DNA of 62,869 bases, from positions 1 to 62,869 of IMG/VR virus record IMGVR_UViG_3300045988_104021; one strand, 5' to 3'. Below, one piece after another: positions 1 through 62,869 of the stretch; position 1 is the first letter of the stretch, and the number at the start of each line of letters is the position of its first letter. This stretch comes from a virus. Below the pieces are notes generated by a model. The model was not told the DNA's origin and did no database searches. It saw nothing but the letters and a program-made list of their open reading frames with translations. The translations under genes were made by a program, and so were the position numbers.

Positions 1-224
1 AAAGGTATATCCAATCCGAAAAAGGCAAAGCGGCGCAAAAAAGGTATATCCAATCCGAAAAAGGCAAAGCGGCACAAAAAAGATATGCCCAATCTGATAG
101 GGGTAAGAAAATGCAGAGAAGAAAGGCAAAACGCCGCTGGCAGAAAGAACTTGAAAGGCGTGATATGGAGAAATGGAAACAGGAAGTCCGGGAGTACAAT
201 AAGATGCACCGATACGAAAATTAA
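1..224 (+). CDS. 3' portion of the junction-spanning ORF that starts at 62629 (tandem QSEKGKAAQKRYI repeats, then a basic K/R/E-rich tail)
   Basis: Nt 1-36 duplicate 62834-62869. The frame of 62629.. continues in phase to TAA 222-224. Translation ends ...QSEKGKAAQKRYAQSDRGKKMQRRKAKRRWQKELERRDMEKWKQEVREYNKMHRYEN. Confidence 0.6.
   Translation, partial: RYIQSEKGKAAQKRYIQSEKGKAAQKRYAQSDRGKKMQRRKAKRRWQKELERRDMEKWKQEVREYNKMHRYEN
12..89. repeat. 39-nt tandem coding repeat (caatccgaaaaaggcaaagcggcgcaaaaaaggtatatc), two units here and more at 62806-62869
   Basis: Unit 12-50 is identical to 62806-62844. Unit 51-89 has a few substitutions. A decayed partial unit follows from nt 90. Confidence 0.9.
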
Positions 225-238
225 AGGAGATTGAGTGG

Positions 239-325
239 ATGAAAGAATTACGTGAGGACATTATTCAAGCGGTAGATGAAATATTTTTATACATATACAC
301 AGAAATAAAACAGTTGTTTTCTTGA
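239..325 (+). CDS. small hypothetical protein (28 aa)
   Basis: ATG 239 lies 9 nt after AAGGAG (224-229). MKELREDIIQAVDEIFLYIYTEIKQLFS. Too short to be sure. Confidence 0.3.
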   Translation: MKELREDIIQAVDEIFLYIYTEIKQLFS

Positions 326-342
326 AATCGTTGTGCTATCAT
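314..342 (+). promoter_or_regulatory. sigma-A-type promoter for the parA operon
   Basis: TTGTTT (314-319), 17-nt spacer, TGc-TATCAT (334-342, extended -10). The leader carries ACAGAAAA and CACAGATA. Confidence 0.45.
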
Positions 343-379
343 ACAGAAAAGGCACAGATAGAGGGAGTATGATGGTACA

Positions 380-1150
380 GTGGCCCATAAAATCATGATA
401 GGATGCCAAAAGGGCGGCATAGGTAAGACATCTACCGCCGTGATATTGTCAGAGATATTGGCGGCATCCGGAAGTAAGGTGCTAGTGTTGGATTTGGACA
501 GCCAAGGGAATGCTACGCAGATGCTCACTCAAAAAAGCATATATACCTATAGTGGCAACACGATGCTTGAAGCAATCATGGAGCGAAATCCTGAAAAGTA
601 TCTGATTCATCCAAAAGAAAACATTGATTTGATACCAGCGGATGATATGCTGGTAACTTTCAGCCGGTACATTTACCGTGAAAAGGTTCCGAACCCGGTA
701 AAGGCTCTTGGAAGTGCTATCCGTGAGATAGAGGGAAATTATGATTATATCGTCATGGATTGTCCACCGAACCTTGGGGATTTGGTTCTGAACGCTATCG
801 TGTACAGTGACTATATCATCATTCCGATACATCCGGATGGTTTTGGTTCCGATGCTCTTGATCGATTTGTTTCCAACATTGAAGATGCGGTGGAAAACGG
901 TCATACGAAAGCAAAGATACTAGGAATCCTGTTTACCATGAGAGATATGCGGAACTCGCTGGAGCGGACATTCGGAGAAAACATCCGTGAAAGATACGGT
1001 GACCGTGTATTCCATACGGAAATAAAGCGCAGAGCAAAGATTAAAGAATTTGCGTTTACAGGTACCCGGATGGAGAAAAAGGCAGAAATTGAAACGCTAT
1101 CAGATTATATTGACCTTGCAAAAGAAGTTATAACAAGAATAAACGGTTAG
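380..1150 (+). CDS. parA: ParA/Soj-family partition ATPase
   Basis: Deviant Walker A CQKGGIGKTSTAV, then VLVLDLDSQGNAT and later MDCPPNLG. Start may be GTG 380 or ATG 395. Confidence 0.9.
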   Translation: MAHKIMIGCQKGGIGKTSTAVILSEILAASGSKVLVLDLDSQGNATQMLTQKSIYTYSGNTMLEAIMERNPEKYLIHPKENIDLIPADDMLVTFSRYIYREKVPNPVKALGSAIREIEGNYDYIVMDCPPNLGDLVLNAIVYSDYIIIPIHPDGFGSDALDRFVSNIEDAVENGHTKAKILGILFTMRDMRNSLERTFGENIRERYGDRVFHTEIKRRAKIKEFAFTGTRMEKKAEIETLSDYIDLAKEVITRING

Positions 1151-1162
1151 GAGGTAGTTATT

Positions 1163-1507
1163 GTGTCAAAAGGCAATGATTTATTAAAAAAGAGACTGCA
1201 AGAACTGAATGAGAACAAAAAAGAAACGGAAAGTAACAAGCCGGATGTGGTAAATACCATCGTGACCGGCAAGGAAGAAAAACAGAATTTTTCCGATATA
1301 GCAGCACAGTTGGAAGAAAGGAAGAGGAAATTAACGGAAGGACAGGCCGGAGCAAATGATGGTTATGTAAAAGATACGATTTATATTCGCAAGGATTTAT
1401 GGGAAGCAATGCAGGCATTATGTATTGAAAAAGGCGATAAGAAGAACCATGTCAATGCGGCTTATGAGGATTACATTTCAAAAATGCACCGATTATTGTC
1501 AGAATAA
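1163..1507 (+). CDS. small partner of ParA, possible ribbon-helix-helix centromere-binding protein
   Basis: GTG start 8 nt after AGGAGG, 12 nt downstream of parA. Charged N-half. C-terminal DTIYIRKDLWEAMQALCIEKGD looks like a strand-helix RHH unit. The assignment rests on position. Confidence 0.45.
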   Translation: MSKGNDLLKKRLQELNENKKETESNKPDVVNTIVTGKEEKQNFSDIAAQLEERKRKLTEGQAGANDGYVKDTIYIRKDLWEAMQALCIEKGDKKNHVNAAYEDYISKMHRLLSE

Positions 1508-1513
1508 TCTAGT

Positions 1514-1566
1514 AAAAAAGGCAGAGAATGGATTGTATACCAACAATTATTCCCTGCTTTTTTTTA
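1514..1566. terminator. bidirectional intrinsic terminator between convergent genes
   Basis: An A-run, stem gcagagaat (1521-1529) / attccctgc (1549-1557) with one mismatch, then a T-run 1558-1566. Confidence 0.7.
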
Positions 1567-1569
1567 TAG

Positions 1570-1593
1570 ATGTTATATAATTATATCGAACAT
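1570..1593. promoter_or_regulatory. AT-rich imperfect palindrome next to the recombinase 3' end (candidate attP core or centromere site)
   Basis: atgtt-atataattatat-cg-aacat. The inner 12-mer is perfectly palindromic and the outer ATGTT/AACAT arms pair. Confidence 0.25.
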
Positions 1594-1604
1594 ATATTCC
1601 TCAA

Positions 1605-3008
1605 TTACTTAGCGAACGACCAATAGAAATAAACCTCGCTATCATCCACTTCTATCCGTTCCAAGAGTTGAAACAAAGAATACCGCACATACTCTATATT
1701 TCCTTTTCGCATGGCCGCAGGAAGTTCTTGAATGAGAAGTTTGGCCGCTTCCATTCTAAATGTATTTGTATTGCCTTTTTGATTTGTATTGATTTGATTA
1801 AGTAACCGCATCTTTTCTTGATATAGAGAATCAATTCTTTGTGAAACATCCACAACTTGGAGTGTAGAGTCGTTCGCTTGGTATAAGTCCATTAAACGTC
1901 CTATCTCTTCGTTTAATCGTGTAATTTCCTCTTGGACTTTGCCGACAATGATACCGCCTTTTGGCGGTATTTTTTTTATTTCATGAAATAATTGAGGATT
2001 TTTGTTAAATCGGCTTATTTCATCGTATACTACATTTTCTAATTCTTCAAGAATCCAATTTTTGTTTTTACAGTTTGGGTCCTTTACCATGAGACGATTA
2101 ACCTTTGACCTGGAGTGGCAGCAATAGAACTTTTTCTTGTTAGAGTTTTGCTTTACACCATACCTTGCGCCACATTTAGCACAGTATACCAGACCGGATA
2201 AAACGTACTTGCTACCCTTTTTTGCGTATTTATGGACACCGGAACGCATATAGGAAACACGTTCAAAAGTTTCCTTTGAAACGATAGGGTCATGGCTGTC
2301 CGGTGTAAGAGTACCTTCAAAGTGAACGGTGCCTATATAGAGCGGATTATCCAGAACCGTTGCAATCGTTCCGGGGTGCCGCCAATCTCCATGTTTAGTT
2401 GTATAACCCTGCATTCGCTCGGATATGGCTGCAATAGATAGTCCGGCAGCATAGTATTCAAACACCATTCGCACCTGCTCCGCTTCTTTTTCATTTATGA
2501 CCAGCTCACCATCTATATAGTCATAGCCGATTGGGTCTGTACCGCCACCATGCCAATTTCCTTTTTTCGCACGACCGATACGACCGCCGAAAGTTCTTTC
2601 TTTGATTGTTTCCCTCTCCAGTTGAGCGAATACGGAAAGTATACCAACCATGGCACGTCCGAAAGATGTTGTTGTATCAAAGGATTCCGCTACCGATACA
2701 AAGTCAACGCCATTTGGAAGAAACAACTCTTCTATCAGATACAATGTGTCTTTTTGAGACCTTGAAAGCCTGTCCAATTTGGTTACGAGAACAACGTCAA
2801 TTTTCCCATCTTCAACGGCTTGAATCATCCGCTCCATGGCCGGACGTTCCAGAGTAGCACCACTATATCCAGGATCGATGAATATATCAACACATACCCA
2901 TCCCTTAGCCTTACAAAATGCAAGCAACTTTTCTTTTTGCTCCGGTATGGATGTATTTTCTTTTTGTCCGTCCGTTGATACCCTTCCATAAATCCCTACT
3001 CTTTTCAT
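1605..3008 (-). CDS. large serine recombinase (integrase)
   Basis: N-terminal resolvase-type catalytic domain MKRVGIYGRVSTDGQ...LVTKLDRLSRS...GILSVFAQLERE. Then a recombinase domain and a Cys-rich zinc module (YCAKCGARY...FYCCHSR) with a coiled-coil tail. Preferred start is ATG 3008. Confidence 0.9.
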   Translation of the reverse strand: MKRVGIYGRVSTDGQKENTSIPEQKEKLLAFCKAKGWVCVDIFIDPGYSGATLERPAMERMIQAVEDGKIDVVLVTKLDRLSRSQKDTLYLIEELFLPNGVDFVSVAESFDTTTSFGRAMVGILSVFAQLERETIKERTFGGRIGRAKKGNWHGGGTDPIGYDYIDGELVINEKEAEQVRMVFEYYAAGLSIAAISERMQGYTTKHGDWRHPGTIATVLDNPLYIGTVHFEGTLTPDSHDPIVSKETFERVSYMRSGVHKYAKKGSKYVLSGLVYCAKCGARYGVKQNSNKKKFYCCHSRSKVNRLMVKDPNCKNKNWILEELENVVYDEISRFNKNPQLFHEIKKIPPKGGIIVGKVQEEITRLNEEIGRLMDLYQANDSTLQVVDVSQRIDSLYQEKMRLLNQINTNQKGNTNTFRMEAAKLLIQELPAAMRKGNIEYVRYSLFQLLERIEVDDSEVYFYWSFAK

Positions 3009-3067
3009 GCCGAAAGCACCCCTTATACATTTTTTTAACTTTTTATACATTATACTACAAAAAACTA

Positions 3068-3096
3068 TTGACATTTACTTCCAGAAAGAGTATGAT
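3068..3096 (+). promoter_or_regulatory. strong sigma-A-type promoter for the early rightward operon
   Basis: TTGACA (3068-3073), 17-nt spacer, TATGAT (3091-3096). It is followed by a CA-rich ACAGAAA-repeat leader. Confidence 0.6.
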
Positions 3097-3155
3097 TACA
3101 AGTACAGAAACAAAACAGAAAACAAACAGCCAAACACAGAAAGGGGGTTGAGAAG

Positions 3156-3470
3156 TTGGACAAGCAGAAGATTACAAAGGCTCTTGTAAAAATTGGAGTG
3201 AAAAGAAGCCTGAAAGGCTTTGACTATCTCACAAGTTGCATCGGTCATGAAATCGAAAAAAGTCGCACCGTGTGGAGTTGTGTTCGCACCGTTGCGGATG
3301 AGTTTGGATGTGAATATGCGACAGTGGAGCATTGCATCCGGACCGCAGTTGGTAGTTGCAGTAAGAATATTGCTCCTGAAGATCGAGCAAGGCTTTTTGG
3401 CAATCAGAAGATGACAACGGCAGTTTTTGTTAAAACCGTTGCATCATGTATCAAAGATGGTACGTTGTAA
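3156..3470 (+). CDS. stand-alone Spo0A C-terminal (DNA-binding) domain-like protein
   Basis: IGVKRSLKGFDYLTSCI ... VADEFGCEYATVEHCIRTAV ... LFGNQKMTTAVFVKTVA lines up with the Spo0A effector domain (IGVPAHIKGYLYLREAI ... SRVERAIRHAIEVAW ... LFG...PTNSEFI). There is no receiver domain. TTG start after AAGGGGG. Confidence 0.7.
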   Translation: MDKQKITKALVKIGVKRSLKGFDYLTSCIGHEIEKSRTVWSCVRTVADEFGCEYATVEHCIRTAVGSCSKNIAPEDRARLFGNQKMTTAVFVKTVASCIKDGTL

Positions 3471-3511
3471 AGTAAAATGTAAACGCTTACATAAGCGAGA
3501 AAGGAAAGGTT

Positions 3512-5455
3512 ATGAAAGAAATTATTTTAAAACAGGTGCATATGGAGAACTTCAAGAGATTTCAGAATGAAACAATTGAGTTCGGACAGAGGACAAGCAT
3601 CTTCGGTCAGAATTATCTTGGAAAATCTTCAATTGCCGATTTATTCTCATGGGTTCTGTTCAATAAGAGCATTACCGGGAACGTAGAGGGAAAGCATTTC
3701 CACCCTCGTAGATATGACGAAAACGGTGTAAATATCGACTATGTGGATGTTGTCGGTGAAATTGTTATCCTGGTGGATGGAGTGGAAACAAAAATCCGAA
3801 AAGTTCAGAAGCAAAATTGGGTGCGCCATCGTGGTTCCGAATCGGAGGTCTATGAGGGGGATTCACAGGAATATGAGTGGAACGATGTACCGGTGTCGGC
3901 CACAGAACATAAGAAGAGGGTTGATGAAATTATTTTGGAAAAAGTGTTCATGCTTCTGACGAATCCGGCAGCGTTCCCATCAAAATCGGATAAAGATCAG
4001 CGAAAGTTTCTCATGGAACACGTGGAAAAGATAACAGATGCCGATGTACTTGCAAATCATCCGGAGTTTGACTTCGTGGTTAAAGCCATGGGTAACTTAA
4101 CGATGGAAGAGTTGGAAGCTAAAAACAAGAAAGAAATTGATGCTTACGAAAAAAAGAAAGCGGAACTTCCAACACGAATCGACCAGGAGAGAAAGCACAT
4201 TGAGGAAATGGACTTCTCTTCCGTTGAAGCGGAATTGGCAAGTGCTGAAAAGGAACTTTCCGAGAATGAATCAAAGATTGAGGATACCGGTAAGGCTTAT
4301 GAGAATTTGAACGCTCTGAAAGCCAAAAAAGCGGAGTTACAGGGGGAAAAGATTCAGATTGAATCGGAGCAGAACCTTGAAAACGAAAAGAAAAAGAGAA
4401 CACTTCAGGATGCAGTTGATAAAGCCGGTTCAGAGTTCGATGAGTATTTCAGAGAAAGTCAGAAACTCAATAGAGATTTAGATGGTTTGAAATCTCAAAT
4501 GGAAAGAAACAAAAAGGAACTTGAAGAATGCCGTGAGCAGTACAAGGATGAAATGAGCAAGGAAATGGACGAATCCACTCTGGTATGCCCTACTTGCGGT
4601 CAGGAGTTTCCGGAAGATAAAAAAGAGGAAATCAAAGCCGCTTTTGCTGAAAAGAAAGCAAATGCCCTCAGAGCCATCAACGAAAGAGGTAGCAATTTAT
4701 GTAAGGAAATTAAGGAAGTGGATGAAAAGGCTGCATCTATCGAAGAGAGAATTGAGGAACTGAAAGAATTAAAGATTAAGGCTCAATCGGAAGAGAGCAA
4801 AGCAAAAAAGGAACTGGACGCTTTCTGCAACGAACCAAAAGAGCATACATCTGAATGGCTTGCATTGGATGAAAAGATTGCAGAATTGGAGTCTGATATT
4901 GCAGGAATCGACACTTCGGATGCCGACACCTTAAAAGAACTGCTGAAATCGGAACGCTCCAAGATTCAGAAGCACATAGACGTTCTAAAGAGCCGTCTTG
5001 CGCTGAAAGATGTGATTGAGAAGTCAAAAGAGACCGTCAAAGAACTGGAAGAAGCTATGGCGCAGAACACTCAAAACCTTGCGAATTGTGAGCGTTTGAA
5101 AAAGGAGATTGAGAAGTTCCGAACAACGAAGAATCAGATGTTATCTGACCGTGTAAACAAGCGGTTCAAGGTGGTTAAGTGGAAACTGTTTGAAAAACAG
5201 AAAAACGGCGGTATCAAGGATGTTTGTGTGTGCATGATTCACGGCTCACAGTACGGAGAGAACACCACATCCGCAACCGAGCGAATGATGGCCGGAATGG
5301 ACATTATCAACACCTTGCAAGAAATCTACGAAGTAAAAGCACCTATCTTCCTTGATGATGCTGACCTTTACAATGAGTGGAATATACCGGACATGGATAG
5401 CCAGCTGATTAAATTATGCGTATCACAGGACAAGGAACTGAAAGTCGAGGTGTAA
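3512..5455 (+). CDS. Rad50/SbcC/SMC-like coiled-coil ATPase
   Basis: N-terminal Walker A FGQNYLGKSSI, a long E/K-rich coiled coil with a central CPTCGQEF zinc-hook-like CxxC, and C-terminal Walker B APIFLDDAD. Confidence 0.7.
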   Translation: MKEIILKQVHMENFKRFQNETIEFGQRTSIFGQNYLGKSSIADLFSWVLFNKSITGNVEGKHFHPRRYDENGVNIDYVDVVGEIVILVDGVETKIRKVQKQNWVRHRGSESEVYEGDSQEYEWNDVPVSATEHKKRVDEIILEKVFMLLTNPAAFPSKSDKDQRKFLMEHVEKITDADVLANHPEFDFVVKAMGNLTMEELEAKNKKEIDAYEKKKAELPTRIDQERKHIEEMDFSSVEAELASAEKELSENESKIEDTGKAYENLNALKAKKAELQGEKIQIESEQNLENEKKKRTLQDAVDKAGSEFDEYFRESQKLNRDLDGLKSQMERNKKELEECREQYKDEMSKEMDESTLVCPTCGQEFPEDKKEEIKAAFAEKKANALRAINERGSNLCKEIKEVDEKAASIEERIEELKELKIKAQSEESKAKKELDAFCNEPKEHTSEWLALDEKIAELESDIAGIDTSDADTLKELLKSERSKIQKHIDVLKSRLALKDVIEKSKETVKELEEAMAQNTQNLANCERLKKEIEKFRTTKNQMLSDRVNKRFKVVKWKLFEKQKNGGIKDVCVCMIHGSQYGENTTSATERMMAGMDIINTLQEIYEVKAPIFLDDADLYNEWNIPDMDSQLIKLCVSQDKELKVEV

Positions 5456-5456
5456 A

Positions 5457-5645
5457 GTGATAGTAGGAGATAAGGTTGTTATGAATGACAAGTACTATGT
5501 GAATCCGGCTAACAGAGGAAAGGTGTTTACCGTTAGAACAGAACCACGTGAAATTTGCGGAACAATGGCGGTATTTCTTGAAGAAAAGATAGGTTGTTAT
5601 GCAGTCGATGGACTTGCCATTGTAAATGAAAGTGAGGTGAAGTGA
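5457..5645 (+). CDS. hypothetical protein
   Basis: ORF abutting the upstream stop. No recognisable motif. Confidence 0.4.
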   Translation: MIVGDKVVMNDKYYVNPANRGKVFTVRTEPREICGTMAVFLEEKIGCYAVDGLAIVNESEVK

Positions 5646-5660
5646 AATGACGATTATGGA

Positions 5661-5888
5661 ATGATAGCAGGCTTAATTGTGATCGATATTGTAGCAACCG
5701 CTGTACTAACGATTGTTGCAATACAGGCACGAAATGAAGCTTTTGCAGCAAGTTATTATTCTGATCAAACCATGACAGATGTAATGAAACTTAGACGGAA
5801 AATAGTCGATATTAGTGAAAACGAAGAAACAATATTGTATCGTAAGTTCTTAAAATTTCTTGAAAATGAAATAGAGAAAGGAGAATAG
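5661..5888 (+). CDS. hypothetical small membrane protein
   Basis: N-terminal hydrophobic helix IAGLIVIDIVATAVLTIVAI. Confidence 0.4.
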   Translation: MIAGLIVIDIVATAVLTIVAIQARNEAFAASYYSDQTMTDVMKLRRKIVDISENEETILYRKFLKFLENEIEKGE

Positions 5889-5890
5889 AA

Positions 5891-6262
5891 ATGAATCTAA
5901 TCAAGTTAAAGTTTTTAAGAAACGGCGAACCATCCGGCAGAGAATACACATATATCAGCAAATCTGATGTAGCGGTAGGAGATACAGTCATCGTAAGACC
6001 ACCAGAAAGTCCAGATCATGAACCGCCGAAAGGAATTATCACGATGGTAGATGTTCCGGAATCAGAGGTTGAGAGTTTCAAGGACAAGCTGAAAGAGATT
6101 GTAGGACCAATATGCGCCACTTGTGAAACGTGCGAACACCTTATAGCTTGCGGAGAAGGTGACCATATCTGTGACGCAGGAGAAGGAAAGGTTGTACTTT
6201 CTGACTATGAACAAACGGATGATTTCTACTGGTGCAAAGGTAGAAAATACAAAGAAAAATAA
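5891..6262 (+). CDS. hypothetical Cys-rich protein
   Basis: ATG follows GGAGAA. C-terminal CATCETCEHLIACGEGDHIC cluster. Confidence 0.45.
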   Translation: MNLIKLKFLRNGEPSGREYTYISKSDVAVGDTVIVRPPESPDHEPPKGIITMVDVPESEVESFKDKLKEIVGPICATCETCEHLIACGEGDHICDAGEGKVVLSDYEQTDDFYWCKGRKYKEK

Positions 6263-6280
6263 GAAAGTGAGGACTATCAA

Positions 6281-6400
6281 ATGAACAGAAATCGCAAATT
6301 GAGTGAAAAGACATACGGACCTAGACACGTGCAGCCACATATGCCATTGGACCGTGCAACAAAAAAGAAAGTTAAAAGAACTGCAAAGAAAGGATGGTAA
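6281..6400 (+). CDS. small basic hypothetical protein (39 aa)
   Basis: ATG 6281 follows AGTGAGGA. Fills the gap before the next gene. Confidence 0.3.
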   Translation: MNRNRKLSEKTYGPRHVQPHMPLDRATKKKVKRTAKKGW

Positions 6401-7558
6401 GTGATTATGTCAGAAGAAACAACGAAAAACGAGGTATCAAAAGGACAGGAAATGAGAACTGTCTTATCTGTAGCAACAAACAACTATATGCAGGTAATCA
6501 AGAAACAGATGAATGAGGGAGGTGCCACCTTTGATGAGTATTCCGGAAAATGTGTCATGTCGGCCATGGCTGCTATCAACAACATGATTCATGGTAAGGG
6601 ATTGACGTTCAACGACCTCAATTCATCCAATGTAAACGAAATTCTTATTCAGATTGCGACATTGAAACTGAATGCCAATGCGGTACCGAGAGAGTGCTAT
6701 TTTCAGGTTCGCAATGTGAATGTTGGCGGTAAAGGTCAGCAGGAACAATGGGAAAAGCAGATTGAAATGGGTATTGAGGGCGATGGTAACGATGCTATTC
6801 TTGCAAGATTCGGACGAGATGTAAAAAAGGTATGTCAGGTATGGCTTGTAAGAGAAAAGGACAAATTCGTATATCCAAAGCATAACGGACTTGAGATGAC
6901 CGCTCCGCAATGGGAACCAACCGGACAGGGCGAAGTAATCCGTGTTGTATACCCAATCATCAAAACGGACAACACCGTTGAGTATTACATCGGAGAGCGG
7001 AGAGACGTTGTTAAAAACCTGTATGCTCATATCAGCAATAACATGATGAATGAGACCTTTGGACTTGTCAAAAGCGGTAAAAAGACAAGATACGATGCCA
7101 CTCCGGAAGAAAAGAAAAAGATCAATGCCAAAAAGAAAGAACTTATGTCAAAGGCAAGAAGCCTTGGTGACCTCGATAAAATCCTCGATTGCGAAGAACT
7201 CTCCCCTTATATCTCACCGGCATGGAAAGAGTATCAGAGCCGAGAGCAGATGATTATCCGCAAAATGAGAAACAACGTCACAAAGAAGATTCCGAAAGAC
7301 TTTGACAGTGCCTTGACCGCTGAACAGTACAACATGATGGATGATACCTACAGAGAGGTTCATGCGGAGATTGAGGACTTTGCAAACAGCACGGTATTTG
7401 ACACAGATTTCAAAGAAGTACCGGAGTCAGACCATGAACCGGAATCAAGTCAGCCGGTGGAAGAAAAAGAGGAACCATCGGAGAAGAAAGAACCTGCTCC
7501 TGAGAAAGAAGAACCAAATGGAGCGGATGCATTGGAAACACCAGAATGGCTGCAGTAG
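6401..7558 (+). CDS. putative single-strand annealing protein (RecT/Red-beta-like) with an acidic tail
   Basis: Size and position between the ATPase and an MBL-fold hydrolase, plus an acidic P/E-rich C-terminus. The family call comes from overall resemblance, not a diagnostic motif. Confidence 0.5.
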   Translation: MIMSEETTKNEVSKGQEMRTVLSVATNNYMQVIKKQMNEGGATFDEYSGKCVMSAMAAINNMIHGKGLTFNDLNSSNVNEILIQIATLKLNANAVPRECYFQVRNVNVGGKGQQEQWEKQIEMGIEGDGNDAILARFGRDVKKVCQVWLVREKDKFVYPKHNGLEMTAPQWEPTGQGEVIRVVYPIIKTDNTVEYYIGERRDVVKNLYAHISNNMMNETFGLVKSGKKTRYDATPEEKKKINAKKKELMSKARSLGDLDKILDCEELSPYISPAWKEYQSREQMIIRKMRNNVTKKIPKDFDSALTAEQYNMMDDTYREVHAEIEDFANSTVFDTDFKEVPESDHEPESSQPVEEKEEPSEKKEPAPEKEEPNGADALETPEWLQ

Positions 7559-7562
7559 GTGG

Positions 7563-8306
7563 ATGCTTATGGTATTAAAGGTAATAGCATCCGGTTCATC
7601 CGGAAACTCTTATGCTCTTGTTGATGATGATGGCATCCTGCTCATTGAAGCAGGAGTGCCACTACAAGAGGTATATGAAAAGATAGATTACAACGCAAGA
7701 AGCATCCTTGGATGCTTAGTAAGTCATTCCCACGGAGATCATGCGAAGTATATCGAGCAATATATTAAGAGCGGTATTCCGATTATGACAAACCATGAGT
7801 ACTCAATGAAACTGAAAGGAAAATATCCGTATTACATGATTCAGAGCGGAATGGCATCCTTTGATGGTATCTATTCTGTGGCATCTTTCGACTGTATTCA
7901 TGATGTACCTTGTGCAGGGTTCGTCATTAAAAACAAGACGATTGGCAAACTCCTATTCGTAACCGATACAGAGTATTTGAAGTACCGATTTGATGGAATC
8001 AATCACATCATGGTTGAAGCGAACTATGCACAGGACATCATTGACGAAAACATGAGCAGTGGTGATATTCCGAAGTCATTACGTGACCGAATCATGAAAA
8101 GCCATACGTCAATTGAAACGGCAAAGGGCATTGTACAGGCAAATAAAAACCCGATGCTTAGGAATGTAGTTCTGCTACACCTGAGCGGCCATAATTCGGA
8201 TGAAAATAGGTTCAAATCGGAAGTAACCGGCATAGCCGGTGAATACTGCACCGTAAATATTGCTCGTAAAGGAGTAGAAGTAGATTTAAGACTATGTCCT
8301 TTTTAG
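7563..8306 (+). CDS. metallo-beta-lactamase-fold hydrolase
   Basis: GSSGNSYAL...VSHSHGDHAKY (HxHxDH) and later H/D residues. The listed ORF start 7341 overlaps recT. ATG 7563 lies just after the recT stop. Confidence 0.8.
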   Translation: MLMVLKVIASGSSGNSYALVDDDGILLIEAGVPLQEVYEKIDYNARSILGCLVSHSHGDHAKYIEQYIKSGIPIMTNHEYSMKLKGKYPYYMIQSGMASFDGIYSVASFDCIHDVPCAGFVIKNKTIGKLLFVTDTEYLKYRFDGINHIMVEANYAQDIIDENMSSGDIPKSLRDRIMKSHTSIETAKGIVQANKNPMLRNVVLLHLSGHNSDENRFKSEVTGIAGEYCTVNIARKGVEVDLRLCPF

Positions 8307-8490
8307 AAATGATTGCACCAAATGAATGTTTATATATCACGGATTAACTGTAAACAAGTAAAGGCTCCCTGCCATGGTGCCGACAGGGAGCAGAAAGGAG
8401 AATTGACATTTCTCTCCGATATTTTGAAAAAAGGAATACAAAACTATCAAAATTCAACATTATTTATGTTAGAATGTGAAAAAAGAACGA

Positions 8491-8535
8491 AAAAAAATCT
8501 CCCTGATGGTTTGGCCGCCGATAGGAAGATTTTTG
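8491..8535 (+). promoter_or_regulatory. terminator-like hairpin in the rep leader (possible attenuator or short RNA)
   Basis: atctccc (8497-8503) pairs with ggaagat (8524-8530), then TTTT. It lies just downstream of an extended -10 TGtTAGAAT (8467-8475). Confidence 0.35.
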
Positions 8536-8615
8536 GAAGGTTTGTATAACCTATTTGATTTGTACTTTAGTATACCACAGTTATACATTCCTTTCTAGTA
8601 GGAAGGAAGAAAAAA

Positions 8616-9914
8616 GTGAATAGTTCAAATGCATTGAAATTTTCGACACACCAGATTGACGAAGCAAAGCATCACATATTCTTCCAACATGACGGAGCAG
8701 ATGGATATATTACTCTGGCAAAAAAGGAAAATGGTAAATTCATTCAAAGACACTATCGACCGGAGAAGTTAGCAGAACATCTGACTAACTACATGGGGGA
8801 AGATATTTATTATAGTCAGAATACTTTTTACAAACCGCAGCGAAGAATTGAGAATATTCGGCAGTTAAGGAATTTGTACATAGACCTTGATTGTTACCTA
8901 TTCAACTATGATCCGGACTTTGTTGTTAGAAAACTAGAGTTAGAGTATTTCAAACAAAGCATTCCGGAACCGAACCTAATCATATTCAGCGGACGTGGAG
9001 TGGTTCTGATATGGCTCATTGAGCCGGTACCATACAAAGCCTTGCCTTTATGGAATGCCATTCAGAGATACCTTTTGGAACAGCTGAAGGATGTCGGTGG
9101 TGACCCGAAAGCGTCTGACGCAGCGAGGGTGTTCCGAGTAGCCGGGAGCATCAACTCAAAGAACGGTGCCGAGGTTCATGTAGAATACCGCCATGGTTAT
9201 AGATATGCTTTAAGGGATATACAGTATGACTATCTACCGGAACTGACACCAAAGACGGAAAAGAAGAAACCAGGCAGACAAAAAAAGGTTGTCCATCTTT
9301 ATAATATATATTCGCTCAACCATGCCAGAATCCTTGATATTACTAAGATTGTAGAGTTGAGAAATTATCAAGTGACCGGCTATCGTGAAGTAATATGTTT
9401 TTTGTACCGATATTGGATGTGTTGTTTCTGTAACGATACAGAAGAAGCCTATAGGCAGACTATGGAGTTAAATAATACATTTACCTACCCTTTGCCTGAA
9501 AGGGAGTTAAAATCGGCAACAAGGAGCGCAGAAAAGGCATATGAAGCACGAAGCAACAAAGAAGCCAATGAGCGTGCTATTAAGTTAGGATATCCTGGAG
9601 CAGGCTATAACATAAGCAATGCGAAGCTGATTAAATGGCTTGATATCACGCAAGACGAAATGGAACACATGAAAACCATCATCAACCCTGCGGAAAAGCG
9701 GAGAAGAGACCGAATACGCAAAGACAAAGAGCGTAGAGAAGCAGGAATCCGGACGAAAGAACAGCGGTTGGAAGATGACAGAAAAGCTATGATGGAAAAG
9801 GTTGAAAAGATTCGGCTTGCACTCGAAAAGAATCCTAACCTATCCATCCGTCAATTGGTTGAAGTAACTGGAGTTCCAAGGTCAACCATACAAAGGTTGA
9901 AGAAACTTATATAG
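8616..9914 (+). CDS. replication initiator with archaeo-eukaryotic primase (prim-pol)-like core and a C-terminal HTH
   Basis: LYIDLDCY (DxD), IIFSGRGVVLIW (SGxG), RVFRVAGSINSKNG. C-terminal SIRQLVEVTGVPRSTIQRLKKL. Confidence 0.55.
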   Translation: MNSSNALKFSTHQIDEAKHHIFFQHDGADGYITLAKKENGKFIQRHYRPEKLAEHLTNYMGEDIYYSQNTFYKPQRRIENIRQLRNLYIDLDCYLFNYDPDFVVRKLELEYFKQSIPEPNLIIFSGRGVVLIWLIEPVPYKALPLWNAIQRYLLEQLKDVGGDPKASDAARVFRVAGSINSKNGAEVHVEYRHGYRYALRDIQYDYLPELTPKTEKKKPGRQKKVVHLYNIYSLNHARILDITKIVELRNYQVTGYREVICFLYRYWMCCFCNDTEEAYRQTMELNNTFTYPLPERELKSATRSAEKAYEARSNKEANERAIKLGYPGAGYNISNAKLIKWLDITQDEMEHMKTIINPAEKRRRDRIRKDKERREAGIRTKEQRLEDDRKAMMEKVEKIRLALEKNPNLSIRQLVEVTGVPRSTIQRLKKLI

Positions 9915-9989
9915 ACCAATATAAACGGAACTGGAATGGGACACCTAAAACGAGGGGAGAAATCCCCTCCAAAACAGAAAGGAGAATCC

Positions 9990-10655
9990 ATGAAAAAGAA
10001 ACTAATCGTATTTGTAGCCTACCTTGCATTACTCGTTGCAACAATATCTTTTATTGCGGCAAACGGCGGTAGGACGGACAAAGAGCAGCACGAAATATCT
10101 TATGCGAAAGAAGAAACCCTCGTAGGGCCTGAAACCACCATCGAAACACCACAAGTAACACCAACCTCAACACCTACCGTAACACCAACGCAAAAACCAC
10201 GAAAAAATAAACCACCAAAACCACCTTACCTTGATGTACCGCTGTCAAAAAAACTCCAAAAGCACATATTTAAGCTATGTAAGAACGACAAAGACCTATA
10301 CCTACTCACCATGGCAGTAATTAAAGCAGAGAGTGACTTTGACCCGGATTGTATCGGTATTGACGGCCACGACAAAGGATTGATGCAGATACGAGATTGC
10401 AATCTGGATTCTTTGCAAGAACGATTCGGAAAGATTGTTCTCATGGACCCATACGACAATACAAAGTGCGGAGTGTATATGATCCGTCAGATAAAAAAGA
10501 AATACAAGCATAACAACCTGACTTTGATGGCTTATAACTGCGGTGAAGCAGGAGCAAGAAGGCTATGGAAAAAAGGTATCTATTCAACCAAATATTCAAG
10601 AAAAATAACTGAATATTACAATAATTTCAAAAAAGAATGCAGAAAGGAGCAATAG
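9990..10655 (+). CDS. membrane-anchored lytic transglycosylase (SLT domain)
   Basis: N-terminal TM LIVFVAYLALLVATISFIA, a T/P-rich linker, and AVIKAESDFDPDCIG...GLMQI with a catalytic Glu. Confidence 0.8.
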   Translation: MKKKLIVFVAYLALLVATISFIAANGGRTDKEQHEISYAKEETLVGPETTIETPQVTPTSTPTVTPTQKPRKNKPPKPPYLDVPLSKKLQKHIFKLCKNDKDLYLLTMAVIKAESDFDPDCIGIDGHDKGLMQIRDCNLDSLQERFGKIVLMDPYDNTKCGVYMIRQIKKKYKHNNLTLMAYNCGEAGARRLWKKGIYSTKYSRKITEYYNNFKKECRKEQ

Positions 10656-10657
10656 TC

Positions 10658-10828
10658 ATGTATCAGTGCAACAAATGCAACTCGGAGTTTATGTTTCCAG
10701 AGGTAAAGTTACCGGATGCCGGTATGCCATATGGAATCCTTGGCAGAAGAAAATTGCGAGAGGTCAAATTTTGTCCGGAATGTATGTCCGTAAACATTGA
10801 GAAAGTAGAGGTTGAGAAAGCAGTATGA
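10658..10828 (+). CDS. small zinc-ribbon protein
   Basis: CNKCNSEF...CPEC. ATG follows AAAGGAG. Confidence 0.5.
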   Translation: MYQCNKCNSEFMFPEVKLPDAGMPYGILGRRKLREVKFCPECMSVNIEKVEVEKAV

Positions 10829-11403
10829 CGAATTACGCAAACAGAGGTATGCAGCTTGAAGAATTTATTACATTTTCAAATAATCAGTATAGGAAACACG
10901 GCATTGCTGTGGTTTGTAAAGTTCCGACACCGTTTATCCCAATCAGAAACAGATACGGAAAGGTTATCAGTTGTAAGGTTGAACAGAAAGCGACCGTGGA
11001 CTTTATGGGCAGATACAGAAATATCCCGGTAGCCATAGAAGCAAAGAACACGAACTCGGACAGAATCCGCTTTTCAGAGGTTAAAGACCATCAAGCGCAG
11101 TTTCTGAATGATTTTGTCGGTGAGCATGGCTTAGGGTTCGGAGCGGTGCTTGTGTCTTTCAAAATGCAAAGATTCTTCCTGGTGCCATGGTGTTTTTGGA
11201 AGGCGGCAAGAGATATGTGGATCAGGGACAGAGGGGAAAAGGCGGCTGTGATTGAATATGGAATGTCATGGACAACACCGGGCAAGGCATCCGTTTCCGC
11301 CAGCGAACTTCTCCAAGAGTGGGAAGTGAAACCAAATAATAAGTATGGACTTGCTTATCTTAGCAAGATTGATACATACATGAACAATTATGTGAAGGAG
11401 TGA
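10825..11403 (+). CDS. recU: RecU-type Holliday-junction resolvase
   Basis: NRGMQLEEFI...NNQYRKHGIAVVCKVPTP...VDFMG...VAIEAKNT...F matches the RecU core. The start overlaps the upstream stop (ATGA). Confidence 0.8.
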   Translation: MTNYANRGMQLEEFITFSNNQYRKHGIAVVCKVPTPFIPIRNRYGKVISCKVEQKATVDFMGRYRNIPVAIEAKNTNSDRIRFSEVKDHQAQFLNDFVGEHGLGFGAVLVSFKMQRFFLVPWCFWKAARDMWIRDRGEKAAVIEYGMSWTTPGKASVSASELLQEWEVKPNNKYGLAYLSKIDTYMNNYVKE

Positions 11404-11410
11404 ACAAATC

Positions 11411-11866
11411 ATGAAAAAGACGATTGTAATTTGTGACAAATGTAAGAAAGAAATCAAAGGTAACTATTTCAACCTTGTTGCCGGTAAATGTGGCAGCAAA
11501 GAGACCATGAACGTAGATCATGAGTATTGCGAAGAATGTATTTGTAAAATCATTGCCTTTGCAAACGGAGCGGTTGAACAGCCACCAGAACCGAAAGCTG
11601 AAGAGAAGCCAAAGGAAAAGCCGGAAGTGAAAAAAGAAACTATCCTTCCGGAGAAAAAGAAAGAAGTGAAAAAGAATCCTGAACGCAATGCAGAAACAAA
11701 CAAGGTTATCGTTCCGGTCACTAAAGGGATGAATAATACGGAAAAAATCAAACATCTGTATAACCAGGGATGCTCAAATAGATACATAGCAACCACAGTT
11801 GGCACCACGGAGAATACCGTAAGCGTAACCATATGCCAGTTGAGGAAGAAAGGAGAAATCAAATGA
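11411..11866 (+). CDS. zinc-ribbon plus C-terminal HTH protein (possible transcription regulator)
   Basis: CDKCKKE...CEEC, a K/E/P-rich linker, and a C-terminal sigma-region-4/LuxR-like CSNRYIATTVGTTENTVSVTICQLRKKG. Confidence 0.45.
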   Translation: MKKTIVICDKCKKEIKGNYFNLVAGKCGSKETMNVDHEYCEECICKIIAFANGAVEQPPEPKAEEKPKEKPEVKKETILPEKKKEVKKNPERNAETNKVIVPVTKGMNNTEKIKHLYNQGCSNRYIATTVGTTENTVSVTICQLRKKGEIK

Positions 11867-12141
11867 CAGAGCAGGACTTAAAAGAATGTATCGCAGAGGT
11901 TAAGCACAGTGCAATTCCGGAGCAATCAAAGGAAAAGATCATAAATACTTTGCAGGATAGCAGATGGATTCCATGTAGTGAGAGGAAACCGGAACCACTT
12001 AAAGATGTGCTTGTAACAGATGGCGAAAATGTGTGGTCGGATATGTATGACGATAAAGCACCATACGCATATTATTTCGCAGGAGAAGCAGATGTAATTG
12101 CATGGCGGCCATTGCCGGAACCGTACAAGGAGAGTGATTGA
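11863..12141 (+). CDS. DUF551-like protein
   Basis: WIPCSERKPE...DVLVTDG...WRPLPEPYKE pattern typical of DUF551. Confidence 0.5.
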   Translation: MTEQDLKECIAEVKHSAIPEQSKEKIINTLQDSRWIPCSERKPEPLKDVLVTDGENVWSDMYDDKAPYAYYFAGEADVIAWRPLPEPYKESD

Positions 12142-12360
12142 ATGAAAATCGAAAGGACACGATATGTTGTTATGAGAAAAAATCGTACTGAAATATGGTG
12201 TGGCTTATCAAGAGAGTTTCACTTTGTCAAGATTGATGAATTAAAAAATACTGCAATCAAAACATACAGGACAAAGAAACAAGCCGAAAGCGGATGTTCT
12301 TCTTGGGATAGGGATTTTGAAGTTGTTGAGTGCAAAGAAATCATTGATATAAAGGAGTGA
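12142..12360 (+). CDS. hypothetical protein
   Basis: Tightly packed ORF. No motif. Confidence 0.4.
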   Translation: MKIERTRYVVMRKNRTEIWCGLSREFHFVKIDELKNTAIKTYRTKKQAESGCSSWDRDFEVVECKEIIDIKE

Positions 12361-12366
12361 TTGATA

Positions 12367-12933
12367 ATGAGTGTAAAACCAATTTTATTTAACACTGAAA
12401 TGGTGAGGGCCATGTTGGAAGGGAGAAAGACTTGCACTAGGCGAGTATTAAAACAGCCATTTGAGGTACACCCAAATGGCTATATCACAAAACCTAGGGG
12501 AAATGAAAGACTCTGCCCTTATATTCCGCCATATCAATCGGGAGACGTTCTGTACGTTCGTGAGACGTGGTGCAAGGATTCTTGTTGGGGTGAAAAAGAA
12601 CAATATTATTACAAGGCTGATGATAGTAGATTCTTTCATAGATGGTTCCCATCAATCCACATGCCTAAAGAAGCGGCTCGTATCTGGCTTAAGGTTACGG
12701 ATGTGCGAGTGGAACGGTTACATGATATAACAGGACAAGGTGTGCTTAAAGAGGGACTTAATAGTCATGTGCACCCCAAAGCATTTTATTTTGACATGAA
12801 TCAGCTCGTAATGTTTGAAAGACTTTGGAACTCAACCATCAAGAAAACCGACCTTGACCGCTACGGATGGGATGCGAATCCGTGGGTATGGGTAATTGAA
12901 TTTGAACGGTGCGAAAAGCCGGGAAAGGAGTAA
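12367..12933 (+). CDS. ASCH/PUA-like domain protein
   Basis: KPILFNTEMVRAMLEGRKTCTRRV...GDVLYVRETW is the usual N-terminal signature of phage ASCH-like proteins. Confidence 0.5.
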   Translation: MSVKPILFNTEMVRAMLEGRKTCTRRVLKQPFEVHPNGYITKPRGNERLCPYIPPYQSGDVLYVRETWCKDSCWGEKEQYYYKADDSRFFHRWFPSIHMPKEAARIWLKVTDVRVERLHDITGQGVLKEGLNSHVHPKAFYFDMNQLVMFERLWNSTIKKTDLDRYGWDANPWVWVIEFERCEKPGKE

Positions 12934-12935
12934 TT

Positions 12936-13337
12936 ATGAGTAAGCATAAGGCAATATCCAAAAAACAAAGACTTGCAGTGTATGAAAAGTGTAACCATAG
13001 ATGCGCTTATTGCGGTTGTGAACTGGAATATAAAGATATGCAAGTAGACCATGTAGAATCACTACATAGATATGAAACAGCGTACGCAATTGGAGAAGCG
13101 GACTTCCTCGATGAAATCGAAAACCTTATGCCGTCTTGTAGGCAATGCAACTTTTATAAGTCAACATTTAGTTTGGAAGATTTCAGACAACGGTTGCAGG
13201 TGTCCATGATGAACAACCTTAGAAAGAACTTCGGCTATAAGCTGGCTTTGAAGTATGGGTTAGTAGAGGAAAAAATGAAACCAATTAGATTTTATTTTGA
13301 AAAAATGAGAGGTGATAACAATGGCTCAATGGAATAG
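12936..13337 (+). CDS. HNH endonuclease
   Basis: CAYCGCEL...VDHVES...MPSCRQCNFYK. Confidence 0.8.
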   Translation: MSKHKAISKKQRLAVYEKCNHRCAYCGCELEYKDMQVDHVESLHRYETAYAIGEADFLDEIENLMPSCRQCNFYKSTFSLEDFRQRLQVSMMNNLRKNFGYKLALKYGLVEEKMKPIRFYFEKMRGDNNGSME

Positions 13338-13686
13338 AAATACAGTTCCAAAATGTGAAGTAAAAAACTGTTCAGATGAGGTTTTAGTAACGGTAGAACA
13401 TATAGGACATCAAGGGATTCTTTATAGAAGAGTAGTTAAAGCAGTATATATTCCGTATCAACATTGCACGTTGGAAGATATGGGATGGAGCGTGTATGAC
13501 GGAGTTCCTAAGGATTGGAAATATTCAGAAGATGATGATTCATATTGGATTCCGCAAGGCTGGTATGAAGTATGCGATTATGATGAATATTCCTACTTAA
13601 CAATTACGGATAAGGTGACAGCTTGGATGAAATTACCAAAACCATACGAACCAAAAGTTAAAGAATTTAGGAGGTGTTCAAAATGA
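13321..13686 (+). CDS. DUF551-like protein
   Basis: WIPQGWYE...WMKLPKPYE C-terminal pattern. Confidence 0.4.
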   Translation: MAQWNRNTVPKCEVKNCSDEVLVTVEHIGHQGILYRRVVKAVYIPYQHCTLEDMGWSVYDGVPKDWKYSEDDDSYWIPQGWYEVCDYDEYSYLTITDKVTAWMKLPKPYEPKVKEFRRCSK

Positions 13687-13853
13687 CTAACGCAGACAGA
13701 ATCAGGGAAATGTCGGATGAAGAGTTAACAGTGTCTATTATGTGTCCGGCAGAGTATGATTTAGGTTTTAACAAAGAGTGCAGATGCAATGGCGAGATGA
13801 ACAGGAATTGCCGTAAATGCACATTAAATTGGCTTCAATCAGAAGCAGAATAG
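13683..13853 (+). CDS. small Cys-rich hypothetical protein (56 aa)
   Basis: MTNADRIREMSDEEL...CRCNGEMNRNCRKCTLNWLQSEAE. The start overlaps the upstream stop (ATGA). Confidence 0.45.
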   Translation: MTNADRIREMSDEELTVSIMCPAEYDLGFNKECRCNGEMNRNCRKCTLNWLQSEAE

Positions 13854-13861
13854 GAGGTAAT

Positions 13862-14053
13862 ATGAGTAACAATTTAGAATTTATGAAAGAGCATAATTGT
13901 AAACATCTAAAAAACTGTAAGTTTGCTAGTGTTGTGAAATATCAGTATTCGGATGATAAAAAAGGATGGTATATACAATTTGGAAATGTGCTTCATGGTA
14001 TAAAATATTGTCCTTATTGCGGTATGAGATTGGAGGATGAAAATGGACGATAG
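13862..14053 (+). CDS. small hypothetical protein with C-terminal CPYC
   Basis: ATG 13862 follows AGGAGG. Confidence 0.4.
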   Translation: MSNNLEFMKEHNCKHLKNCKFASVVKYQYSDDKKGWYIQFGNVLHGIKYCPYCGMRLEDENGR

Positions 14054-14489
14054 ATATTTATTTAAAGCAAAGAGGATTGACAACGGAGAATGGGTGCAAG
14101 GAGTACCGTTTGAAATTGAAGGGAAAATGGTAATTCTAATAAAGGATAATGAAAATTTTTTAAGAGTCCATTATATTGAAGAAAATATGTGGAATGCTGA
14201 GATATATGCTATTGAGGTTGAACCAGACACCATTTGCCAATGCACCGGCTTAAAAGATAAGAACGGCAATCTAATTTGGGAGAATGATATTATTGCTTAT
14301 TGGGACACATACAGCACAGAAAACGGACAAGCAGAAGCGGATTGCATTGGAAAAGTCATGTGGGATGATGAAACACTTTCTTTTTATGTGACAAACAGAT
14401 TATCGGCTGAAAGCCATGAGGTTTTAGACGAATGTAGTGTTATCGGAAACGTATTTGACAATCCAGAATTGTTAGAAAGTGAGGAATAG
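14037..14489 (+). CDS. YopX-family protein
   Basis: YLFKAKRIDNGEWVQG...CTGLKDKNGNLIWENDII...GNVFDNPELLE. Confidence 0.75.
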   Translation: MKMDDRYLFKAKRIDNGEWVQGVPFEIEGKMVILIKDNENFLRVHYIEENMWNAEIYAIEVEPDTICQCTGLKDKNGNLIWENDIIAYWDTYSTENGQAEADCIGKVMWDDETLSFYVTNRLSAESHEVLDECSVIGNVFDNPELLESEE

Positions 14490-14491
14490 CC

Positions 14492-14587
14492 ATGGATAAA
14501 ATAACATTAGTAGCTGTATTGACAGATTATGAAGAAACATACGATGTACGAAATGTAGATAAGCCTGAAAAAGAAAGCGAGGATTAG
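14492..14587 (+). CDS. small hypothetical protein (31 aa)
   Basis: Fills the gap. The call rests on weak evidence only. Confidence 0.25.
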   Translation: MDKITLVAVLTDYEETYDVRNVDKPEKESED

Positions 14588-14589
14588 CC

Positions 14590-14886
14590 ATGAAAAAAAT
14601 ATATATCAGCGGACCGATAACCGGAACGGATGATTACATAGAACGGTTTGAGAAAGCCGAAAAGGAGTTAGAATCGAAAGGGTATACCGTTATCAATCCG
14701 GCAAAAGTAAATTCCAATCTCCCGGATGATACAACATGGTTAGAATATATGAAAATATCTCTTTGTATGCTTCATATGTGTAATTGTATCTATATGCTGA
14801 AAGGATGGAAAGAAAGCCGTGGAGCATATCTTGAATATATTCGTGCTATTGATTTACGGTTTTCTGTATTGTATGAGGGGGAATAA
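14590..14886 (+). CDS. DUF4406 / nucleoside 2-deoxyribosyltransferase-like protein
   Basis: KIYISGPITG...GYTVINPA...LKGWKESRGAYLEY pattern. Confidence 0.6.
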   Translation: MKKIYISGPITGTDDYIERFEKAEKELESKGYTVINPAKVNSNLPDDTTWLEYMKISLCMLHMCNCIYMLKGWKESRGAYLEYIRAIDLRFSVLYEGE

Positions 14887-14888
14887 CC

Positions 14889-15122
14889 ATGGCTCAATAT
14901 TGTAGATACTGCAATAACCTTGTAACCGGGAACGGTATTTATTGCACAGCGAAGAATAAGACCATGGCTGAAAGCACGGCAAAGACTACGAACAACTGTA
15001 AATTGTACGTTTTTAATCATGTAGATGCTTTCTACGAGAATGCGGATGGTTACAGACCTAGAAAGCCATTAAAACCGATCAGTGATGATTGCGCCGGACA
15101 GATGAAACTTGACTTGACCTAA
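14889..15122 (+). CDS. small hypothetical protein with N-terminal CxxC
   Basis: MAQYCRYCNN...YCTAKNK. Last gene before a long hairpin. Confidence 0.4.
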   Translation: MAQYCRYCNNLVTGNGIYCTAKNKTMAESTAKTTNNCKLYVFNHVDAFYENADGYRPRKPLKPISDDCAGQMKLDLT

Positions 15123-15197
15123 TATACAAATTATGGTAATATAATAAATGCATTGATACTTGTTTAAGTAATTTTTTTCAAATCTTATCCTTCCCCT

Positions 15198-15237
15198 AAG
15201 GGACCGTTGATGGTTGCGTAACCGTTGGCGGTCCCTT
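15198..15237 (+). terminator. long hairpin closing the early/middle gene block
   Basis: About 16 bp including G-U pairs: gggaccgttgatggtt-gcgt-aaccgttggcggtccc, followed by ttt. Confidence 0.5.
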
Positions 15238-15258
15238 TCAACATATACAGAAATAAAC

Positions 15259-15286
15259 TTGAATTATTCTGCAAAAATGATAAAAT
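15259..15286 (+). promoter_or_regulatory. promoter of the late (packaging/structural) operon
   Basis: TTGAAT (15259-15264), 16-nt spacer, TGa-TAAAAT (extended -10 ending at 15286). Confidence 0.5.
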
Positions 15287-15359
15287 GGTATCAAAAGTGG
15301 CTTAATTTTCACCATTTTTTGAAAAAGAGACTAAAAAAACGATTGAAAGCGAGGGAATT

Positions 15360-16136
15360 ATGGATGGAAAGATAGTAAAGGAAAACGACTACAAAACAAC
15401 GGCAACCCCAAAAGCGGTAACCAATGATGGTATACCGGTATTTTGTTCGCATGATGAAATCGTGCCGACAAAGAACCTCAAACCAAACCCACTCAATCCG
15501 AACAACCACCCACAGGAACAAATCGAACTTCTCAAACAAATCATAGAAAAGACAGGATGGCGGCAGCCTATTACCGTATCAAACCGGAGCGGTCTTATTA
15601 CAAAAGGACACGGCAGATTACAGGCGGCCAAGTTTGCCGGATGGTCCAATGTCCCGGTAGATTATCAGGATTATTCTAACCAGGATGAAGAATATGCTGA
15701 TTTGATTGCCGATAACCGCCTTGCGGAATTATCCAATATTGATAATGAGATGCTTTCCGAGATGATTGGAACCATCGAAAATGAGGATATTCTTTCCCTG
15801 ACCGGATATGACGAAGAGGACATAGAAGCCTTGTTATCCGATATTGAAGAGGAAGAGGAACAGGAAGAAGAGGAAACACCAAAAGACCTCACTCCGTTCG
15901 CAAAAGCCGGGGATGTATGGCAGCTGGGAGAGCATCGTCTGATTGTTGGTGAAGATGATCCGGTGTGTGATGGTATCATTGCAAACTACGTTTATGAAAC
16001 CGGGAACTTAGGTTGCACCTGCACTCGTGATGGTAAAGAATACGGATATATGGAACTGGTAACCTCATGGTCCGTTGAAAATGGAATGGAAGCCGATATG
16101 TTCAAAATGAGAAAGCCTGTAATTAAAAGAAAATAA
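15360..16136 (+). CDS. ParB/Srx N-terminal-domain protein 1, with acidic linker and a vestigial methyltransferase-like segment
   Basis: LKPNPLNPNNHP...ITKGHGRLQAAKFAG (GxxRxxA box)...ADNRLAE, then EEEEEQEEEE, then GDVWQLGEHRLIVGEDD. Confidence 0.75.
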   Translation: MDGKIVKENDYKTTATPKAVTNDGIPVFCSHDEIVPTKNLKPNPLNPNNHPQEQIELLKQIIEKTGWRQPITVSNRSGLITKGHGRLQAAKFAGWSNVPVDYQDYSNQDEEYADLIADNRLAELSNIDNEMLSEMIGTIENEDILSLTGYDEEDIEALLSDIEEEEEQEEEETPKDLTPFAKAGDVWQLGEHRLIVGEDDPVCDGIIANYVYETGNLGCTCTRDGKEYGYMELVTSWSVENGMEADMFKMRKPVIKRK

Positions 16137-16148
16137 CAACGATAGGAT

Positions 16149-16928
16149 GTGTTTGCTTGCATGGCAAAGATTAAACCTAAAGCGATGGCCGGAGATATTC
16201 CGGTGTATTGTTCTCATGATAAGATTGTCAGCATTACAAAAGTGGTACCGAACCCACGGAATCCAAACATACACCCGGAGCGGCAGATTGAAATTCTGTC
16301 AAAGATTATTCAGGAGCAGGGATGGCGGCAACCGATAACGATAAGCAACCGAAGCGGTTTTATCGTAAAAGGTCATGGTAGATACCTGGCAGCCGTTCAA
16401 TTCAACGCAAATGATGTTCCGGTAGATTACCAGGACTACGAAAATGAAGCGGAAGAATGGGCGGACCTTATCGCCGATAACCGCATAGCCGAACTAAGCA
16501 ACATGAATGAAGATTTACTTTCTGAATTGCTGCTTGATATCAGCGATACGGACTTTGATATTCTTCTAACCGGTATGGAATATGCCGACATTGACAGCCT
16601 TATCAATAATGACGAAGCCTTGACTGTGATTGACAATATCATGGATGAGTCGGAGCAGAAAAGGGAAGAACCACCAAAAGGAAACATGGATTATATCCCA
16701 AGCGAAGAACCCACGGAAACAACACCGCAAGATACAGTTGGAAACACAGAGGAAACACAGAATATCCACGAACCCACCACAGAAGAACCACAGATAACAA
16801 CCACCACCAATTTCAATTACAAAGAACAATACGGCGTTATCGTCATTTGCAAGGACGAAACGGAACAGCAGGAAGTCTATGAAAAACTGGCCGCTGATGG
16901 TTACGAATGTAAGGTCGTGACAACATGA
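16149..16928 (+). CDS. ParB/Srx N-terminal-domain protein 2 (paralogue)
   Basis: VVPNPRNPNIHP...IVKGHGRYLAAVQF...ADNRIAE, with an acidic/T-rich C-half. Start is uncertain (GTG 16149 or ATG 16161). Confidence 0.75.
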   Translation: MFACMAKIKPKAMAGDIPVYCSHDKIVSITKVVPNPRNPNIHPERQIEILSKIIQEQGWRQPITISNRSGFIVKGHGRYLAAVQFNANDVPVDYQDYENEAEEWADLIADNRIAELSNMNEDLLSELLLDISDTDFDILLTGMEYADIDSLINNDEALTVIDNIMDESEQKREEPPKGNMDYIPSEEPTETTPQDTVGNTEETQNIHEPTTEEPQITTTTNFNYKEQYGVIVICKDETEQQEVYEKLAADGYECKVVTT

Positions 16929-18079
16929 GCCAGTTGACCAAAATTGAAATACATAACCATGTAGAGGATTTTAATAGTTACCGTGCTGCAAGGGTAAAGA
17001 GCCTTTTCAACGCAAAAGACGGATGCAACTTTGACCTCGAAGCCACCATGGATTTATCCGGTGATTGGCAGATAGGAGTTGTTGTAGGCCCATCCGGGAG
17101 CGGAAAGACTTCCATTGGCAAAGTGATATTCGGAAACGACAAGATACACGATTACCGGAAAGGCTGGTCACATGACAAGCCTATTGTGGATGAGATTGCT
17201 CCTGATGGTGACTTTAACGAGGTAACCGGTGCGCTGGCTAACGTAGGTTTAGGTGATGTGCCGGCATGGTTGAGACCGTTCCACGTTCTTTCTAATGGTG
17301 AGCAGTTCCGGGCAGGATTGGCACGGATCATATGCGAAAAGCCAAGAGAGGTTGTCGTGGATGAGTTTACATCCGTGGTAGACCGTCAGATTGCAAAAAT
17401 CGGTTCACAGGCTTTTCAAAAGGCATGGAGAAGAACAAACCAAAAAGGGAAAGTTGTACTACTGACACCTCACTACGATATTTTGAATTGGGTGCAGCCG
17501 GATTGGGTATTTGATACCGCTACGAAGAGATTTGAAAGGGGAACTCCCAGGCAAAGACCGAAGATACGACTTGAGATTTTCAAGACGAACTCAAGTTACT
17601 GGAAGTTTTTTAAGCCGCATTACTATTTAGATTTGCCGATGCCACCTGCAGCAGAGTATTTTGTCGGAACCGTTGATGGTGAACTTGCTTGTCATGTTGC
17701 CGTTGCTCCTATGTTTACGGCGAACGCTTACCGTGCTACACGGCTTGTAACAATGCCAGAATGGCAAGGGGCAGGTGTTGGGTTCCGGTTCCTTGAGTGG
17801 GTATGTGAATATCATCTTGACGGTAACGGACGATGTAATAAGCGGTACCCGACATTCTTCCATACCTCGCACCCTCAACTTTGCATGGCGTTAAGGAGAG
17901 GAAAGCACTGGATTCAGACAAGTGCCATGCTTTACGGTGATAACAAAAAAAGAAGTGCCATGAGCATTCAGAAAAGCCACAACAAAAACAGCGGAAAAAT
18001 GAACGGTGTAGGCTATGGTGGACACTTCCGAGCGGTGCAGGGATTCAAATACATAGGAAAGTATGGTGAGAATCAATGA
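16925..18079 (+). CDS. ABC-type ATPase fused to a GNAT-like acyltransferase domain
   Basis: Walker A GPSGSGKTS, signature-like LSNGEQFRAGLA, Walker B VVVDEF, LLTPHYD. C-half TMPEWQGAGVGFRFLEW resembles GNAT motif A. ATGA overlap with the upstream gene. Confidence 0.6.
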   Translation: MSQLTKIEIHNHVEDFNSYRAARVKSLFNAKDGCNFDLEATMDLSGDWQIGVVVGPSGSGKTSIGKVIFGNDKIHDYRKGWSHDKPIVDEIAPDGDFNEVTGALANVGLGDVPAWLRPFHVLSNGEQFRAGLARIICEKPREVVVDEFTSVVDRQIAKIGSQAFQKAWRRTNQKGKVVLLTPHYDILNWVQPDWVFDTATKRFERGTPRQRPKIRLEIFKTNSSYWKFFKPHYYLDLPMPPAAEYFVGTVDGELACHVAVAPMFTANAYRATRLVTMPEWQGAGVGFRFLEWVCEYHLDGNGRCNKRYPTFFHTSHPQLCMALRRGKHWIQTSAMLYGDNKKRSAMSIQKSHNKNSGKMNGVGYGGHFRAVQGFKYIGKYGENQ

Positions 18080-18705
18080 ACATCTTTCTATGCGCTCAAC
18101 GTAGTTTTGGAAAAGCGGTTCTGATCGAACTACACAATCGAGGTCATAACATCGTTGGAGTAGCACCGCCGCCGCAAGAGAAGTATTTTGACAAGATTGT
18201 CGGAGCGGCCATGATACGTGGTATTCCTTGCGTAAGTGATATGGACAAATTGACATCCGCAGATATTCCGGATAACACGGATTTGATTGTGGCAGCACAT
18301 TCTCACTGGTTTATATCCGATAAGGTGATAGAAAAGGCAAGCCATGGTGGGATAGGATTTCATCCTTCCCTTTTGCCACGTCACAGAGGGCAGGATGCTG
18401 TCCGGTGGGCGGTTGCCATGGGTGACGCTATAACCGGCGCATCCGTTTACTGGCTGAATGAAAAGGTGGATGGTGGGGACATTCTCACACAAAAGCCTAT
18501 CTTCATAGACAAATCATGGAGTTACAAGGACTTATGGAAAGAGATATTCCCTATCGGAGTGCAAATGCTCTGTGATTCCGTTGATTTAATAGAATCCGGC
18601 GAAGCCGGACGCTTTCCGCAAAATGAGCGGTATGCCACATGGGAGCCTTCATTTAATGCGAAAAGGCTCAAAAGAAACGAACTTATCATGATTGGAAAGG
18701 AGTGA
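18076..18705 (+). CDS. formyltransferase-fold protein (PurN/Fmt N-domain-like)
   Basis: GFHPSLLPRHRGQDAVRWAV...ASVYWLNEKVDGGDIL. There is no Fmt C-terminal domain, and Gly sits at the usual Asn position. ATGA overlap upstream. Confidence 0.7.
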   Translation: MNIFLCAQRSFGKAVLIELHNRGHNIVGVAPPPQEKYFDKIVGAAMIRGIPCVSDMDKLTSADIPDNTDLIVAAHSHWFISDKVIEKASHGGIGFHPSLLPRHRGQDAVRWAVAMGDAITGASVYWLNEKVDGGDILTQKPIFIDKSWSYKDLWKEIFPIGVQMLCDSVDLIESGEAGRFPQNERYATWEPSFNAKRLKRNELIMIGKE

Positions 18706-19235
18706 ATATGATGGCTAAGGAAAAGGAAATAATGCCGTGGGAACGGCAAGAAGATGAGACACCGAAGCAGTTTGAAGCATTCAAAGTGTATAGGAATATG
18801 GGGGAAGAACGTAGTCTATCAAAGGTATCAAAGCAGTTGAGCAAATCAACCGCATTGATGGCCAGATGGAGCCGAAGTAATAATTGGGTGGATAGATGCG
18901 TTGCATGGGATAACGAACAGGACCGCTTGCTTGCTATCGAACAGCGAAAGGAAATCAAGAAGATGCGTAAGCGTCATGCTGACGTAGCAAGTGCCATGAT
19001 TGCTACCGCCGTAAAGGGTTTGAAGCAGATTCAGGAACACATGGAAGACATCAAGCCGCAGGATGTAGCAAGGCTTGTTGATGTAGCATCCAAACTGGAA
19101 CGTATCAGCCGTGGAGATGTCGGAGATGTTGTCGAGCAGAGGGATGGCGGTCAGTCGGTTGACCCTGTTCAGATTTACATTCCGGACAACGGACGAAGCC
19201 GGAAAGATGATTCCTTTGACGATTTGGAAGTTTAG
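18702..19235 (+). CDS. terS: terminase small subunit
   Basis: N-terminal HTH-like FEAFKVYRNMGEERSLSKVSKQLSKSTALMARWS, directly upstream of terL. The likely true start is ATG 18708 or 18711. Confidence 0.65.
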   Translation: MNMMAKEKEIMPWERQEDETPKQFEAFKVYRNMGEERSLSKVSKQLSKSTALMARWSRSNNWVDRCVAWDNEQDRLLAIEQRKEIKKMRKRHADVASAMIATAVKGLKQIQEHMEDIKPQDVARLVDVASKLERISRGDVGDVVEQRDGGQSVDPVQIYIPDNGRSRKDDSFDDLEV

Positions 19236-19272
19236 TCCAAGATTAGTCCAAATTTAGTCCAAGTTTAGACCA
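19232..19272. repeat. four helically phased direct repeats TTAGTCCAA (candidate pac / TerS-binding site)
   Basis: Copies start at 19232, 19243, 19254 and 19265 (the last is TTAGACCA), exactly 11 nt apart, in the terS-terL gap. Confidence 0.5.
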
Positions 19273-19304
19273 TGATAAAAACATGATGAAAAGGGGGTGA
19301 TGCC

Positions 19305-19508
19305 ATGCCAGTAGTAATTAAACCACAGCCTAAACAGGAGCAGTTCCTAAGTTCCCCGGCTGACATCGTTATTTATGGCGGTGCTGCAGGTGGGGGAAAA
19401 ACTTACGCCCTATTGATGGAAGAGTGTAGGAATAGTGGAAATCCACGTTTTAATTCCGTGATATTCAGAAGAAATAATACGCAGATATTTACCAATGGCG
19501 GACTTTAG
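19305..19508 (+). CDS. terL: terminase large subunit, N-terminal fragment (Walker A), ended by an in-frame TAG
   Basis: IVIYGGAAGGGKTYAL...SVIFRRNNTQIFTNGGL then TAG at 19506-19508. Same frame as 19524... Confidence 0.75.
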   Translation: MPVVIKPQPKQEQFLSSPADIVIYGGAAGGGKTYALLMEECRNSGNPRFNSVIFRRNNTQIFTNGGL

Positions 19509-19523
19509 CTTTGGGATTCTGCC

Positions 19524-20903
19524 ATGGCATTACTCCCTCAAATTGGAGCAGAGCCGAAAAAAACCCCGAAGCCTACGTTTACATTCCGAAGCGGTGCCAA
19601 GGTTGTATTCGATCACTTGGAACGATATGAGGATTGCCTTGCTTATCAGGGTTCACAGCTGGTTATGGTTGCGTTTGATGAATTGACGCACTTTGATGAG
19701 GACGTATTCTGGTATATGTTCTCTCGTATTCGTTCTGATTCCGGCATTGATGGCTATGTAAGAGCCACAACGAACCCGGACCCTGATAGTTGGGTTCGGA
19801 CGTTCATTGGCTGGTGGATAGGGGAAGACGGCTTGGCTATCCCGGAGCGGAGCGGTAAACTCCGATGGTTCATCCGCATCAATGGGGAATGTGTTTGGGG
19901 AGATTCCAGAATGGAACTACTCAAATACCAGTTTGACGGAGACATCACAGAAGTAGACAAGTCTATTGATGATACGGATAAACTATTTGTCCTTGACGAA
20001 AACGACAGCAAGGCACAGACGGTTATCAAAGAGGGCAGAGAGGGCGTTCTATACGTTGTCACAGGAACGAAAGAGTTCTTCCAATGGACAGGCGAAGAAT
20101 ACCACCGATTGATGGCACCAAAGAGCGTGACATTCATCCTCTCCACGTTGCAGGATAACAAGATCCTGATGAGGAATGATCCGTCATACCTTGCCAATTT
20201 GCAATCTCTGCCATATGTGGAGCAGGAGCGGTTGCTTGGTGGGAACTGGAATATACGTCCTGCTGCCGGAATGTACTTCCCACGTGCAAAGGCCAATATC
20301 ATTGATGAGATCCCGAACGATGTCAAGAAGTGGGTTCGTGCTTGGGACCTTGCCGGAACAGAGGACAAGAAAAACAACAATCCGGAAGATGGTCCGGCTT
20401 ATACCGCTGGTGTGCTTATCGGCAAACGGAAGAACGGACGTATTGTGATTGCTGACGTTATCAATCAGCGTCTTGATTCAAGTGACGTAAGAAATACAGT
20501 TCTAAACACCGCAAAGGCTGACAAGGAAGCATATAAGCGTGTGCGAATACGGATGAACCAGGACCCAGGGCAAGCCGGAAAAGACCAAGCGGCTCAATAT
20601 CTCAAATTGCTATCAGGTTTCAGCGTGAATATCGAGCGTGAGAGCGGTTCTAAGGAGACAAGAGCCGAATCCCTATCATCACAATGGATAGGACTGAAAG
20701 GCTCCGAAAGGGGCAACGTGGACGTTCTGAACGCACCATGGACACAAGCCTACCTTGCACAGATGGACGGATTCCCGGACAGAAAGTTCAAGGATATGGC
20801 AGATGCCAGTTCGACCGGGTTCCTGGAACTAGAGAGTATGTCAAGCGGTTCCGCACCGCCTAAAGATACAGGTAACAGCAAACAATCATATTGGAACAGA
20901 TAG
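19524..20903 (+). CDS. terL: terminase large subunit, remainder (Walker B plus nuclease domain)
   Basis: The frame stays open from 19509 (LWDSAMALL...). VMVAFDELTHFDE is the Walker B, followed by a C-terminal nuclease-like region. Confidence 0.8.
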   Translation: MALLPQIGAEPKKTPKPTFTFRSGAKVVFDHLERYEDCLAYQGSQLVMVAFDELTHFDEDVFWYMFSRIRSDSGIDGYVRATTNPDPDSWVRTFIGWWIGEDGLAIPERSGKLRWFIRINGECVWGDSRMELLKYQFDGDITEVDKSIDDTDKLFVLDENDSKAQTVIKEGREGVLYVVTGTKEFFQWTGEEYHRLMAPKSVTFILSTLQDNKILMRNDPSYLANLQSLPYVEQERLLGGNWNIRPAAGMYFPRAKANIIDEIPNDVKKWVRAWDLAGTEDKKNNNPEDGPAYTAGVLIGKRKNGRIVIADVINQRLDSSDVRNTVLNTAKADKEAYKRVRIRMNQDPGQAGKDQAAQYLKLLSGFSVNIERESGSKETRAESLSSQWIGLKGSERGNVDVLNAPWTQAYLAQMDGFPDRKFKDMADASSTGFLELESMSSGSAPPKDTGNSKQSYWNR

Positions 20904-20913
20904 GAGGTAACCA

Positions 20914-22362
20914 ATGGCAAAAGAAGTAGGTAGAATAGGACAACGGAGATATTCCGGTGTGTTCTTTGAAGAGTTCTTGACGGAACTCCGAGGTGCAAAG
21001 GGAGCAGAAGTCTATACCGAAATGTCGGACAATGACAGCACGGTAGGTGCGATTCTCTTTGCGATTGAAAACCTCATGCGTAACTGTGAATTTACAATCG
21101 AGCCGGGCGGTAACTCCGCCGATGACAAAAAAGCAGCGGAGTTCGTGCAAGGATGCATGGATGATATGTCTATGACGTGGACAGACACGATCAGCGAGAT
21201 TCTTTCATTCATCACTTACGGCTGGAGTTATCACGAGATTGTCTATAAGCGCAGAAATGGAAAGACCGGCAATCCTCAATCAAACAGCAAGTATGATGAT
21301 GGCTTGATTGGATGGGCGAAACTGCCGATAAGAGCGCAGGAAACACTTTACCAGTGGAAGTACAAAGAGGGAACGGATGACCTCATCGGCATGGAACAGT
21401 GGTATATCACCGATTGCGACTTTGGACAGGTTGTGATTCCGATTGAAAAGGCTCTCCACTTCGTCACACGAAGCCGAAAGGCAAACCCGGAGGGCAGAAG
21501 CATCTTACGTACTGCTTACCGTGACTGGTATTTTAAGAAACGTATTCAGGAAATTGAGGGTATAGGTATCGAACGTGACCTTGCCGGATTCCCTACGCTG
21601 AAAGCACCAGAGGGAATGGACCTGTGGGACACAGATGATGAAGATATGGTAAAGGCTCTTGCAAATGCACAGCGCATTGTTACAAGCATCAGAAGAGACA
21701 GCCGTGAGGGATTAGTTCTCCCTGATGGTTGGGAACTCACATTGCTGTCCACTGGCAGCCGTAGGCAGTTCGACACAAACCAAATCATCGAAAGATACAA
21801 CAAATCAATCGCTACAAGCGTGCTGACCGACTTCGTTCTTCTCGGACATGAGAGTGTCGGCTCTTTTGCGTTGGCCGACAACAAAACGAAGATGTTCGCT
21901 CTTGCCGTTGGTACCTACCTTGACATCATTTGCGAGGTATTCAACAACCAGGGGATTCCACGGCTCATTGACATGAACGGAGAACACTTCAAAGGCATTA
22001 CAGAATATCCGTACATGAAGCACGGCGATATTGAGGATGCGAACCTTGAGAAGATAGGAGCGTTCATCAATCAGATGATTGGGAGCGGTGCGCTTACTCC
22101 GGATGATGATTTGGAAGATTACATCCGGCAGATCAGTAACCTACCGGAGAGAAAGACCAGCGTTCCGATGGAAGAGCGGAAAGGTGACAGTTCCGGAAAC
22201 AATGCACCGGATGGCAAGGATTCAGAGGGCAAGCCGAAAGTCAATCCGTCAGCGGAACATAACCGGGAGCAGTACAAGGAAAAGCAGCAGGAGAAAACAC
22301 CGGATGATATTGCAGATGAAAAGGAAGCCGAGGAAGCAAAAAAGAGTTTAGGCAGAAAGTGA
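20914..22362 (+). CDS. portal protein
   Basis: 482 aa, directly after terL, with an acidic C-terminus. Position and size support the call. Confidence 0.75.
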   Translation: MAKEVGRIGQRRYSGVFFEEFLTELRGAKGAEVYTEMSDNDSTVGAILFAIENLMRNCEFTIEPGGNSADDKKAAEFVQGCMDDMSMTWTDTISEILSFITYGWSYHEIVYKRRNGKTGNPQSNSKYDDGLIGWAKLPIRAQETLYQWKYKEGTDDLIGMEQWYITDCDFGQVVIPIEKALHFVTRSRKANPEGRSILRTAYRDWYFKKRIQEIEGIGIERDLAGFPTLKAPEGMDLWDTDDEDMVKALANAQRIVTSIRRDSREGLVLPDGWELTLLSTGSRRQFDTNQIIERYNKSIATSVLTDFVLLGHESVGSFALADNKTKMFALAVGTYLDIICEVFNNQGIPRLIDMNGEHFKGITEYPYMKHGDIEDANLEKIGAFINQMIGSGALTPDDDLEDYIRQISNLPERKTSVPMEERKGDSSGNNAPDGKDSEGKPKVNPSAEHNREQYKEKQQEKTPDDIADEKEAEEAKKSLGRK

Positions 22363-22372
22363 GGTTAAGAGA

Positions 22373-22876
22373 ATGGAATTAGAATTTGCGAAATACATAG
22401 GAACGAAACTGATTAAGGCAAAGCCAATGACAAGGGGAGAGTATAATGATTTGAAAGGAATAAAAGGTGATTACAGATATAAAGGAGAAGAAGGTTATCT
22501 TGTCGTGTATGTGGATTCCGATAATTACGAAAGCTGGTCTCCTAAAGATGTATTTGAAAGAGCATATAAAGCCTGTGATGGTGGAATGACATTTGGAGGT
22601 GCGTTGGAACTGCTAAAGATGGGATTCAAGGTAGCAAGGAAAGGCTGGAACGGAAAGGGAATGTTTATCTATATGCAGGACGGATCGTATCCGTATTTCC
22701 ACCAGCTGAAAGAGGATGTGCAGCGGAAACTTGTTGACACGAATTGCGTCAACAAATCCGGAGCGGTTACTATCTGCCCTCATATCGACATGAAAGCAGC
22801 GGACGGCTCTCTTGTGATTGGCTGGTTAGCAAGTCAGACAGATATGCTTGCTGATGATTGGATTGTCGTTAAGTAA
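22373..22876 (+). CDS. two-domain protein with a C-terminal DUF2829 (Tad2-like) domain
   Basis: C-half MTFGGALELLKMGFKVARKGWNGKGMFIYMQ...IDMKAADGSLVIGWLASQTDMLADDWIVV matches the DUF2829 pattern. Confidence 0.7.
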   Translation: MELEFAKYIGTKLIKAKPMTRGEYNDLKGIKGDYRYKGEEGYLVVYVDSDNYESWSPKDVFERAYKACDGGMTFGGALELLKMGFKVARKGWNGKGMFIYMQDGSYPYFHQLKEDVQRKLVDTNCVNKSGAVTICPHIDMKAADGSLVIGWLASQTDMLADDWIVVK

Positions 22877-22907
22877 ATAATACGTCTGTGAGAGCGTAGG
22901 ACGTGCC

Positions 22908-23021
22908 TATTTGACGTTTTATATATTTATTTGACCAAATACCCATATAAAGAGTTAAAACGCAAATAAGGGCAAATATGAAAGCAACTAAGTTATCAAC
23001 CGATTTATCAACATTATCAAC
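22908..23021. repeat. cluster of short direct repeats (TATTTGAC x2; TTATCAAC x3, DnaA-box-like)
   Basis: TATTTGAC at 22908 and 22928. TTATCAAC at 22993, 23005 and 23014, one mismatch from TTATCCAC. Confidence 0.4.
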
Positions 23022-23154
23022 AACCGCAAAAACTGAGTATTGCAAATATTTTGTTATTGTAATATAATACCAGTATGCTAGATTATAAAACCTTATAAAG
23101 AGCGTGTTTCCTGTGGCTTCGCTACCCCATTGGAGATGCGCTTTTTATTTGCTG

Positions 23155-23183
23155 TTGAAATTATTTTGAAATAATGTTATAAT
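23155..23183 (+). promoter_or_regulatory. near-consensus sigma-A promoter
   Basis: TTGAAA (23155-23160), 17-nt spacer, TATAAT (23178-23183). Confidence 0.65.
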
Positions 23184-23190
23184 TTGGAAT

Positions 23191-23299
23191 ATGGTAGCAA
23201 GTATTAGCGGTGCTTGCCAGCCTAGGAAACTGAATACTTGCTATCATACAAATGCGTATTGGTCGAGGTGCCGCTAACACCTCCGCTGATACGCTTTTT
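23191..23299 (+). ncRNA. structured leader or small RNA ending in an intrinsic terminator
   Basis: 15-bp stem 23191-23205 / 23233-23247 with a 27-nt loop. Terminator GCGTAT(23254-59)...GAGGTG/CACCTC...ATACGC(23289-94) plus TTTTT. Confidence 0.4.
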
Positions 23300-23325
23300 G
23301 TGTAGAAAGATTAAGAGGTAAATGA

Positions 23326-24213
23326 ATGGCAGACATAAAGTGGATAAAGATAACAACGGACATATTTGACGATGAAAAGATATTGTTGATCGAGAGCCTT
23401 CCGGAAGCAGACTCTATCATCGTGATATGGTTCAAGCTGTTATGTCTTGCAGGGAAGATGAATAACAGCGGTGTATTCATGATGAACGATAAAATACCGT
23501 ACACGGATAATATGCTTGCTACCATTTTCCGGAGAAAGGAAACAACTATCAAACTTGCGCTAGAAACATTTGAAAACTTCGGAATGATAGAGCGGATTGA
23601 CAATGTTATCACAATACCAAATTGGGGAAAGTATCAAAACATTGACCAGCTGGAGAACAAAAGGGATTATATGCGTGGATATATGCGTAATTACAGGGAA
23701 AAGCAAAAGCAAAAAATAGATTGTAAAACTAACAGTAAAACTAACAGTAAAACTAATGTTAGCGCAATAGATAAAGAAATAGATAAAGATAAAGATATAG
23801 ATATATATAATAATATTTGTGCATCTGACAATGCACATTGCACAAATGACAAGCCGACAAAAACACAAATCAATGCATTATTTGAATCTGTTTGGAAACT
23901 TTACCCTGTCAAAAAGGGGAAAGGTCAGGTATCGGATGCAAAGAAAGCAAAGCTATATTCCGTTGGCTATGATGAGTTATGCAGAGCAATAGAACGATAC
24001 AAGGCAGAACTGGAGAAGGATTCAGATTGGAGAAAGCCGCAGAACGGAAGCACATTCTTTAATTCCGGCTATGTGGATTATCTGGATGCGAACTATCAAC
24101 CACAAGAGCGTAAACCAAAACATAAGAATCAGTTCAACGTATTTCCGCAAAGGGAAGTAAAGAAAGGTGAAATGAACGATTTGGAAAAGCAACTTTTGAG
24201 AAGGGAGAGTTAA
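23326..24213 (+). CDS. phage replisome organizer
   Basis: N-terminal IKWIKITTDIFDDEKILLIESLPEADSIIVIWFKLLCLAGK...IPNWGKYQN is the replisome-organizer N-domain pattern. C-half FESVWKLYPVKKGKG. Confidence 0.7.
   Translation: MADIKWIKITTDIFDDEKILLIESLPEADSIIVIWFKLLCLAGKMNNSGVFMMNDKIPYTDNMLATIFRRKETTIKLALETFENFGMIERIDNVITIPNWGKYQNIDQLENKRDYMRGYMRNYREKQKQKIDCKTNSKTNSKTNVSAIDKEIDKDKDIDIYNNICASDNAHCTNDKPTKTQINALFESVWKLYPVKKGKGQVSDAKKAKLYSVGYDELCRAIERYKAELEKDSDWRKPQNGSTFFNSGYVDYLDANYQPQERKPKHKNQFNVFPQREVKKGEMNDLEKQLLRRES
23723..23818. repeat. intragenic ori-like region: 12-nt tandem repeat x3 plus AT-rich ATAGATAAAGA-type repeats
   Basis: gtaaaactaaca at 23723, 23735 and 23747, then atagataaagaaatagataaagataaagatatagatatatataataat. 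Confidence 0.4.
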
Positions 24214-24216
24214 GCA

Positions 24217-25167
24217 GTGATAAAGACATATAAGCAGGTAGACGTTCAGAAAGCCGGGAAGGTAATTCCAATCAACGCACTGAAAGCCACGAACAAAATC
24301 CGGAAGTACCTGAACGCAAAGGAGCCGGAACTTGTTTTCTTTTTGCATAACCTTTGGAATGCTCAAGGCAAGGCAATTACATACAAGGAATTGAGAGAAG
24401 CAATCATGGACGGCTATCTCTCGGAGAAGTTGCTGGAAGAGTGGTACCAGGACTATACAAAGTTTGTAGTGGATAAGGTTGCTCCGATGTGGGCGGATGC
24501 CATGAAAGAAGCAAATTCCGAACTGTACAAGAACCCTAAGTTTTATTTTGACCCAATGCAACAAGAGGTTGTGGACTGGACCAACACAAGAGCGGCCATG
24601 TTTGTTACCAGCGTCACGAGGGAACAGGTTGCCGGAATCCGTGAGGTTGTCAAAAGAGCGTCACAACTGAACGATATGAACGTGGACGAACTATCAAGGG
24701 CAATTCGTCCGATGGTTGGTCTTGATTACAGACAGAGCATTGCAAACATGAACTACTACACGAAGATGATCGAGAATGGCGTTAAGACAAGAACCGCTCT
24801 GGAAAAGAGTATAAAGTATTCCGCAAGGCAGAACCGATACAGAGCCTACCGGATAGCACGGACAGAACTTTCCTTTGCGTACAATCAAGGTTCCTACTAT
24901 GGCACAAAGCAAGCACAAGCGCAGGGACTTCTCGGAAGAGTTGAAAAGGTGTGGTGTACGGCAGAGGATGAGCGCACTTGTGAAATATGCGGAGCGTTGG
25001 AAGGTAAGAGGATTGCCATGGACGATGATTTTGAGTTTAGGACAAAACTGATTGAACCTGGAATCAAGAGAGTACCACCAGCACATCCACACTGCCGATG
25101 CACGGTTATCTATGACGAAGTAGAGCCGATCATCTATCCGATGGATGCGGATAACATCAAGCAATAG
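24217..25167 (+). CDS. head morphogenesis protein (MuF / SPP1 gp7 family)
   Basis: CTAEDERTCEICGALEGKRI...PPAHPHCRCTVIY. Confidence 0.85.
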   Translation: MIKTYKQVDVQKAGKVIPINALKATNKIRKYLNAKEPELVFFLHNLWNAQGKAITYKELREAIMDGYLSEKLLEEWYQDYTKFVVDKVAPMWADAMKEANSELYKNPKFYFDPMQQEVVDWTNTRAAMFVTSVTREQVAGIREVVKRASQLNDMNVDELSRAIRPMVGLDYRQSIANMNYYTKMIENGVKTRTALEKSIKYSARQNRYRAYRIARTELSFAYNQGSYYGTKQAQAQGLLGRVEKVWCTAEDERTCEICGALEGKRIAMDDDFEFRTKLIEPGIKRVPPAHPHCRCTVIYDEVEPIIYPMDADNIKQ

Positions 25168-25171
25168 AAAA

Positions 25172-25191
25172 GGGAGCGGTTATCCGCTCCC
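25172..25191. terminator. hairpin terminator (T-run on the minus strand)
   Basis: gggagcgg-ttat-ccgctccc. On the minus strand it is followed by ttttc. Confidence 0.6.
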
Positions 25192-25197
25192 TCGTTG

Positions 25198-25449
25198 TTA
25201 TTTGATTGCACCCTCTCTTTTGAGTGCTTGGAACATCATAGCGTGCAGGTGTGACATTTCAGCACTCAATTCATCCCAAGGCTTGCTAAGATACATATCC
25301 TCTTCCATGTACGGTTCATCTGCCTTGTGATAAAGGCTCAATACTTCGGGACACTCATTGTTTACTACCGCATAATCCCCTTTGTCGTTGATGACCGATT
25401 CAGCCAACCAGATACCGCCACCTGTGTAAGATACTTCGATGTTGCTCAT
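25198..25449 (-). CDS. small hypothetical protein (83 aa)
   Basis: MSNIEVSYTGGGIWLAES.... Last gene of reverse island 1. Confidence 0.5.
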   Translation of the reverse strand: MSNIEVSYTGGGIWLAESVINDKGDYAVVNNECPEVLSLYHKADEPYMEEDMYLSKPWDELSAEMSHLHAMMFQALKREGAIK

Positions 25450-25465
25450 TATGATCCGCTCCTTG

Positions 25466-25759
25466 TTAGTATTCGTCCGGGAAAAGGACAGTTGTAATTG
25501 TCTTGTCGGGCATCTTATCCGTCTTGACCCAGATTCTTCCCTCTGATGTTTCATATGCCCCCATAACATCCATTGTACCGTCCTGTATGCTTCTGTCATT
25601 CAAAAGGGCATCTTCCTCTGATGTTTCTCCCCAATCACCACTCTCAAACTGATGTAAGGACAATACAACCTCTCTGGAAAAACTCTTTGAGTTCTCCATC
25701 TTTGCATTTACACCTCTTGTAACGAATACCTCGCCAATGTTTATTTTTGTTTTGCTCAT
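25466..25759 (-). CDS. small protein of a GDWG...LFPDEY family (paralogue of 55889..56170)
   Basis: HQFESGDWGETSEEDALLND...TITTVLFPDEY. ATG 25759 preferred over TTG 25801. Confidence 0.55.
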   Translation of the reverse strand: MSKTKINIGEVFVTRGVNAKMENSKSFSREVVLSLHQFESGDWGETSEEDALLNDRSIQDGTMDVMGAYETSEGRIWVKTDKMPDKTITTVLFPDEY

Positions 25760-25764
25760 AATAC

Positions 25765-26037
25765 CTAACGCTCCTTTCCGTACTTCGTATCTTTCCCCCA
25801 AAATCTTCCGTTGTAGGAAATCAATCCGATGTACTTTCCGTTCTCGTAAACATTACCGCCGCTCCAGTTACCTGCTCCGAGATCATGCTTGTCGATATAA
25901 TCTCTCACGGCTGACTGACACTCTTCGATGCTATCAAACTGATAATCACCGCTTGGAACACCAAAGAGCGGTTTATCTGGATTCTGTCCTATGTCGATAT
26001 TTCCACAACTTGATAATCTTACTTCGTACTTTTTCAT
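25765..26037 (-). CDS. small hypothetical protein (90 aa)
   Basis: MKKYEVRL...GAGNWSGGNVYENGKYIGLISYNGRFWG. RBS AAAGGA. Confidence 0.5.
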   Translation of the reverse strand: MKKYEVRLSSCGNIDIGQNPDKPLFGVPSGDYQFDSIEECQSAVRDYIDKHDLGAGNWSGGNVYENGKYIGLISYNGRFWGKDTKYGKER

Positions 26038-26053
26038 GATGCTCACATCCTTT

Positions 26054-26287
26054 CTAATCATCTTCTAAATCGTCAATGTTATCTCCCTCATAGGCTTCAA
26101 ACACCGCACTTTTTGAGTATTCATTTCCACCGTATCCGCTCTGGCAAAGATACATTGTGTTTTCGTTTGCACTGAAACAGGTATGGTCTAAGTCAACCTG
26201 CATAGGATATCGTGGTTGGTAGCAAAGTTTTACTTCCATGTTTCCGTCCATGTTTTCAAGTGCTTCTCTCAATTCTTGTACTGTCAT
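26054..26287 (-). CDS. small acidic hypothetical protein (77 aa)
   Basis: Ends EGDNIDDLEDD. RBS AGTGAGGA. Confidence 0.5.
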   Translation of the reverse strand: MTVQELREALENMDGNMEVKLCYQPRYPMQVDLDHTCFSANENTMYLCQSGYGGNEYSKSAVFEAYEGDNIDDLEDD

Positions 26288-26365
26288 AATGTCCTCACTT
26301 TCTACCTTCGTAACCTCCGTGGTGGGTCGCTATTGTTAATGGCTAAGCATATCGTACTGTTTTTG

Positions 26366-26677
26366 TTATTCTGTTCTGTCATGAAGTGACAGAGGATAGT
26401 CAGAATCAAATCTTGAATCGGATGTGTAGCAGATGCAACCGCCGCTCATCCAGCCTACACCAGTAGGTCTTGCTACTGGCTCGATGTGCTTATGTTCTTT
26501 GCCACCCCAAAATGATGTTACAATTTTGCAGAGATTTTCAGGGAGGTTATCCTCATCAATCTCTACGTTTCCATCTTCGCAGATTAGAAGAATTTCATTG
26601 TATCTTTCTGAAATTCCGTGGTTGCTGCAGTTACCGAAACTCTTGTTCTCATAGATACCTACGTTTAATGCTCTCAT
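26366..26677 (-). CDS. small hypothetical protein (103 aa)
   Basis: MRALNVGIYENKSFGNCSNHGISERYNEILL.... RBS AAAGGA. Confidence 0.5.
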   Translation of the reverse strand: MRALNVGIYENKSFGNCSNHGISERYNEILLICEDGNVEIDEDNLPENLCKIVTSFWGGKEHKHIEPVARPTGVGWMSGGCICYTSDSRFDSDYPLSLHDRTE

Positions 26678-26724
26678 GATGTTTATCCTTTCTATCCTCG
26701 TTACCTCCGGGATGGGAATTGTGT

Positions 26725-26886
26725 TTAATATTCCATTCTTAATGCGAACCAGTCCCAGCCATCCCAGCCTTGTTCAGATGCATATTCATCCATATCAATT
26801 CCAAGACAGTCTAATGCTTCATCTACAGTCATGCTGTGGTTTGTCATAATTTCTCCAAGTAAAATGTCATCGTAAAATAATTTCAT
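26725..26886 (-). CDS. small acidic W-rich hypothetical protein (53 aa)
   Basis: MKLFYDDILLGEIMTNHSMTVDEALDCLGIDMDEYASEQGWDGWDWFALRMEY. RBS GAAAGGAA. Confidence 0.45.
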   Translation of the reverse strand: MKLFYDDILLGEIMTNHSMTVDEALDCLGIDMDEYASEQGWDGWDWFALRMEY

Positions 26887-26937
26887 AATAATCACCGTTC
26901 CTTTCTATTTCTGTGTTGTTTCTGTGTTTCTGTAATT

Positions 26938-26993
26938 ATAATACCACGGTACACCGTGGAAGTCAATTAAAAAAATGTAAACAATTTGTAAAC
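26938..26993 (-). promoter_or_regulatory. promoter of reverse island 1 with a dyad operator in the spacer and upstream TGTAAAC boxes
   Basis: On the minus strand: TTGACT (26966-26961), 17-nt spacer containing CCACGGT-gt-ACCGTGG, TATTAT (26943-26938). TGTAAAC at 26976 and 26987, 11 nt apart. Confidence 0.6.
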
Positions 26994-27080
26994 AGAACAA
27001 AGGCAGAATCGGGACAGAACAAATACCGATATATGCGGTATACTAAAATTTGTAAAAAAAGCTATTGAAAAAACAGAATT

Positions 27081-27109
27081 TTTTGTGTAAACTGATATTA
27101 TGCTAGAAT
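27081..27109 (+). promoter_or_regulatory. possible extended -10 promoter restarting rightward transcription
   Basis: TTTTGT, 17-nt spacer, TGc-TAGAAT (27101-27109). Confidence 0.35.
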
Positions 27110-27179
27110 AATTATGAAATTGAATATATAACCCTCGTAACAACAAACCCACGTTTATACCTCGCCTGGAGGTGCCACA

Positions 27180-28427
27180 TTGAAAGCAAAATTATTTTCC
27201 GAAATAGTAAAACTGAATAAATCGGATGCGGATATAGACAAGTTCAATCCGTATCATGATAGCCTTGGCAGATTCACTACCAGCGGTGGTGGTGCATCCT
27301 TTTCTGGTACGTTGCTGCATGGTAGTCCGCACAAGGGCATCAAAGAGTTTGACATGAGCCGTGCCGGTCATAACACTTCAAGCGGTGAAAAACTCTTGTT
27401 CTTCACGGACAGCAAGCAGATGGCAGACGATTTCTCCTATGAGCGCAAGGAAGGGAGCAGTAAATTCTTTCAGCAGCGAGGGAAGAAGGGAAGAGTCTAT
27501 GAAGTTGATGTGGAGATGAAGAATCCACTCGACCTTAGAAAACTAAGTGACAAGGATGTAAGCAACATTCTGAAACTTGATCCGGACGGGATTCTGACAA
27601 AAGAGACCGTTCAGCAGTATGCAAAGAGCAATCACCAGCTTCTGAAAGCTGGATTGAACCTTACGGCGGATTCGCTCAAAGAGTTGGGATATGACGGACT
27701 GATTGCGAACACCGGGAAAGCCGGACACAACTCGATGGAATATGCCGTAGTTGACAGCAAACAGGCGAAGATTAGAAAGAGTGATGATATGTCATTAACC
27801 TTTTCGGAAGTTTTGAAGTTCAATCAAAACCACGACAAACTTGGAAGGTTTGCATCCGGGAATTGTGGAGCGGCTGCAAGTGGCGGAATAAGTCCTGAAT
27901 TTAGAGCAACATTATATCAAGCAGAATCAGACAGCATATGGGAATCTAATGAGGTGTCAACTGTTTATGACAGCAAAGGGAATAAGTTATTTCACAAACA
28001 AGGGACTGAACATAATGTAGAGTTTAGTGATGATGAAATAACTAAGCTAAAAGGAGCAACACTGACACATAACCATCCGAATAATTCTTTTTTTTCAGAA
28101 GAGGATCTGTCTGTGGCTACAGAATATGAACTAAAAGAGATTAGAGCGTGTACGGAACAGGCTATATACTCATTCAAACCAGCAGGAATGACAAATAACT
28201 TAATGTTCAATAACAGATACAAAAAGTTTAATGAAAGCCTGACACAAGAGTTAAAGGATGAATTTCTTAAAAAGATAGATAATCATGAAATGACATCTGA
28301 TGATGCTCAAAAAGAATACATAAAAGAACTTGCCAATCGAAGGTCACAGTTTTTCAAAGAACAGCAGAAGTTTTTTAAGTACGAGTATGAAGAAATTAAA
28401 TGGGATTCATTTGAAGATTTATGGTAA
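27180..28427 (+). CDS. polyvalent-type cargo protein: ART-PolyVal-like ADP-ribosyltransferase plus RadC-like JAB/MPN-like domain
   Basis: Linkers KFNPYHDSLGRF and KFNQNHDKLGRF. ART-like LLHGSPHKGIKEFD...LLFFTDS...GYDGLI...MEYAVVDSKQAKI. C-domain LTHNHPNNSFFSEEDL. Confidence 0.6.
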   Translation: MKAKLFSEIVKLNKSDADIDKFNPYHDSLGRFTTSGGGASFSGTLLHGSPHKGIKEFDMSRAGHNTSSGEKLLFFTDSKQMADDFSYERKEGSSKFFQQRGKKGRVYEVDVEMKNPLDLRKLSDKDVSNILKLDPDGILTKETVQQYAKSNHQLLKAGLNLTADSLKELGYDGLIANTGKAGHNSMEYAVVDSKQAKIRKSDDMSLTFSEVLKFNQNHDKLGRFASGNCGAAASGGISPEFRATLYQAESDSIWESNEVSTVYDSKGNKLFHKQGTEHNVEFSDDEITKLKGATLTHNHPNNSFFSEEDLSVATEYELKEIRACTEQAIYSFKPAGMTNNLMFNNRYKKFNESLTQELKDEFLKKIDNHEMTSDDAQKEYIKELANRRSQFFKEQQKFFKYEYEEIKWDSFEDLW

Positions 28428-28442
28428 AGGTGGTGTTTTGAA

Positions 28443-30527
28443 TTGGGAATAAAGTTAGATTATGAAGAAAACAAAAAACTGAACAAAATCTTTCAAGAGT
28501 TCAAAAACCACTCTGATTCAGAAAATACAAAAAAGAGAATTTCATCATTTAATATCACAAAGGCAGACGAAGATAAAAGGCTCGTCTTTGGATGGGCCTT
28601 GGTATCTGCCGACAAAGACGGAAACAAACTTATCGATCACCAGGGGGATATGGTAGACCCTGACGATTTAGAAGATGGAGCATATGAGTATGTTCTGAAC
28701 TTCCGGGATGCTGGAGAGGAACATATCGGAACGCTCCGAAAGAAAGCACGTATGGTTGAATCGTGCGTGTTTACTCCGGAGAAGATGAAAGCCATCGGAA
28801 TACCAGATGGAACAATCCCGGTAGGCTGGTGGATTGGCTTCTATGTTGACGATGATACGACATGGGAGCGGATTAAGTCCGGAAAGTACAAGATGTTTTC
28901 TATTGAGGGTAAGGCGGTCCGTGAGCCGGTGGATGAGCCGGTTGTGAAATCGGAAGATGAAGATTCCGGAGTGGTTGCAAAGACCTTTTCGGAGATGATC
29001 GAGAAATTCAACCCATATCATGATTCAAAGGGGCGCTTTACATCGGGCAGCGGTGGGAATTATGCATCATTTACCTACGCACCGGGAAAGAGCAAAGCCC
29101 ACGATAATGCTATAGCCAGAGAAAGGGAGAGAGCTGCTAACAGAGGTTCTGGTTCCGATAATTCACCCCACGCAACCTCAAACAAGATCAAGCAGGAGTT
29201 TATAGATTCCGGACTTAATAGCAAATTTGCTGGTGTAAGAAGAAACGCACAAGATGGAAAAGGTGCATACTCTTACAAAGATGCTGTCCCGGTATCAGAA
29301 AGCGATGCGTCAAAAATTAGCGGAATGCAGTTCGTAGAGCATAACGGAAAAACACTTGTACATGGTATTTTGGGAGACCAAAAAGTTTTTTACGCAAACA
29401 ACAGTGACAGTAGAGAAATTAAGGCTTTACGTCAAAAAGCGGAAGAGAGGGGACAAGAGAGGTTAGAAACGGCAAGGCACAGACCAGAGACAAGAACAAC
29501 AACCACAACCTACGATAGATGGAAGAGAAATCATGATAAGAATTTTGCCGACTGGTTTGGTGTTGGAAAGTCAATGACATTTAATGAGATAGCAAAGTTC
29601 AACCCATATCATGACCGCTTAGGCAGATTTACTACCGGCGGTGGCGCAACATCGTTCACAATACGAACCAAAGACCCTAGCAAACAACATATGGCTGACA
29701 TTGCTATTGCTAGGGAAAAGGAACGATCTTCATCCGGTGTAAAAACCGGAAACTACACGGAAACAAAACCTCAACAAAAACCACAAAAAGAAAGTAATAC
29801 AGCAGACACACCACAGAAAAAATCACTACACACCGTAGAAGATAAAATCAGACATCAGTTTTACGAAAGCGCAGCCGTTGTGGATAAAGACGGCAATGTA
29901 CTTTTAAAAAAGGACGGCGCACAATCGCAGGTAGGATTCACTAACAAGGAAGTTAAAATGATGGATGGCAATTCACTAACGCACAATCATCCTTCAAGTT
30001 CCATGTTTTCCACAGAAGACATAACAATGCTTGTTAAAAGCGGTTTATCTGAAATCAGGGCAACGACAAGAGAGGGAATTACCTACAGTGTAAGAAAGGG
30101 AACTGGATATGACAGTACAAAAGGCATGAGGTTCCTTGTCAATTATGACGGAGAAAGAAAATCTGCAATGCGGCACGCACAGGCAACGCTGGATGGCCGT
30201 GGGTACTATGGGAAGATCATGGATGGTAAAATCACGCAGGAGCAGGCTAACCACGATTTTGGTAAAGTAATGTCCTCACAGATGGTGCGCTGGTGCAATA
30301 CGCAATCAAAGAAGTATGGAGTTGATTTTGAAGTGGAACGAAGGGAAGTGCCTAAAAAAGACAAGGTAAACATAGGATATGCTTCAAAGTCATTCAATGA
30401 CGATGATAAGTTTGTACTTGACAGGGACAGTGAAAAGGAAATGCAGGACGCATTTAATGAGTGGTTTAAAAGCCACAAGGAAAAAACAGCAAAATCATTT
30501 AATGACTTTTTGAAAGAAAGGAGATAG
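28443..30527 (+). CDS. XkdF-like prohead protease fused to an unknown domain and a second RadC-like JAB/MPN-like domain
   Basis: ITKADEDKRLVFGWALVS...HQGDMV...MVESCVF...GWWIGFYV...MFSIEGKA resembles PBSX XkdF. Linkers KFNPYHDSKGRF and KFNPYHDRLGRF. SLTHNHPSSSMFSTEDI. Confidence 0.6.
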   Translation: MGIKLDYEENKKLNKIFQEFKNHSDSENTKKRISSFNITKADEDKRLVFGWALVSADKDGNKLIDHQGDMVDPDDLEDGAYEYVLNFRDAGEEHIGTLRKKARMVESCVFTPEKMKAIGIPDGTIPVGWWIGFYVDDDTTWERIKSGKYKMFSIEGKAVREPVDEPVVKSEDEDSGVVAKTFSEMIEKFNPYHDSKGRFTSGSGGNYASFTYAPGKSKAHDNAIARERERAANRGSGSDNSPHATSNKIKQEFIDSGLNSKFAGVRRNAQDGKGAYSYKDAVPVSESDASKISGMQFVEHNGKTLVHGILGDQKVFYANNSDSREIKALRQKAEERGQERLETARHRPETRTTTTTYDRWKRNHDKNFADWFGVGKSMTFNEIAKFNPYHDRLGRFTTGGGATSFTIRTKDPSKQHMADIAIAREKERSSSGVKTGNYTETKPQQKPQKESNTADTPQKKSLHTVEDKIRHQFYESAAVVDKDGNVLLKKDGAQSQVGFTNKEVKMMDGNSLTHNHPSSSMFSTEDITMLVKSGLSEIRATTREGITYSVRKGTGYDSTKGMRFLVNYDGERKSAMRHAQATLDGRGYYGKIMDGKITQEQANHDFGKVMSSQMVRWCNTQSKKYGVDFEVERREVPKKDKVNIGYASKSFNDDDKFVLDRDSEKEMQDAFNEWFKSHKEKTAKSFNDFLKERR

Positions 30528-30529
30528 TC

Positions 30530-31642
30530 ATGAAACATCCAACCAAGTTAAAAAAAATGAAACTGAACAGCGTGGATTTTGTCCGCCGTGGTGCCAACCA
30601 GGCAGCAGACATCGCACTTTATAAGAGTGACGATTATGTGCCGGAGGATGATGACGATGGAAGAAATTCTTTCTTCAAATCAATATCAGATGGCATTACA
30701 AGCGTCTTGAAAAAAGCGTTCGGTGATGGTTCAGAACCCTCCGAATCAATTGACGTAGCAAAGGCAGAGAGCGACCTTACCGCATTCACAAATATGCTCG
30801 GTGAATCGTTCTCAAGCATCATGAAAGACGATACGCTGGATGATTCCGAAAGAGTAGGAATGATTCAGAAAAGCCTTTCAGAGTTCAACGATACTTTAGA
30901 TGGGTATATCTCATCTTTTAGTATATTGGAGAAATCGGGTAGTGATACCCAGCAGAATGATCCGCAGGAAACCGTAAACAAATCAAACAGTAAAGGAGAT
31001 GCAGAAATGAAAATCACAATGGAAAATGTCGATAAAAGCCTTTTAACTCCTGATGAAGCGGCACAGTTTGACGCTTTGATTGCGAAGGCTTGTAAGACAA
31101 AAAAAGCAGATGACCAGGCTACAGAGCCGGACATCGAAAAAGAAGATGGCAAAGAGCCACCGGCCGGAAAAGTAAATCCGGAAGAAAATCAGAAAGAGGA
31201 ACTGGAAAATATGCCACCAGAGTTAAAGAAAGCATTTACCGCTTTGCAGGAGGAAACAGCAAACCTCAGAAAAAGCATGGAAATGAAAGACCTCACTGAG
31301 GTTGCAAAAAAGTATTCTTCTCTCGGCAAAAAGGAAGATGAATTGGTAAACACATTGTATGCCATGAAATCGGCAGGAGAGAGCGTATACAAATCATACC
31401 TCGATGCTCTTGATTCACAGCTCAACATCGTTGAGAAAAGCGGTATGTTTTCCGAAATCGGCAAATCATTTGCTGGCGGATATTCTTCCATTGCAAAGAG
31501 CGAGCCGGAATCCAAGATTGAAGCAATCGCTAAAAGCTACATGGAGAAAGACCCTACAATGGACTACACAAGCGCAGTTGCTAAGGCTTGGGAAAACAAT
31601 CCTGACCTTATGGCAGCCTATGATGATGAATTTAGAGGTTAA
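30530..31642 (+). CDS. scaffolding protein
   Basis: N-terminal VDFVRRGANQ (as at the XkdF N-terminus). Acidic, helical and low in complexity. Lies between the protease and the capsid genes. Confidence 0.6.
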   Translation: MKHPTKLKKMKLNSVDFVRRGANQAADIALYKSDDYVPEDDDDGRNSFFKSISDGITSVLKKAFGDGSEPSESIDVAKAESDLTAFTNMLGESFSSIMKDDTLDDSERVGMIQKSLSEFNDTLDGYISSFSILEKSGSDTQQNDPQETVNKSNSKGDAEMKITMENVDKSLLTPDEAAQFDALIAKACKTKKADDQATEPDIEKEDGKEPPAGKVNPEENQKEELENMPPELKKAFTALQEETANLRKSMEMKDLTEVAKKYSSLGKKEDELVNTLYAMKSAGESVYKSYLDALDSQLNIVEKSGMFSEIGKSFAGGYSSIAKSEPESKIEAIAKSYMEKDPTMDYTSAVAKAWENNPDLMAAYDDEFRG

Positions 31643-31661
31643 AAGAAAGGAGATATAAGTC

Positions 31662-32099
31662 ATGGCAAATGTAAACGGTGTACAGATTAACCAGACTCCT
31701 ACAATCGTAGAGAAAGCAGGAGCGGCTATTGATGATGTACGAAACAAGATTTTGAAGTATGACACAAGCGGAAATGTCGTATTGGCAACCGCTGGCACTG
31801 ATATCCCGGTTGGTATCGCACTCGTTGAAGCCGGCTATAACGACATTACCGGAGCAGAATCCGGAAAAGTCGCAAGCGGTGACGATGTAGATATCCAGAT
31901 TAAGGATATTGGTTATGTTGTTGCAGGAGCGGCCATCACAAAAGGACAGGAAGTAACGGCAGGAACAGGCGGAAAAGCAGCACCAGCCGCTGCTGGAAAT
32001 TATGTTCTTGGATTCGCATTGAACAGCGCATCCGCAAACGGTATGTGCAAGATTCAGATTGCAAAATATCAGAAAGCACCAACAGTTAGTAACACTTAA
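31662..32099 (+). CDS. DUF2190-like head decoration / cement protein
   Basis: G/A/V-rich beta-type sequence (PVGIALVEA...GQEVTAGTGGKAAPAAAGNYVLGFAL), directly upstream of the capsid gene. Confidence 0.55.
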   Translation: MANVNGVQINQTPTIVEKAGAAIDDVRNKILKYDTSGNVVLATAGTDIPVGIALVEAGYNDITGAESGKVASGDDVDIQIKDIGYVVAGAAITKGQEVTAGTGGKAAPAAAGNYVLGFALNSASANGMCKIQIAKYQKAPTVSNT

Positions 32100-32120
32100 A
32101 AAATTAGGAGGTAATAAAAG

Positions 32121-33143
32121 ATGAGAAATACAGCATCAGGCATCCAGGCAGAAATCGCTAAGGGTGCATTTAGACCACATACAGCCTTGTCTAATATGGC
32201 ATTGGCTTACTTTCAGAACGCAGCAAATTACTTTGCGAAAGCAATCTTCCCAATTTGCCCGGTAGATTTATCTTCGGATAACTACTACAAATTCAGCAAA
32301 GAGGATTTGCTCCGTGATGATTGGCAGAGAAAACCGGCTTACGGTAAGGTTCAGCCAGCGGTACTGTCCGAAAGCACAGATACCTATAACTGTAAGGTAG
32401 ACCAGATGATTATGGGTATTGACCAGATTCGTCAGACAGACCTTCAGCGCAGACAGGGACCATCTATCAGAGACCCAAAACAGCAGAGAACAAAAGCAAT
32501 TGCGGAAAAGGCAAACATCCATCAGGACGTATTGTTCGCAAACGACTTCTTCAAAGCTGGAGTATGGAATGATGAATGGGAAGGTGTTGCAAGTTCTGCA
32601 ACCGGAAAGCAGTTCATCAAATTCTCTGATGACAACTCTGAACCTATCAAATTCGTTGATGAAAGAAAGACAGATATGCAGGAATCCACCGGACGTACTC
32701 CAAACAGACTTGCCCTTGGTGCCAATGTATTCAATGCGTTGAAAGAGCATCCGGCAATCTTGGAGCGTGTTAAATATGGCGGTTCTACAGCGAACCCTGC
32801 ATCCGTAACAGAAAAGGTTCTTGCTGAATTGTTCGGAGTTGAGAAGTTAGTTGTTCTCAAATCCATTCAGAACAAAGCCGCTTACGGAGAAGCAGGAAAC
32901 ATGGGATTCATCGGTGATCCTGATGCTTTCCTTTTGGCTTATGCTACAGATGCTCCAGCAGTTGACGAGCCATCTGCTGGTTATATCTTCACATGGGATA
33001 TGCTCGGAAACGGTCAGATGCTTCCAATCCTGAACTATGATGGAGAGCCGGGAACACATTCCGAATATGTTGAGGGCCTTATGGCTTGCGACATGAAGAA
33101 AACGGCTGATGACTTGGCTATGTTCTTCAAGAGTGCAGTGTAA
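32121..33143 (+). CDS. major capsid protein (E-like family)
   Basis: 340 aa. Position after scaffold and decoration genes. Strong RBS AGGAGG. Confidence 0.7.
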   Translation: MRNTASGIQAEIAKGAFRPHTALSNMALAYFQNAANYFAKAIFPICPVDLSSDNYYKFSKEDLLRDDWQRKPAYGKVQPAVLSESTDTYNCKVDQMIMGIDQIRQTDLQRRQGPSIRDPKQQRTKAIAEKANIHQDVLFANDFFKAGVWNDEWEGVASSATGKQFIKFSDDNSEPIKFVDERKTDMQESTGRTPNRLALGANVFNALKEHPAILERVKYGGSTANPASVTEKVLAELFGVEKLVVLKSIQNKAAYGEAGNMGFIGDPDAFLLAYATDAPAVDEPSAGYIFTWDMLGNGQMLPILNYDGEPGTHSEYVEGLMACDMKKTADDLAMFFKSAV

Positions 33144-33156
33144 GAGGTGATTGCTT

Positions 33157-33678
33157 ATGAAGATAATCGCATTAAAGCCTTGCAACTTTGGTGGAAACAA
33201 GTTTTTTATCGGGGATGAAATCCCGGAAGAATTTGTTCAGAACCCAAATGAGCAGAAAAAGCGAGGTGTAATCGCAATTTCACAGGACGGCGAGAGTATT
33301 CCAATGGCACAGGTAACCGCAAAAGTTTCAGAAATGAAATTTCCGGTTGTTATCCATTCCAAAGATGGAGACCTTACCGTTGAAGTGACGCAGGATGAAA
33401 TGGGTGTATTTTTTGATATACTGCAAATCCCTGTAGCAAAGACAGAAGATAGGCAGAAAGTATCTGCATTGATTCAGTCTATTGACTCTCTCGACCTTCT
33501 CATTATGCTCGATGCATTGGATGGACGTAAGTTTGTCAAAGAGGAATCGGAGAAAAGAGCGGCTGCTATTACACCTGACGATGAAGAGGATTCGGGAACA
33601 CCGGAGCCAAACGGTGATGATGCTGACGAAAAAGAACCGGAGGGAACACCTGACGATGAGCAGGGCGGTGATGAGTAG
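33157..33678 (+). CDS. hypothetical head-associated protein with an acidic tail
   Basis: C-terminal DDEEDSGTPEPNGDDADEKEPEGTPDDEQGGDE. Confidence 0.45.
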   Translation: MKIIALKPCNFGGNKFFIGDEIPEEFVQNPNEQKKRGVIAISQDGESIPMAQVTAKVSEMKFPVVIHSKDGDLTVEVTQDEMGVFFDILQIPVAKTEDRQKVSALIQSIDSLDLLIMLDALDGRKFVKEESEKRAAAITPDDEEDSGTPEPNGDDADEKEPEGTPDDEQGGDE

Positions 33679-34079
33679 TGGCAACATACACTTATAATCC
33701 AACACAGATATATGACAAAGGATTAAACCAAATGCGGTTTGAATTGCAGGACAACATCATTGAGGGCGAGGGTATTACTTGCGCCCTCGGTGATGAAGAG
33801 TATACGGCTATCATAGAGCATGAAAAGACATGGAGAAAGGCAAAGGTTAAGTGCCTGAAAGCCATTGTTACGAAAATGGCCTATGAGGTCAATACAAGTA
33901 CTGATGGTTTGTCCTACTCGTTATCTGAACGGTACGAACGGTGGAAAGCTATGTATGACGAAGAAAAGAAAAAGGATATGGCAGCAGTTCCGACCGCTGA
34001 CCCTCTTTCTTTGCAAGGACCACCGGGAGAACCGCCGTACTTCCACACAGACCTTCACACCAACATTAGAAAACGATAG
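33678..34079 (+). CDS. putative head-tail connector protein
   Basis: Position and size only. Confidence 0.4.
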   Translation: MATYTYNPTQIYDKGLNQMRFELQDNIIEGEGITCALGDEEYTAIIEHEKTWRKAKVKCLKAIVTKMAYEVNTSTDGLSYSLSERYERWKAMYDEEKKKDMAAVPTADPLSLQGPPGEPPYFHTDLHTNIRKR

Positions 34080-34090
34080 GAGGTGTGCAT

Positions 34091-34453
34091 ATGCCTTTTT
34101 ACAGACCAGGGCAAGGGTTTAAGACCTTTACGGTAAAAAAACTCGGTAAGGCGGTAAATACGAACGGCAGAGTACAGAAAGCAGGATATGAAGATGTTGG
34201 AAACATCATCGGAATCCTTGCAACCGCCGACCAAAAGGAAATGGAGAAGTGGAAGCAACTTGGACATCCGATTACTCACAAGGTTGTTCAAGTGGGCGTT
34301 GCAAATTTTGCAGCGGCAACAAACTATCTTGTACTTTCTGAAACAGGCAAGAAAGACCGTTATTTTTACGTGCAGGGAACCGGAGACCCTGGAGAACTAC
34401 ACCATATGATGCGGTACTTCGTTGAAGAAAGGAATGATTTGAAAAATGGATGA
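34091..34453 (+). CDS. head closure / head-tail adaptor protein
   Basis: Resembles SPP1 gp16-type head-closure proteins in size and position. ATG follows AGGAGG. Confidence 0.5.
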   Translation: MPFYRPGQGFKTFTVKKLGKAVNTNGRVQKAGYEDVGNIIGILATADQKEMEKWKQLGHPITHKVVQVGVANFAAATNYLVLSETGKKDRYFYVQGTGDPGELHHMMRYFVEERNDLKNG

Positions 34454-34898
34454 TGTATCAGCAAAGATTGAAAATGTTTGCAAAGAGATATCTACTAAAA
34501 TCTCTATAGGAATGAGGTCAAGGGGATATCGAGCGGCGAACGAACTCCGAAACGCTTCACAGCTTGTCCTAAGAGGGCAAAGAAGCGGTAGAAGATATCG
34601 GGTACCTGGCACTAAAAGTTATTACACAGCGTCCGCTCCAGGAGAATCACCGGCGGTAAGAACCGGAGCATTCCGGGCAAGCTGGCAACCAAAGCAAAAG
34701 GTGAATGTTGGCACGTACAACCAAGTATCTGTTACCTCATACATAGAGAGTAGGCAGAGAACGGATAACGGCAGTTATAACCTTGGCTCATTGCTGGAAA
34801 ACGGCAGCGGAAGAATGGCACCTAGGCCATACAAGGAAAAGATACAGGAAAAGGCAAAACCGAAAATCGTTAAGATTTACAAAGAGCCTTATATGTAG
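34446..34898 (+). CDS. HK97 gp10-family tail-completion-type protein
   Basis: RGQRSGRRYRVPGTKSYYTASAPGESPAVRTGAFRASW. Confidence 0.6.
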   Translation: MDDVSAKIENVCKEISTKISIGMRSRGYRAANELRNASQLVLRGQRSGRRYRVPGTKSYYTASAPGESPAVRTGAFRASWQPKQKVNVGTYNQVSVTSYIESRQRTDNGSYNLGSLLENGSGRMAPRPYKEKIQEKAKPKIVKIYKEPYM

Positions 34899-34910
34899 AA
34901 AGGAAATGTC

Positions 34911-35786
34911 ATGGAATCAATCATTTACAACTACTTATGCGACAACATAGATGGATTAACCACATATGCAGATACTCCGGCGGTATTCAACACCAAAGCA
35001 CCGGATGACAAGGACGAGAATTGGGGCGAAGAAACACAGTTTCCTAGAATCATTTTTGACCTGAATATGCAAGCTGACCCGGAACGAAAGATATCCGGCC
35101 AGTTGATGGTTGATGTCATGTGTGAAGATAAATCGGATTCCATTTCCGTTGAGAAAATAGAAAAATCCGTAAGAGATTATGTAGATGGATGCTTTTTTTC
35201 CACATCCGACCTTACCATATCGGCTCAGTGGAGCAGTTCAAACCTCTTTGAACAGAATGACGATGATGTGATAGGAACAACCATTGTATTTGATGTGTTG
35301 GCTTATCCGTCACAAGTAACAGAATCCCCGGACCCTATAGCCGCAACAAACCTATGGATAAAAACCATCTATTCAGATGCGTATGTCATAGGCAGAGATA
35401 CACTTCCGCAAACATGGAAACCAACCGATACATCCCCAGCTATTTACTGCAGCCTTTTCAGACTTGGCGAAAGTCCAAGAATGAAAAGCACATCCGGCGT
35501 TGACTGGATAGGTGCAGAACTCCACATAAATATCATGGCACCAAGCGAAAGCGTAAGAGCCACGATATCCAAACAAATCATTCAATTGTTAAGTCATGCA
35601 ACAAGAATCATCCTCGGTGATGGTTCTCCGATGCTGATTGATAAATTAAACGTCAATTTGGCGGCTGATCCGTTAAGAACAGGTCAGGTAGTGGTGAATA
35701 CAACATATGGCGTGTTGACCACGGAAACGAAAACTATGTTACAGCACACATACATTCACGGTATGGATGCAGAAAGTGAGGTTTAG
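34911..35786 (+). CDS. hypothetical structural protein (tail-completion region)
   Basis: Position between gp10-like protein and sheath. Confidence 0.4.
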   Translation: MESIIYNYLCDNIDGLTTYADTPAVFNTKAPDDKDENWGEETQFPRIIFDLNMQADPERKISGQLMVDVMCEDKSDSISVEKIEKSVRDYVDGCFFSTSDLTISAQWSSSNLFEQNDDDVIGTTIVFDVLAYPSQVTESPDPIAATNLWIKTIYSDAYVIGRDTLPQTWKPTDTSPAIYCSLFRLGESPRMKSTSGVDWIGAELHINIMAPSESVRATISKQIIQLLSHATRIILGDGSPMLIDKLNVNLAADPLRTGQVVVNTTYGVLTTETKTMLQHTYIHGMDAESEV

Positions 35787-35788
35787 TC

Positions 35789-36040
35789 ATGGCAAACAAC
35801 AATAATGCCACGGTGAATAAGGCAAATGTTTCTGTCCCTCAAAAGCAGAAATCCGAGCCGAAAGTGGCAAAGAACGAACCAACCTATACGGTTGAAGAGT
35901 TCGCAGCCGCACCACAGTCCGTTGGGACGGAAAGTCCTGACATTGTAATCGCTGCTTTGTCGGTAGAGGGAAAAACATCCTATACCGTCAGTGAAGCAGA
36001 GGAAATCGTTAAGAAATTCAAAAAGAAGGAGGTAAAGTAG
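35789..36040 (+). CDS. small hypothetical structural-module protein
   Basis: Coupled ORF upstream of the sheath gene. Confidence 0.4.
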   Translation: MANNNNATVNKANVSVPQKQKSEPKVAKNEPTYTVEEFAAAPQSVGTESPDIVIAALSVEGKTSYTVSEAEEIVKKFKKKEVK

Positions 36041-36041
36041 A

Positions 36042-37448
36042 ATGGGCGCATTTTACAACGTAGGCGAGCAGAAAGTCAGACCGGGCGTTTACAGACGCTA
36101 TGAGAATGTCGGAAGCTCATCGGTACCAGGAGCAATCTATGGAGTATTTGCTATGGCAATTCATTCCGATATCGGACCGCTCGCAACCGTATCCACTTAC
36201 GGAAGAGAGGACATTGAAGAGTTCAAAAAAGCATACGGAACAGGCGGTACAGCCGATGCCGTTCTGAAACTGTTTGAGGGCGGTGCAACAAAAGTATTTG
36301 TTTACCGTTTAGGAACAGGCGGTACAAAAGCATCCGTAACCCTGAAAGCATCAGGTGACACGGAGCTTGTTACACTTACGACAAAATCCGAAACCGCCAA
36401 CGAATTTTCCGTCACTGTTAAAGCAAAACTCGGAAGTGAAACCACAAAACAGATTCTTGTTTATGAAGGTTCAACGCTTCTTGAAACCATTGATTTCACA
36501 ACTGGAACAAGTGATAGTGCAAATCTCGTTGCCGCTGTCAATGAATTATCCGATTATTTGACAGCCACAAAGGTAGCAGATGGACTTGTTGCAGCAGTTG
36601 CAAATGAAAGTCTTTCAGGCGGTGTTGCTCCTACAGTAGACACAGAATCTTACTCAACGGCATTTGCCGCTTTTGAATCTTTCAAGTGGAATGTGATGGT
36701 TCTTGATACGGTTGATACAACGGTACACGCACTTGTTAAGGCATACATTGACCGTATCTTCAAAGAAGGTGCATTGGGGGTATGTATGCTCGGAGAGCCA
36801 ACAACCGTTGCATTTGACACAAGAAAGGCACACGCAGCCGCTTTCAATGACGAGAAGATTATCTATCTCGGTAGTGGTTATGAAGATTCCGATGGCAACA
36901 AGGTTGATGGATATCTTTCCATCGCTACACAGGCAGGTATCATCGGTTCCCTTGAAAGCAATACATCCGCAACTCATACGGTTATTCCGGGAGCGGTAAA
37001 CACCATCGAGGTTTTGAAAAACTCCCAGTATGAAGATGCAATCAAAAACGGTATGATTCTTCTTTCCCCGAACGATGAAGGTCAGGTGTGGTTTGATTCC
37101 GCTATCAATACCCTTGTTACACCGGGAGAGAATCAGGATGATGGATGGAAGAAAATCCGCAGAACGTCTACACGTTTTGAGATGTTCGACCGTATCGACC
37201 GTGCGCTTGCACCGTTGATCGGTAAAGTAAATTGCGACAACATCGGTATCGGTGATTGTATCAACGCTGCACAGTCTGTACTTGATGCCATGGTAGATGA
37301 AGCGAAGCTGAAAGAAGGAGCATCTTTTGCAGAAGATGAGACGAAACAGAGAGGTCCTGATTATGCATACTTTGTTATCGAAGCAGATGACCTTGACAGC
37401 CTTGAGAAAATCTATCTGACCTATCAGTTCAGATTTTCAGCAGAATAA
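36042..37448 (+). CDS. contractile tail sheath protein (XkdK-like)
   Basis: 468 aa. N-terminus GEQKVRPGVYRRYENVG. Followed by tube and chaperone genes. Confidence 0.8.
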   Translation: MGAFYNVGEQKVRPGVYRRYENVGSSSVPGAIYGVFAMAIHSDIGPLATVSTYGREDIEEFKKAYGTGGTADAVLKLFEGGATKVFVYRLGTGGTKASVTLKASGDTELVTLTTKSETANEFSVTVKAKLGSETTKQILVYEGSTLLETIDFTTGTSDSANLVAAVNELSDYLTATKVADGLVAAVANESLSGGVAPTVDTESYSTAFAAFESFKWNVMVLDTVDTTVHALVKAYIDRIFKEGALGVCMLGEPTTVAFDTRKAHAAAFNDEKIIYLGSGYEDSDGNKVDGYLSIATQAGIIGSLESNTSATHTVIPGAVNTIEVLKNSQYEDAIKNGMILLSPNDEGQVWFDSAINTLVTPGENQDDGWKKIRRTSTRFEMFDRIDRALAPLIGKVNCDNIGIGDCINAAQSVLDAMVDEAKLKEGASFAEDETKQRGPDYAYFVIEADDLDSLEKIYLTYQFRFSAE

Positions 37449-37465
37449 GAGAGGAGTGAAAAAAG

Positions 37466-37930
37466 ATGGCAGATGAAAGATTAGACCCACGGAAGGTAAT
37501 GACCGGACATGATGGCAAGTTATATGTCGTTGTTGATGGAAAATCTATCTTCCTTGCGAATGTAGATACATTCCAGGCACAGTTAAATTTCTCGAATATC
37601 GACTTCAACCCGGTTGGAGACAGATGGACATATCCGATCCAGGGTAATGTTTCCGGTAACCTGACTATCACGGAAGCGGTGGTTTCAGACGAGTTCACCC
37701 TTGGACCTGTTCTCGATGCAATCGCAGCTGGAAAGAAAATTTTCTATCAGTTCCGTGGTGTGCTTGACCGTGAGTATGACGCAAAGCAGGAGGATATCAC
37801 TTACAAAGAGTGTGTTCCTGATGGCACATGGGATATTCAGAACCTTACACCTGGTGATGTTATCAAACGTGCGCTTGGATTCCGCATGGGCGTAGTACCT
37901 ACAAGATTAAAGCAGAACGCTTTATCATAA
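37466..37930 (+). CDS. tail tube protein (XkdM-like)
   Basis: LDPRKVMTGHDGKLYV...ANVDTFQAQLNFSN...GNLTITE. Confidence 0.75.
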   Translation: MADERLDPRKVMTGHDGKLYVVVDGKSIFLANVDTFQAQLNFSNIDFNPVGDRWTYPIQGNVSGNLTITEAVVSDEFTLGPVLDAIAAGKKIFYQFRGVLDREYDAKQEDITYKECVPDGTWDIQNLTPGDVIKRALGFRMGVVPTRLKQNALS

Positions 37931-37958
37931 AAAATTAAATTTATAGGAGGAAATTATC

Positions 37959-38474
37959 ATGACCGCAGAAAATGAAAAAAAACCTACAGGACTTCCAAAT
38001 CAGGAAGTTATTGACCGTAACGAAGAGGATATGATTACCGGATTGCTTGCAGCCGCTGACTACGCAGATGACGAAAGCATTCAGAAGAGAATGCTGATTC
38101 GCAGAAATGGAAAAGAAATGTTCAGTTTCAATATCCGTCCGCTTGGTGAGCCGGAATTGCAGAAAATCCGCAAACAGTCCACTCCTTACTACCCTAACCC
38201 AGAGGGCAAGAGACTTCCTAAGATTGAGGGAGAAATCCGCTATGGCGAGTTCAAGAGCCGTAAAATTTATGCGGCAACGGTAGATGCCGACAAAGAGAAA
38301 CTTTGGGATAACCCTAAAGTTAAAAGCGGATTGGCTGCCAAAGGGCATGACATCATTGAGAATTGGGAAATCATTGACGCTGTTCTTATGGCCGGCGAGA
38401 AGAATCAGATTAGTGATGCAATTGACGATATCAGCGGATACGACATGGATTTGACTGAATACGCAAAAAACTAA
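37959..38474 (+). CDS. tail assembly chaperone (XkdN-like), short product
   Basis: Position between tube and tape measure. Ends at the slippery site. Confidence 0.7.
   Translation: MTAENEKKPTGLPNQEVIDRNEEDMITGLLAAADYADDESIQKRMLIRRNGKEMFSFNIRPLGEPELQKIRKQSTPYYPNPEGKRLPKIEGEIRYGEFKSRKIYAATVDADKEKLWDNPKVKSGLAAKGHDIIENWEIIDAVLMAGEKNQISDAIDDISGYDMDLTEYAKN
38465..38471 (+). promoter_or_regulatory. -1 programmed ribosomal frameshift heptamer A_AAA_AAC
   Basis: The 0-frame codons AAA AAC are followed immediately by TAA. The -1 frame stays open to 38668. Confidence 0.7.
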
Positions 38475-38488
38475 TTGAGTCCTCATCC

Positions 38489-38668
38489 ATGGCACAGTTA
38501 CTGGAACACATCTTTTGTGAGTTCGGTGTGATGCCGGATGAGGTGATGAGTAAACCGGAAGGTGCAAGGGCATTTATGTTCGCTTGCGCCATCCGGGATA
38601 TTGGTGGAGAAACATTTCACTCAAAGAAACAACAAGGGCAAGTACGTTGTCCGTTATTACAATCTTAG
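38489..38668 (+). CDS. -1 frame extension of the tail chaperone (or a separate 59-aa ORF)
   Basis: Open in the -1 frame from 38465. Contains MAQLLEHIFCEFGVMPDEVMSKPEG.... Confidence 0.6.
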   Translation: MAQLLEHIFCEFGVMPDEVMSKPEGARAFMFACAIRDIGGETFHSKKQQGQVRCPLLQS

Positions 38669-38689
38669 CAGGAAGGAGGTAGTGTCAGC

Positions 38690-41600
38690 ATGGCAGCAGA
38701 AACAATTGTGATCGAGGTTAGAGCCGATTTTAAGAATAACATGGGTTCCGGTATGAGCGGTGCAACGAGCCAGGTTGATAAATTCAATCAGAGCGTTGAC
38801 AAATCCAAAGAGAAAATGAGACAACTCGGTGGACAGAACGCCCAGCCAAAGGTGAGTCTTGTTGACCGTGCTTCTTCAAAACTTAGTACCCTTGGTTCTA
38901 AACTGAACAGATTTGTCAGCAAACCGTGGAAAATAGGTGTCAGTATTGTAAATAAGACAGGTCACGTTCTTAGCAGGATTAAGAACTCTCTGTTTTCGTT
39001 GAAATCACTTGCACTAACCATAGGTGGTGCGCTGGCGGTAAAGACAGTTGCTCAAAAAGGAATCATGGAGCCTATCGGACTAGCTGACCAGTATTCCTCC
39101 GCTAAGATTGGTTTCTCTACCCTTTTAGGTAATAAAAAAGGGCAGCAGATGATGAATGATTTGGATGTGTTTGCAAAGAAAACTCCATTCAAGACCAGTA
39201 ACACGATTGAACAGGCTCAAAAGCTGGTTGCCATGGGTTGGGATGCTAAAAACATCGTAAGGGATATGTATACAATCGGTGACGCAGCGGCAGCAACCGG
39301 TAAAGGTGATGAGGGATTACAAAGAATCTCTCTTGCACTCTCACAGATTAAGTCAAAAGGTAAGTTATCGACCGAAGAATTGAACCAGTTAGCAGAAGCA
39401 GGAATCTCCGCAAAGAGATATATTGCTGAAGGCTTAGGATATGGTTCTGGAGATAAAGGTCTTGCCAAAATGGCGAAAGACCTTGAGGGTGGTAAAATAA
39501 TGGCAAACGAAGCCATAGATGCCATCCTGAAAGGTATGAAAGAGTATAAAGGAATGATGGATAAGACCGCTAATGAAACCGTGGAAGGTCTTAAATCACA
39601 GATTGAAGATACATTTGAAATCAATGTTTTCCGTAAATGGGGACAAGGATTGCAGGATGGAGCAAAGAAAGGTTTAGGCTCTATCGTTGGATTATTAGAC
39701 AAAAGTGAGGACGGCTTAAAATCTTTAGGCGATAACCTCTATAAAATTGGAAAACAACTCTCTAACTGGGCGGCAGGCAAGTTAGAGGGAACTATAGATA
39801 AGATTATGAAGCTGACGGACACAAAGAAATTCAAAGATGCGTCAGTGTTTGGAAAAATCGGCATGATTGCCGGAACGACATGGGATGAACTCATTGCGAA
39901 ACCGTTCGGCAGTTGGTGGGATTCCACCGGTAAGCCTTACATAGAGGGCAAATTTAAGGACTTTGGAAAGATGATGGGTAAAGGCTTAACGAATGCCACA
40001 ATGGCTCTTGGAAAAGGCATTCTAACGCTTCTCGGAGTAGATACAAGTGGGATGGAAGTGTTTAAGGAAGCATCTGACGTTGGAAGCAACTTCGGAAAGG
40101 GATTTGCTGAAGGCTTCGATGGTAAAAAAGTTATGAATACAATCAAAGATGTATTCGTTTCTGGATTCAAAGCATTGTTTAACGGCAAAGGTGGCGTTCT
40201 TGGGAACATCATAAAGGCTGGAATTACACTGAAACTGACATCCGGAATACTCTCCGCTTTTTCTTCGGTTGCAGGGTTATGGAATGGTACCGGCGGTGCA
40301 GCCGGAAGTGTGACAAGCGGTGGCGGCGTGTTATCAGGTGTCGGACTAAAAGGTGTTATTGGTTCGGCAGGAAATGGAACTGGACTTTTAGGATTTGGTG
40401 CAAATACGGCTATCCGCTTAGGAGCAGGAAATCTTGCTGGCGGTGCATCATTAAGTGCTGGAGCATTATCCGCTCTTGGCCTTGGAGCAACCGCAGGTGG
40501 TATTGTAGGCGGCATTGGATTATATCAAGGTGGCAAAGATGTATACAAGGCAGTCAAAGCAAATAATTCAAATGACAAAAAGCACTATGGCTGGCGTGGC
40601 GGTACAAAACTTGGAATGGTAGGTGCAGGAGCACTCGCTGGTGCTGCTATCGGTGGACCTGTAGGCGCATTGATTGGTGCAGGTATTGGCGGTGTAGGCG
40701 CACTTTGGAAAGGTAATGACGTTGCTGATTCTATATCAGGTGTTACGAAGTCCACTAAAGAACTTAACGAGGAAGCTGAAAAACTTGCCAAAAAAGACAT
40801 GAAAAAAAGGTTCGGAGAGTGGTCCTTATCCGCTGATGAAGTATCTTCAAAGGTTAAGAAGATTATCGGCGAAGATACCATTCGCCGTGTAAACAAATTC
40901 AATCAGAGTATGTCTGATCTGAACGAAGTAAGAGATGAACTTGCTGACAAAAAATATACGATTGACTACGCTGGTGCAATGATTAAAGGCGGTGGAAAGT
41001 TATCTGCATCCGATATTGACGAGTATAAGACCGCTCTTGAGGGTTACGCATCCACTACAAAGAATTTGCTTACAACAAACAAAAAAAGCACACGGTCAGC
41101 GTTCCAGTTGCTCTATGGTGACGATACAAAGGGACTTGCAAAAATGACAAAGGGAATGGAAAAGACCTATTCCGGATTAGAGGGCAAGTTAGCGAAGAAA
41201 TCAAAGAAACTTAATGATGTGATTGCCAAAGCCTTTGAAGATGGAAAGATCACCATTGATGAGCAAAAAAAGATTGAAGAAATTGTCGGTCAGATAGAGG
41301 ATATTCAAGATAAGGTAGAGGAACGAGTTAAAAAGGTAGCCGAAGCCGAATCAAAAGCATCCTACGACCTTATCAAACAGAAATATTCATACAAAGATTT
41401 GACGCCGGATTCTTTCAAATCTTTGGTAGGCGAATTGAACGCACAGAATGAAACAAACATGAAAGCCTATGACGATGCTTATATCAAGGCAAAAGCCGAG
41501 ATTGATGTTGAATTCAAAGAGGGAACAATCAACGAAAAACAGTATAAAAAGAAACTGAAAGAGATTGAGGACAAATGGAGAAATGGAAAAGCGGAAACCA

Positions 41601-43396
41601 TCAAGGCAAGCGTGAACGTCTCTCTTGATGTTCTGAAAACAAATTACAGTGATAGTTTTTCAAAGATTGAGAAAGCCGTGTCTGGAAAGGGTTTGAAAAA
41701 CTCCGCTCTATCGTTAGCGTCAATGACACACTATACAAAAAATGGAATGGAACATATATCTTGGGATAAAAAAGCTGACGTAAAGTGGCTCAAAGAACAA
41801 AAAGAATCATTCCTAAAAGGTGCCGGAATAGATAAAAAGATGCAGAAAGAAATGTCCGAGTTATATGAATCTATGAAACCGCAGGAAAAAGACTTGCTTG
41901 AACTCAAAAAGTCATATGAGGATGCCGGTAAGAAAGTACCTCAGTGGATTCAGGATTCTCTTTCTGACATTGAGAATGTCAAGCTGATGTCAGGCAATAA
42001 CGATGCTTTCTACAGCATTATAGGCAAGCAGATGGCGCAGCAAGACCCGGAACAAGCTAGGGCTCTGCTACAAGCGAAAGGAGAAGAACTTCCGAAATAC
42101 TTAAAAGAAGGCATAGAGGAAGGTTTGTCAGAGTTTGAGGTTGATACCAATTTGAAACTGACAGCAAATGAAGGTATTGACACATCAAAGCTGGACAGTG
42201 AAACAAAAGATGTTGTGAATAAACTGAAAAGTAAAGGCTTAATTGTAGAAAAAGACGGAAAGGTAAAAATCAGCACTAAAGATGGAAAGATTGATACAAC
42301 CGGTCTTGATAAAAAAACAAAAGATGCTGTCCGGGAATTGGAAAAGAAAGGCATTATCAAGATTGACAAAAAAGGCAATGTGAAAATCAAAGCCAAAGTT
42401 AATACAAAGGATGCCGAAAAGAAATCCAAAGATAAGACCAAAAAGAACCTTGGAAAGAAGCAAAATGTTAAGAAGAACGCCAACGTAAAAGTTAAGTCCA
42501 AGACAAAAACTTCAGATGAAGAAAAGAAATGTAAGGAAAAGGTTAAGAGAAGTCTTGGCAAGAAGCAGAATGTCAAGAAAAAAGCGAATGTAAAAGTTGA
42601 TTCAAAGACAAATACTGCAAGTGCCAAGAAGAAATCGAATGCCAAAGTCAAAAAAGAAATGAGCAAAAAACTATCGCTCAAAAAGACGGCAACTGTAAAT
42701 GTCAAGGATGACACTAAGACGGCAGACGCAAAGAAAAACTCTGAAAGCAAAATCAAAACCGACTTACAAGGTCCAGTGGCTGCAAAGACAAGGACCAATG
42801 TAACGGCGAGCTTCGGTGGTTTTAACGGAACGCTGTCAACTCTTAAAAACACGGTATTTAATAAAATTAAGAGTGACCTTGCAAGTACAACTGCAACCAC
42901 AACCGTAAATATCAAAGCAAGACGCATCGGCGGACCTACTGCAAAACAACAAGAAGGACACAATGCAAATGGTAGCCGCATCGACCGTGAAACTCTCACG
43001 TGGGTTGGCGAGAACAACAACCGTGAGTACATCATCCCTACCACAAGCGGAAAGAGAAAAAGAGGACTTTCCTTGTGGCTGCAAGCCGGAAAAGACCTCG
43101 GCGTGATGAATAACGCTGACGGCGGTGTTTATGGTTCTACTTCAGGTAGTGGTTCAGTTTATGGCAGACTTCTCACAGAAAGAGAAGGTTATGATTCTGT
43201 GAAAGAAGCAGAATCATCACAGACACCATCAAGAAATGGAAAGGTTGAAATCAATGTCGGCGGTGTAACCATTGAAATCAATTCGAGTGGTGACGGTATT
43301 CCGGCTGACGTTGAGAACAATAAGGACAAAATTATTTCCAGCATTGCTGACGCATTAGAACAAGCATGGCAGAATATGCCGGTTGCTACAGAATAG
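38690..43396 (+). CDS. tape measure protein
   Basis: 1568 aa. G/A-rich hydrophobic middle and K-rich tandem repeats near the C-terminus. Confidence 0.9.
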   Translation: MAAETIVIEVRADFKNNMGSGMSGATSQVDKFNQSVDKSKEKMRQLGGQNAQPKVSLVDRASSKLSTLGSKLNRFVSKPWKIGVSIVNKTGHVLSRIKNSLFSLKSLALTIGGALAVKTVAQKGIMEPIGLADQYSSAKIGFSTLLGNKKGQQMMNDLDVFAKKTPFKTSNTIEQAQKLVAMGWDAKNIVRDMYTIGDAAAATGKGDEGLQRISLALSQIKSKGKLSTEELNQLAEAGISAKRYIAEGLGYGSGDKGLAKMAKDLEGGKIMANEAIDAILKGMKEYKGMMDKTANETVEGLKSQIEDTFEINVFRKWGQGLQDGAKKGLGSIVGLLDKSEDGLKSLGDNLYKIGKQLSNWAAGKLEGTIDKIMKLTDTKKFKDASVFGKIGMIAGTTWDELIAKPFGSWWDSTGKPYIEGKFKDFGKMMGKGLTNATMALGKGILTLLGVDTSGMEVFKEASDVGSNFGKGFAEGFDGKKVMNTIKDVFVSGFKALFNGKGGVLGNIIKAGITLKLTSGILSAFSSVAGLWNGTGGAAGSVTSGGGVLSGVGLKGVIGSAGNGTGLLGFGANTAIRLGAGNLAGGASLSAGALSALGLGATAGGIVGGIGLYQGGKDVYKAVKANNSNDKKHYGWRGGTKLGMVGAGALAGAAIGGPVGALIGAGIGGVGALWKGNDVADSISGVTKSTKELNEEAEKLAKKDMKKRFGEWSLSADEVSSKVKKIIGEDTIRRVNKFNQSMSDLNEVRDELADKKYTIDYAGAMIKGGGKLSASDIDEYKTALEGYASTTKNLLTTNKKSTRSAFQLLYGDDTKGLAKMTKGMEKTYSGLEGKLAKKSKKLNDVIAKAFEDGKITIDEQKKIEEIVGQIEDIQDKVEERVKKVAEAESKASYDLIKQKYSYKDLTPDSFKSLVGELNAQNETNMKAYDDAYIKAKAEIDVEFKEGTINEKQYKKKLKEIEDKWRNGKAETIKASVNVSLDVLKTNYSDSFSKIEKAVSGKGLKNSALSLASMTHYTKNGMEHISWDKKADVKWLKEQKESFLKGAGIDKKMQKEMSELYESMKPQEKDLLELKKSYEDAGKKVPQWIQDSLSDIENVKLMSGNNDAFYSIIGKQMAQQDPEQARALLQAKGEELPKYLKEGIEEGLSEFEVDTNLKLTANEGIDTSKLDSETKDVVNKLKSKGLIVEKDGKVKISTKDGKIDTTGLDKKTKDAVRELEKKGIIKIDKKGNVKIKAKVNTKDAEKKSKDKTKKNLGKKQNVKKNANVKVKSKTKTSDEEKKCKEKVKRSLGKKQNVKKKANVKVDSKTNTASAKKKSNAKVKKEMSKKLSLKKTATVNVKDDTKTADAKKNSESKIKTDLQGPVAAKTRTNVTASFGGFNGTLSTLKNTVFNKIKSDLASTTATTTVNIKARRIGGPTAKQQEGHNANGSRIDRETLTWVGENNNREYIIPTTSGKRKRGLSLWLQAGKDLGVMNNADGGVYGSTSGSGSVYGRLLTEREGYDSVKEAESSQTPSRNGKVEINVGGVTIEINSSGDGIPADVENNKDKIISSIADALEQAWQNMPVATE

Positions 43397-43408
43397 GGGG
43401 TGTTACTT

Positions 43409-44161
43409 ATGAAAGTATCTGTTATACGAAAAAAGATGAAAAAAGCAATGAGTTCGGCAAGCAAAACCCGGAAATTGAAAATCACGATTTCCGGGGAAAG
43501 TTCCGAAAAGAGCAAAAAGAAAAAATCGTATAAACTCACTATCCCGGTGAATCCGGAGAAAATAAATTATAAGTCGAGCGGAAGATTCAACGAGTTCGAC
43601 ATTATCAATAAAGGACCAGCCAAGGTACCAAATGGAAAAGAAATATCAACAGTATCTTGGGAGAGTTTCTTCCCAGGCGCACCGCTTAAAAAGATGCACA
43701 TTGTAAAAAAATACACTGACCCGAACACGATTCATAAGCAGATAGATTACTGGAGACGGAATGGAAAGAAAGTAAAACTTACAATCTCTACCACTCCAAT
43801 CAGTATGAAAGCCTATATAGAATCGTATGAGGAAAGTTACGAAGGTGCAGATGGAAGTATCTATTATTCCATCGAACTATCACAGGCGGTTGATATTGCT
43901 ATCGAAAAGGTCAAAAAGAAAAAAGGAAAGACAAGCGGTAGCAAGCGGTCATCTAAGAATAAAAACAAAAAGAAATACAAGGTAAAAAAAGGTGACAGCC
44001 TTTGGAAAATATCAAAGAAGTTTTACAAGGCAGGAAGCCAATGGAAAAAGATTTACAACGCAAACAAATCAACCATTGAAAAAGCAGCAAAGAAACACGG
44101 AAAGAAATCATCAAACAAGGGACATTGGATTTATCCTGGAACCACTTTGAAGATTCCGTGA
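43409..44161 (+). CDS. LysM-domain tail protein (XkdP-like)
   Basis: C-terminal YKVKKGDSLWKISKKFY...WKKIYNANK...YPGTTLKIP. Confidence 0.75.
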   Translation: MKVSVIRKKMKKAMSSASKTRKLKITISGESSEKSKKKKSYKLTIPVNPEKINYKSSGRFNEFDIINKGPAKVPNGKEISTVSWESFFPGAPLKKMHIVKKYTDPNTIHKQIDYWRRNGKKVKLTISTTPISMKAYIESYEESYEGADGSIYYSIELSQAVDIAIEKVKKKKGKTSGSKRSSKNKNKKKYKVKKGDSLWKISKKFYKAGSQWKKIYNANKSTIEKAAKKHGKKSSNKGHWIYPGTTLKIP

Positions 44162-44179
44162 TGAAAGAGAGGTGATACC

Positions 44180-45202
44180 ATGGCAGCATCTATGACGAAT
44201 CCGGTTTATACGGCCAATTTAATATCAGGCGACCAGAAATACCGCTTGAAAGGAATTACGACCGACCTTATAACCTCGCATGAAAACAATGACATAGCGG
44301 AAAAGGTAACGATTACTTTTGCAAACGTCAAAGTAGGGAAGAAACAACTTCATAGCATTGTCAAATTGAGAGATAAAATCTACGTGTATGCGAATACAGG
44401 TAGCGGTGCCAAAGAGGTTTTCCGTGGCATTGTATGGGAGCGTCAGTTTGACCGTACATCGGATGTGAAAGAAGTTAAGCTGATATGCTATGACAAACTT
44501 ATCTATCTCATGAACAGCAAGGATAACCTTTTTGTAAAGAAAGGAACCACAACCAAGAGTGCCGTAACCAAACTGGCCAAAAAGTGGGGATTGAAAATCC
44601 GGTATTCCTATAAAAGTATCTCAAATAAGAAAATCGTGTACCGGAGTGAAACCATAGCGGATATACTGGTATCTTTGCTGAATAAAGCAAAAAAGGAAAC
44701 AGGCGTTGGCTATGTCATACGTTTTGAAAAGAATGTCCTTGTGATCGAGCCGACAGGAAAAAACAAAACGGTATACAAGGTTGAGAGCGGAGATAACTCT
44801 TTATCTGTTTCCTACAATGAGACGATGGATGGAATGATTACAAAAGTTAAAATCGTGAAAGCCGAAACCAAAAAAAAGAAAGATTCGGAAGAGGAAACAG
44901 GACGGTATATCACAGTCGCTAACGTAAAAGGAAATACAAAAAAATACGGAACTTTGCAGGATATTCTTGAAAAGGGCAAAGACGATAAAATGTCTAAGGT
45001 CAAAAAAGAAGCGCAGAACATGATAAAAAAAGACGGCTCACCGAAAAAGAATATCACTGTATCGGCGGTTGATAACCCTTGGATAAAAAAAGGCTATAAG
45101 GTATATATCAACTCCGGCAACCTGAAAAACTATTACATTGTGAAAGGCATTGAGCATGATGCAACCAACCATACAATGACGATGGAGGTGAAAAAGGCTT
45201 AA
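44180..45202 (+). CDS. tail/baseplate hub protein (XkdQ / gpD-like)
   Basis: Synteny and size. Confidence 0.6.
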   Translation: MAASMTNPVYTANLISGDQKYRLKGITTDLITSHENNDIAEKVTITFANVKVGKKQLHSIVKLRDKIYVYANTGSGAKEVFRGIVWERQFDRTSDVKEVKLICYDKLIYLMNSKDNLFVKKGTTTKSAVTKLAKKWGLKIRYSYKSISNKKIVYRSETIADILVSLLNKAKKETGVGYVIRFEKNVLVIEPTGKNKTVYKVESGDNSLSVSYNETMDGMITKVKIVKAETKKKKDSEEETGRYITVANVKGNTKKYGTLQDILEKGKDDKMSKVKKEAQNMIKKDGSPKKNITVSAVDNPWIKKGYKVYINSGNLKNYYIVKGIEHDATNHTMTMEVKKA

Positions 45203-45498
45203 TGAGTAAGAATAGCAATCGTGGGGCGTACAGGCTTGCTGACGTACTCCAAAAGCGAATGAAAAAGGTGAGCGGTCACTCCATCGAAGTAAGCGCAGAA
45301 CTCGGTGAAATAGCGTCAGGAAATAAGCTGAAACTGGACTCTCTCCCCGAAGCCACATTGGATAAAGATGATTATTCGGTATGCAAGACCATAGCAGACA
45401 CAGATCCGTTAAAAAAGGATGATAGGGTTCTTGTTGTTTGGACAGACACCGGGGAGCCGGTTGTCATAGATAAAATTGTATCAGCAGACAAACTATAG
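45202..45498 (+). CDS. XkdR-like small baseplate protein
   Basis: Synteny. Confidence 0.5.
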   Translation: MSKNSNRGAYRLADVLQKRMKKVSGHSIEVSAELGEIASGNKLKLDSLPEATLDKDDYSVCKTIADTDPLKKDDRVLVVWTDTGEPVVIDKIVSADKL

Positions 45499-45514
45499 AA
45501 AGGCGGTGTAAGTC

Positions 45515-45985
45515 ATGGATGAAGAAAATTTGTTCCCAGAAGAGGACGAACTGGAAGAAGATGATTTGGTAGACGATGACGATGACGAAGAACCGATTGG
45601 CTACAAGATAGCACCGTACTTTGATTCTGTGATTGGTGAATTTCTTCTCGATGGTAACGGACAAATCGTAACCGCTGACGAAGTAACCGCATGGCAGCAG
45701 TGGTGTGAGAATGTCGTATCAACTGACCGATATAACCACGATTCTTACACGGATGATATTGGAATTGATTATGACGAAATCTTCCAGCTTAACGACCAGG
45801 AAGAAATCGAAACCGAGTTAGAACAGGAAATATCCGAAGCCTTAACTTGTGACCCATACGGACGCACACAGTATGTACAGAATATCGAGTTTGAATGGCT
45901 CAACTCAACGGAAGTAATGCTAACTATTGAGGTTGTTGGATTAGATAATGAATTAGTAACTATAGACACTGTAATATCTGCATAG
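45515..45985 (+). CDS. XkdS-like baseplate protein with an acidic N-terminus
   Basis: Synteny. Confidence 0.5.
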   Translation: MDEENLFPEEDELEEDDLVDDDDDEEPIGYKIAPYFDSVIGEFLLDGNGQIVTADEVTAWQQWCENVVSTDRYNHDSYTDDIGIDYDEIFQLNDQEEIETELEQEISEALTCDPYGRTQYVQNIEFEWLNSTEVMLTIEVVGLDNELVTIDTVISA

Positions 45986-45999
45986 AATGGGGGTGCATT

Positions 46000-47145
46000 A
46001 TGGCTGATATTAAAGATTTAGAAGAATTAGAAATACCGGAGTTTCTTTCAAACAACGATGAAGATGACATTCACGATGAGATGCTTGCGGTTATCCCTGA
46101 TGAATACGACAAAAGCGAAGGTGGACACCTTTGGAACTTCACAAGACCTACCGCTTTGATTGTTTCACAGCTAAGAGGTTTTGATTTACCGAACGCCATC
46201 AACCTTATATGGCCGAGATTTTCTTCCGGAGAATATGTTGACCTTCACGCTGAATTAAGAAACATGACAAGAAAAGAAGCGTTGTACGCTACCGGGGAAA
46301 TCACCATCACAGGCACACCGGAAACGGTCATACCGGCAGGATATTCATGTGCTACAGAATCAAAGAATGATGTAGCATCAAAATCCTATGTAACCACGGA
46401 AGAATGCGAAATCGGAGAAGATGGTACCGTAACCGTTCATGCACAGGCAGCAGTAGCAGGCTCAGATGGAAACACGGCAGCCAATACCATCGTTATCAAC
46501 TCTTCCGGATATGACGATGTAACAGGAATCACAAATGAAGCATCATTTACCGGCGGCGTGGATGAAGAGGACGATGAAAGCCTGATTGAACGAATTCGAG
46601 AGTATGACCAAATGCAGGGTGTTTCCAATATTGGAAACCCATCGGACTATAAGCGTTGGGCGAAATCCGTACCAGGTACCGGAACGGCAAATATTATCCG
46701 GGCAACCGATACATCCGGATTGGTAACCATCGTTTTGACAGACGGAAACGGAGAACCGGCAAGCGAAGCACTATGTACCAAGGTATACAACTACATCATG
46801 TCTCCTGATGATGAACAGTCAAGGCTTGCACCGTGTGGAGCGAATCTTTCCGTTGTGGCACCGACAACAACCACGATCACGATAGCCGCTGCAGTAACAT
46901 TGACTTCCGGAACGGTTGAAAGCATTACAGCGGTATTTGTATCGAAATTAAATGATTACTTTTCTAGTGCCGTAGATGATGGCGAAATAAGGTATCAGAA
47001 AATTGGAAACATTTTGGGAGATATTGAAGGTGTCTATGACTTTAGCGGTCTTTATGTGAATAGCGGAATGGCAAACATACCTCTAAGCACAGGCTTTTTC
47101 CCTTATACGAGTAGCGAAAGTGTAACGCTGACGCTTGAAGAATAG
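46000..47145 (+). CDS. baseplate J-like protein (XkdT-like)
   Basis: 381 aa. Synteny. Confidence 0.7.
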   Translation: MADIKDLEELEIPEFLSNNDEDDIHDEMLAVIPDEYDKSEGGHLWNFTRPTALIVSQLRGFDLPNAINLIWPRFSSGEYVDLHAELRNMTRKEALYATGEITITGTPETVIPAGYSCATESKNDVASKSYVTTEECEIGEDGTVTVHAQAAVAGSDGNTAANTIVINSSGYDDVTGITNEASFTGGVDEEDDESLIERIREYDQMQGVSNIGNPSDYKRWAKSVPGTGTANIIRATDTSGLVTIVLTDGNGEPASEALCTKVYNYIMSPDDEQSRLAPCGANLSVVAPTTTTITIAAAVTLTSGTVESITAVFVSKLNDYFSSAVDDGEIRYQKIGNILGDIEGVYDFSGLYVNSGMANIPLSTGFFPYTSSESVTLTLEE

Positions 47146-47157
47146 GGGGGGATAACA

Positions 47158-47913
47158 ATGGCAGTAAACAAGGTTACCGCAGATGTAAATGGAGAGTCCT
47201 ATCGGCTGGCTAAAGTCGGACAAGACAGTTACTCACGGTCAATAACCGCTCCATCGGAAGCGGATGATTATAGCGTTCTGGTCCGTGTATCGGATGATGC
47301 CGGAAATGTGACGGAAGTAAACTCGCAATTAAAAGTCAATATCGATCCTAATTCCGCAGATTTAAGACAATCAATTCTTACGGATGAATTAGGGGATATC
47401 ATGCTTGATACGGTTGCTCCGCTTTACGATAACTCAAAACTGACGTTATATGTATTTCAATCCTTTGGCATCACCCTGGCTAAAGAAATGGACTTCACGA
47501 ACGGAGATTTTATCTCGCAGATATTTCCTCAAACAGCCACATGGGGATTGGTGGCATGGGAAGATGAGTTTGGAATCACACCGGATGCAAGCAAGACGAT
47601 AGAACAGCGCAGACAGTACCTTATGAGCGTTATGTTCAAGCACTCACCTATGACACCTTACCGCATTAAACAGCTTGTGGAAGGTATCACAGGATTCAAA
47701 TGCGAAATCGTTGAGAATTACCGACAAAACACCATGCGCATATCTATTCGTGGCTATTATACGAACGTAACTGCTATTCGTACAGAACTTGACAAAAGAC
47801 TGCCGGCACATATGAATTACATCATTGTAACGGCAGAAAAGACGGATATAGACGTTGACAGAGCATCGGCATTTTCCGTAAGTATGAAAGAAAGATTTGA
47901 ACTGGAGGTGTAA
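47158..47913 (+). CDS. XkdU-like (DUF2313-type) tail protein
   Basis: WGLVAWEDEFGI...RRQYLMSVM. Confidence 0.55.
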   Translation: MAVNKVTADVNGESYRLAKVGQDSYSRSITAPSEADDYSVLVRVSDDAGNVTEVNSQLKVNIDPNSADLRQSILTDELGDIMLDTVAPLYDNSKLTLYVFQSFGITLAKEMDFTNGDFISQIFPQTATWGLVAWEDEFGITPDASKTIEQRRQYLMSVMFKHSPMTPYRIKQLVEGITGFKCEIVENYRQNTMRISIRGYYTNVTAIRTELDKRLPAHMNYIIVTAEKTDIDVDRASAFSVSMKERFELEV

Positions 47914-47919
47914 AATTAA

Positions 47920-48414
47920 ATGGCTACATGGAACACAACGATAACGAACAAAGGTTTATCCTTGCTGACAAAGCAAGTCGCAGGCTCTACCCTTACCTTT
48001 ACAAAGATAGTAAGCGGAAGTGGTACCGTTCCTATCGTAAACCTGAAAAAGCAGACGGCGGTAAGCAATATCAAACAGACTCTTGCGAATGAGGGAATCA
48101 TCGTTGACGGTCAACAATTCACGATTACCGTCATTCTATCGAATACGAGCGTTACGACCTCATACAACCTATTACAGATAGGTATTTATGCAACTGATCC
48201 AGACGAGGGGGAAATCCTCTTTGCCATCGCACAGATAGATGAGCCTAGAAAGATTCCTACAAGCGACAATTCTCCCGGATTTAGTCTTGAATTTGCTTTC
48301 ACATTTGCCAACGAAGCCGGAACAAATGTAGAGATAACTCCAACCTTCGCAGGATATGCAACGAGAGAAGAATTAACAAACATGATAGAACTTGGAACAG
48401 ATATCACGGAATAA
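47920..48414 (+). CDS. tail-collar fibre protein
   Basis: MATWNTTITNKGLSLLTKQVAGSTLTFTKIVSGSG. Confidence 0.6.
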   Translation: MATWNTTITNKGLSLLTKQVAGSTLTFTKIVSGSGTVPIVNLKKQTAVSNIKQTLANEGIIVDGQQFTITVILSNTSVTTSYNLLQIGIYATDPDEGEILFAIAQIDEPRKIPTSDNSPGFSLEFAFTFANEAGTNVEITPTFAGYATREELTNMIELGTDITE

Positions 48415-48431
48415 GAAAGGAGTGAAACCTT

Positions 48432-48614
48432 ATGGCAATAAAAACGATGCAAACAACTCTGAACGGTCAAACATACAACCTGACGCTGAACGCAAGCACA
48501 GGAAAGTATGAAGCACAAATTACCGCACCATCCACATCATCTTATAAGCAGTCCGGGCATTACTACCCAATGACGGTAACAGAACGAATGATGCTGGAAA
48601 CACCACCACGGTAA
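48432..48614 (+). CDS. Ig-like-repeat tail fibre, 5' fragment (frame broken near 48585)
   Basis: MAIKTMQTTLNGQTYNLTLNASTGKYEAQITAPS..., parallel to the N-terminus of 47158... Confidence 0.5.
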   Translation: MAIKTMQTTLNGQTYNLTLNASTGKYEAQITAPSTSSYKQSGHYYPMTVTERMMLETPPR

Positions 48615-49324
48615 ACACAAGCACGGCCACAATCGGAGAAAGCCTTAAATTAAAAGTTAAGGAAACCACACCACCTACCGTTACAGTAACATCCCCAACG
48701 GCAAACCAAACCCTCACAAACAACAAACCTACCATTGCATTTACCGTCACGGATACGGATTCCGGCGTAAATGCAGATACAATCAGCGTTACGATTGACG
48801 GAACGAAGTACACAAGTGGAATCAATAAAACGGTAATCACGAACGGCTACAGCTGCACATTTGTACCTGGAACGGCACTTACCGATGGTTCTCATACCGT
48901 AACCGTTGCCGCCACAGATAATGACGGAAACACAAAGACAACCACCGCCGTAACATTCAAGATTGATACGGTACCGCCGGCATTATCCGTTACAAGTCCT
49001 ACAGATGGATTGGTAACAAATCAGCCGACCGTAACAGTCACAGGTACCACGAACGATGCGACATCTTCACCGGTAACCCTTACCATCAACGGAGAAGCCG
49101 TAACCGTTACATCAAACGGAACATTCTCCCACGTTGTTACCCTCACAAACGGAACAAACACCATAACGGTAGTTGCAACCGATGCTGCAGGTAAATCCAC
49201 AACCGTAACGAGAACGGTAACCTACAACACATCCGCTCCGGTTATCAGCGCAGTAACCATCACTCCAAACCCTGTAAATACCGGAAACGTATTTACTATT
49301 TCCGTAACGGCAACGGACGAATAG
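48548..49324 (+). CDS. Ig-like-repeat tail fibre, 3' part in the -1 frame (no start codon before 49010)
   Basis: Open frame ...NDAGNTTTVNTS...TPPTVTVTSPTANQTL...DTVPPALSVTSPTDG...APVISAVTITPNPV with three Ig-like repeats. No ATG, GTG or TTG occurs for about 460 nt. Confidence 0.6.
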   Translation, partial: AVRALLPNDGNRTNDAGNTTTVNTSTATIGESLKLKVKETTPPTVTVTSPTANQTLTNNKPTIAFTVTDTDSGVNADTISVTIDGTKYTSGINKTVITNGYSCTFVPGTALTDGSHTVTVAATDNDGNTKTTTAVTFKIDTVPPALSVTSPTDGLVTNQPTVTVTGTTNDATSSPVTLTINGEAVTVTSNGTFSHVVTLTNGTNTITVVATDAAGKSTTVTRTVTYNTSAPVISAVTITPNPVNTGNVFTISVTATDE

Positions 49325-49336
49325 GGCGGTGGAATC

Positions 49337-49507
49337 ATGGCTAAATATGTGATCGACAATATTACATTAAGCAAAAATCCAGTAAACACCGGGGAAAAGT
49401 TCAAGATAACTGTTTCCCCGGTAACGTGGAACTATTTGAACAAAAATTATACATGGGGTTCTTTGAAGTCAAGTCGCACTTGGGGTTCCATGGTAGATAG
49501 GAGTTGA
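49337..49507 (+). CDS. small hypothetical fibre-region protein (56 aa)
   Basis: MAKYVIDNITLSKNPVNTGEKFKITVSPV..., echoing the end of the previous gene. Confidence 0.4.
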   Translation: MAKYVIDNITLSKNPVNTGEKFKITVSPVTWNYLNKNYTWGSLKSSRTWGSMVDRS

Positions 49508-49511
49508 TGAG

Positions 49512-49661
49512 ATGGCAACAACCACAACGAATTTGAAACTAAAAAAGCCGTCTGATTCGGATGCACCGGACATATCGGTCATTAACGATAACATGGACAA
49601 GATAGATGAAGCCATGGGCGATGTTGCCGTCATCGAACTCGGCTCTGACATCACAGAATAG
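49512..49661 (+). CDS. small protein resembling a tail-fibre N-terminal anchor (49 aa)
   Basis: MATTTTNLKLKKPSDSDAPDISVINDNMDKIDEA. Confidence 0.45.
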   Translation: MATTTTNLKLKKPSDSDAPDISVINDNMDKIDEAMGDVAVIELGSDITE

Positions 49662-49674
49662 GAGGTAAAAATAT

Positions 49675-50682
49675 ATGGCAACTTACAAGACAGGATGGAT
49701 GAAGAAATTGATTAACGGCGTGTCTACGAAGATATTCGCAATCAGCCACGTGAAAGCAATTTACTACGATTATGCAAAAAGCAAGACTTTGAAATCAAAG
49801 CTGGATGAAATGGACACAAGCATCACACAAAAAGCTACAAAAGCAAGTCCAGTATTTACTGGCTACTTAAACCATGGCACAAATAACAGTGTAAATACAA
49901 ACCGTGGCGTAGCCTTGGCAGGAAACAATCTCTTGGTTTATAAAAACCAAATTGCTGGCGGCCATTACAACGACTACACATCTGCATTGGAATGTCCCGA
50001 TGAGGGAGTAAACAACCATGGTTCGCTCCTGGTTCTCGGAAATGGAAAATCTGGAGGAATGGATAACCTATCAAACGCTTTTCGTGTCGGCATTCAGGGT
50101 GATGTGCACGGAATGAAAGCCTATATGAGTAATGGTGCTGACTATGCCGAATTTTTTGAATGGGCGGATGGAAATGGAGAAAGTGAAGATAGAAGGGGGT
50201 ATTTTGTCACGTTTGATGAAGAGAAACCGCACATGATAAGGAAAGCTACAGAAAGCGATTACATCCTCGGAATCGTGAGTGCTAACCCTTGCGTCATTGG
50301 AAACTCAGATGAAGATTGGAGAGGACGCTTCATTCTTGATGACTTCGGAGATTTTATTTTAGAAACTACGGAAGTTGAAAAAAAATGCATTGATAAAGAG
50401 ACAGGAGAAGAAAAGACAGAAACCGTTCCAGCAACATTTTTCAAACAGAATCAGGAGTATGACCCTACAGAGGAATATATCCACAGAAAAGACAGAAAAG
50501 AATGGGATTATGTAGGAATGATTGGTGTATTGAATACTCTTGATGATGGAACTTGCGTAGCTGGTGGCTACTGTAAATGCAACAATGACGGAATCGCAAC
50601 AAATGCACAAGAGAGGGGGATAGATACATACAGAGTGCTTGAAAGGGTAACTGAAAACATCGTCAAGGTCTGTATTAAATAG
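49675..50682 (+). CDS. tail fibre/spike with a C-terminal intramolecular-chaperone (peptidase G2-like) domain
   Basis: SNGADYAEFFEWADGN...YILGIVSANPCVIGNSDEDW. Confidence 0.6.
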   Translation: MATYKTGWMKKLINGVSTKIFAISHVKAIYYDYAKSKTLKSKLDEMDTSITQKATKASPVFTGYLNHGTNNSVNTNRGVALAGNNLLVYKNQIAGGHYNDYTSALECPDEGVNNHGSLLVLGNGKSGGMDNLSNAFRVGIQGDVHGMKAYMSNGADYAEFFEWADGNGESEDRRGYFVTFDEEKPHMIRKATESDYILGIVSANPCVIGNSDEDWRGRFILDDFGDFILETTEVEKKCIDKETGEEKTETVPATFFKQNQEYDPTEEYIHRKDRKEWDYVGMIGVLNTLDDGTCVAGGYCKCNNDGIATNAQERGIDTYRVLERVTENIVKVCIK

Positions 50683-50716
50683 CCTTGGCACCAACAGAAA
50701 GACATGAGGTAGAATT

Positions 50717-51439
50717 ATGTACTACGCACGAATTGACACACAAACAAAGATTTGTGTTGAGGTTTTTGAAACAGATGAAGCTATCAACTATCCACAGTAT
50801 ATCCAACTTGATTCATTGGATGAAAGCCTTGTAAAACGCAAGAAATACGTCAACGGTGGATGGGTGGACACGACAGCAGATGAAGCCTGTGATTACCGTG
50901 CAAAATACGGAGAATGCCACCATAAGTGGCTGGAGGATTGCATCGGAGATACAGATAACTTATCGACAACAGACAAAACAAGCCTTGTCGCAGCGGTAAA
51001 TGAGTGTTTTCAAAATGCCAGTGATGGCAAGACGGCTATTTCCAATGCTATCGCTGGCGTAGACGAAAGCATCACCATCCCAGATAACCCTACATTCGCA
51101 CAGCTGGCCGCTTGCATCGCTCAGATTTCCACCGGCTTGCAGGTAGCCATTGGCTCAATGAATGTATACACTATTCCGGAATCAATCACAGGAGAAACAC
51201 CTTTCCAGCCTAAGATTGTTATTGTTTACAACTTTGGTTCCGGATTAAGTAACTTCAACATGGGATTGTATGTTTCCCCGGAAGTCACAGGAGTATCATC
51301 ACAGCAGATTTCCGATAGTGCAAACGGAATCGGAAACAAATTATCTCGTAGAGCGAATCCATTTACCATTACAGAAACAGGCTTTTCTATGGTAAATACC
51401 GGAGCAGCTACGGATCTGAAATGGATTGCCCTCGGATAA
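50717..51439 (+). CDS. tail fibre-associated protein
   Basis: MYYARIDTQTKICVEVFE... N-terminus shared with the next gene. TSLVAAVNECFQNASDGKTAISNAIAG. Confidence 0.45.
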   Translation: MYYARIDTQTKICVEVFETDEAINYPQYIQLDSLDESLVKRKKYVNGGWVDTTADEACDYRAKYGECHHKWLEDCIGDTDNLSTTDKTSLVAAVNECFQNASDGKTAISNAIAGVDESITIPDNPTFAQLAACIAQISTGLQVAIGSMNVYTIPESITGETPFQPKIVIVYNFGSGLSNFNMGLYVSPEVTGVSSQQISDSANGIGNKLSRRANPFTITETGFSMVNTGAATDLKWIALG

Positions 51440-51516
51440 GAAATGTAACTGTAAACGTGTTTTAAGTCGTGCCGGAGCGGTTTTATCCGCTCCCCGGTAC
51501 GCAGAAAGAGGAAATT

Positions 51517-52650
51517 ATGTATTATTATGCAATGATTGACGATTCAAACATTGTAACCAACACACTTTCAGCTGGTTCTCCTATCTCAGCACCTACCATG
51601 ATTCCTATTACAGAGGAACAATTCAATTCCGGGAATTTGGTAGGAAAGTATTACGATTCTTCCACAGGAGAATTTGTTGACCCGACACCTTCCGTATTGG
51701 CGGCACACAGCACCGGAGAGATCAACCACGGAGAAAAATGGCTGTCTGACATTATCGACAAGTTGGCAAAAAAACCGAAGAGACATAAGACGCTTACGAT
51801 TGTTCAAAATCATGGTATCACTGAAAGAATTAACTCCGGTATCTATAGAAATGGAATGCTTATTCTTGGTGCGGATAAAGGTAAAATATTTACAAGCACT
51901 GATTTTGAAACATTTACTATGCACAGTACACCGCTTACCAATTCTGATTATGTCGTAAAATTTGTCTATGACGGAACATATTTTTACGGATATACATGGG
52001 ATAAGGTTATTAGATCTACAGACGGAATTAACTGGAGCATTTTCACAATACCAGGAGATACGGAAGGAAGTACCGTGAATATAAGAGATATAGTAGCAAC
52101 AGATGGGAAATGCGGTGTTGTTTCATCGGATGGAGATTTGTATATTTCATTAAACGGTGGTGCATTCACCAAAATGGAACTTGACATATCATCAAAAAGT
52201 ATTTTAAGTAGCATTGTTATTTTTAACGATGAGTTTTTAGCCGTTGGTTGTAATTCAGACGAACAGAAACGACTTGCTGTTAGAACGATTAACAATTGCA
52301 CTTCCTATGATTGGGTGGAAGGCGAAAACTTAGATTTTCCTACTGAAATAATTAGCGGTGAAAATGTTATATATGGTATTTTTTACAACGCAGTATATAC
52401 ATCACTTGATGGTTATTATTGGAGATTAGAAAGAGAGTTTAATTGCGCTCATCCACGTATTCGATGCGTTGAAGGAGATTCATGCTTTATTACTAGCGCA
52501 GGTGGAAGAATTTTTTACAGTGATAACAGCAACGATTGGCATATTATTTATCGCTCTCCTGAAGATTATATGGATTTTGCCGGTATCTTTGGAGATAAAT
52601 TTATCACAATCAACAGTGCCTTAGAATTAACCATAGATGAGGCTTATTAG
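51517..52650 (+). CDS. putative receptor-binding protein with BNR/Asp-box-like beta-propeller repeats
   Basis: MYYYAMIDDSNIV... N-terminus, then repeated STDGINWS, SLDGYYW, SDNSNDW, SLNGGAF. Confidence 0.5.
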   Translation: MYYYAMIDDSNIVTNTLSAGSPISAPTMIPITEEQFNSGNLVGKYYDSSTGEFVDPTPSVLAAHSTGEINHGEKWLSDIIDKLAKKPKRHKTLTIVQNHGITERINSGIYRNGMLILGADKGKIFTSTDFETFTMHSTPLTNSDYVVKFVYDGTYFYGYTWDKVIRSTDGINWSIFTIPGDTEGSTVNIRDIVATDGKCGVVSSDGDLYISLNGGAFTKMELDISSKSILSSIVIFNDEFLAVGCNSDEQKRLAVRTINNCTSYDWVEGENLDFPTEIISGENVIYGIFYNAVYTSLDGYYWRLEREFNCAHPRIRCVEGDSCFITSAGGRIFYSDNSNDWHIIYRSPEDYMDFAGIFGDKFITINSALELTIDEAY

Positions 52651-52662
52651 GAGGTAACAACA

Positions 52663-52938
52663 ATGTACATAACACCTGGCACCATCATTCAATGTGCAGC
52701 TGTTCTAACGGCAGCAGGAACTATCATCGGAGTAGTTTTCGCAATCTTCCGATGGTTTCAAAAACAGAAACAGCAGGATATTGATATTGCCGCTCTGAAA
52801 GAAGAGCAATGCCTTTTGACTTATGGTATTCTTGCCTGTCTGAAAGGCTTAAAAGAGCAAGGGTGCAACGGTCCTGTGACCGAAGCCATAAATAAAATTG
52901 AGAAACACGTAAATCAAAAAGCACACGATCAGATTTGA
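52663..52938 (+). CDS. holin-like / lysis accessory membrane protein
   Basis: One N-terminal TM (IIQCAAVLTAAGTIIGVVFAIF) plus a helical tail. Lies just upstream of the holin and lysin. Confidence 0.4.
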   Translation: MYITPGTIIQCAAVLTAAGTIIGVVFAIFRWFQKQKQQDIDIAALKEEQCLLTYGILACLKGLKEQGCNGPVTEAINKIEKHVNQKAHDQI

Positions 52939-52955
52939 AAGGAGGTGACAGAACC

Positions 52956-53222
52956 ATGGATATTTCATTTGTAACAGAATATGCAGTTCCTATCATTGTA
53001 GGAATCTGCCTTTGTATCGGCTATGTGATTAAGAATATCATCACAAGTGAAAAGGTGAACAAGTATATCCCACTCATTATGGCCGTTCTCGGTGTTGTCC
53101 TTAATATCTGGATTAACATGGGATTTACTCCGGCTATTCTGCTTGGCGGTCTTATTAGCGGTCTTGCAAGTACCGGATTGCACCAGGCGTTCAAAAATAT
53201 CATTGAAAGAAAGGATGATTAA
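52956..53222 (+). CDS. holin
   Basis: Three hydrophobic segments (AVPIIVGICLCIGYVI, IPLIMAVLGVVLNIWI, AILLGGLISGLAS) and a charged C-terminus. Confidence 0.6.
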   Translation: MDISFVTEYAVPIIVGICLCIGYVIKNIITSEKVNKYIPLIMAVLGVVLNIWINMGFTPAILLGGLISGLASTGLHQAFKNIIERKDD

Positions 53223-53224
53223 CT

Positions 53225-53989
53225 ATGTCAGTTTTATGTGGATGGGCGAGCATTGATGAACGAGGAAAAGGCTCCGGCGGTAAGGCAGGAGATCAGACAG
53301 GGAAAGAAGTCAAAACCGGTCCATGGTATGACTTTGGACAAACTACCGTTCTTCGTTGGAAAGATGAAGCCAAAGCGAAAAAGTATGCGAAAGCCATCAA
53401 GGCTCTTTGCAAAAATAAACATATCGGCTATGACAAGTCAGAACGCACCAGCTTATACAGTGCATTGAAAAAGTTAGGATGGGATTATACCAAACTGACA
53501 AAAGATGTAGAGTGCGATTGCTCCGAACTCGTAGCCTGTGCCGTGAACTGTGTTCTTGGCAAAGCGGCTATTTCTTCATCGGTTTATACCGGAAACCTCA
53601 ACAATGCCCTCGTAAACTCCGGTTATTTCAAAAAATTAACCGGCTCCAAATATTGCGATTCCAGTAACTACCTTGCCATTGGTGATGTAATCAACGCACC
53701 GGGGCATCATGTAATCAGTTGCCTTGAAAATGGCCCGAAGGTAGGAAAGAAATCTGATACATCAAAGGTAGCCGAGCCTACTTTGAAAAAAGGCAGCACA
53801 GGATCAGAAGTTAAGAAGTTGCAGAGCAACCTCAATAAGGTCCTTGGCGGTGATAATATTGAGACAGATGGTATCTTTGGTACCGATACCAGGGATTCCG
53901 TGAAGAGATTCCAGAAGAAATACGGCTTGTCCGTAGATGGTGTCTATGGTCCAAAATCAGCAGCCAAAATGAAGTCACTTATCAAATAA
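53225..53989 (+). CDS. endolysin: Cys/His hydrolase-like N-domain plus PG_binding_1 C-domain
   Basis: CDCSELVACAV...APGHHV. C-terminal LKKGSTGSEVKKLQSNLNKVLG...DGIFGTDTRDSVKRFQKKYGLSVDGVYGPKS. Confidence 0.7.
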   Translation: MSVLCGWASIDERGKGSGGKAGDQTGKEVKTGPWYDFGQTTVLRWKDEAKAKKYAKAIKALCKNKHIGYDKSERTSLYSALKKLGWDYTKLTKDVECDCSELVACAVNCVLGKAAISSSVYTGNLNNALVNSGYFKKLTGSKYCDSSNYLAIGDVINAPGHHVISCLENGPKVGKKSDTSKVAEPTLKKGSTGSEVKKLQSNLNKVLGGDNIETDGIFGTDTRDSVKRFQKKYGLSVDGVYGPKSAAKMKSLIK

Positions 53990-54016
53990 GGCGGTCATGG
54001 AGATTTCTCCTTGATA

Positions 54017-54056
54017 TAAAAAAAGAACCCCGGCATAATAACCAGGGTTCTTTTTT
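54017..54056. terminator. bidirectional intrinsic terminator
   Basis: A-run, agaaccc (54024-30) / gggttct (54045-51), then a T-run. Confidence 0.75.
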
Positions 54057-54068
54057 ATATCAAATCTG

Positions 54069-54461
54069 CTACTGCTCGAAAAGAGAATCATCGGTTATAT
54101 CCCAAATATCATCATCCTTGTGCCGCTGGTAGAAATCAAAGGCCTGTTTACTTTCAACCTCTGCTTCGATGCGGCAAGTGCCGTCCTCATCAATGAATTG
54201 TATGTAGACAGCATTTCCCTCAATATCGACCATGGTAAGCATTCCATCTATCATGTCATATCGAGCAGGAACGCAAAACTGCATGACCTCATATTCCGTG
54301 CATTTTAAGATGTCCGCTATTGACTTGATTCTATGATACTGGTGCGGAGTATTCTTCTGGTGGTCCCAATCCTCAAGCGTCCGGATAGGGATATTCGTTG
54401 CCCTGTGCAATTTTGCTATGGATAAGCCTGCTTTCTTTCTAAGGTTTCTGATATTATTCAT
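54069..54461 (-). CDS. XRE-type HTH protein with an acidic C-domain (Aca-like regulator candidate)
   Basis: MNNIRNLRKKAGLSIAKLHRATNIPIRTLEDWDHQKNTP. Last gene of reverse island 2. Confidence 0.65.
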   Translation of the reverse strand: MNNIRNLRKKAGLSIAKLHRATNIPIRTLEDWDHQKNTPHQYHRIKSIADILKCTEYEVMQFCVPARYDMIDGMLTMVDIEGNAVYIQFIDEDGTCRIEAEVESKQAFDFYQRHKDDDIWDITDDSLFEQ

Positions 54462-54636
54462 ATCTACCAATCCTTTCACTATTTGCTATGACAAACAAAA
54501 CTAGCCACGCTCCACTGACGATTGCCAAAACAATCTGCCATGGCTGGATAGAGAAATCTGAATCCAGCGTAAAGGAAATGAACATAAGTAATGCGGCCAT
54601 TATGTAGGTTACCAATAAAACTATCTTTTTCCTCAT
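54454..54636 (-). CDS. small two-TM membrane protein
   Basis: MRKKIVLLVTYIMAALLMFISF...IVLAIVSGAWLVLFVIA. An alternative upstream start exists at 54687. Confidence 0.5.
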   Translation of the reverse strand: MRKKIVLLVTYIMAALLMFISFTLDSDFSIQPWQIVLAIVSGAWLVLFVIANSERIGRYE

Positions 54637-54687
54637 TCTTTCCACCTTTCCTTTCTCGCCGTATTGCCGATACGTCAGCATTTTCAT

Positions 54688-54807
54688 TTAGTGGTTTCTT
54701 TCCTTTGCTATTCGTTCGGCGGTCGCTTTCGTGCCGTCTCCGATAAGACCATCTTCTGTTTGATAATACCATCCGTAGATGTATTCGTTATCGATATATA
54801 CTATCAT
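54688..54807 (-). CDS. small hypothetical protein (39 aa)
   Basis: MIVYIDNEYIYGWYYQTEDGLIGDG.... RBS GAGGAGG. Confidence 0.4.
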   Translation of the reverse strand: MIVYIDNEYIYGWYYQTEDGLIGDGTKATAERIAKERNH

Positions 54808-54808
54808 T

Positions 54809-54979
54809 TTATACCTCCTCAACTATGTAGACTATTTTGCTACCTTTTCGGTAATAAAATAATCCCTCATTGTGAAAACCTTTTGTTATTGTTTTCACGT
54901 CATCTTTGCTATACTCACCATCTAAATCTTCCCATCTATCTTCTTTAGGATTGTATTTTTCTATTCTGTATTTTTTCAT
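54809..54979 (-). CDS. small hypothetical protein (56 aa)
   Basis: MKKYRIEKYNPKEDRWEDLDGEY.... RBS GTGAGGA. Confidence 0.45.
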   Translation of the reverse strand: MKKYRIEKYNPKEDRWEDLDGEYSKDDVKTITKGFHNEGLFYYRKGSKIVYIVEEV

Positions 54980-54989
54980 AATATCCTCA

Positions 54990-55023
54990 CTTTCTCGCCG
55001 TTTTGCCGATACGTCAGCATTTT
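54990..55023 (-). repeat. 34-nt intercistronic repeat (second copy at 54651-54684)
   Basis: ctttctcgccgt(t/a)ttgccgatacgtcagcatttt, 33 of 34 identical. Confidence 0.85.
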
Positions 55024-55028
55024 ATAAC

Positions 55029-55292
55029 TTAAACAAATAAGCGAATCCCTTCATTTAATTTGGAAATATCAATTTCATTACATTCTCTGTTAAGACATCG
55101 TTGCACAGATTTTTCTTTCCTTTTTTGGAATTTTTCAATCTGTTCTTCTGTCATGCTTTTCATCATGATCTCATCTCTAACATCAAATTTCACTTCCCAA
55201 TTCAATTTGATATTCCCTGCGTATACCTCAATGGTATAGTTTTTGAATTTTTCATCTGCCTTAATTTCTTCAATCTTTTCTCCTATTGTCAT
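55029..55292 (-). CDS. small hypothetical protein (87 aa)
   Basis: MTIGEKIEEIKADEKFKNYTIEVYAGNIKLNWEV.... RBS AGGTGA. Confidence 0.5.
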   Translation of the reverse strand: MTIGEKIEEIKADEKFKNYTIEVYAGNIKLNWEVKFDVRDEIMMKSMTEEQIEKFQKRKEKSVQRCLNRECNEIDISKLNEGIRLFV

Positions 55293-55347
55293 AACAATCA
55301 CCTGTCCTTCCTTGTTTCTGTATCATTTCTGTGTTCCTTATGCATGT

Positions 55348-55403
55348 AGACTACCACGTTATGACGTGGAAGTCAATACTTGAAATGTAAATAATTTGTA
55401 AAC
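55348..55403 (-). promoter_or_regulatory. promoter of reverse island 2 with the same dyad-operator architecture as 26938-26993
   Basis: On the minus strand: TTGACT (55376-71), 17-nt spacer with CCACGT-cata-ACGTGG, TAGTCT (55353-48). TGTAAAT and TGTAAAC at 55386 and 55397. Confidence 0.55.
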
Positions 55404-55432
55404 AACTAGATTCATAATATCCTAGTTTCCTC

Positions 55433-55636
55433 TACTATATAGGCATAGTTCTATGCAGGTACTATGTACCCTTAATTTAAGCGGATTCGGTGTGGGACAC
55501 TCTATGATAGTAAATATATATAGGCTGGTTATAGCACTCTATCAATATCCCTTTATACTATGCGTTATGTATACAGGTACTACGTACCCTCTAATATAAG
55601 CGGATTTTAGATGGGACACCTAATATATGTAAATAA
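55433..55636. repeat. two copies of a roughly 50-80-nt element in the divergent switch region
   Basis: Cores at 55455-55500 and 55574-55619: caggtacta(t/c)gtaccct.taat.taagcggatt....tgggacac. Each contains the dyad GGTAC-n3-GTACC and ends in gtaaata. Confidence 0.8.
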
Positions 55637-55665
55637 CAGAGGGAAAGAGAATGTTAAATTTCTAC

Positions 55666-55694
55666 TTGACAAAAAAGACAGAAAATTGTAGTAT
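55666..55694 (+). promoter_or_regulatory. promoter of the rightward early (methylase) operon
   Basis: TTGACA (55666-71), 17-nt spacer, TAGTAT (55689-94). The leader has ACAGAAAC twice. Confidence 0.55.
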
Positions 55695-55734
55695 AGTATA
55701 CAGAAACAATACAGAAACGAAAAGAGGTGATACC

Positions 55735-55938
55735 ATGGGACCTAGATTTGATGAAACACAAAGAGGTAGAAAATTCTATGATAGCCAGCTGCCAAAACTG
55801 ATTAAGGCTATCGAAGAAAACACGGCTGAATTAAAACGTGCCAATGACATCAAAGAAAAAGAACTGGCAAGTAAAGGGGCAGACACATATGAAAAAGTCA
55901 GAACCGGAGCGGACCTTTTACAAGACGGCAGGAATTGA
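55735..55938 (+). CDS. small hypothetical protein (67 aa)
   Basis: ATG follows AGAGGTGA. MGPRFDETQRGRKFYDSQLPKLIKAIEENTAELK. Confidence 0.5.
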   Translation: MGPRFDETQRGRKFYDSQLPKLIKAIEENTAELKRANDIKEKELASKGADTYEKVRTGADLLQDGRN

Positions 55939-56170
55939 GAAGTTGTATCAGAGCCACAGGACGGAGATTCGGAACGCTGTTAAGAGGTTCCTATCCGGAG
56001 ACTTCGGAAGTGGCTCACAGGTTCCGAAGAATGATCTCATAAAGCACTTTGGAAGTTATGAGTTATCATTCGGAACTGTATGGATCATAAGTTATCATTT
56101 GTTCAGGAGCAGGGACTTCATAACCTTGCTACTACCTGAAGAATATGAAGAAAGGAGTGAACGGACATGA
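55889..56170 (+). CDS. small protein of the GDFG...LLPEEY family (paralogue of 25466..25759)
   Basis: KRFLSGDFGSGSQVPKNDL...FITLLLPEEY. Confidence 0.5.
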   Translation: MKKSEPERTFYKTAGIEKLYQSHRTEIRNAVKRFLSGDFGSGSQVPKNDLIKHFGSYELSFGTVWIISYHLFRSRDFITLLLPEEYEERSERT

Positions 56171-56454
56171 TGTATACAGAGAAAGACTTAAAAAATCAGG
56201 AGCGTTTAAGAAGAGAGATTGCGGAAGATAGAAAAAAGAAAAAGAACAATAATACAAAGTATAGAGTTGCTTGGTGGCTTTCCTTACTAGGCTATATCTG
56301 TATTGGATGGTTGATTTGGGACGTATGGCATCTGGAAGAGTATTTGTTTATTCCATGGCGTGTAAACTTTGGAATTTTCAAACTTTTCGCAGCAATCATT
56401 ACATTGGCAATTGCCAGCAACATTCTTAACGATGAAAAAGAAAATGAAAAATAA
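56167..56454 (+). CDS. small membrane protein
   Basis: Two TM segments: VAWWLSLLGYICIGWLIW and IFKLFAAIITLAIASNI. Confidence 0.5.
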   Translation: MMYTEKDLKNQERLRREIAEDRKKKKNNNTKYRVAWWLSLLGYICIGWLIWDVWHLEEYLFIPWRVNFGIFKLFAAIITLAIASNILNDEKENEK

Positions 56455-56544
56455 CTAAACACTCATGCCTATTTCAATCGGCGTTACGGTTTAGTTGTGG
56501 ATAATTGATTTTGCAACCAAGAATATATAGAAAGGCAGAAGTTT

Positions 56545-57084
56545 ATGGAAAAACAATTTAAGATGGGTTCGCTCTTTGATGGGTTGTACTCAATTACCAA
56601 TGACGGACGTTTATATAGCAATAGAAGAAATAAGTTTTTGCGTCCATCGACAGATAAATACGGCTATCTATATTATGTGATAAGTATTGATGGGGTAAGA
56701 AAAACACTAAAAGCACATAGGCTTGTTGCACAAGCATTTATTCCGAATCCGTACAACAAGCCTACTGTAAACCATAAAAACGGAATACGAGATGATAACA
56801 GGGTTGAAAATCTTGAATGGGCGACTTATAAAGAGCAGCAAGAAAATGAAGTTACAAAAGAACGTGCAAAAAAGGTTCACGAAAAAACAGATTATAGGAG
56901 CATGGGAGCAAAACGGAATTTTGGAAGAAAAAAAACAGCCGTATATAAAGATGGTGTACTCATAGGAAAGTATGAAACATTATTGGAAGCGGCTAGGCAA
57001 AATAATACGAATTACTCAAAGGCATCTGAATGTGCTAATGGTAATCGAAAAAAAGCAGGAGGGTTAGTATTTTGTTTCGAATAG
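56545..57084 (+). CDS. HNH_3/NUMOD4-type homing endonuclease
   Basis: YSITNDGRLYSNRRNKFL...YLYYVISIDGVRKTLKAHRLVAQAF...VNHKNGIRDDNRVENLEWAT. Confidence 0.8.
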   Translation: MEKQFKMGSLFDGLYSITNDGRLYSNRRNKFLRPSTDKYGYLYYVISIDGVRKTLKAHRLVAQAFIPNPYNKPTVNHKNGIRDDNRVENLEWATYKEQQENEVTKERAKKVHEKTDYRSMGAKRNFGRKKTAVYKDGVLIGKYETLLEAARQNNTNYSKASECANGNRKKAGGLVFCFE

Positions 57085-59336
57085 GAAGTTTATTTTCAGG
57101 ATCAGGCGGTTTTGAATTAGCCGCCACACTTTGCGGAATGGAGCCAATATGGGCTTCTGAAATCGAACCCTTCCCCATCCGAGTAACCACGAAACGATTT
57201 CCCCACATGAGACACTACGGAGATATATCCTCAATAGCCGGCTCGGAACTTGAGCCGGTAGACCTCATAACAGGCGGTTCACCATGCCAAGATATGTCAG
57301 TCGCAGGAAAACGAAAAGGAATGAGCAAAGAGTGTCCGAAATGCGGTTACAAATCGGTAGCCAATGAAGATGCGGACATTTGCCCGGAATGTGGTTCTGA
57401 AATGCAATATACACGCTCCGGGTTATTCATGGAACAAATACGAGTAATCAAAGAAATGAGGGAAGCAGATGAAAGAAATGGAAGGTCAGATCAGTTTATT
57501 CGACCTCGATTCATGCTCTGGGAAAATGTTGTCGGAGCATTCTCCAGCAACAAAGGAGAAGATTTTCGAGCCGTACTTGAAGAAACAGCGAAAGTCAAAG
57601 ACAAGACCGCCACTATTCCTAGACCTCCGAAAGGAAAATGGAATACAGAGGGATGCATCGTGGGTGATGGGTGGAGCATTGCCTGGAGAGTTCTCGATGC
57701 TCAATTTTGGGGAGTCCCCCAAAGACGCAGACGAATCGCTCTTGTCGCAGATTTTGCAGGACAATGTGCCGGAGAAATATTATTTAAGCGAGAAGGCTTG
57801 TCAAGGAATTTTACGGAGAGCCGAAAAGAGGGGCAAGCAGCTTCCGGAGATATTGCGAAAGGCACTGATGCATCAGGCGAACATGGTATCGTAAGCAAGC
57901 ATACATTTAGAAAAACAGCACATCCACGGAACAGTGAGGAAGGACAAGGATGGGAGCATACAGACGTAAATGATACGCTCAATGTTTTTGACAATGGAGA
58001 AGTAAGAACACCTACATTGGTATGTGAAAAAGACACGGAAGTCAAACATTGCATAGGGTTTGAACCGGGAGCAGCAACACGAACCGGGGGACATACATAC
58101 GATAACCAAACTGGATCATTAAGAGCGAACATGGGAGATAATCAGTTTTGCGTGGCGAAAGAAGAACAATATGCCGTTGATTTTGGCAGAGTTGCTGACA
58201 GAATACAGATGAACGCAACAAAGGCGGTAACACTACAAGGATTAGGCGGTGGTTCAGGTGCAAAGACAGGATTGTATTGTCTGCCAAAAGATGCACCACC
58301 GATAGGGATAAACGGTACAGTAGCAGGAACGCTTGACAGCAACTGTTACAAAGGACAGGGAGAAAGAAACGGTGTCGAAAGAGAATGTGTAGCCGTTCCT
58401 GTCACCATGCAAGTACGATGTGGAAATCCGAACGGTGGCGGTAAAGGTGCATTGCTGCAGATAAACAAATCAGCAACATTGAGTTGTGGTGTTCCACAGA
58501 CGCTATTTGATCCGCAAAAGAAAGTTTATGGAATATGCTCTTATGGCTCAAACTCAATGAAATCCGATAATCCACATAGCGGAATATACGAAGCTGACAC
58601 GGCAAGAACATTAGACCTCAATGGTGGTAATCCTGCTTGCAATCAAGGCGGTATATGCGTTGTGGAAGGTAACGCACCTGTTTATACAATAGATGAAAAA
58701 ATGGGAAATACATATATATGGAAGGAGCAGGGAAATACGCTTGCAAGTAGAGATTATAAGCAACCACAGGCGGTATGCGTTGTGGAAGGTAACGGCTCTC
58801 GTCCGTCACATCGTGGAGATGGATATAAGGAATCAGAAACCATGTACACGCTGAATACGACAGAGCAACACGCAGTAGCTTACGATTGCAGAAACAATGT
58901 TCCAATAGAAGAAAAGAGCGGTACATTACAGGCTAAGTCGAATGGTGGTCAGTCATTGAATTATATCAATCCGGTAGCACAACGATGCGGATTTGAACAG
59001 AAAGCATTTGGAAAATATGATGAATCAGGAAAAGCAAGCTGTCTAAAAAGCAGAGATTACAAAGATGCTACTGATTTGATAGTTGAACCATCCTACATAG
59101 TAAGACGGCTGACACCGATTGAATGTGCAAGATTGCAAGGCTTCCCAGACTGGTGGCTGGATGGTCTTGAAACAGAAGAACCGACAGGGCATGATATAGC
59201 CTTTTGGCGAGAAGTCTTTGAAATCCATAGAAAAGTAGTCACAGGAGCAAAGAAACCAAAGACGGACAAGCAGATCATAAAATGGTTGCAGAATCCGTAC
59301 TCCGATGGTGCAGCATATAAGTTATGGGGAAACTGA
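57072..59336 (+). CDS. dcm: DNA (cytosine-5) methyltransferase with a zinc-ribbon insert and a roughly 470-aa variable region; ends at an in-frame TGA inside motif X
   Basis: Motif I SLFSGSGGFELA, IV GGSPCQDMS, VI LWENVVG, VIII QFWGVPQRRRRIAL, IX RRLTPIECARLQGFP, X ...KLWGN then TGA. The frame continues IALPCFLYVVEGIKEVL to 59408. Confidence 0.85.
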   Translation: MFRIGSLFSGSGGFELAATLCGMEPIWASEIEPFPIRVTTKRFPHMRHYGDISSIAGSELEPVDLITGGSPCQDMSVAGKRKGMSKECPKCGYKSVANEDADICPECGSEMQYTRSGLFMEQIRVIKEMREADERNGRSDQFIRPRFMLWENVVGAFSSNKGEDFRAVLEETAKVKDKTATIPRPPKGKWNTEGCIVGDGWSIAWRVLDAQFWGVPQRRRRIALVADFAGQCAGEILFKREGLSRNFTESRKEGQAASGDIAKGTDASGEHGIVSKHTFRKTAHPRNSEEGQGWEHTDVNDTLNVFDNGEVRTPTLVCEKDTEVKHCIGFEPGAATRTGGHTYDNQTGSLRANMGDNQFCVAKEEQYAVDFGRVADRIQMNATKAVTLQGLGGGSGAKTGLYCLPKDAPPIGINGTVAGTLDSNCYKGQGERNGVERECVAVPVTMQVRCGNPNGGGKGALLQINKSATLSCGVPQTLFDPQKKVYGICSYGSNSMKSDNPHSGIYEADTARTLDLNGGNPACNQGGICVVEGNAPVYTIDEKMGNTYIWKEQGNTLASRDYKQPQAVCVVEGNGSRPSHRGDGYKESETMYTLNTTEQHAVAYDCRNNVPIEEKSGTLQAKSNGGQSLNYINPVAQRCGFEQKAFGKYDESGKASCLKSRDYKDATDLIVEPSYIVRRLTPIECARLQGFPDWWLDGLETEEPTGHDIAFWREVFEIHRKVVTGAKKPKTDKQIIKWLQNPYSDGAAYKLWGN

Positions 59337-59412
59337 ATCGCCCTACCTTGTTTTCTCTACGTGGTAGAGGGAATAAAGGAAGTCCTCGATAGAACCTCAA
59401 ACGAATAACCAC

Positions 59413-59437
59413 AAAAAAATGACACCGAAACGGTGCC
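59413..59437 (-). terminator. intrinsic terminator of the reverse gene 59441..59728
   Basis: Minus strand ggcaccg-ttt-cggtgtc followed by a T-run. Confidence 0.6.
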
Positions 59438-59440
59438 ACC

Positions 59441-59728
59441 TCAATGAACGATATGAACATTTCCATTATCAAAGATTTGGATTGACTGATAACTATTTAT
59501 GAATGAAAGAGCAGCATCCCCGGTGAGCGGTTCGCCTTTTGCCATTGCGTTCCGACCTTTTCGGAATGCTTCATGATCGAGAATCAGGCAGAAGAAATGA
59601 CATTCTGAATCGTATTCCTCATACCTGAAGTCTGGGCCGTACTTTTCCTTGAAGTATTTAATTGCTTCATGGTGAGAAGAAAATGCCGGGATGTTCGCTT
59701 CATCCTCACGAGATATCGGTTTAACCAT
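59441..59728 (-). CDS. hypothetical protein (95 aa), reverse-oriented between the two methylase genes
   Basis: ORF with RBS AAGGTGG and its own terminator. Confidence 0.5.
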   Translation of the reverse strand: MVKPISREDEANIPAFSSHHEAIKYFKEKYGPDFRYEEYDSECHFFCLILDHEAFRKGRNAMAKGEPLTGDAALSFINSYQSIQIFDNGNVHIVH

Positions 59729-59783
59729 TCAAAAATAACCACCTTGTAACTTTTAACAAAGCATAACACAGAAAGGACGAGAT

Positions 59784-62297
59784 ATGAATTACAAAGAGTT
59801 TTTGAAAAGCAAAATCGATCTTGCGACTTCATCCGGTTTTGAAATATTACCTGAGGAAGTAAATAAAGCGCTAAAGCCACATCAGAGGGATGCGGTTGTG
59901 TGGGCGATTAAAGGGGGCAGACGAGCTTTATTTGAATCGTTTGGACTTGGTAAAACAGTTCAGGAAATCGAGTTCTGTCATCAGGTCATAACACACAAAG
60001 GAGGTAAAGGTCTGATTGTTCTTCCGCTTGGAGTAAAGCAGGAGTTCACCAATGATGCTGTCAACGTGCTTGGGTATGAAAAGCCAGAATATGTACGCAC
60101 TATGGACGAAGTACAAAACTGCAGCACGGAAATCATGATTACAAACTATGAGCGTGTTCGTGATGGAGATATCCGGCCAGATTACTTTACGGTTACATCA
60201 CTGGACGAAGCCAGCGTTTTGAGGTCATTCGGAAGTAAGACCTATCAAACATTTTTAGATAAATTCAAAGGGGTCCCTTATAAGCTGGTTGCGACCGCAA
60301 CACCATCGCCAAACAAATACAAAGAGCTGATACACTATGCCGGATATTTGGAAGTCATGGACACTGGACAAGCGTTGACGAGATTCTTCCAAAGGGATTC
60401 GACAAAAGCAAATAACCTTACATTATATCCGAATCAGGAAGATGAGTTCTGGTTATGGGTAAGCAGCTGGGCGTTATTTGTAACAAAGCCATCTGATCTA
60501 AATCCGGAATACTCTGATGATGGTTATGTCTTGCCGGATTTAGATGTGCACTGGCATGAGTTGCCGATAAAATACGGAGATAAAAAGAATAAGGACGGCC
60601 AGTTTGTTCTATTTACGGAATCCAGTGTAGGACTGAAAGAAGCCGCAGCAATCAAACGTGAAAGCATTCAGCAACGAGTAGAAAAGATGAAAGAGATAGT
60701 TGAATCCGCTCCGGGTGAACATTTTGTATTGTGGCATGACCAGGAAGCGGAGAGACACGCCATCAAAAAGGCACTTCCGGAAGTGGTAGATATTTACGGC
60801 TCGCAAGATTACGAAACACGAGAGAAGAGAGTCCTTGACTTCTCTTATGGTAAAACAAGGTTGTTTGCAACAAAAAAATCTATTTCCGGCAGCGGATGTA
60901 ACTTTCAGAGATATTGCCATCGTGAGATATTTGTCGGCATAGATTTCGAGTTTAACGATTTTATACAGGCAATACACAGATGCTACCGCTTTTTGCAAAA
61001 GGAAAAGGTAGTGATTGATATTATCTACATGGAGAATGAACGGCACATAAAAGAGGTCTTGCTGGAGAAGTGGAAGAACCACAACCACATGGTAGGTAAG
61101 ATGGTTGAAATCGTAAAAAAATACGGTTTGAACAATGCAAATTTAGAAAACAGATTAGAACGAAAAATGGGGGTTGATACCGTGAAAGTAGAAGGAAAAT
61201 ATTATACCGCAGTAAACGATGATTGCGTAGAAGAAACGAGAAGAATGGAAAGTAACAGCGTGGATTTAATTCACACATCAATTCCATTCGGTAACCACTA
61301 TGAATACTCAAGTAACTATAACGACTTCGGCCATAACCAAAATACGGAGCGATTCTTTGAGCAGATGGACTACCTGACACCGGAGCTGCTCCGGGTGTTG
61401 AAGCCGGGAAGAGTGGCTGCCATCCACGTAAAAGACAGAGTTCTGTTCGGAAATGCTACCGGTACCGGTATGCCAACGATTGAACCGTTCCATGCAGATT
61501 GTATCTCGCATTATATGAAGCACGGATTCCAATACTTCGGCATGATAACCGTAGTTACTGACGTGGTTCGAGAAAATAACCAGACATACCGCCTTGGCTG
61601 GACGGAGCAGTGTAAAGATGGCTCAAAGATGGGTGTAGGTTGTCCAGAATATATCTTGCTGTTCCGCAAACTTCCGACAGACCACTCCACGGCATATGCG
61701 GATGAACCGGTAACAAAATCAAAAGAGGACTATACAAGAGCACAGTGGCAGATTGACGCTCATGCCTACTGGAGAAGTTCCGGTGATAGACTTGTCAGCA
61801 AGGAAGAGTTGGAGAACTGCTCCGTTGAAAGTCTACAAAAGGTGTATCGGAAATACAGCCGTGAAAATGTCTACGATTACCATGAACACGTTGAACTTGC
61901 GAAGAAATTAGATGAGAATGGGAAACTTCCGGCAGTCTTTATGGTAGTTGCTCCGGGTTCGTGGAATAACCTTGAGGTTTGGGATGATATCAACCGTATG
62001 AGGACGCTGAACACAACACAGACACGTAGACGGCAGCAGATGCACGTTTGTCCTTTACAGCTGGATATTGTAGAGCGAATCATTAACCGTTATTCCAATG
62101 AAGGTGACCTCGTGTTAGATCCATTCGGCGGACTTATGACGGTACCTATGATGGCCGTAAAAATGAAACGTAGAGGTTACGGAATTGAGTTAAGTCAGGA
62201 TTATTTCCGAGATGGAGTAGGTTACTTGCAGGAAGCGGAAAGCGAAAGAGAAACGCCTACTTTATTAGATTTCTTCAACTTAGAAAGTGAGGATTGA
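59784..62297 (+). CDS. SNF2-type helicase-like N-half fused to a beta-class N6/N4 amino-methyltransferase
   Basis: LKPHQRDAV...GLGKT...TSLDEASVL (DEAx)...; C-half DLIHTSIPFGNHYEY (motif IV-like) then VLDPFGGLMTV (motif I). Confidence 0.75.
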   Translation: MNYKEFLKSKIDLATSSGFEILPEEVNKALKPHQRDAVVWAIKGGRRALFESFGLGKTVQEIEFCHQVITHKGGKGLIVLPLGVKQEFTNDAVNVLGYEKPEYVRTMDEVQNCSTEIMITNYERVRDGDIRPDYFTVTSLDEASVLRSFGSKTYQTFLDKFKGVPYKLVATATPSPNKYKELIHYAGYLEVMDTGQALTRFFQRDSTKANNLTLYPNQEDEFWLWVSSWALFVTKPSDLNPEYSDDGYVLPDLDVHWHELPIKYGDKKNKDGQFVLFTESSVGLKEAAAIKRESIQQRVEKMKEIVESAPGEHFVLWHDQEAERHAIKKALPEVVDIYGSQDYETREKRVLDFSYGKTRLFATKKSISGSGCNFQRYCHREIFVGIDFEFNDFIQAIHRCYRFLQKEKVVIDIIYMENERHIKEVLLEKWKNHNHMVGKMVEIVKKYGLNNANLENRLERKMGVDTVKVEGKYYTAVNDDCVEETRRMESNSVDLIHTSIPFGNHYEYSSNYNDFGHNQNTERFFEQMDYLTPELLRVLKPGRVAAIHVKDRVLFGNATGTGMPTIEPFHADCISHYMKHGFQYFGMITVVTDVVRENNQTYRLGWTEQCKDGSKMGVGCPEYILLFRKLPTDHSTAYADEPVTKSKEDYTRAQWQIDAHAYWRSSGDRLVSKEELENCSVESLQKVYRKYSRENVYDYHEHVELAKKLDENGKLPAVFMVVAPGSWNNLEVWDDINRMRTLNTTQTRRRQQMHVCPLQLDIVERIINRYSNEGDLVLDPFGGLMTVPMMAVKMKRRGYGIELSQDYFRDGVGYLQEAESERETPTLLDFFNLESED

Positions 62298-62301
62298 TAC
62301 C

Positions 62302-62625
62302 ATGGCAGATTTATATAAAGTATCGGAATTAGTAAAGAATGTTCTTGAAACAAACAAATTAGCGAGGAATAGCGACAACTACTTATATTACCTCGTTCTG
62401 AAAAAAGTAGGGAAAAAGAACGGCATTGATATTGATGGTATGTCAATGCCAGTATTCCTTCTACACATGCGAGAATACGGATTTCCACCTTTTGAGAGCG
62501 TGCGCCGTAGCAGACAAAGAATCCAACACGATCATCCGGAACTGTCAGGAACAAAAGCGGTGCGAGAGTATAGGCAGATTGAAGAGGAACAATACCGGGA
62601 ATTTGCTATGAGCGGAAAGGAGTAA
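62302..62625 (+). CDS. hypothetical protein
   Basis: MADLYKVSELVKNVLETNKLARNSDNYLYY.... ATG follows GTGAGGA. Confidence 0.5.
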   Translation: MADLYKVSELVKNVLETNKLARNSDNYLYYLVLKKVGKKNGIDIDGMSMPVFLLHMREYGFPPFESVRRSRQRIQHDHPELSGTKAVREYRQIEEEQYREFAMSGKE

Positions 62626-62628
62626 GCC

Positions 62629-62869
62629 ATGCAAGAAAAGCCGGCTAGGTGCTGTCATCCGGATTGTTATAACTGTCCATATGATGAATGTATATATGAT
62701 GGTTACGAAGATGATGAGACGAATGCAATTGATAAAAGCGTTAAGAAATTTGCGATGCTGCAGCGAGCGTTATTTAACGGTAGTGAGAAGAGTTTTCGTT
62801 GCAGTCAATCCGAAAAAGGCAAAGCGGCGCAAAAAAGGTATATCCAATCCGAAAAAGGCAAAGCGGCGC
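62629..62869 (+). CDS. 5' portion of the junction-spanning ORF (Cys-rich N-terminus, start of tandem repeats)
   Basis: MQEKPARCCHPDCYNCPYDECIYDG...QSEKGKAAQKRYIQSEKGKAA. Runs off the window end and continues at nt 37. Confidence 0.6.
   Translation, partial: MQEKPARCCHPDCYNCPYDECIYDGYEDDETNAIDKSVKKFAMLQRALFNGSEKSFRCSQSEKGKAAQKRYIQSEKGKAA
62806..62869. repeat. 39-nt tandem coding repeat (continues at nt 12-89)
   Basis: 62806-62844 is one full unit. 62845-62869 begins the next. Confidence 0.9.

Follow-up and report, generated by a model that had tools for sequence, protein, structure and literature searches.

The four genes directly upstream of the terminase genes in the viral DNA analysed here (IMG/VR record IMGVR_UViG_3300045988_104021, 62,869 nucleotides; the window) are the local form of a large, widespread, conserved and uncharacterised phage module, as shown by which genes it contains, by their motifs, fold and synteny, and by gene fusions and coupled translation. 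With somewhat less than even confidence, we propose that this module is a ParB-assisted, ATP-driven N-acyltransferase that marks phage DNA before packaging. The original prediction was of an acyl- or formyl-transfer machine with DNA, a nucleotide or tRNA as its substrate and acting near the time of packaging. Module conservation and position support that idea, but its analogy to DpdN has been dropped and a small domain, the mini-CTD, has emerged as the partner of the enzyme. The accompanying view that no characterised equivalent exists still holds, since PHROGs lists the ATPase::GNAT family as unknown, no solved structure sharing the ABC::GNAT architecture was found, and literature searches returned no publication on an ABC-ATPase::GNAT phage module.

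Organisation of the locus

The four genes were recovered at the predicted ORF coordinates and are tightly coupled, with terS and then terL following directly in the ORF map of the window.

15198..15237, + strand: 18-bp RNA hairpin (-27.8 kcal/mol, z = -4.8, 0/200 shuffles as stable)
15259..15286, + strand: promoter-like site (TTGAAT, 16 nt, TG-n-TAAAAT; 9/12 match plus TG extension)
15360..16136, + strand: ParB1 gene (258 aa)
16149..16928, + strand: ParB2 gene (259 aa; ATG 16161 may be an alternative start)
16812..16925, + strand: mini-CTD of ParB2 (NFNYKEQYGVIVICKDETEQQEVYEKLAADGYECKVVTT; phrog_28816 at 6e-15)
16925..18079, + strand: ABC-ATPase::GNAT gene (384 aa)
16925..17560, + strand: ABC-type ATPase half (Walker A GPSGSGKT, signature LSNGEQ, Walker B VVVDEF, H-loop TPH)
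17561..18079, + strand: GNAT acyl-CoA N-acyltransferase half (motif A PEWQGAGVG)
18076..18705, + strand: formyltransferase gene (209 aa)
18708..19235, + strand: terS, small terminase subunit (phrog_6299 at 5e-36)
19228..19272, + strand: 11-bp tandem repeat AAGTTTAGTCC, 4.1 copies, between terS and terL
19305..20903, + strand: terL, large terminase subunit (ORF broken by an in-frame TAG, 19506-19508)

The ATGA stop/start overlaps at 16925 and 18076 were confirmed in the sequence. The third overlap that had been claimed, a GTGA giving terS a start at 18702, was not upheld: ATG 18708 is the more likely start, since it was picked by gene callers on two metagenome contigs and has AAGGAG 7 nt upstream. 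The spacing is still tight, with this ATG only 2 nt after the formyltransferase stop. Exact copies of the 11-bp repeat occur nowhere else in the window, and the array may be a pac site or may bind a protein.

The hairpin sits ahead of the module in the largest local gap, which is 237 bp long. It is strand-specific since its pairing uses G-U, and it probably terminates the operon before the module. The promoter-like site is a plausible candidate by its location in this gap, just 3' of the strong hairpin. In 12-24 kb, 39 matches of 9/12 were found against 27 expected by chance, and equal-scoring matches lie nearby at 15109 and 15114; such matches are statistically ordinary, and 15259-15286 therefore is not the "only recognisable" late promoter that it had been taken for.

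The ABC-ATPase::GNAT protein

The 384-aa protein had been assigned a full ABC motif set in its N-terminal half and a GNAT segment in its C-terminal half, and both assignments proved to be genuine. When motif conservation was scored across two clades that are ~32% identical to each other, the ABC residues G55, S57, G58, G60 and K61, S123, G125 and E126, D146 and E147, and H183 were invariant or nearly so, and Q281 and G282 of GNAT motif A were invariant. Pfam Acetyltransf_1 was matched by 12/12 divergent family members tested (best 3e-9), and the AlphaFold model (pLDDT 85) comprises an ABC nucleotide-binding domain and a GNAT fold. The C-terminus after the GNAT is a basic, poorly ordered tail followed by a conserved last strand (GFKY), and some homologs carry inteins within the ABC motifs. 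Judging from the conserved motifs, the modelled fold and the Pfam GNAT matches, the protein appears to be an enzyme built for activity.

By structure comparison, the ABC half is closer to transporter-type NBDs (FtsE, PotA, Wzt) than to SMC, Rad50 or UvrA. An ABC transporter or metabolic "moron" is what the GenBank names "ABC iron siderophore transporter" and "phosphoribosylglycinamide formyltransferase" imply, together with a suggestion in PMC2920897. Domain architecture and gene context effectively refute this: the ABC domain shares its chain with a GNAT, an unsystematic look at neighbourhoods revealed no permease or transmembrane partner, and the NCBIfam transporter ATPase, PurN and Fmt scores all lie far under their cut-offs.

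The combination of an ATPase with a GNAT also follows TmcA/NAT10 logic (NAT10 is cited in PMC8989533 as well), which would suit an RNA or nucleotide target. The enzyme would then acylate tRNA or rRNA as TmcA/NAT10 do, acylate or formylate aminoacyl-tRNA, or modify free nucleotides. The ABC-F proteins EttA and VmlR/ExpZ are among the ABC sequence matches, and the formyltransferase is related to Fmt. Such a target is nevertheless quite improbable, since the GNAT has no significant similarity to NAT10 (E ~1.4), the ATPase consists of one minimal ABC domain, unlike a helicase or a tandem ABC-F, no tRNA-binding domain is present in the formyltransferase and the window lacks tRNA genes. The ParB partnership and the terminase-proximal location would also be left unexplained.

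ParB proteins and the mini-CTD

The two ParB proteins are paralogs, as had been proposed (53% identity over ~170 aa, E = 2e-53), and the GxxR box was confirmed in both (KGHGRLQAA and KGHGRYLAA). ParB1 passes the Pfam ParB_N cut-off of 26.3 bits with 26.7 bits; ParB2, at 19.8 bits, is below it and matches PHROG ParB families at 1e-32 to 5e-40. The best matches of both in PHROGs and PADLOC are the N-domains of ParB-fused DNA methyltransferases, with E-values for ParB1 and ParB2 of 7e-52 (positions 13-208 of 633) and 5e-40 to phrog_498, and of 4e-26 and 1e-19 to PADLOC MTase_II. ParB1 (258 aa) has, besides a ParB N-domain and an acidic linker, the motif that comes first in a ParB-fused DNA methyltransferase (GDVWQLGEHRLIVGE), with neither the methyltransferase catalytic domain nor a mini-CTD. 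It is an accessory that is rarely conserved beside the module, a ParB1-like gene being found upstream in 1/134 loci.

ParB2 is built of a ParB N-domain, an acidic/Thr-Pro-rich linker and the C-terminal mini-domain of ~37 aa. Of all partners of the ATPase::GNAT, this mini-CTD is the best conserved, and the module can do without a complete ParB. Upstream, 99/134 non-redundant loci have a ParB or mini-CTD gene, and the mini-CTD motif terminates the upstream gene in most loci, usually joined to a ParB N-domain via an acidic linker and occurring as a free-standing protein of 40-65 aa in 20 of the 134. The stop of the mini-CTD gene overlaps the ATPase::GNAT start codon in 103/114 loci, and in P0282 and P0312 the ParB N-domain, linker, mini-CTD and ATPase::GNAT form a single chain, in frame.

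Distribution and genomic position

The order ParB - ATPase::GNAT - formyltransferase repeats in phages of five bacterial phyla. Whichever terminase family is present, the module is usually found immediately upstream of terS/terL; ParB1 is seldom kept. Culturable carriers include phiE255, Komp_PAO1_1, Gordonia phage Axumite, Rhodococcus phage Jace and Leptospira LE4. A large terminase lies within 2.5 kb downstream in ~77/134 loci and is the first large ORF within that distance in ~77/88. The module-adjacent terminases fall in four Pfam terminase families. In the Mu-like phages phiE255 and Komp_PAO1_1 the module is placed after the tail-fibre genes, far from the terminase, and in T4-like PX29, where methyltransferase-like genes adjoin it, and Nonlabens P12024S it is located elsewhere than beside the terminase.

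Gordonia phage Axumite has no annotated TerS, and its genes 1-3 come before the terminase, so that the module occupies the usual place of terS. This, together with the 11-bp array between terS and terL and the known pairing of ParB with an ABC ATPase in ParB-SMC loading, would fit a packaging accessory in which ParB and the ATPase recognise or condense DNA for the terminase, the GNAT and formyltransferase being regulatory or vestigial. The strictly conserved catalytic motifs (GNAT QGxG, formyltransferase His-Ser-Asp, CoA-transferase Asp) and the positions in the Mu-like phages, PX29 and P12024S make such a role highly improbable.

The proximity to terS/terL could also mean that the ATPase::GNAT acylates a protein, such as TerS, the portal, ParB itself or a host defence protein, with ParB serving only as a scaffold. 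Most characterised GNATs modify proteins or small molecules, the nearest (weak) PDB sequence matches are diamine/spermidine and N-terminal acetyltransferases, and the stand-alone mini-CTD of Porphyromonas phages is annotated "acr candidate"; AcrVA5, a GNAT anti-CRISPR, is a precedent. We regard a protein target as unlikely. Phages from Firmicutes-like gut hosts, from Burkholderia and from Gordonia have homologs that are 50-55% identical, which fits a universal substrate and argues against a host-specific protein. Linkage across four terminase families speaks against one specific terminase partner, and a dedicated supply of unusual acyl donors would be atypical for protein acetyltransferases.

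Formyltransferase and the variable downstream gene

The description of the 209-aa protein as a formyltransferase catalytic domain without the Fmt C-domain, and with Gly in place of Asn two residues before the catalytic His, was confirmed. It matches Formyl_trans_N at 2e-21, corresponds to positions 2-204 of 315 in Fmt, the catalytic part alone, keeps the His-Ser-Asp triad (FHPS...VDGGD) and lacks the OB subdomain. Its nearest relative is the hydrolase domain of 10-formyl-THF dehydrogenase (FDH; E = 1e-25, versus 8e-16 for Fmt), with which it has HPSLLPRHRG, the triad and the missing Asn in common; its PDB matches include Fmt, ArnA and LgrA. By sequence, it belongs to the FDH/HypX-type branch. 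The FDH hydrolase domain formylates a phosphopantetheine thiol, and its homolog HypX has been proposed to make formyl-CoA, a step deduced from structure (PMC6802093). DpdN-like tailoring was rejected, given this branch and the finding that no 7-deazaguanine genes are present.

The slot downstream of the ATPase::GNAT varies, containing a formyltransferase, PanD with a family III CoA-transferase, or nothing. PanD (aspartate decarboxylase; Pfam 2e-33) and/or a truncated family III CoA-transferase homolog (~228 aa) fill it in 12 loci. The latter scores above the Pfam cut-off, with weak PDB matches (E ~1e-3), and has an invariant Asp where formyl-CoA transferase, in the alignment, has its catalytic Asp motif. 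Since the formyltransferase is of the thiol-directed type and is replaced elsewhere by PanD and the CoA-transferase, the evidence points to the downstream enzymes as suppliers of unusual acyl-CoA donors for the GNAT, with formyl-CoA as the donor in this window. PanD could have a role other than donor supply.

The same genes might instead act on the polymer, with the GNAT adding an amine-bearing acyl or aminoacyl group to DNA that the formyltransferase then N-formylates or, where the group is aspartyl, PanD decarboxylates. The usual acceptors of Fmt-branch enzymes are primary amines on aminoacyl or amino-sugar groups (PDB: Fmt, ArnA, LgrA), and PanD, a pyruvoyl enzyme, needs a free amine. Hypermodification pathways work DNA-appended amino acids with decarboxylases and acetyltransferases (PMC8989533), and tailoring of this kind would resemble the stepwise sculpting of thymidine hypermodification. 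It is, however, distinctly unlikely here, since the formyltransferase lacks the Asn of amine-directed members and is nearest to the thiol-directed FDH domain, the family III CoA-transferase of the alternative cassette is sensible only if CoA thioesters are made, and genes for an amino-acid:DNA transferase or DNA kinase are absent.

Proposed function

In the favoured reading, that of a DNA-marking acyltransferase, the core would be an ATP-driven, CoA-thioester-dependent N-acyltransferase held to a ParB-type protein by the beta-alpha-beta mini-domain. The ParB N-domain, of the methyltransferase-fused clade, would recruit the enzyme to double-stranded phage DNA or open the DNA, and the ABC heads would dimerise on the substrate upon ATP binding. 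With a CoA thioester as donor, the GNAT would then acylate an amino group, most probably an exocyclic one on a DNA base; we infer DNA as the target, as we do the formyl-CoA intermediate and the anti-restriction role. Speaking for DNA are the methyltransferase-type N-domains of both ParBs, the ParB dependence of a phage thymine dioxygenase, the action of PaMx11 gp48 on a base in DNA and the methyltransferase-like genes beside the module in PX29. The acyl group would be determined by the downstream gene. Since the formyltransferase would make S-formyl-CoA from 10-formyl-tetrahydrofolate and CoA, an N-formyl group is predicted as the mark in this phage, while PanD and CoA-transferase lineages may use beta-alanyl- or formyl-CoA and empty-slot lineages presumably acetyl-CoA. 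Expression at the head of the late operon would mean that DNA is marked just before packaging, probably for evading host restriction.

Several points count against this proposal. The ATPase::GNAT has no recognisable DNA-binding domain, and some members, such as those of Nonlabens P12024S and PX29, lack ParB, the mini-CTD or a nearby terminase. To our knowledge, N-acylation of canonical DNA bases by a GNAT has no precedent in phages, and a formyl amide formed on the exocyclic amine of a base may be chemically unstable.

Comparison with known systems

TmcA/NAT10, Fmt, PurN and DpdN are analogies and not family assignments. The originally noted likeness to TmcA survives as an analogy: both join an NTPase to a GNAT and, in TmcA/NAT10, acyl-CoA is likewise used on the exocyclic base amine of a nucleic acid. 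The TmcA/NAT10 ATPase is, however, a RecD-like helicase rather than a minimal ABC domain, the GNAT halves are without significant similarity, the substrate is RNA, and a ParB partner and donor-supply gene are absent.

The N-terminal domain of ALDH1L1, which transfers formyl from 10-formyl-THF to a phosphopantetheine thiol, and HypX, for which CoA is the proposed thiol acceptor, share with the phage formyltransferase the fold, the His-Ser-Asp triad and the lack of Asn. The window enzyme aligns to FDH residues 2-191 (E = 1e-25) and weakly to HypX (E = 7e-4). Unlike them, it has no OB subdomain, carrier, ALDH or enoyl-CoA-hydratase domain.

Mu Mom, a GNAT-like enzyme of adenine N6-carbamoylmethylation, is a late-expressed phage DNA base modifier with an acyltransferase-like fold. 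The module of phiE255 and Komp_PAO1_1 resembles it in position: like mom in Mu, it comes behind the tail-fibre genes and closes the late region. Unlike the module, Mom lacks an ATPase, a ParB partner and a donor-supply gene. The phage GNAT PaMx11 gp48 acetylates a base-borne amine in polymeric DNA (PMC8989533). It acts on an aminomethyl group pre-installed by a kinase/transferase/lyase pathway that is absent here, and it lacks the ATPase fusion and the ParB partner.

A further comparison is provided by the phage thymine dioxygenase 5mYOX, which on dsDNA needs a ParB with a nucleotide-binding domain, a long unstructured linker and a small C-terminal domain but no DNA-binding domain (PMC13229309). 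Mutating the nucleotide-binding residues of that ParB had no effect (PMC13229309), which makes the proposed ParB mechanism less certain. The partner enzyme differs, being an Fe/2-oxoglutarate dioxygenase there and an ABC ATPase::GNAT here, and only the module has a mini-CTD that can occur without the ParB N-domain or fused directly to the enzyme. Compared by architecture, both systems place a ParB of the same N-domain, linker and C-domain build beside a DNA-modifying enzyme (a putative one in the module), and the 5mYOX and ParB genes, like the module, are often found near terminases (PMC13229309).

Organisation of the module

The genes that lie just ahead of the terminase genes are a candidate phage DNA-modification module, for which a new class of DNA chemistry is a realistic possibility. 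The four reading frames are located where the original prediction had placed them, and are followed by TerS and then TerL:

15360-16136, ParB1, ParB N-domain protein
16149-16928, ParB2, ParB N-domain protein ending in a mini-domain
16925-18079, ATPase::GNAT, 384-aa protein with an ABC ATPase half and a GNAT half
18076-18705, formyltransferase, 209 aa

At 16925 and 18076 the stop and start codons do overlap as ATGA. The terS start, however, had been placed at the overlapping GTG at 18702, and ATG 18708, located behind AAGGAG, is more likely. The site at 15259-15286 had been taken as the only recognisable late promoter, which we reject since it is a statistically ordinary 9/12 match, with 39 such sites per 12 kb versus 27 expected. 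This promoter-like site is preceded by a strong hairpin (15198-15237, + strand, z = -4.8) in the largest local gap. A tandem array that covers the end of terS and the gap before terL (19228-19272) consists of 4.1 copies of an 11-bp unit, AAGTTTAGTCC; the exact core TTAGTCCAA has no other occurrence in the window. The array is a candidate pac site, or a candidate TerS or ParB binding array.

Distribution and conserved core

Homologs of ATPase::GNAT formed 484 clusters at 50% identity in an exhaustive search (E <= 1e-30) and >7,600 clusters at 90% identity in each of two word-indexed searches. Among annotated phages they were found in the Mu-like Burkholderia phiE255 and Pseudomonas Komp_PAO1_1, in Porphyromonas, Gordonia, Rhodococcus, Arthrobacter, Streptococcus, Lactococcus, Oenococcus and Enterococcus phages, in Leptospira LE3/LE4, and in T4-like Aeromonas and Vibrio and marine Bacteroidota phages. 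We compared 134 non-redundant loci from annotated phages, IMG/VR and metagenomes. Downstream, a first large ORF was present within 2.5 kb in 88 loci, and ~77 of these ORFs encode a large terminase (Terminase_6, 40; Terminase_3, 26; TerL_ATPase, 8; GpA, 3). Since four terminase families are involved, the position just ahead of the packaging genes is conserved whatever the terminase lineage. In Mu-like phages the module follows the tail-fibre genes, the place that mom occupies in Mu.

The upstream gene encodes a recognisable ParB in 79/134 loci and a stand-alone mini-protein in 20/134. Their common part is the last ~37 residues of ParB2 (phrog_28816), with the consensus F-x-Y-K-E-Q-Y-G-V-I-V-x-C-x-x-E-x-E-Q-x-x-V-Y-x-x-L-x-x-x-G-Y-x-C-K-V-V. 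In ParB-containing forms this mini-domain is tied to the N-domain by an acidic linker, and a DNA-binding domain is absent. In 103 of 114 loci the mini-domain gene ends in a stop codon that overlaps the start of ATPase::GNAT, and two homologs (P0282 and P0312) are single chains made up of ParB N-domain, linker, mini-domain and ATPase::GNAT. It is from this shared C-terminal end, the overlap and the single-chain fusions that we take the mini-domain and ATPase::GNAT to be the conserved core; ParB1 is outside it. The downstream slot is variable, holding the formyltransferase in 38/134 loci, the aspartate decarboxylase PanD and/or a CoA-transferase-like protein in 12/134 (the Jace type, after Rhodococcus phage Jace, which has both), and in the remaining loci usually a small ORF followed by one of 400-570 aa. 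The formyltransferase variant is represented by phiE255, Komp_PAO1_1 and the Gordonia phages Axumite and Mariokart, whereas Leptospira LE4 and Lactococcus P335 lack a donor gene.

A Corynebacterium diphtheriae prophage (L093:7218-7796) has a second ParB-like gene after ATPase::GNAT and before an HTH TerS-like gene and TerL, so duplicated ParBs around the enzyme recur in a differing arrangement. The T4-like Aeromonas phage PX29 (L087:5069-7001, gp084/gp083) carries the ATPase::GNAT gene without a ParB partner; next come genes for a 231-aa phrog_20146 protein of unknown function and for a protein of 415 aa that is similar to N6 DNA methyltransferases at its C-terminus.

The ATPase::GNAT protein

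The complete ABC motif set predicted for the N-half was borne out. ABC proteins carry Walker A, an LSGGQ-like signature, Walker B with the catalytic Glu, a D-loop and an H-loop, in this order and on an ABC fold. The corresponding GPSGSGKT, LSNGEQ, VVVDEF, SVVD and TPH are invariant or nearly so across the family alignment, placing ATPase::GNAT in the ABC ATPase superfamily. Pfam ABC_tran gave 32.6 bits (cut-off 25), the family profile matched PDB nucleotide-binding domains at 1e-11, and Foldseek matched the model to FtsE and PotA with probability 1.0. Hint/LAGLIDADG inteins are located inside conserved ABC motifs of three homologs (P0358, P0359 and P0366), and in P0366 the LSNGEQ signature is split. 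The GNAT domain proposed for the C-half was also found, with 12/12 divergent members matching Acetyltransf_1 (PF00583, best 3e-9), while the window protein alone was under the Pfam cut-off (17.7 vs 20.7 bits). GNAT acyl-CoA N-acyltransferases are defined by the GNAT fold and motif A (Q/R-x-x-G-x-G/A), which binds the CoA pyrophosphate. ATPase::GNAT belongs with them: Q281 and G282 of its PEWQGAGVG, the CoA-binding QGxG motif, are invariant, and BFVD Foldseek matches were to GNAT proteins.

A shallow AlphaFold alignment (32 sequences, at least 72% identical) gave pLDDT 56 and the model was discarded; an alignment joining two clades ~32% identical, with the clade of Rhodococcus phage Jace added, gave pLDDT 85 and pTM 0.78. 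By Foldseek the N-half of this model resembled transporter-type ABC domains and the C-half GNAT folds. No PDB entry with both domains was found (top query TM-score 0.36), and the only full-length BFVD match was the Leptospira phage LE4 homolog. The whole-model searches were dominated by the ABC half, and left the GNAT half unclassified against the PDB. When a C-domain profile was used, polyamine acetyltransferases were best, at a weak and generic E = 0.03-0.09, and no close characterised relative was found in the PDB. The protein matched phrog_11143 (function unknown) at 3e-153. In PADLOC there was no informative defence-system match, the sole match being local ABC-signature similarity to mad3. 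We found no characterisation of the family in PHROGs, the PDB or the literature, and the paper on Leptospira phages LE3/LE4 holds no DNA-modification data.

The family is currently mis-annotated as ABC transporter, PurN or tRNA methyltransferase. For an ABC transporter one would expect an NCBIfam score over the equivalog cut-off and a partner that supplies the transmembrane or permease domain. The best NCBIfam match, to FtsE, reached 39.9 bits where 264.85 are required, and a permease gene was seen in none of the neighbourhoods examined (without systematic scoring); we therefore reject a transporter or moron reading.

The ParB proteins

ParB1 and ParB2 are indeed paralogs, with 53% identity over ~170 residues. 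They belong to the ParB/Srx N-terminal domain superfamily, which is defined by the ParB_N fold and a GxxR(xxA) box. ParB1 scored 26.7 bits against ParB_N (PF02195), just over the 26.3 cut-off, and ParB2 19.8, below it; both matched PHROG ParB families strongly (1e-32 to 4e-34), and their GHGR falls on GERR in alignment to Spo0J and Noc structures. Partition ParBs have a central HTH parS-binding domain, a ParA operon and a score above the TIGR00180 cut-off. In the window ParBs we found no HTH or other DNA-binding domain, an acidic linker being in its place, and the TIGR00180 scores were 32.9 and 24.1 bits (cut-off 58.45). The sole ParA-like gene in the window (380-1150) is 14 kb from the ParB genes and shares no operon with them. 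A partition identity is therefore rejected. This gene, of ParA/MinD type, adjoins a large serine recombinase (1605-3074, - strand), so that the phage is temperate and may also partition as a plasmid.

Both N-domains most resemble the ParB domains of ParB-fused DNA methyltransferases (phrog_498, PADLOC MTase_II), proteins in which a ParB N-domain precedes an N6/N4 methyltransferase catalytic domain. Since the matches reach only ~208 of 633 profile positions in phrog_498 and 183 of 436 in MTase_II, and the catalytic domain is absent, the window proteins are not members of this class; ParB1 retains only the first motif of such methyltransferases.

The formyltransferase and alternative donor cassettes

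As had been predicted, the 209-aa protein consists of a formyltransferase catalytic domain (2e-21); the C-terminal domain is missing, and Gly stands two residues ahead of the catalytic His. The best match was to the hydrolase domain of 10-formyl-THF dehydrogenase (FDH; E = 1e-25, residues 2-191, FHPSLLPRHRG...VDGGD aligned with YHPSLLPRHRG...LDTG), compared with E = 8e-16 for Fmt and ~1e-8 for PurN. FDH-Nt/HypX-N enzymes are defined by a His-Ser-Asp triad within HPS...D and by the lack of Asn at the second position ahead of the His (PMC6802093). The window protein has this triad, and the missing Asn, in common with the FDH domain, and the pattern is conserved across its family: the Asn is absent in 65/65 members examined, the position being Gly or Ile/Val. 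Fmt, by definition, has a catalytic Asn-x-His...Asp and a C-terminal OB-fold tRNA-binding domain, and with its profile TIGR00460 the window protein scored 80.2 bits (cut-off 201.5), aligning to positions 2-204 of the 315 in the profile; this score, the Gly and the missing C-domain exclude Fmt. PurN (GAR formyltransferase) requires an above-cut-off equivalog score and an Asn-His-Asp triad, and is likewise rejected, as TIGR00639 gave 49.4 bits against 150.1 and the Asn is absent. With scores this far under the cut-offs and no permease partner seen, the readings taken from the database names, ABC transporter or PurN, are effectively excluded. DpdN systems are recognised by co-occurring DpdA and preQ0 synthesis genes; no DpdA, preQ0 or 7-deazaguanine gene was found among the window genes scanned (a set holding only some of the small ORFs), and a DpdN-type role is rejected on these grounds.

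The FDH domain hands its formyl group to a 4'-phosphopantetheine thiol, and the homologous HypX domain has been proposed to form formyl-CoA (PMC6802093). By homology, a thiol of phosphopantetheine or CoA is the predicted acceptor of the window enzyme, which adjoins a CoA-dependent GNAT and whose slot is taken in other loci by a CoA-transferase. Jace and related phages have two other genes at this position, one for aspartate decarboxylase (Pfam 2e-33) and one for a protein of ~228 aa that scores 34.1 and 23.8 bits against PF02515 (cut-off 23.3), the family III CoA-transferases. Members of that family have an N-terminal Rossmann-like CoA-binding motif and a catalytic Asp. The Jace-type protein belongs among them, though truncated to ~228 aa: its profile matches formyl-CoA transferase and CoA racemase at ~1e-3, with an invariant Asp aligned with their catalytic YD..QA motif. 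Since two unrelated cassettes both point to CoA thioesters beside a CoA-dependent GNAT, donor supply is the simplest explanation, and the comparison suggests that the slot provides the acyl-CoA donor. This would be formyl-CoA in the window, beta-alanyl- or formyl-CoA in the Jace type and acetyl-CoA where there is no cassette. The same cassettes could instead act on the DNA polymer itself, with formyltransferase or PanD tailoring it in place, but we consider such chemistry rather improbable.

Proposed function

The original acyl/formyl-transfer reading is partly supported, and we recast it with a redefined core, the formyltransferase as donor supplier and a generalised terminase linkage. That the module carries out ParB-assisted N-acylation of phage DNA has, in our judgement, not quite an even chance. 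The full proposal, that across at least five phyla it performs ParB-assisted, ATP-driven N-acylation of canonical bases, with a swappable cassette setting formyl, beta-alanyl or acetyl, and N-formylation via phage formyl-CoA in the window, is more speculative and on balance unlikely.

DNA is the favoured target for several reasons. The ParB N-domains are nearest to methyltransferase-fused ones, and the build of ParB2 matches that of the ParB activators of phage thymine dioxygenases (PMC13229309). One phage GNAT, PaMx11 gp48, is known to act on a base that is part of DNA (PMC8989533). The terminase-proximal or mom-like late position fits the marking of DNA before packaging, and the 50-55% identity of ATPase::GNAT across phages of unrelated phyla fits a universal substrate. 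The window genes that were scanned include none of a 7-deazaguanine or 5-hydroxymethyl-dU pathway, so the amine acceptor, if there is one, would have to be a canonical base. Against DNA, ATPase::GNAT has no recognisable DNA-binding domain, and its ABC half looks transporter-type. Furthermore, we know of no phage precedent for GNAT acylation of canonical DNA bases, and N-formyl amides on bases may be labile. A GNAT could also acylate a protein, such as a packaging protein or a host defence protein, which we hold to be unlikely, and an RNA, aminoacyl-tRNA or nucleotide target analogous to that of TmcA is improbable. The location beside the terminase would also suit a packaging accessory with no base chemistry, to which we give very little credence.

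If N-acylation of DNA is correct, phage DNA modifications would gain a new chemical class, the N-acyl or N-formyl mark derived from CoA thioesters, and a new type of enzyme in which a GNAT is fused to an ABC ATPase; the newly described role of ParB as an activator of DNA-modifying enzymes would be extended as well. Marks of this kind would have consequences for restriction and for other defences that sense DNA, as well as for nanopore/PacBio signal reading of gut viromes and for phage engineering. Since carriers include culturable phages of Burkholderia, Pseudomonas, Gordonia, Rhodococcus, Streptococcus, Lactococcus and Leptospira, the hypothesis is directly testable. Were the target something other than DNA, the role of this enzyme, conserved, invaded by inteins and linked to terminases, would remain a rewarding problem.

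Other features of the window

The window TerL (19305-20903) has an in-frame TAG at 19506-19508, within a 6-nt insertion ('...TNGGL*LWDSAM...' vs '...TNGGLWDSAM...' in the relative L005), and the 67-aa N-piece bears the Walker A motif. The same split recurs on two metagenome contigs of different sample origin, which makes a sequencing error improbable. Genome-wide TAG recoding is rejected because TAG is a common stop in the window and no suppressor tRNA, or any other tRNA gene, was found there. Readthrough, reinitiation at ATG 19524 or a defective prophage are possible. In L005, the closest IMG/VR relative, TerL (8360-10915) is 851 aa with an intein-like insert starting after 'GSQIPLI|CCEESTLIRMADG'. 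Directly after the portal gene of the window is a Tad2-like domain (PF11195; 22373-22876), Tad2 family members being anti-Thoeris sponge proteins. An ORF with an ART-PolyVal domain (27180-28427), an ADP-ribosyltransferase of polyvalent proteins, lies in the head-gene region and immediately precedes an XkdF-type protease fusion (28443-30527). The right end encodes a 754-aa C5-cytosine methyltransferase with inserted zinc-ribbon-like segments (57072-59336) and an 837-aa fusion of an SNF2-related domain with an N6/N4 methyltransferase (59784-62297).

Comparison with known systems

The proteins can be placed only at the superfamily level, as ABC, GNAT, ParB_N and the FDH/HypX-type formyltransferase triad; they fall outside TmcA/NAT10, Fmt, PurN, partition ParBs, ParB-methyltransferases and DpdN systems. 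TmcA/NAT10 enzymes combine a RecD-like helicase ATPase with a TmcA-type GNAT and a tRNA-binding domain, whereas the ATPase of the module is ABC-type. Since NAT10 chains matched the C-domain profile of ATPase::GNAT only at an insignificant E = 1.4-1.5, membership of that family is rejected. The ParB activators of phage thymine dioxygenases consist of an N-domain, an unstructured linker and a C-domain with no DNA-binding domain; both end domains are required, and activation is needed on dsDNA only (PMC13229309). ParB2 has the same build, also with no DNA-binding domain. By analogy, the module would work most like two known systems without belonging to either, namely the ATPase-coupled GNAT base acetyltransferases (TmcA/NAT10) and the ParB-activated phage DNA-modifying enzymes.
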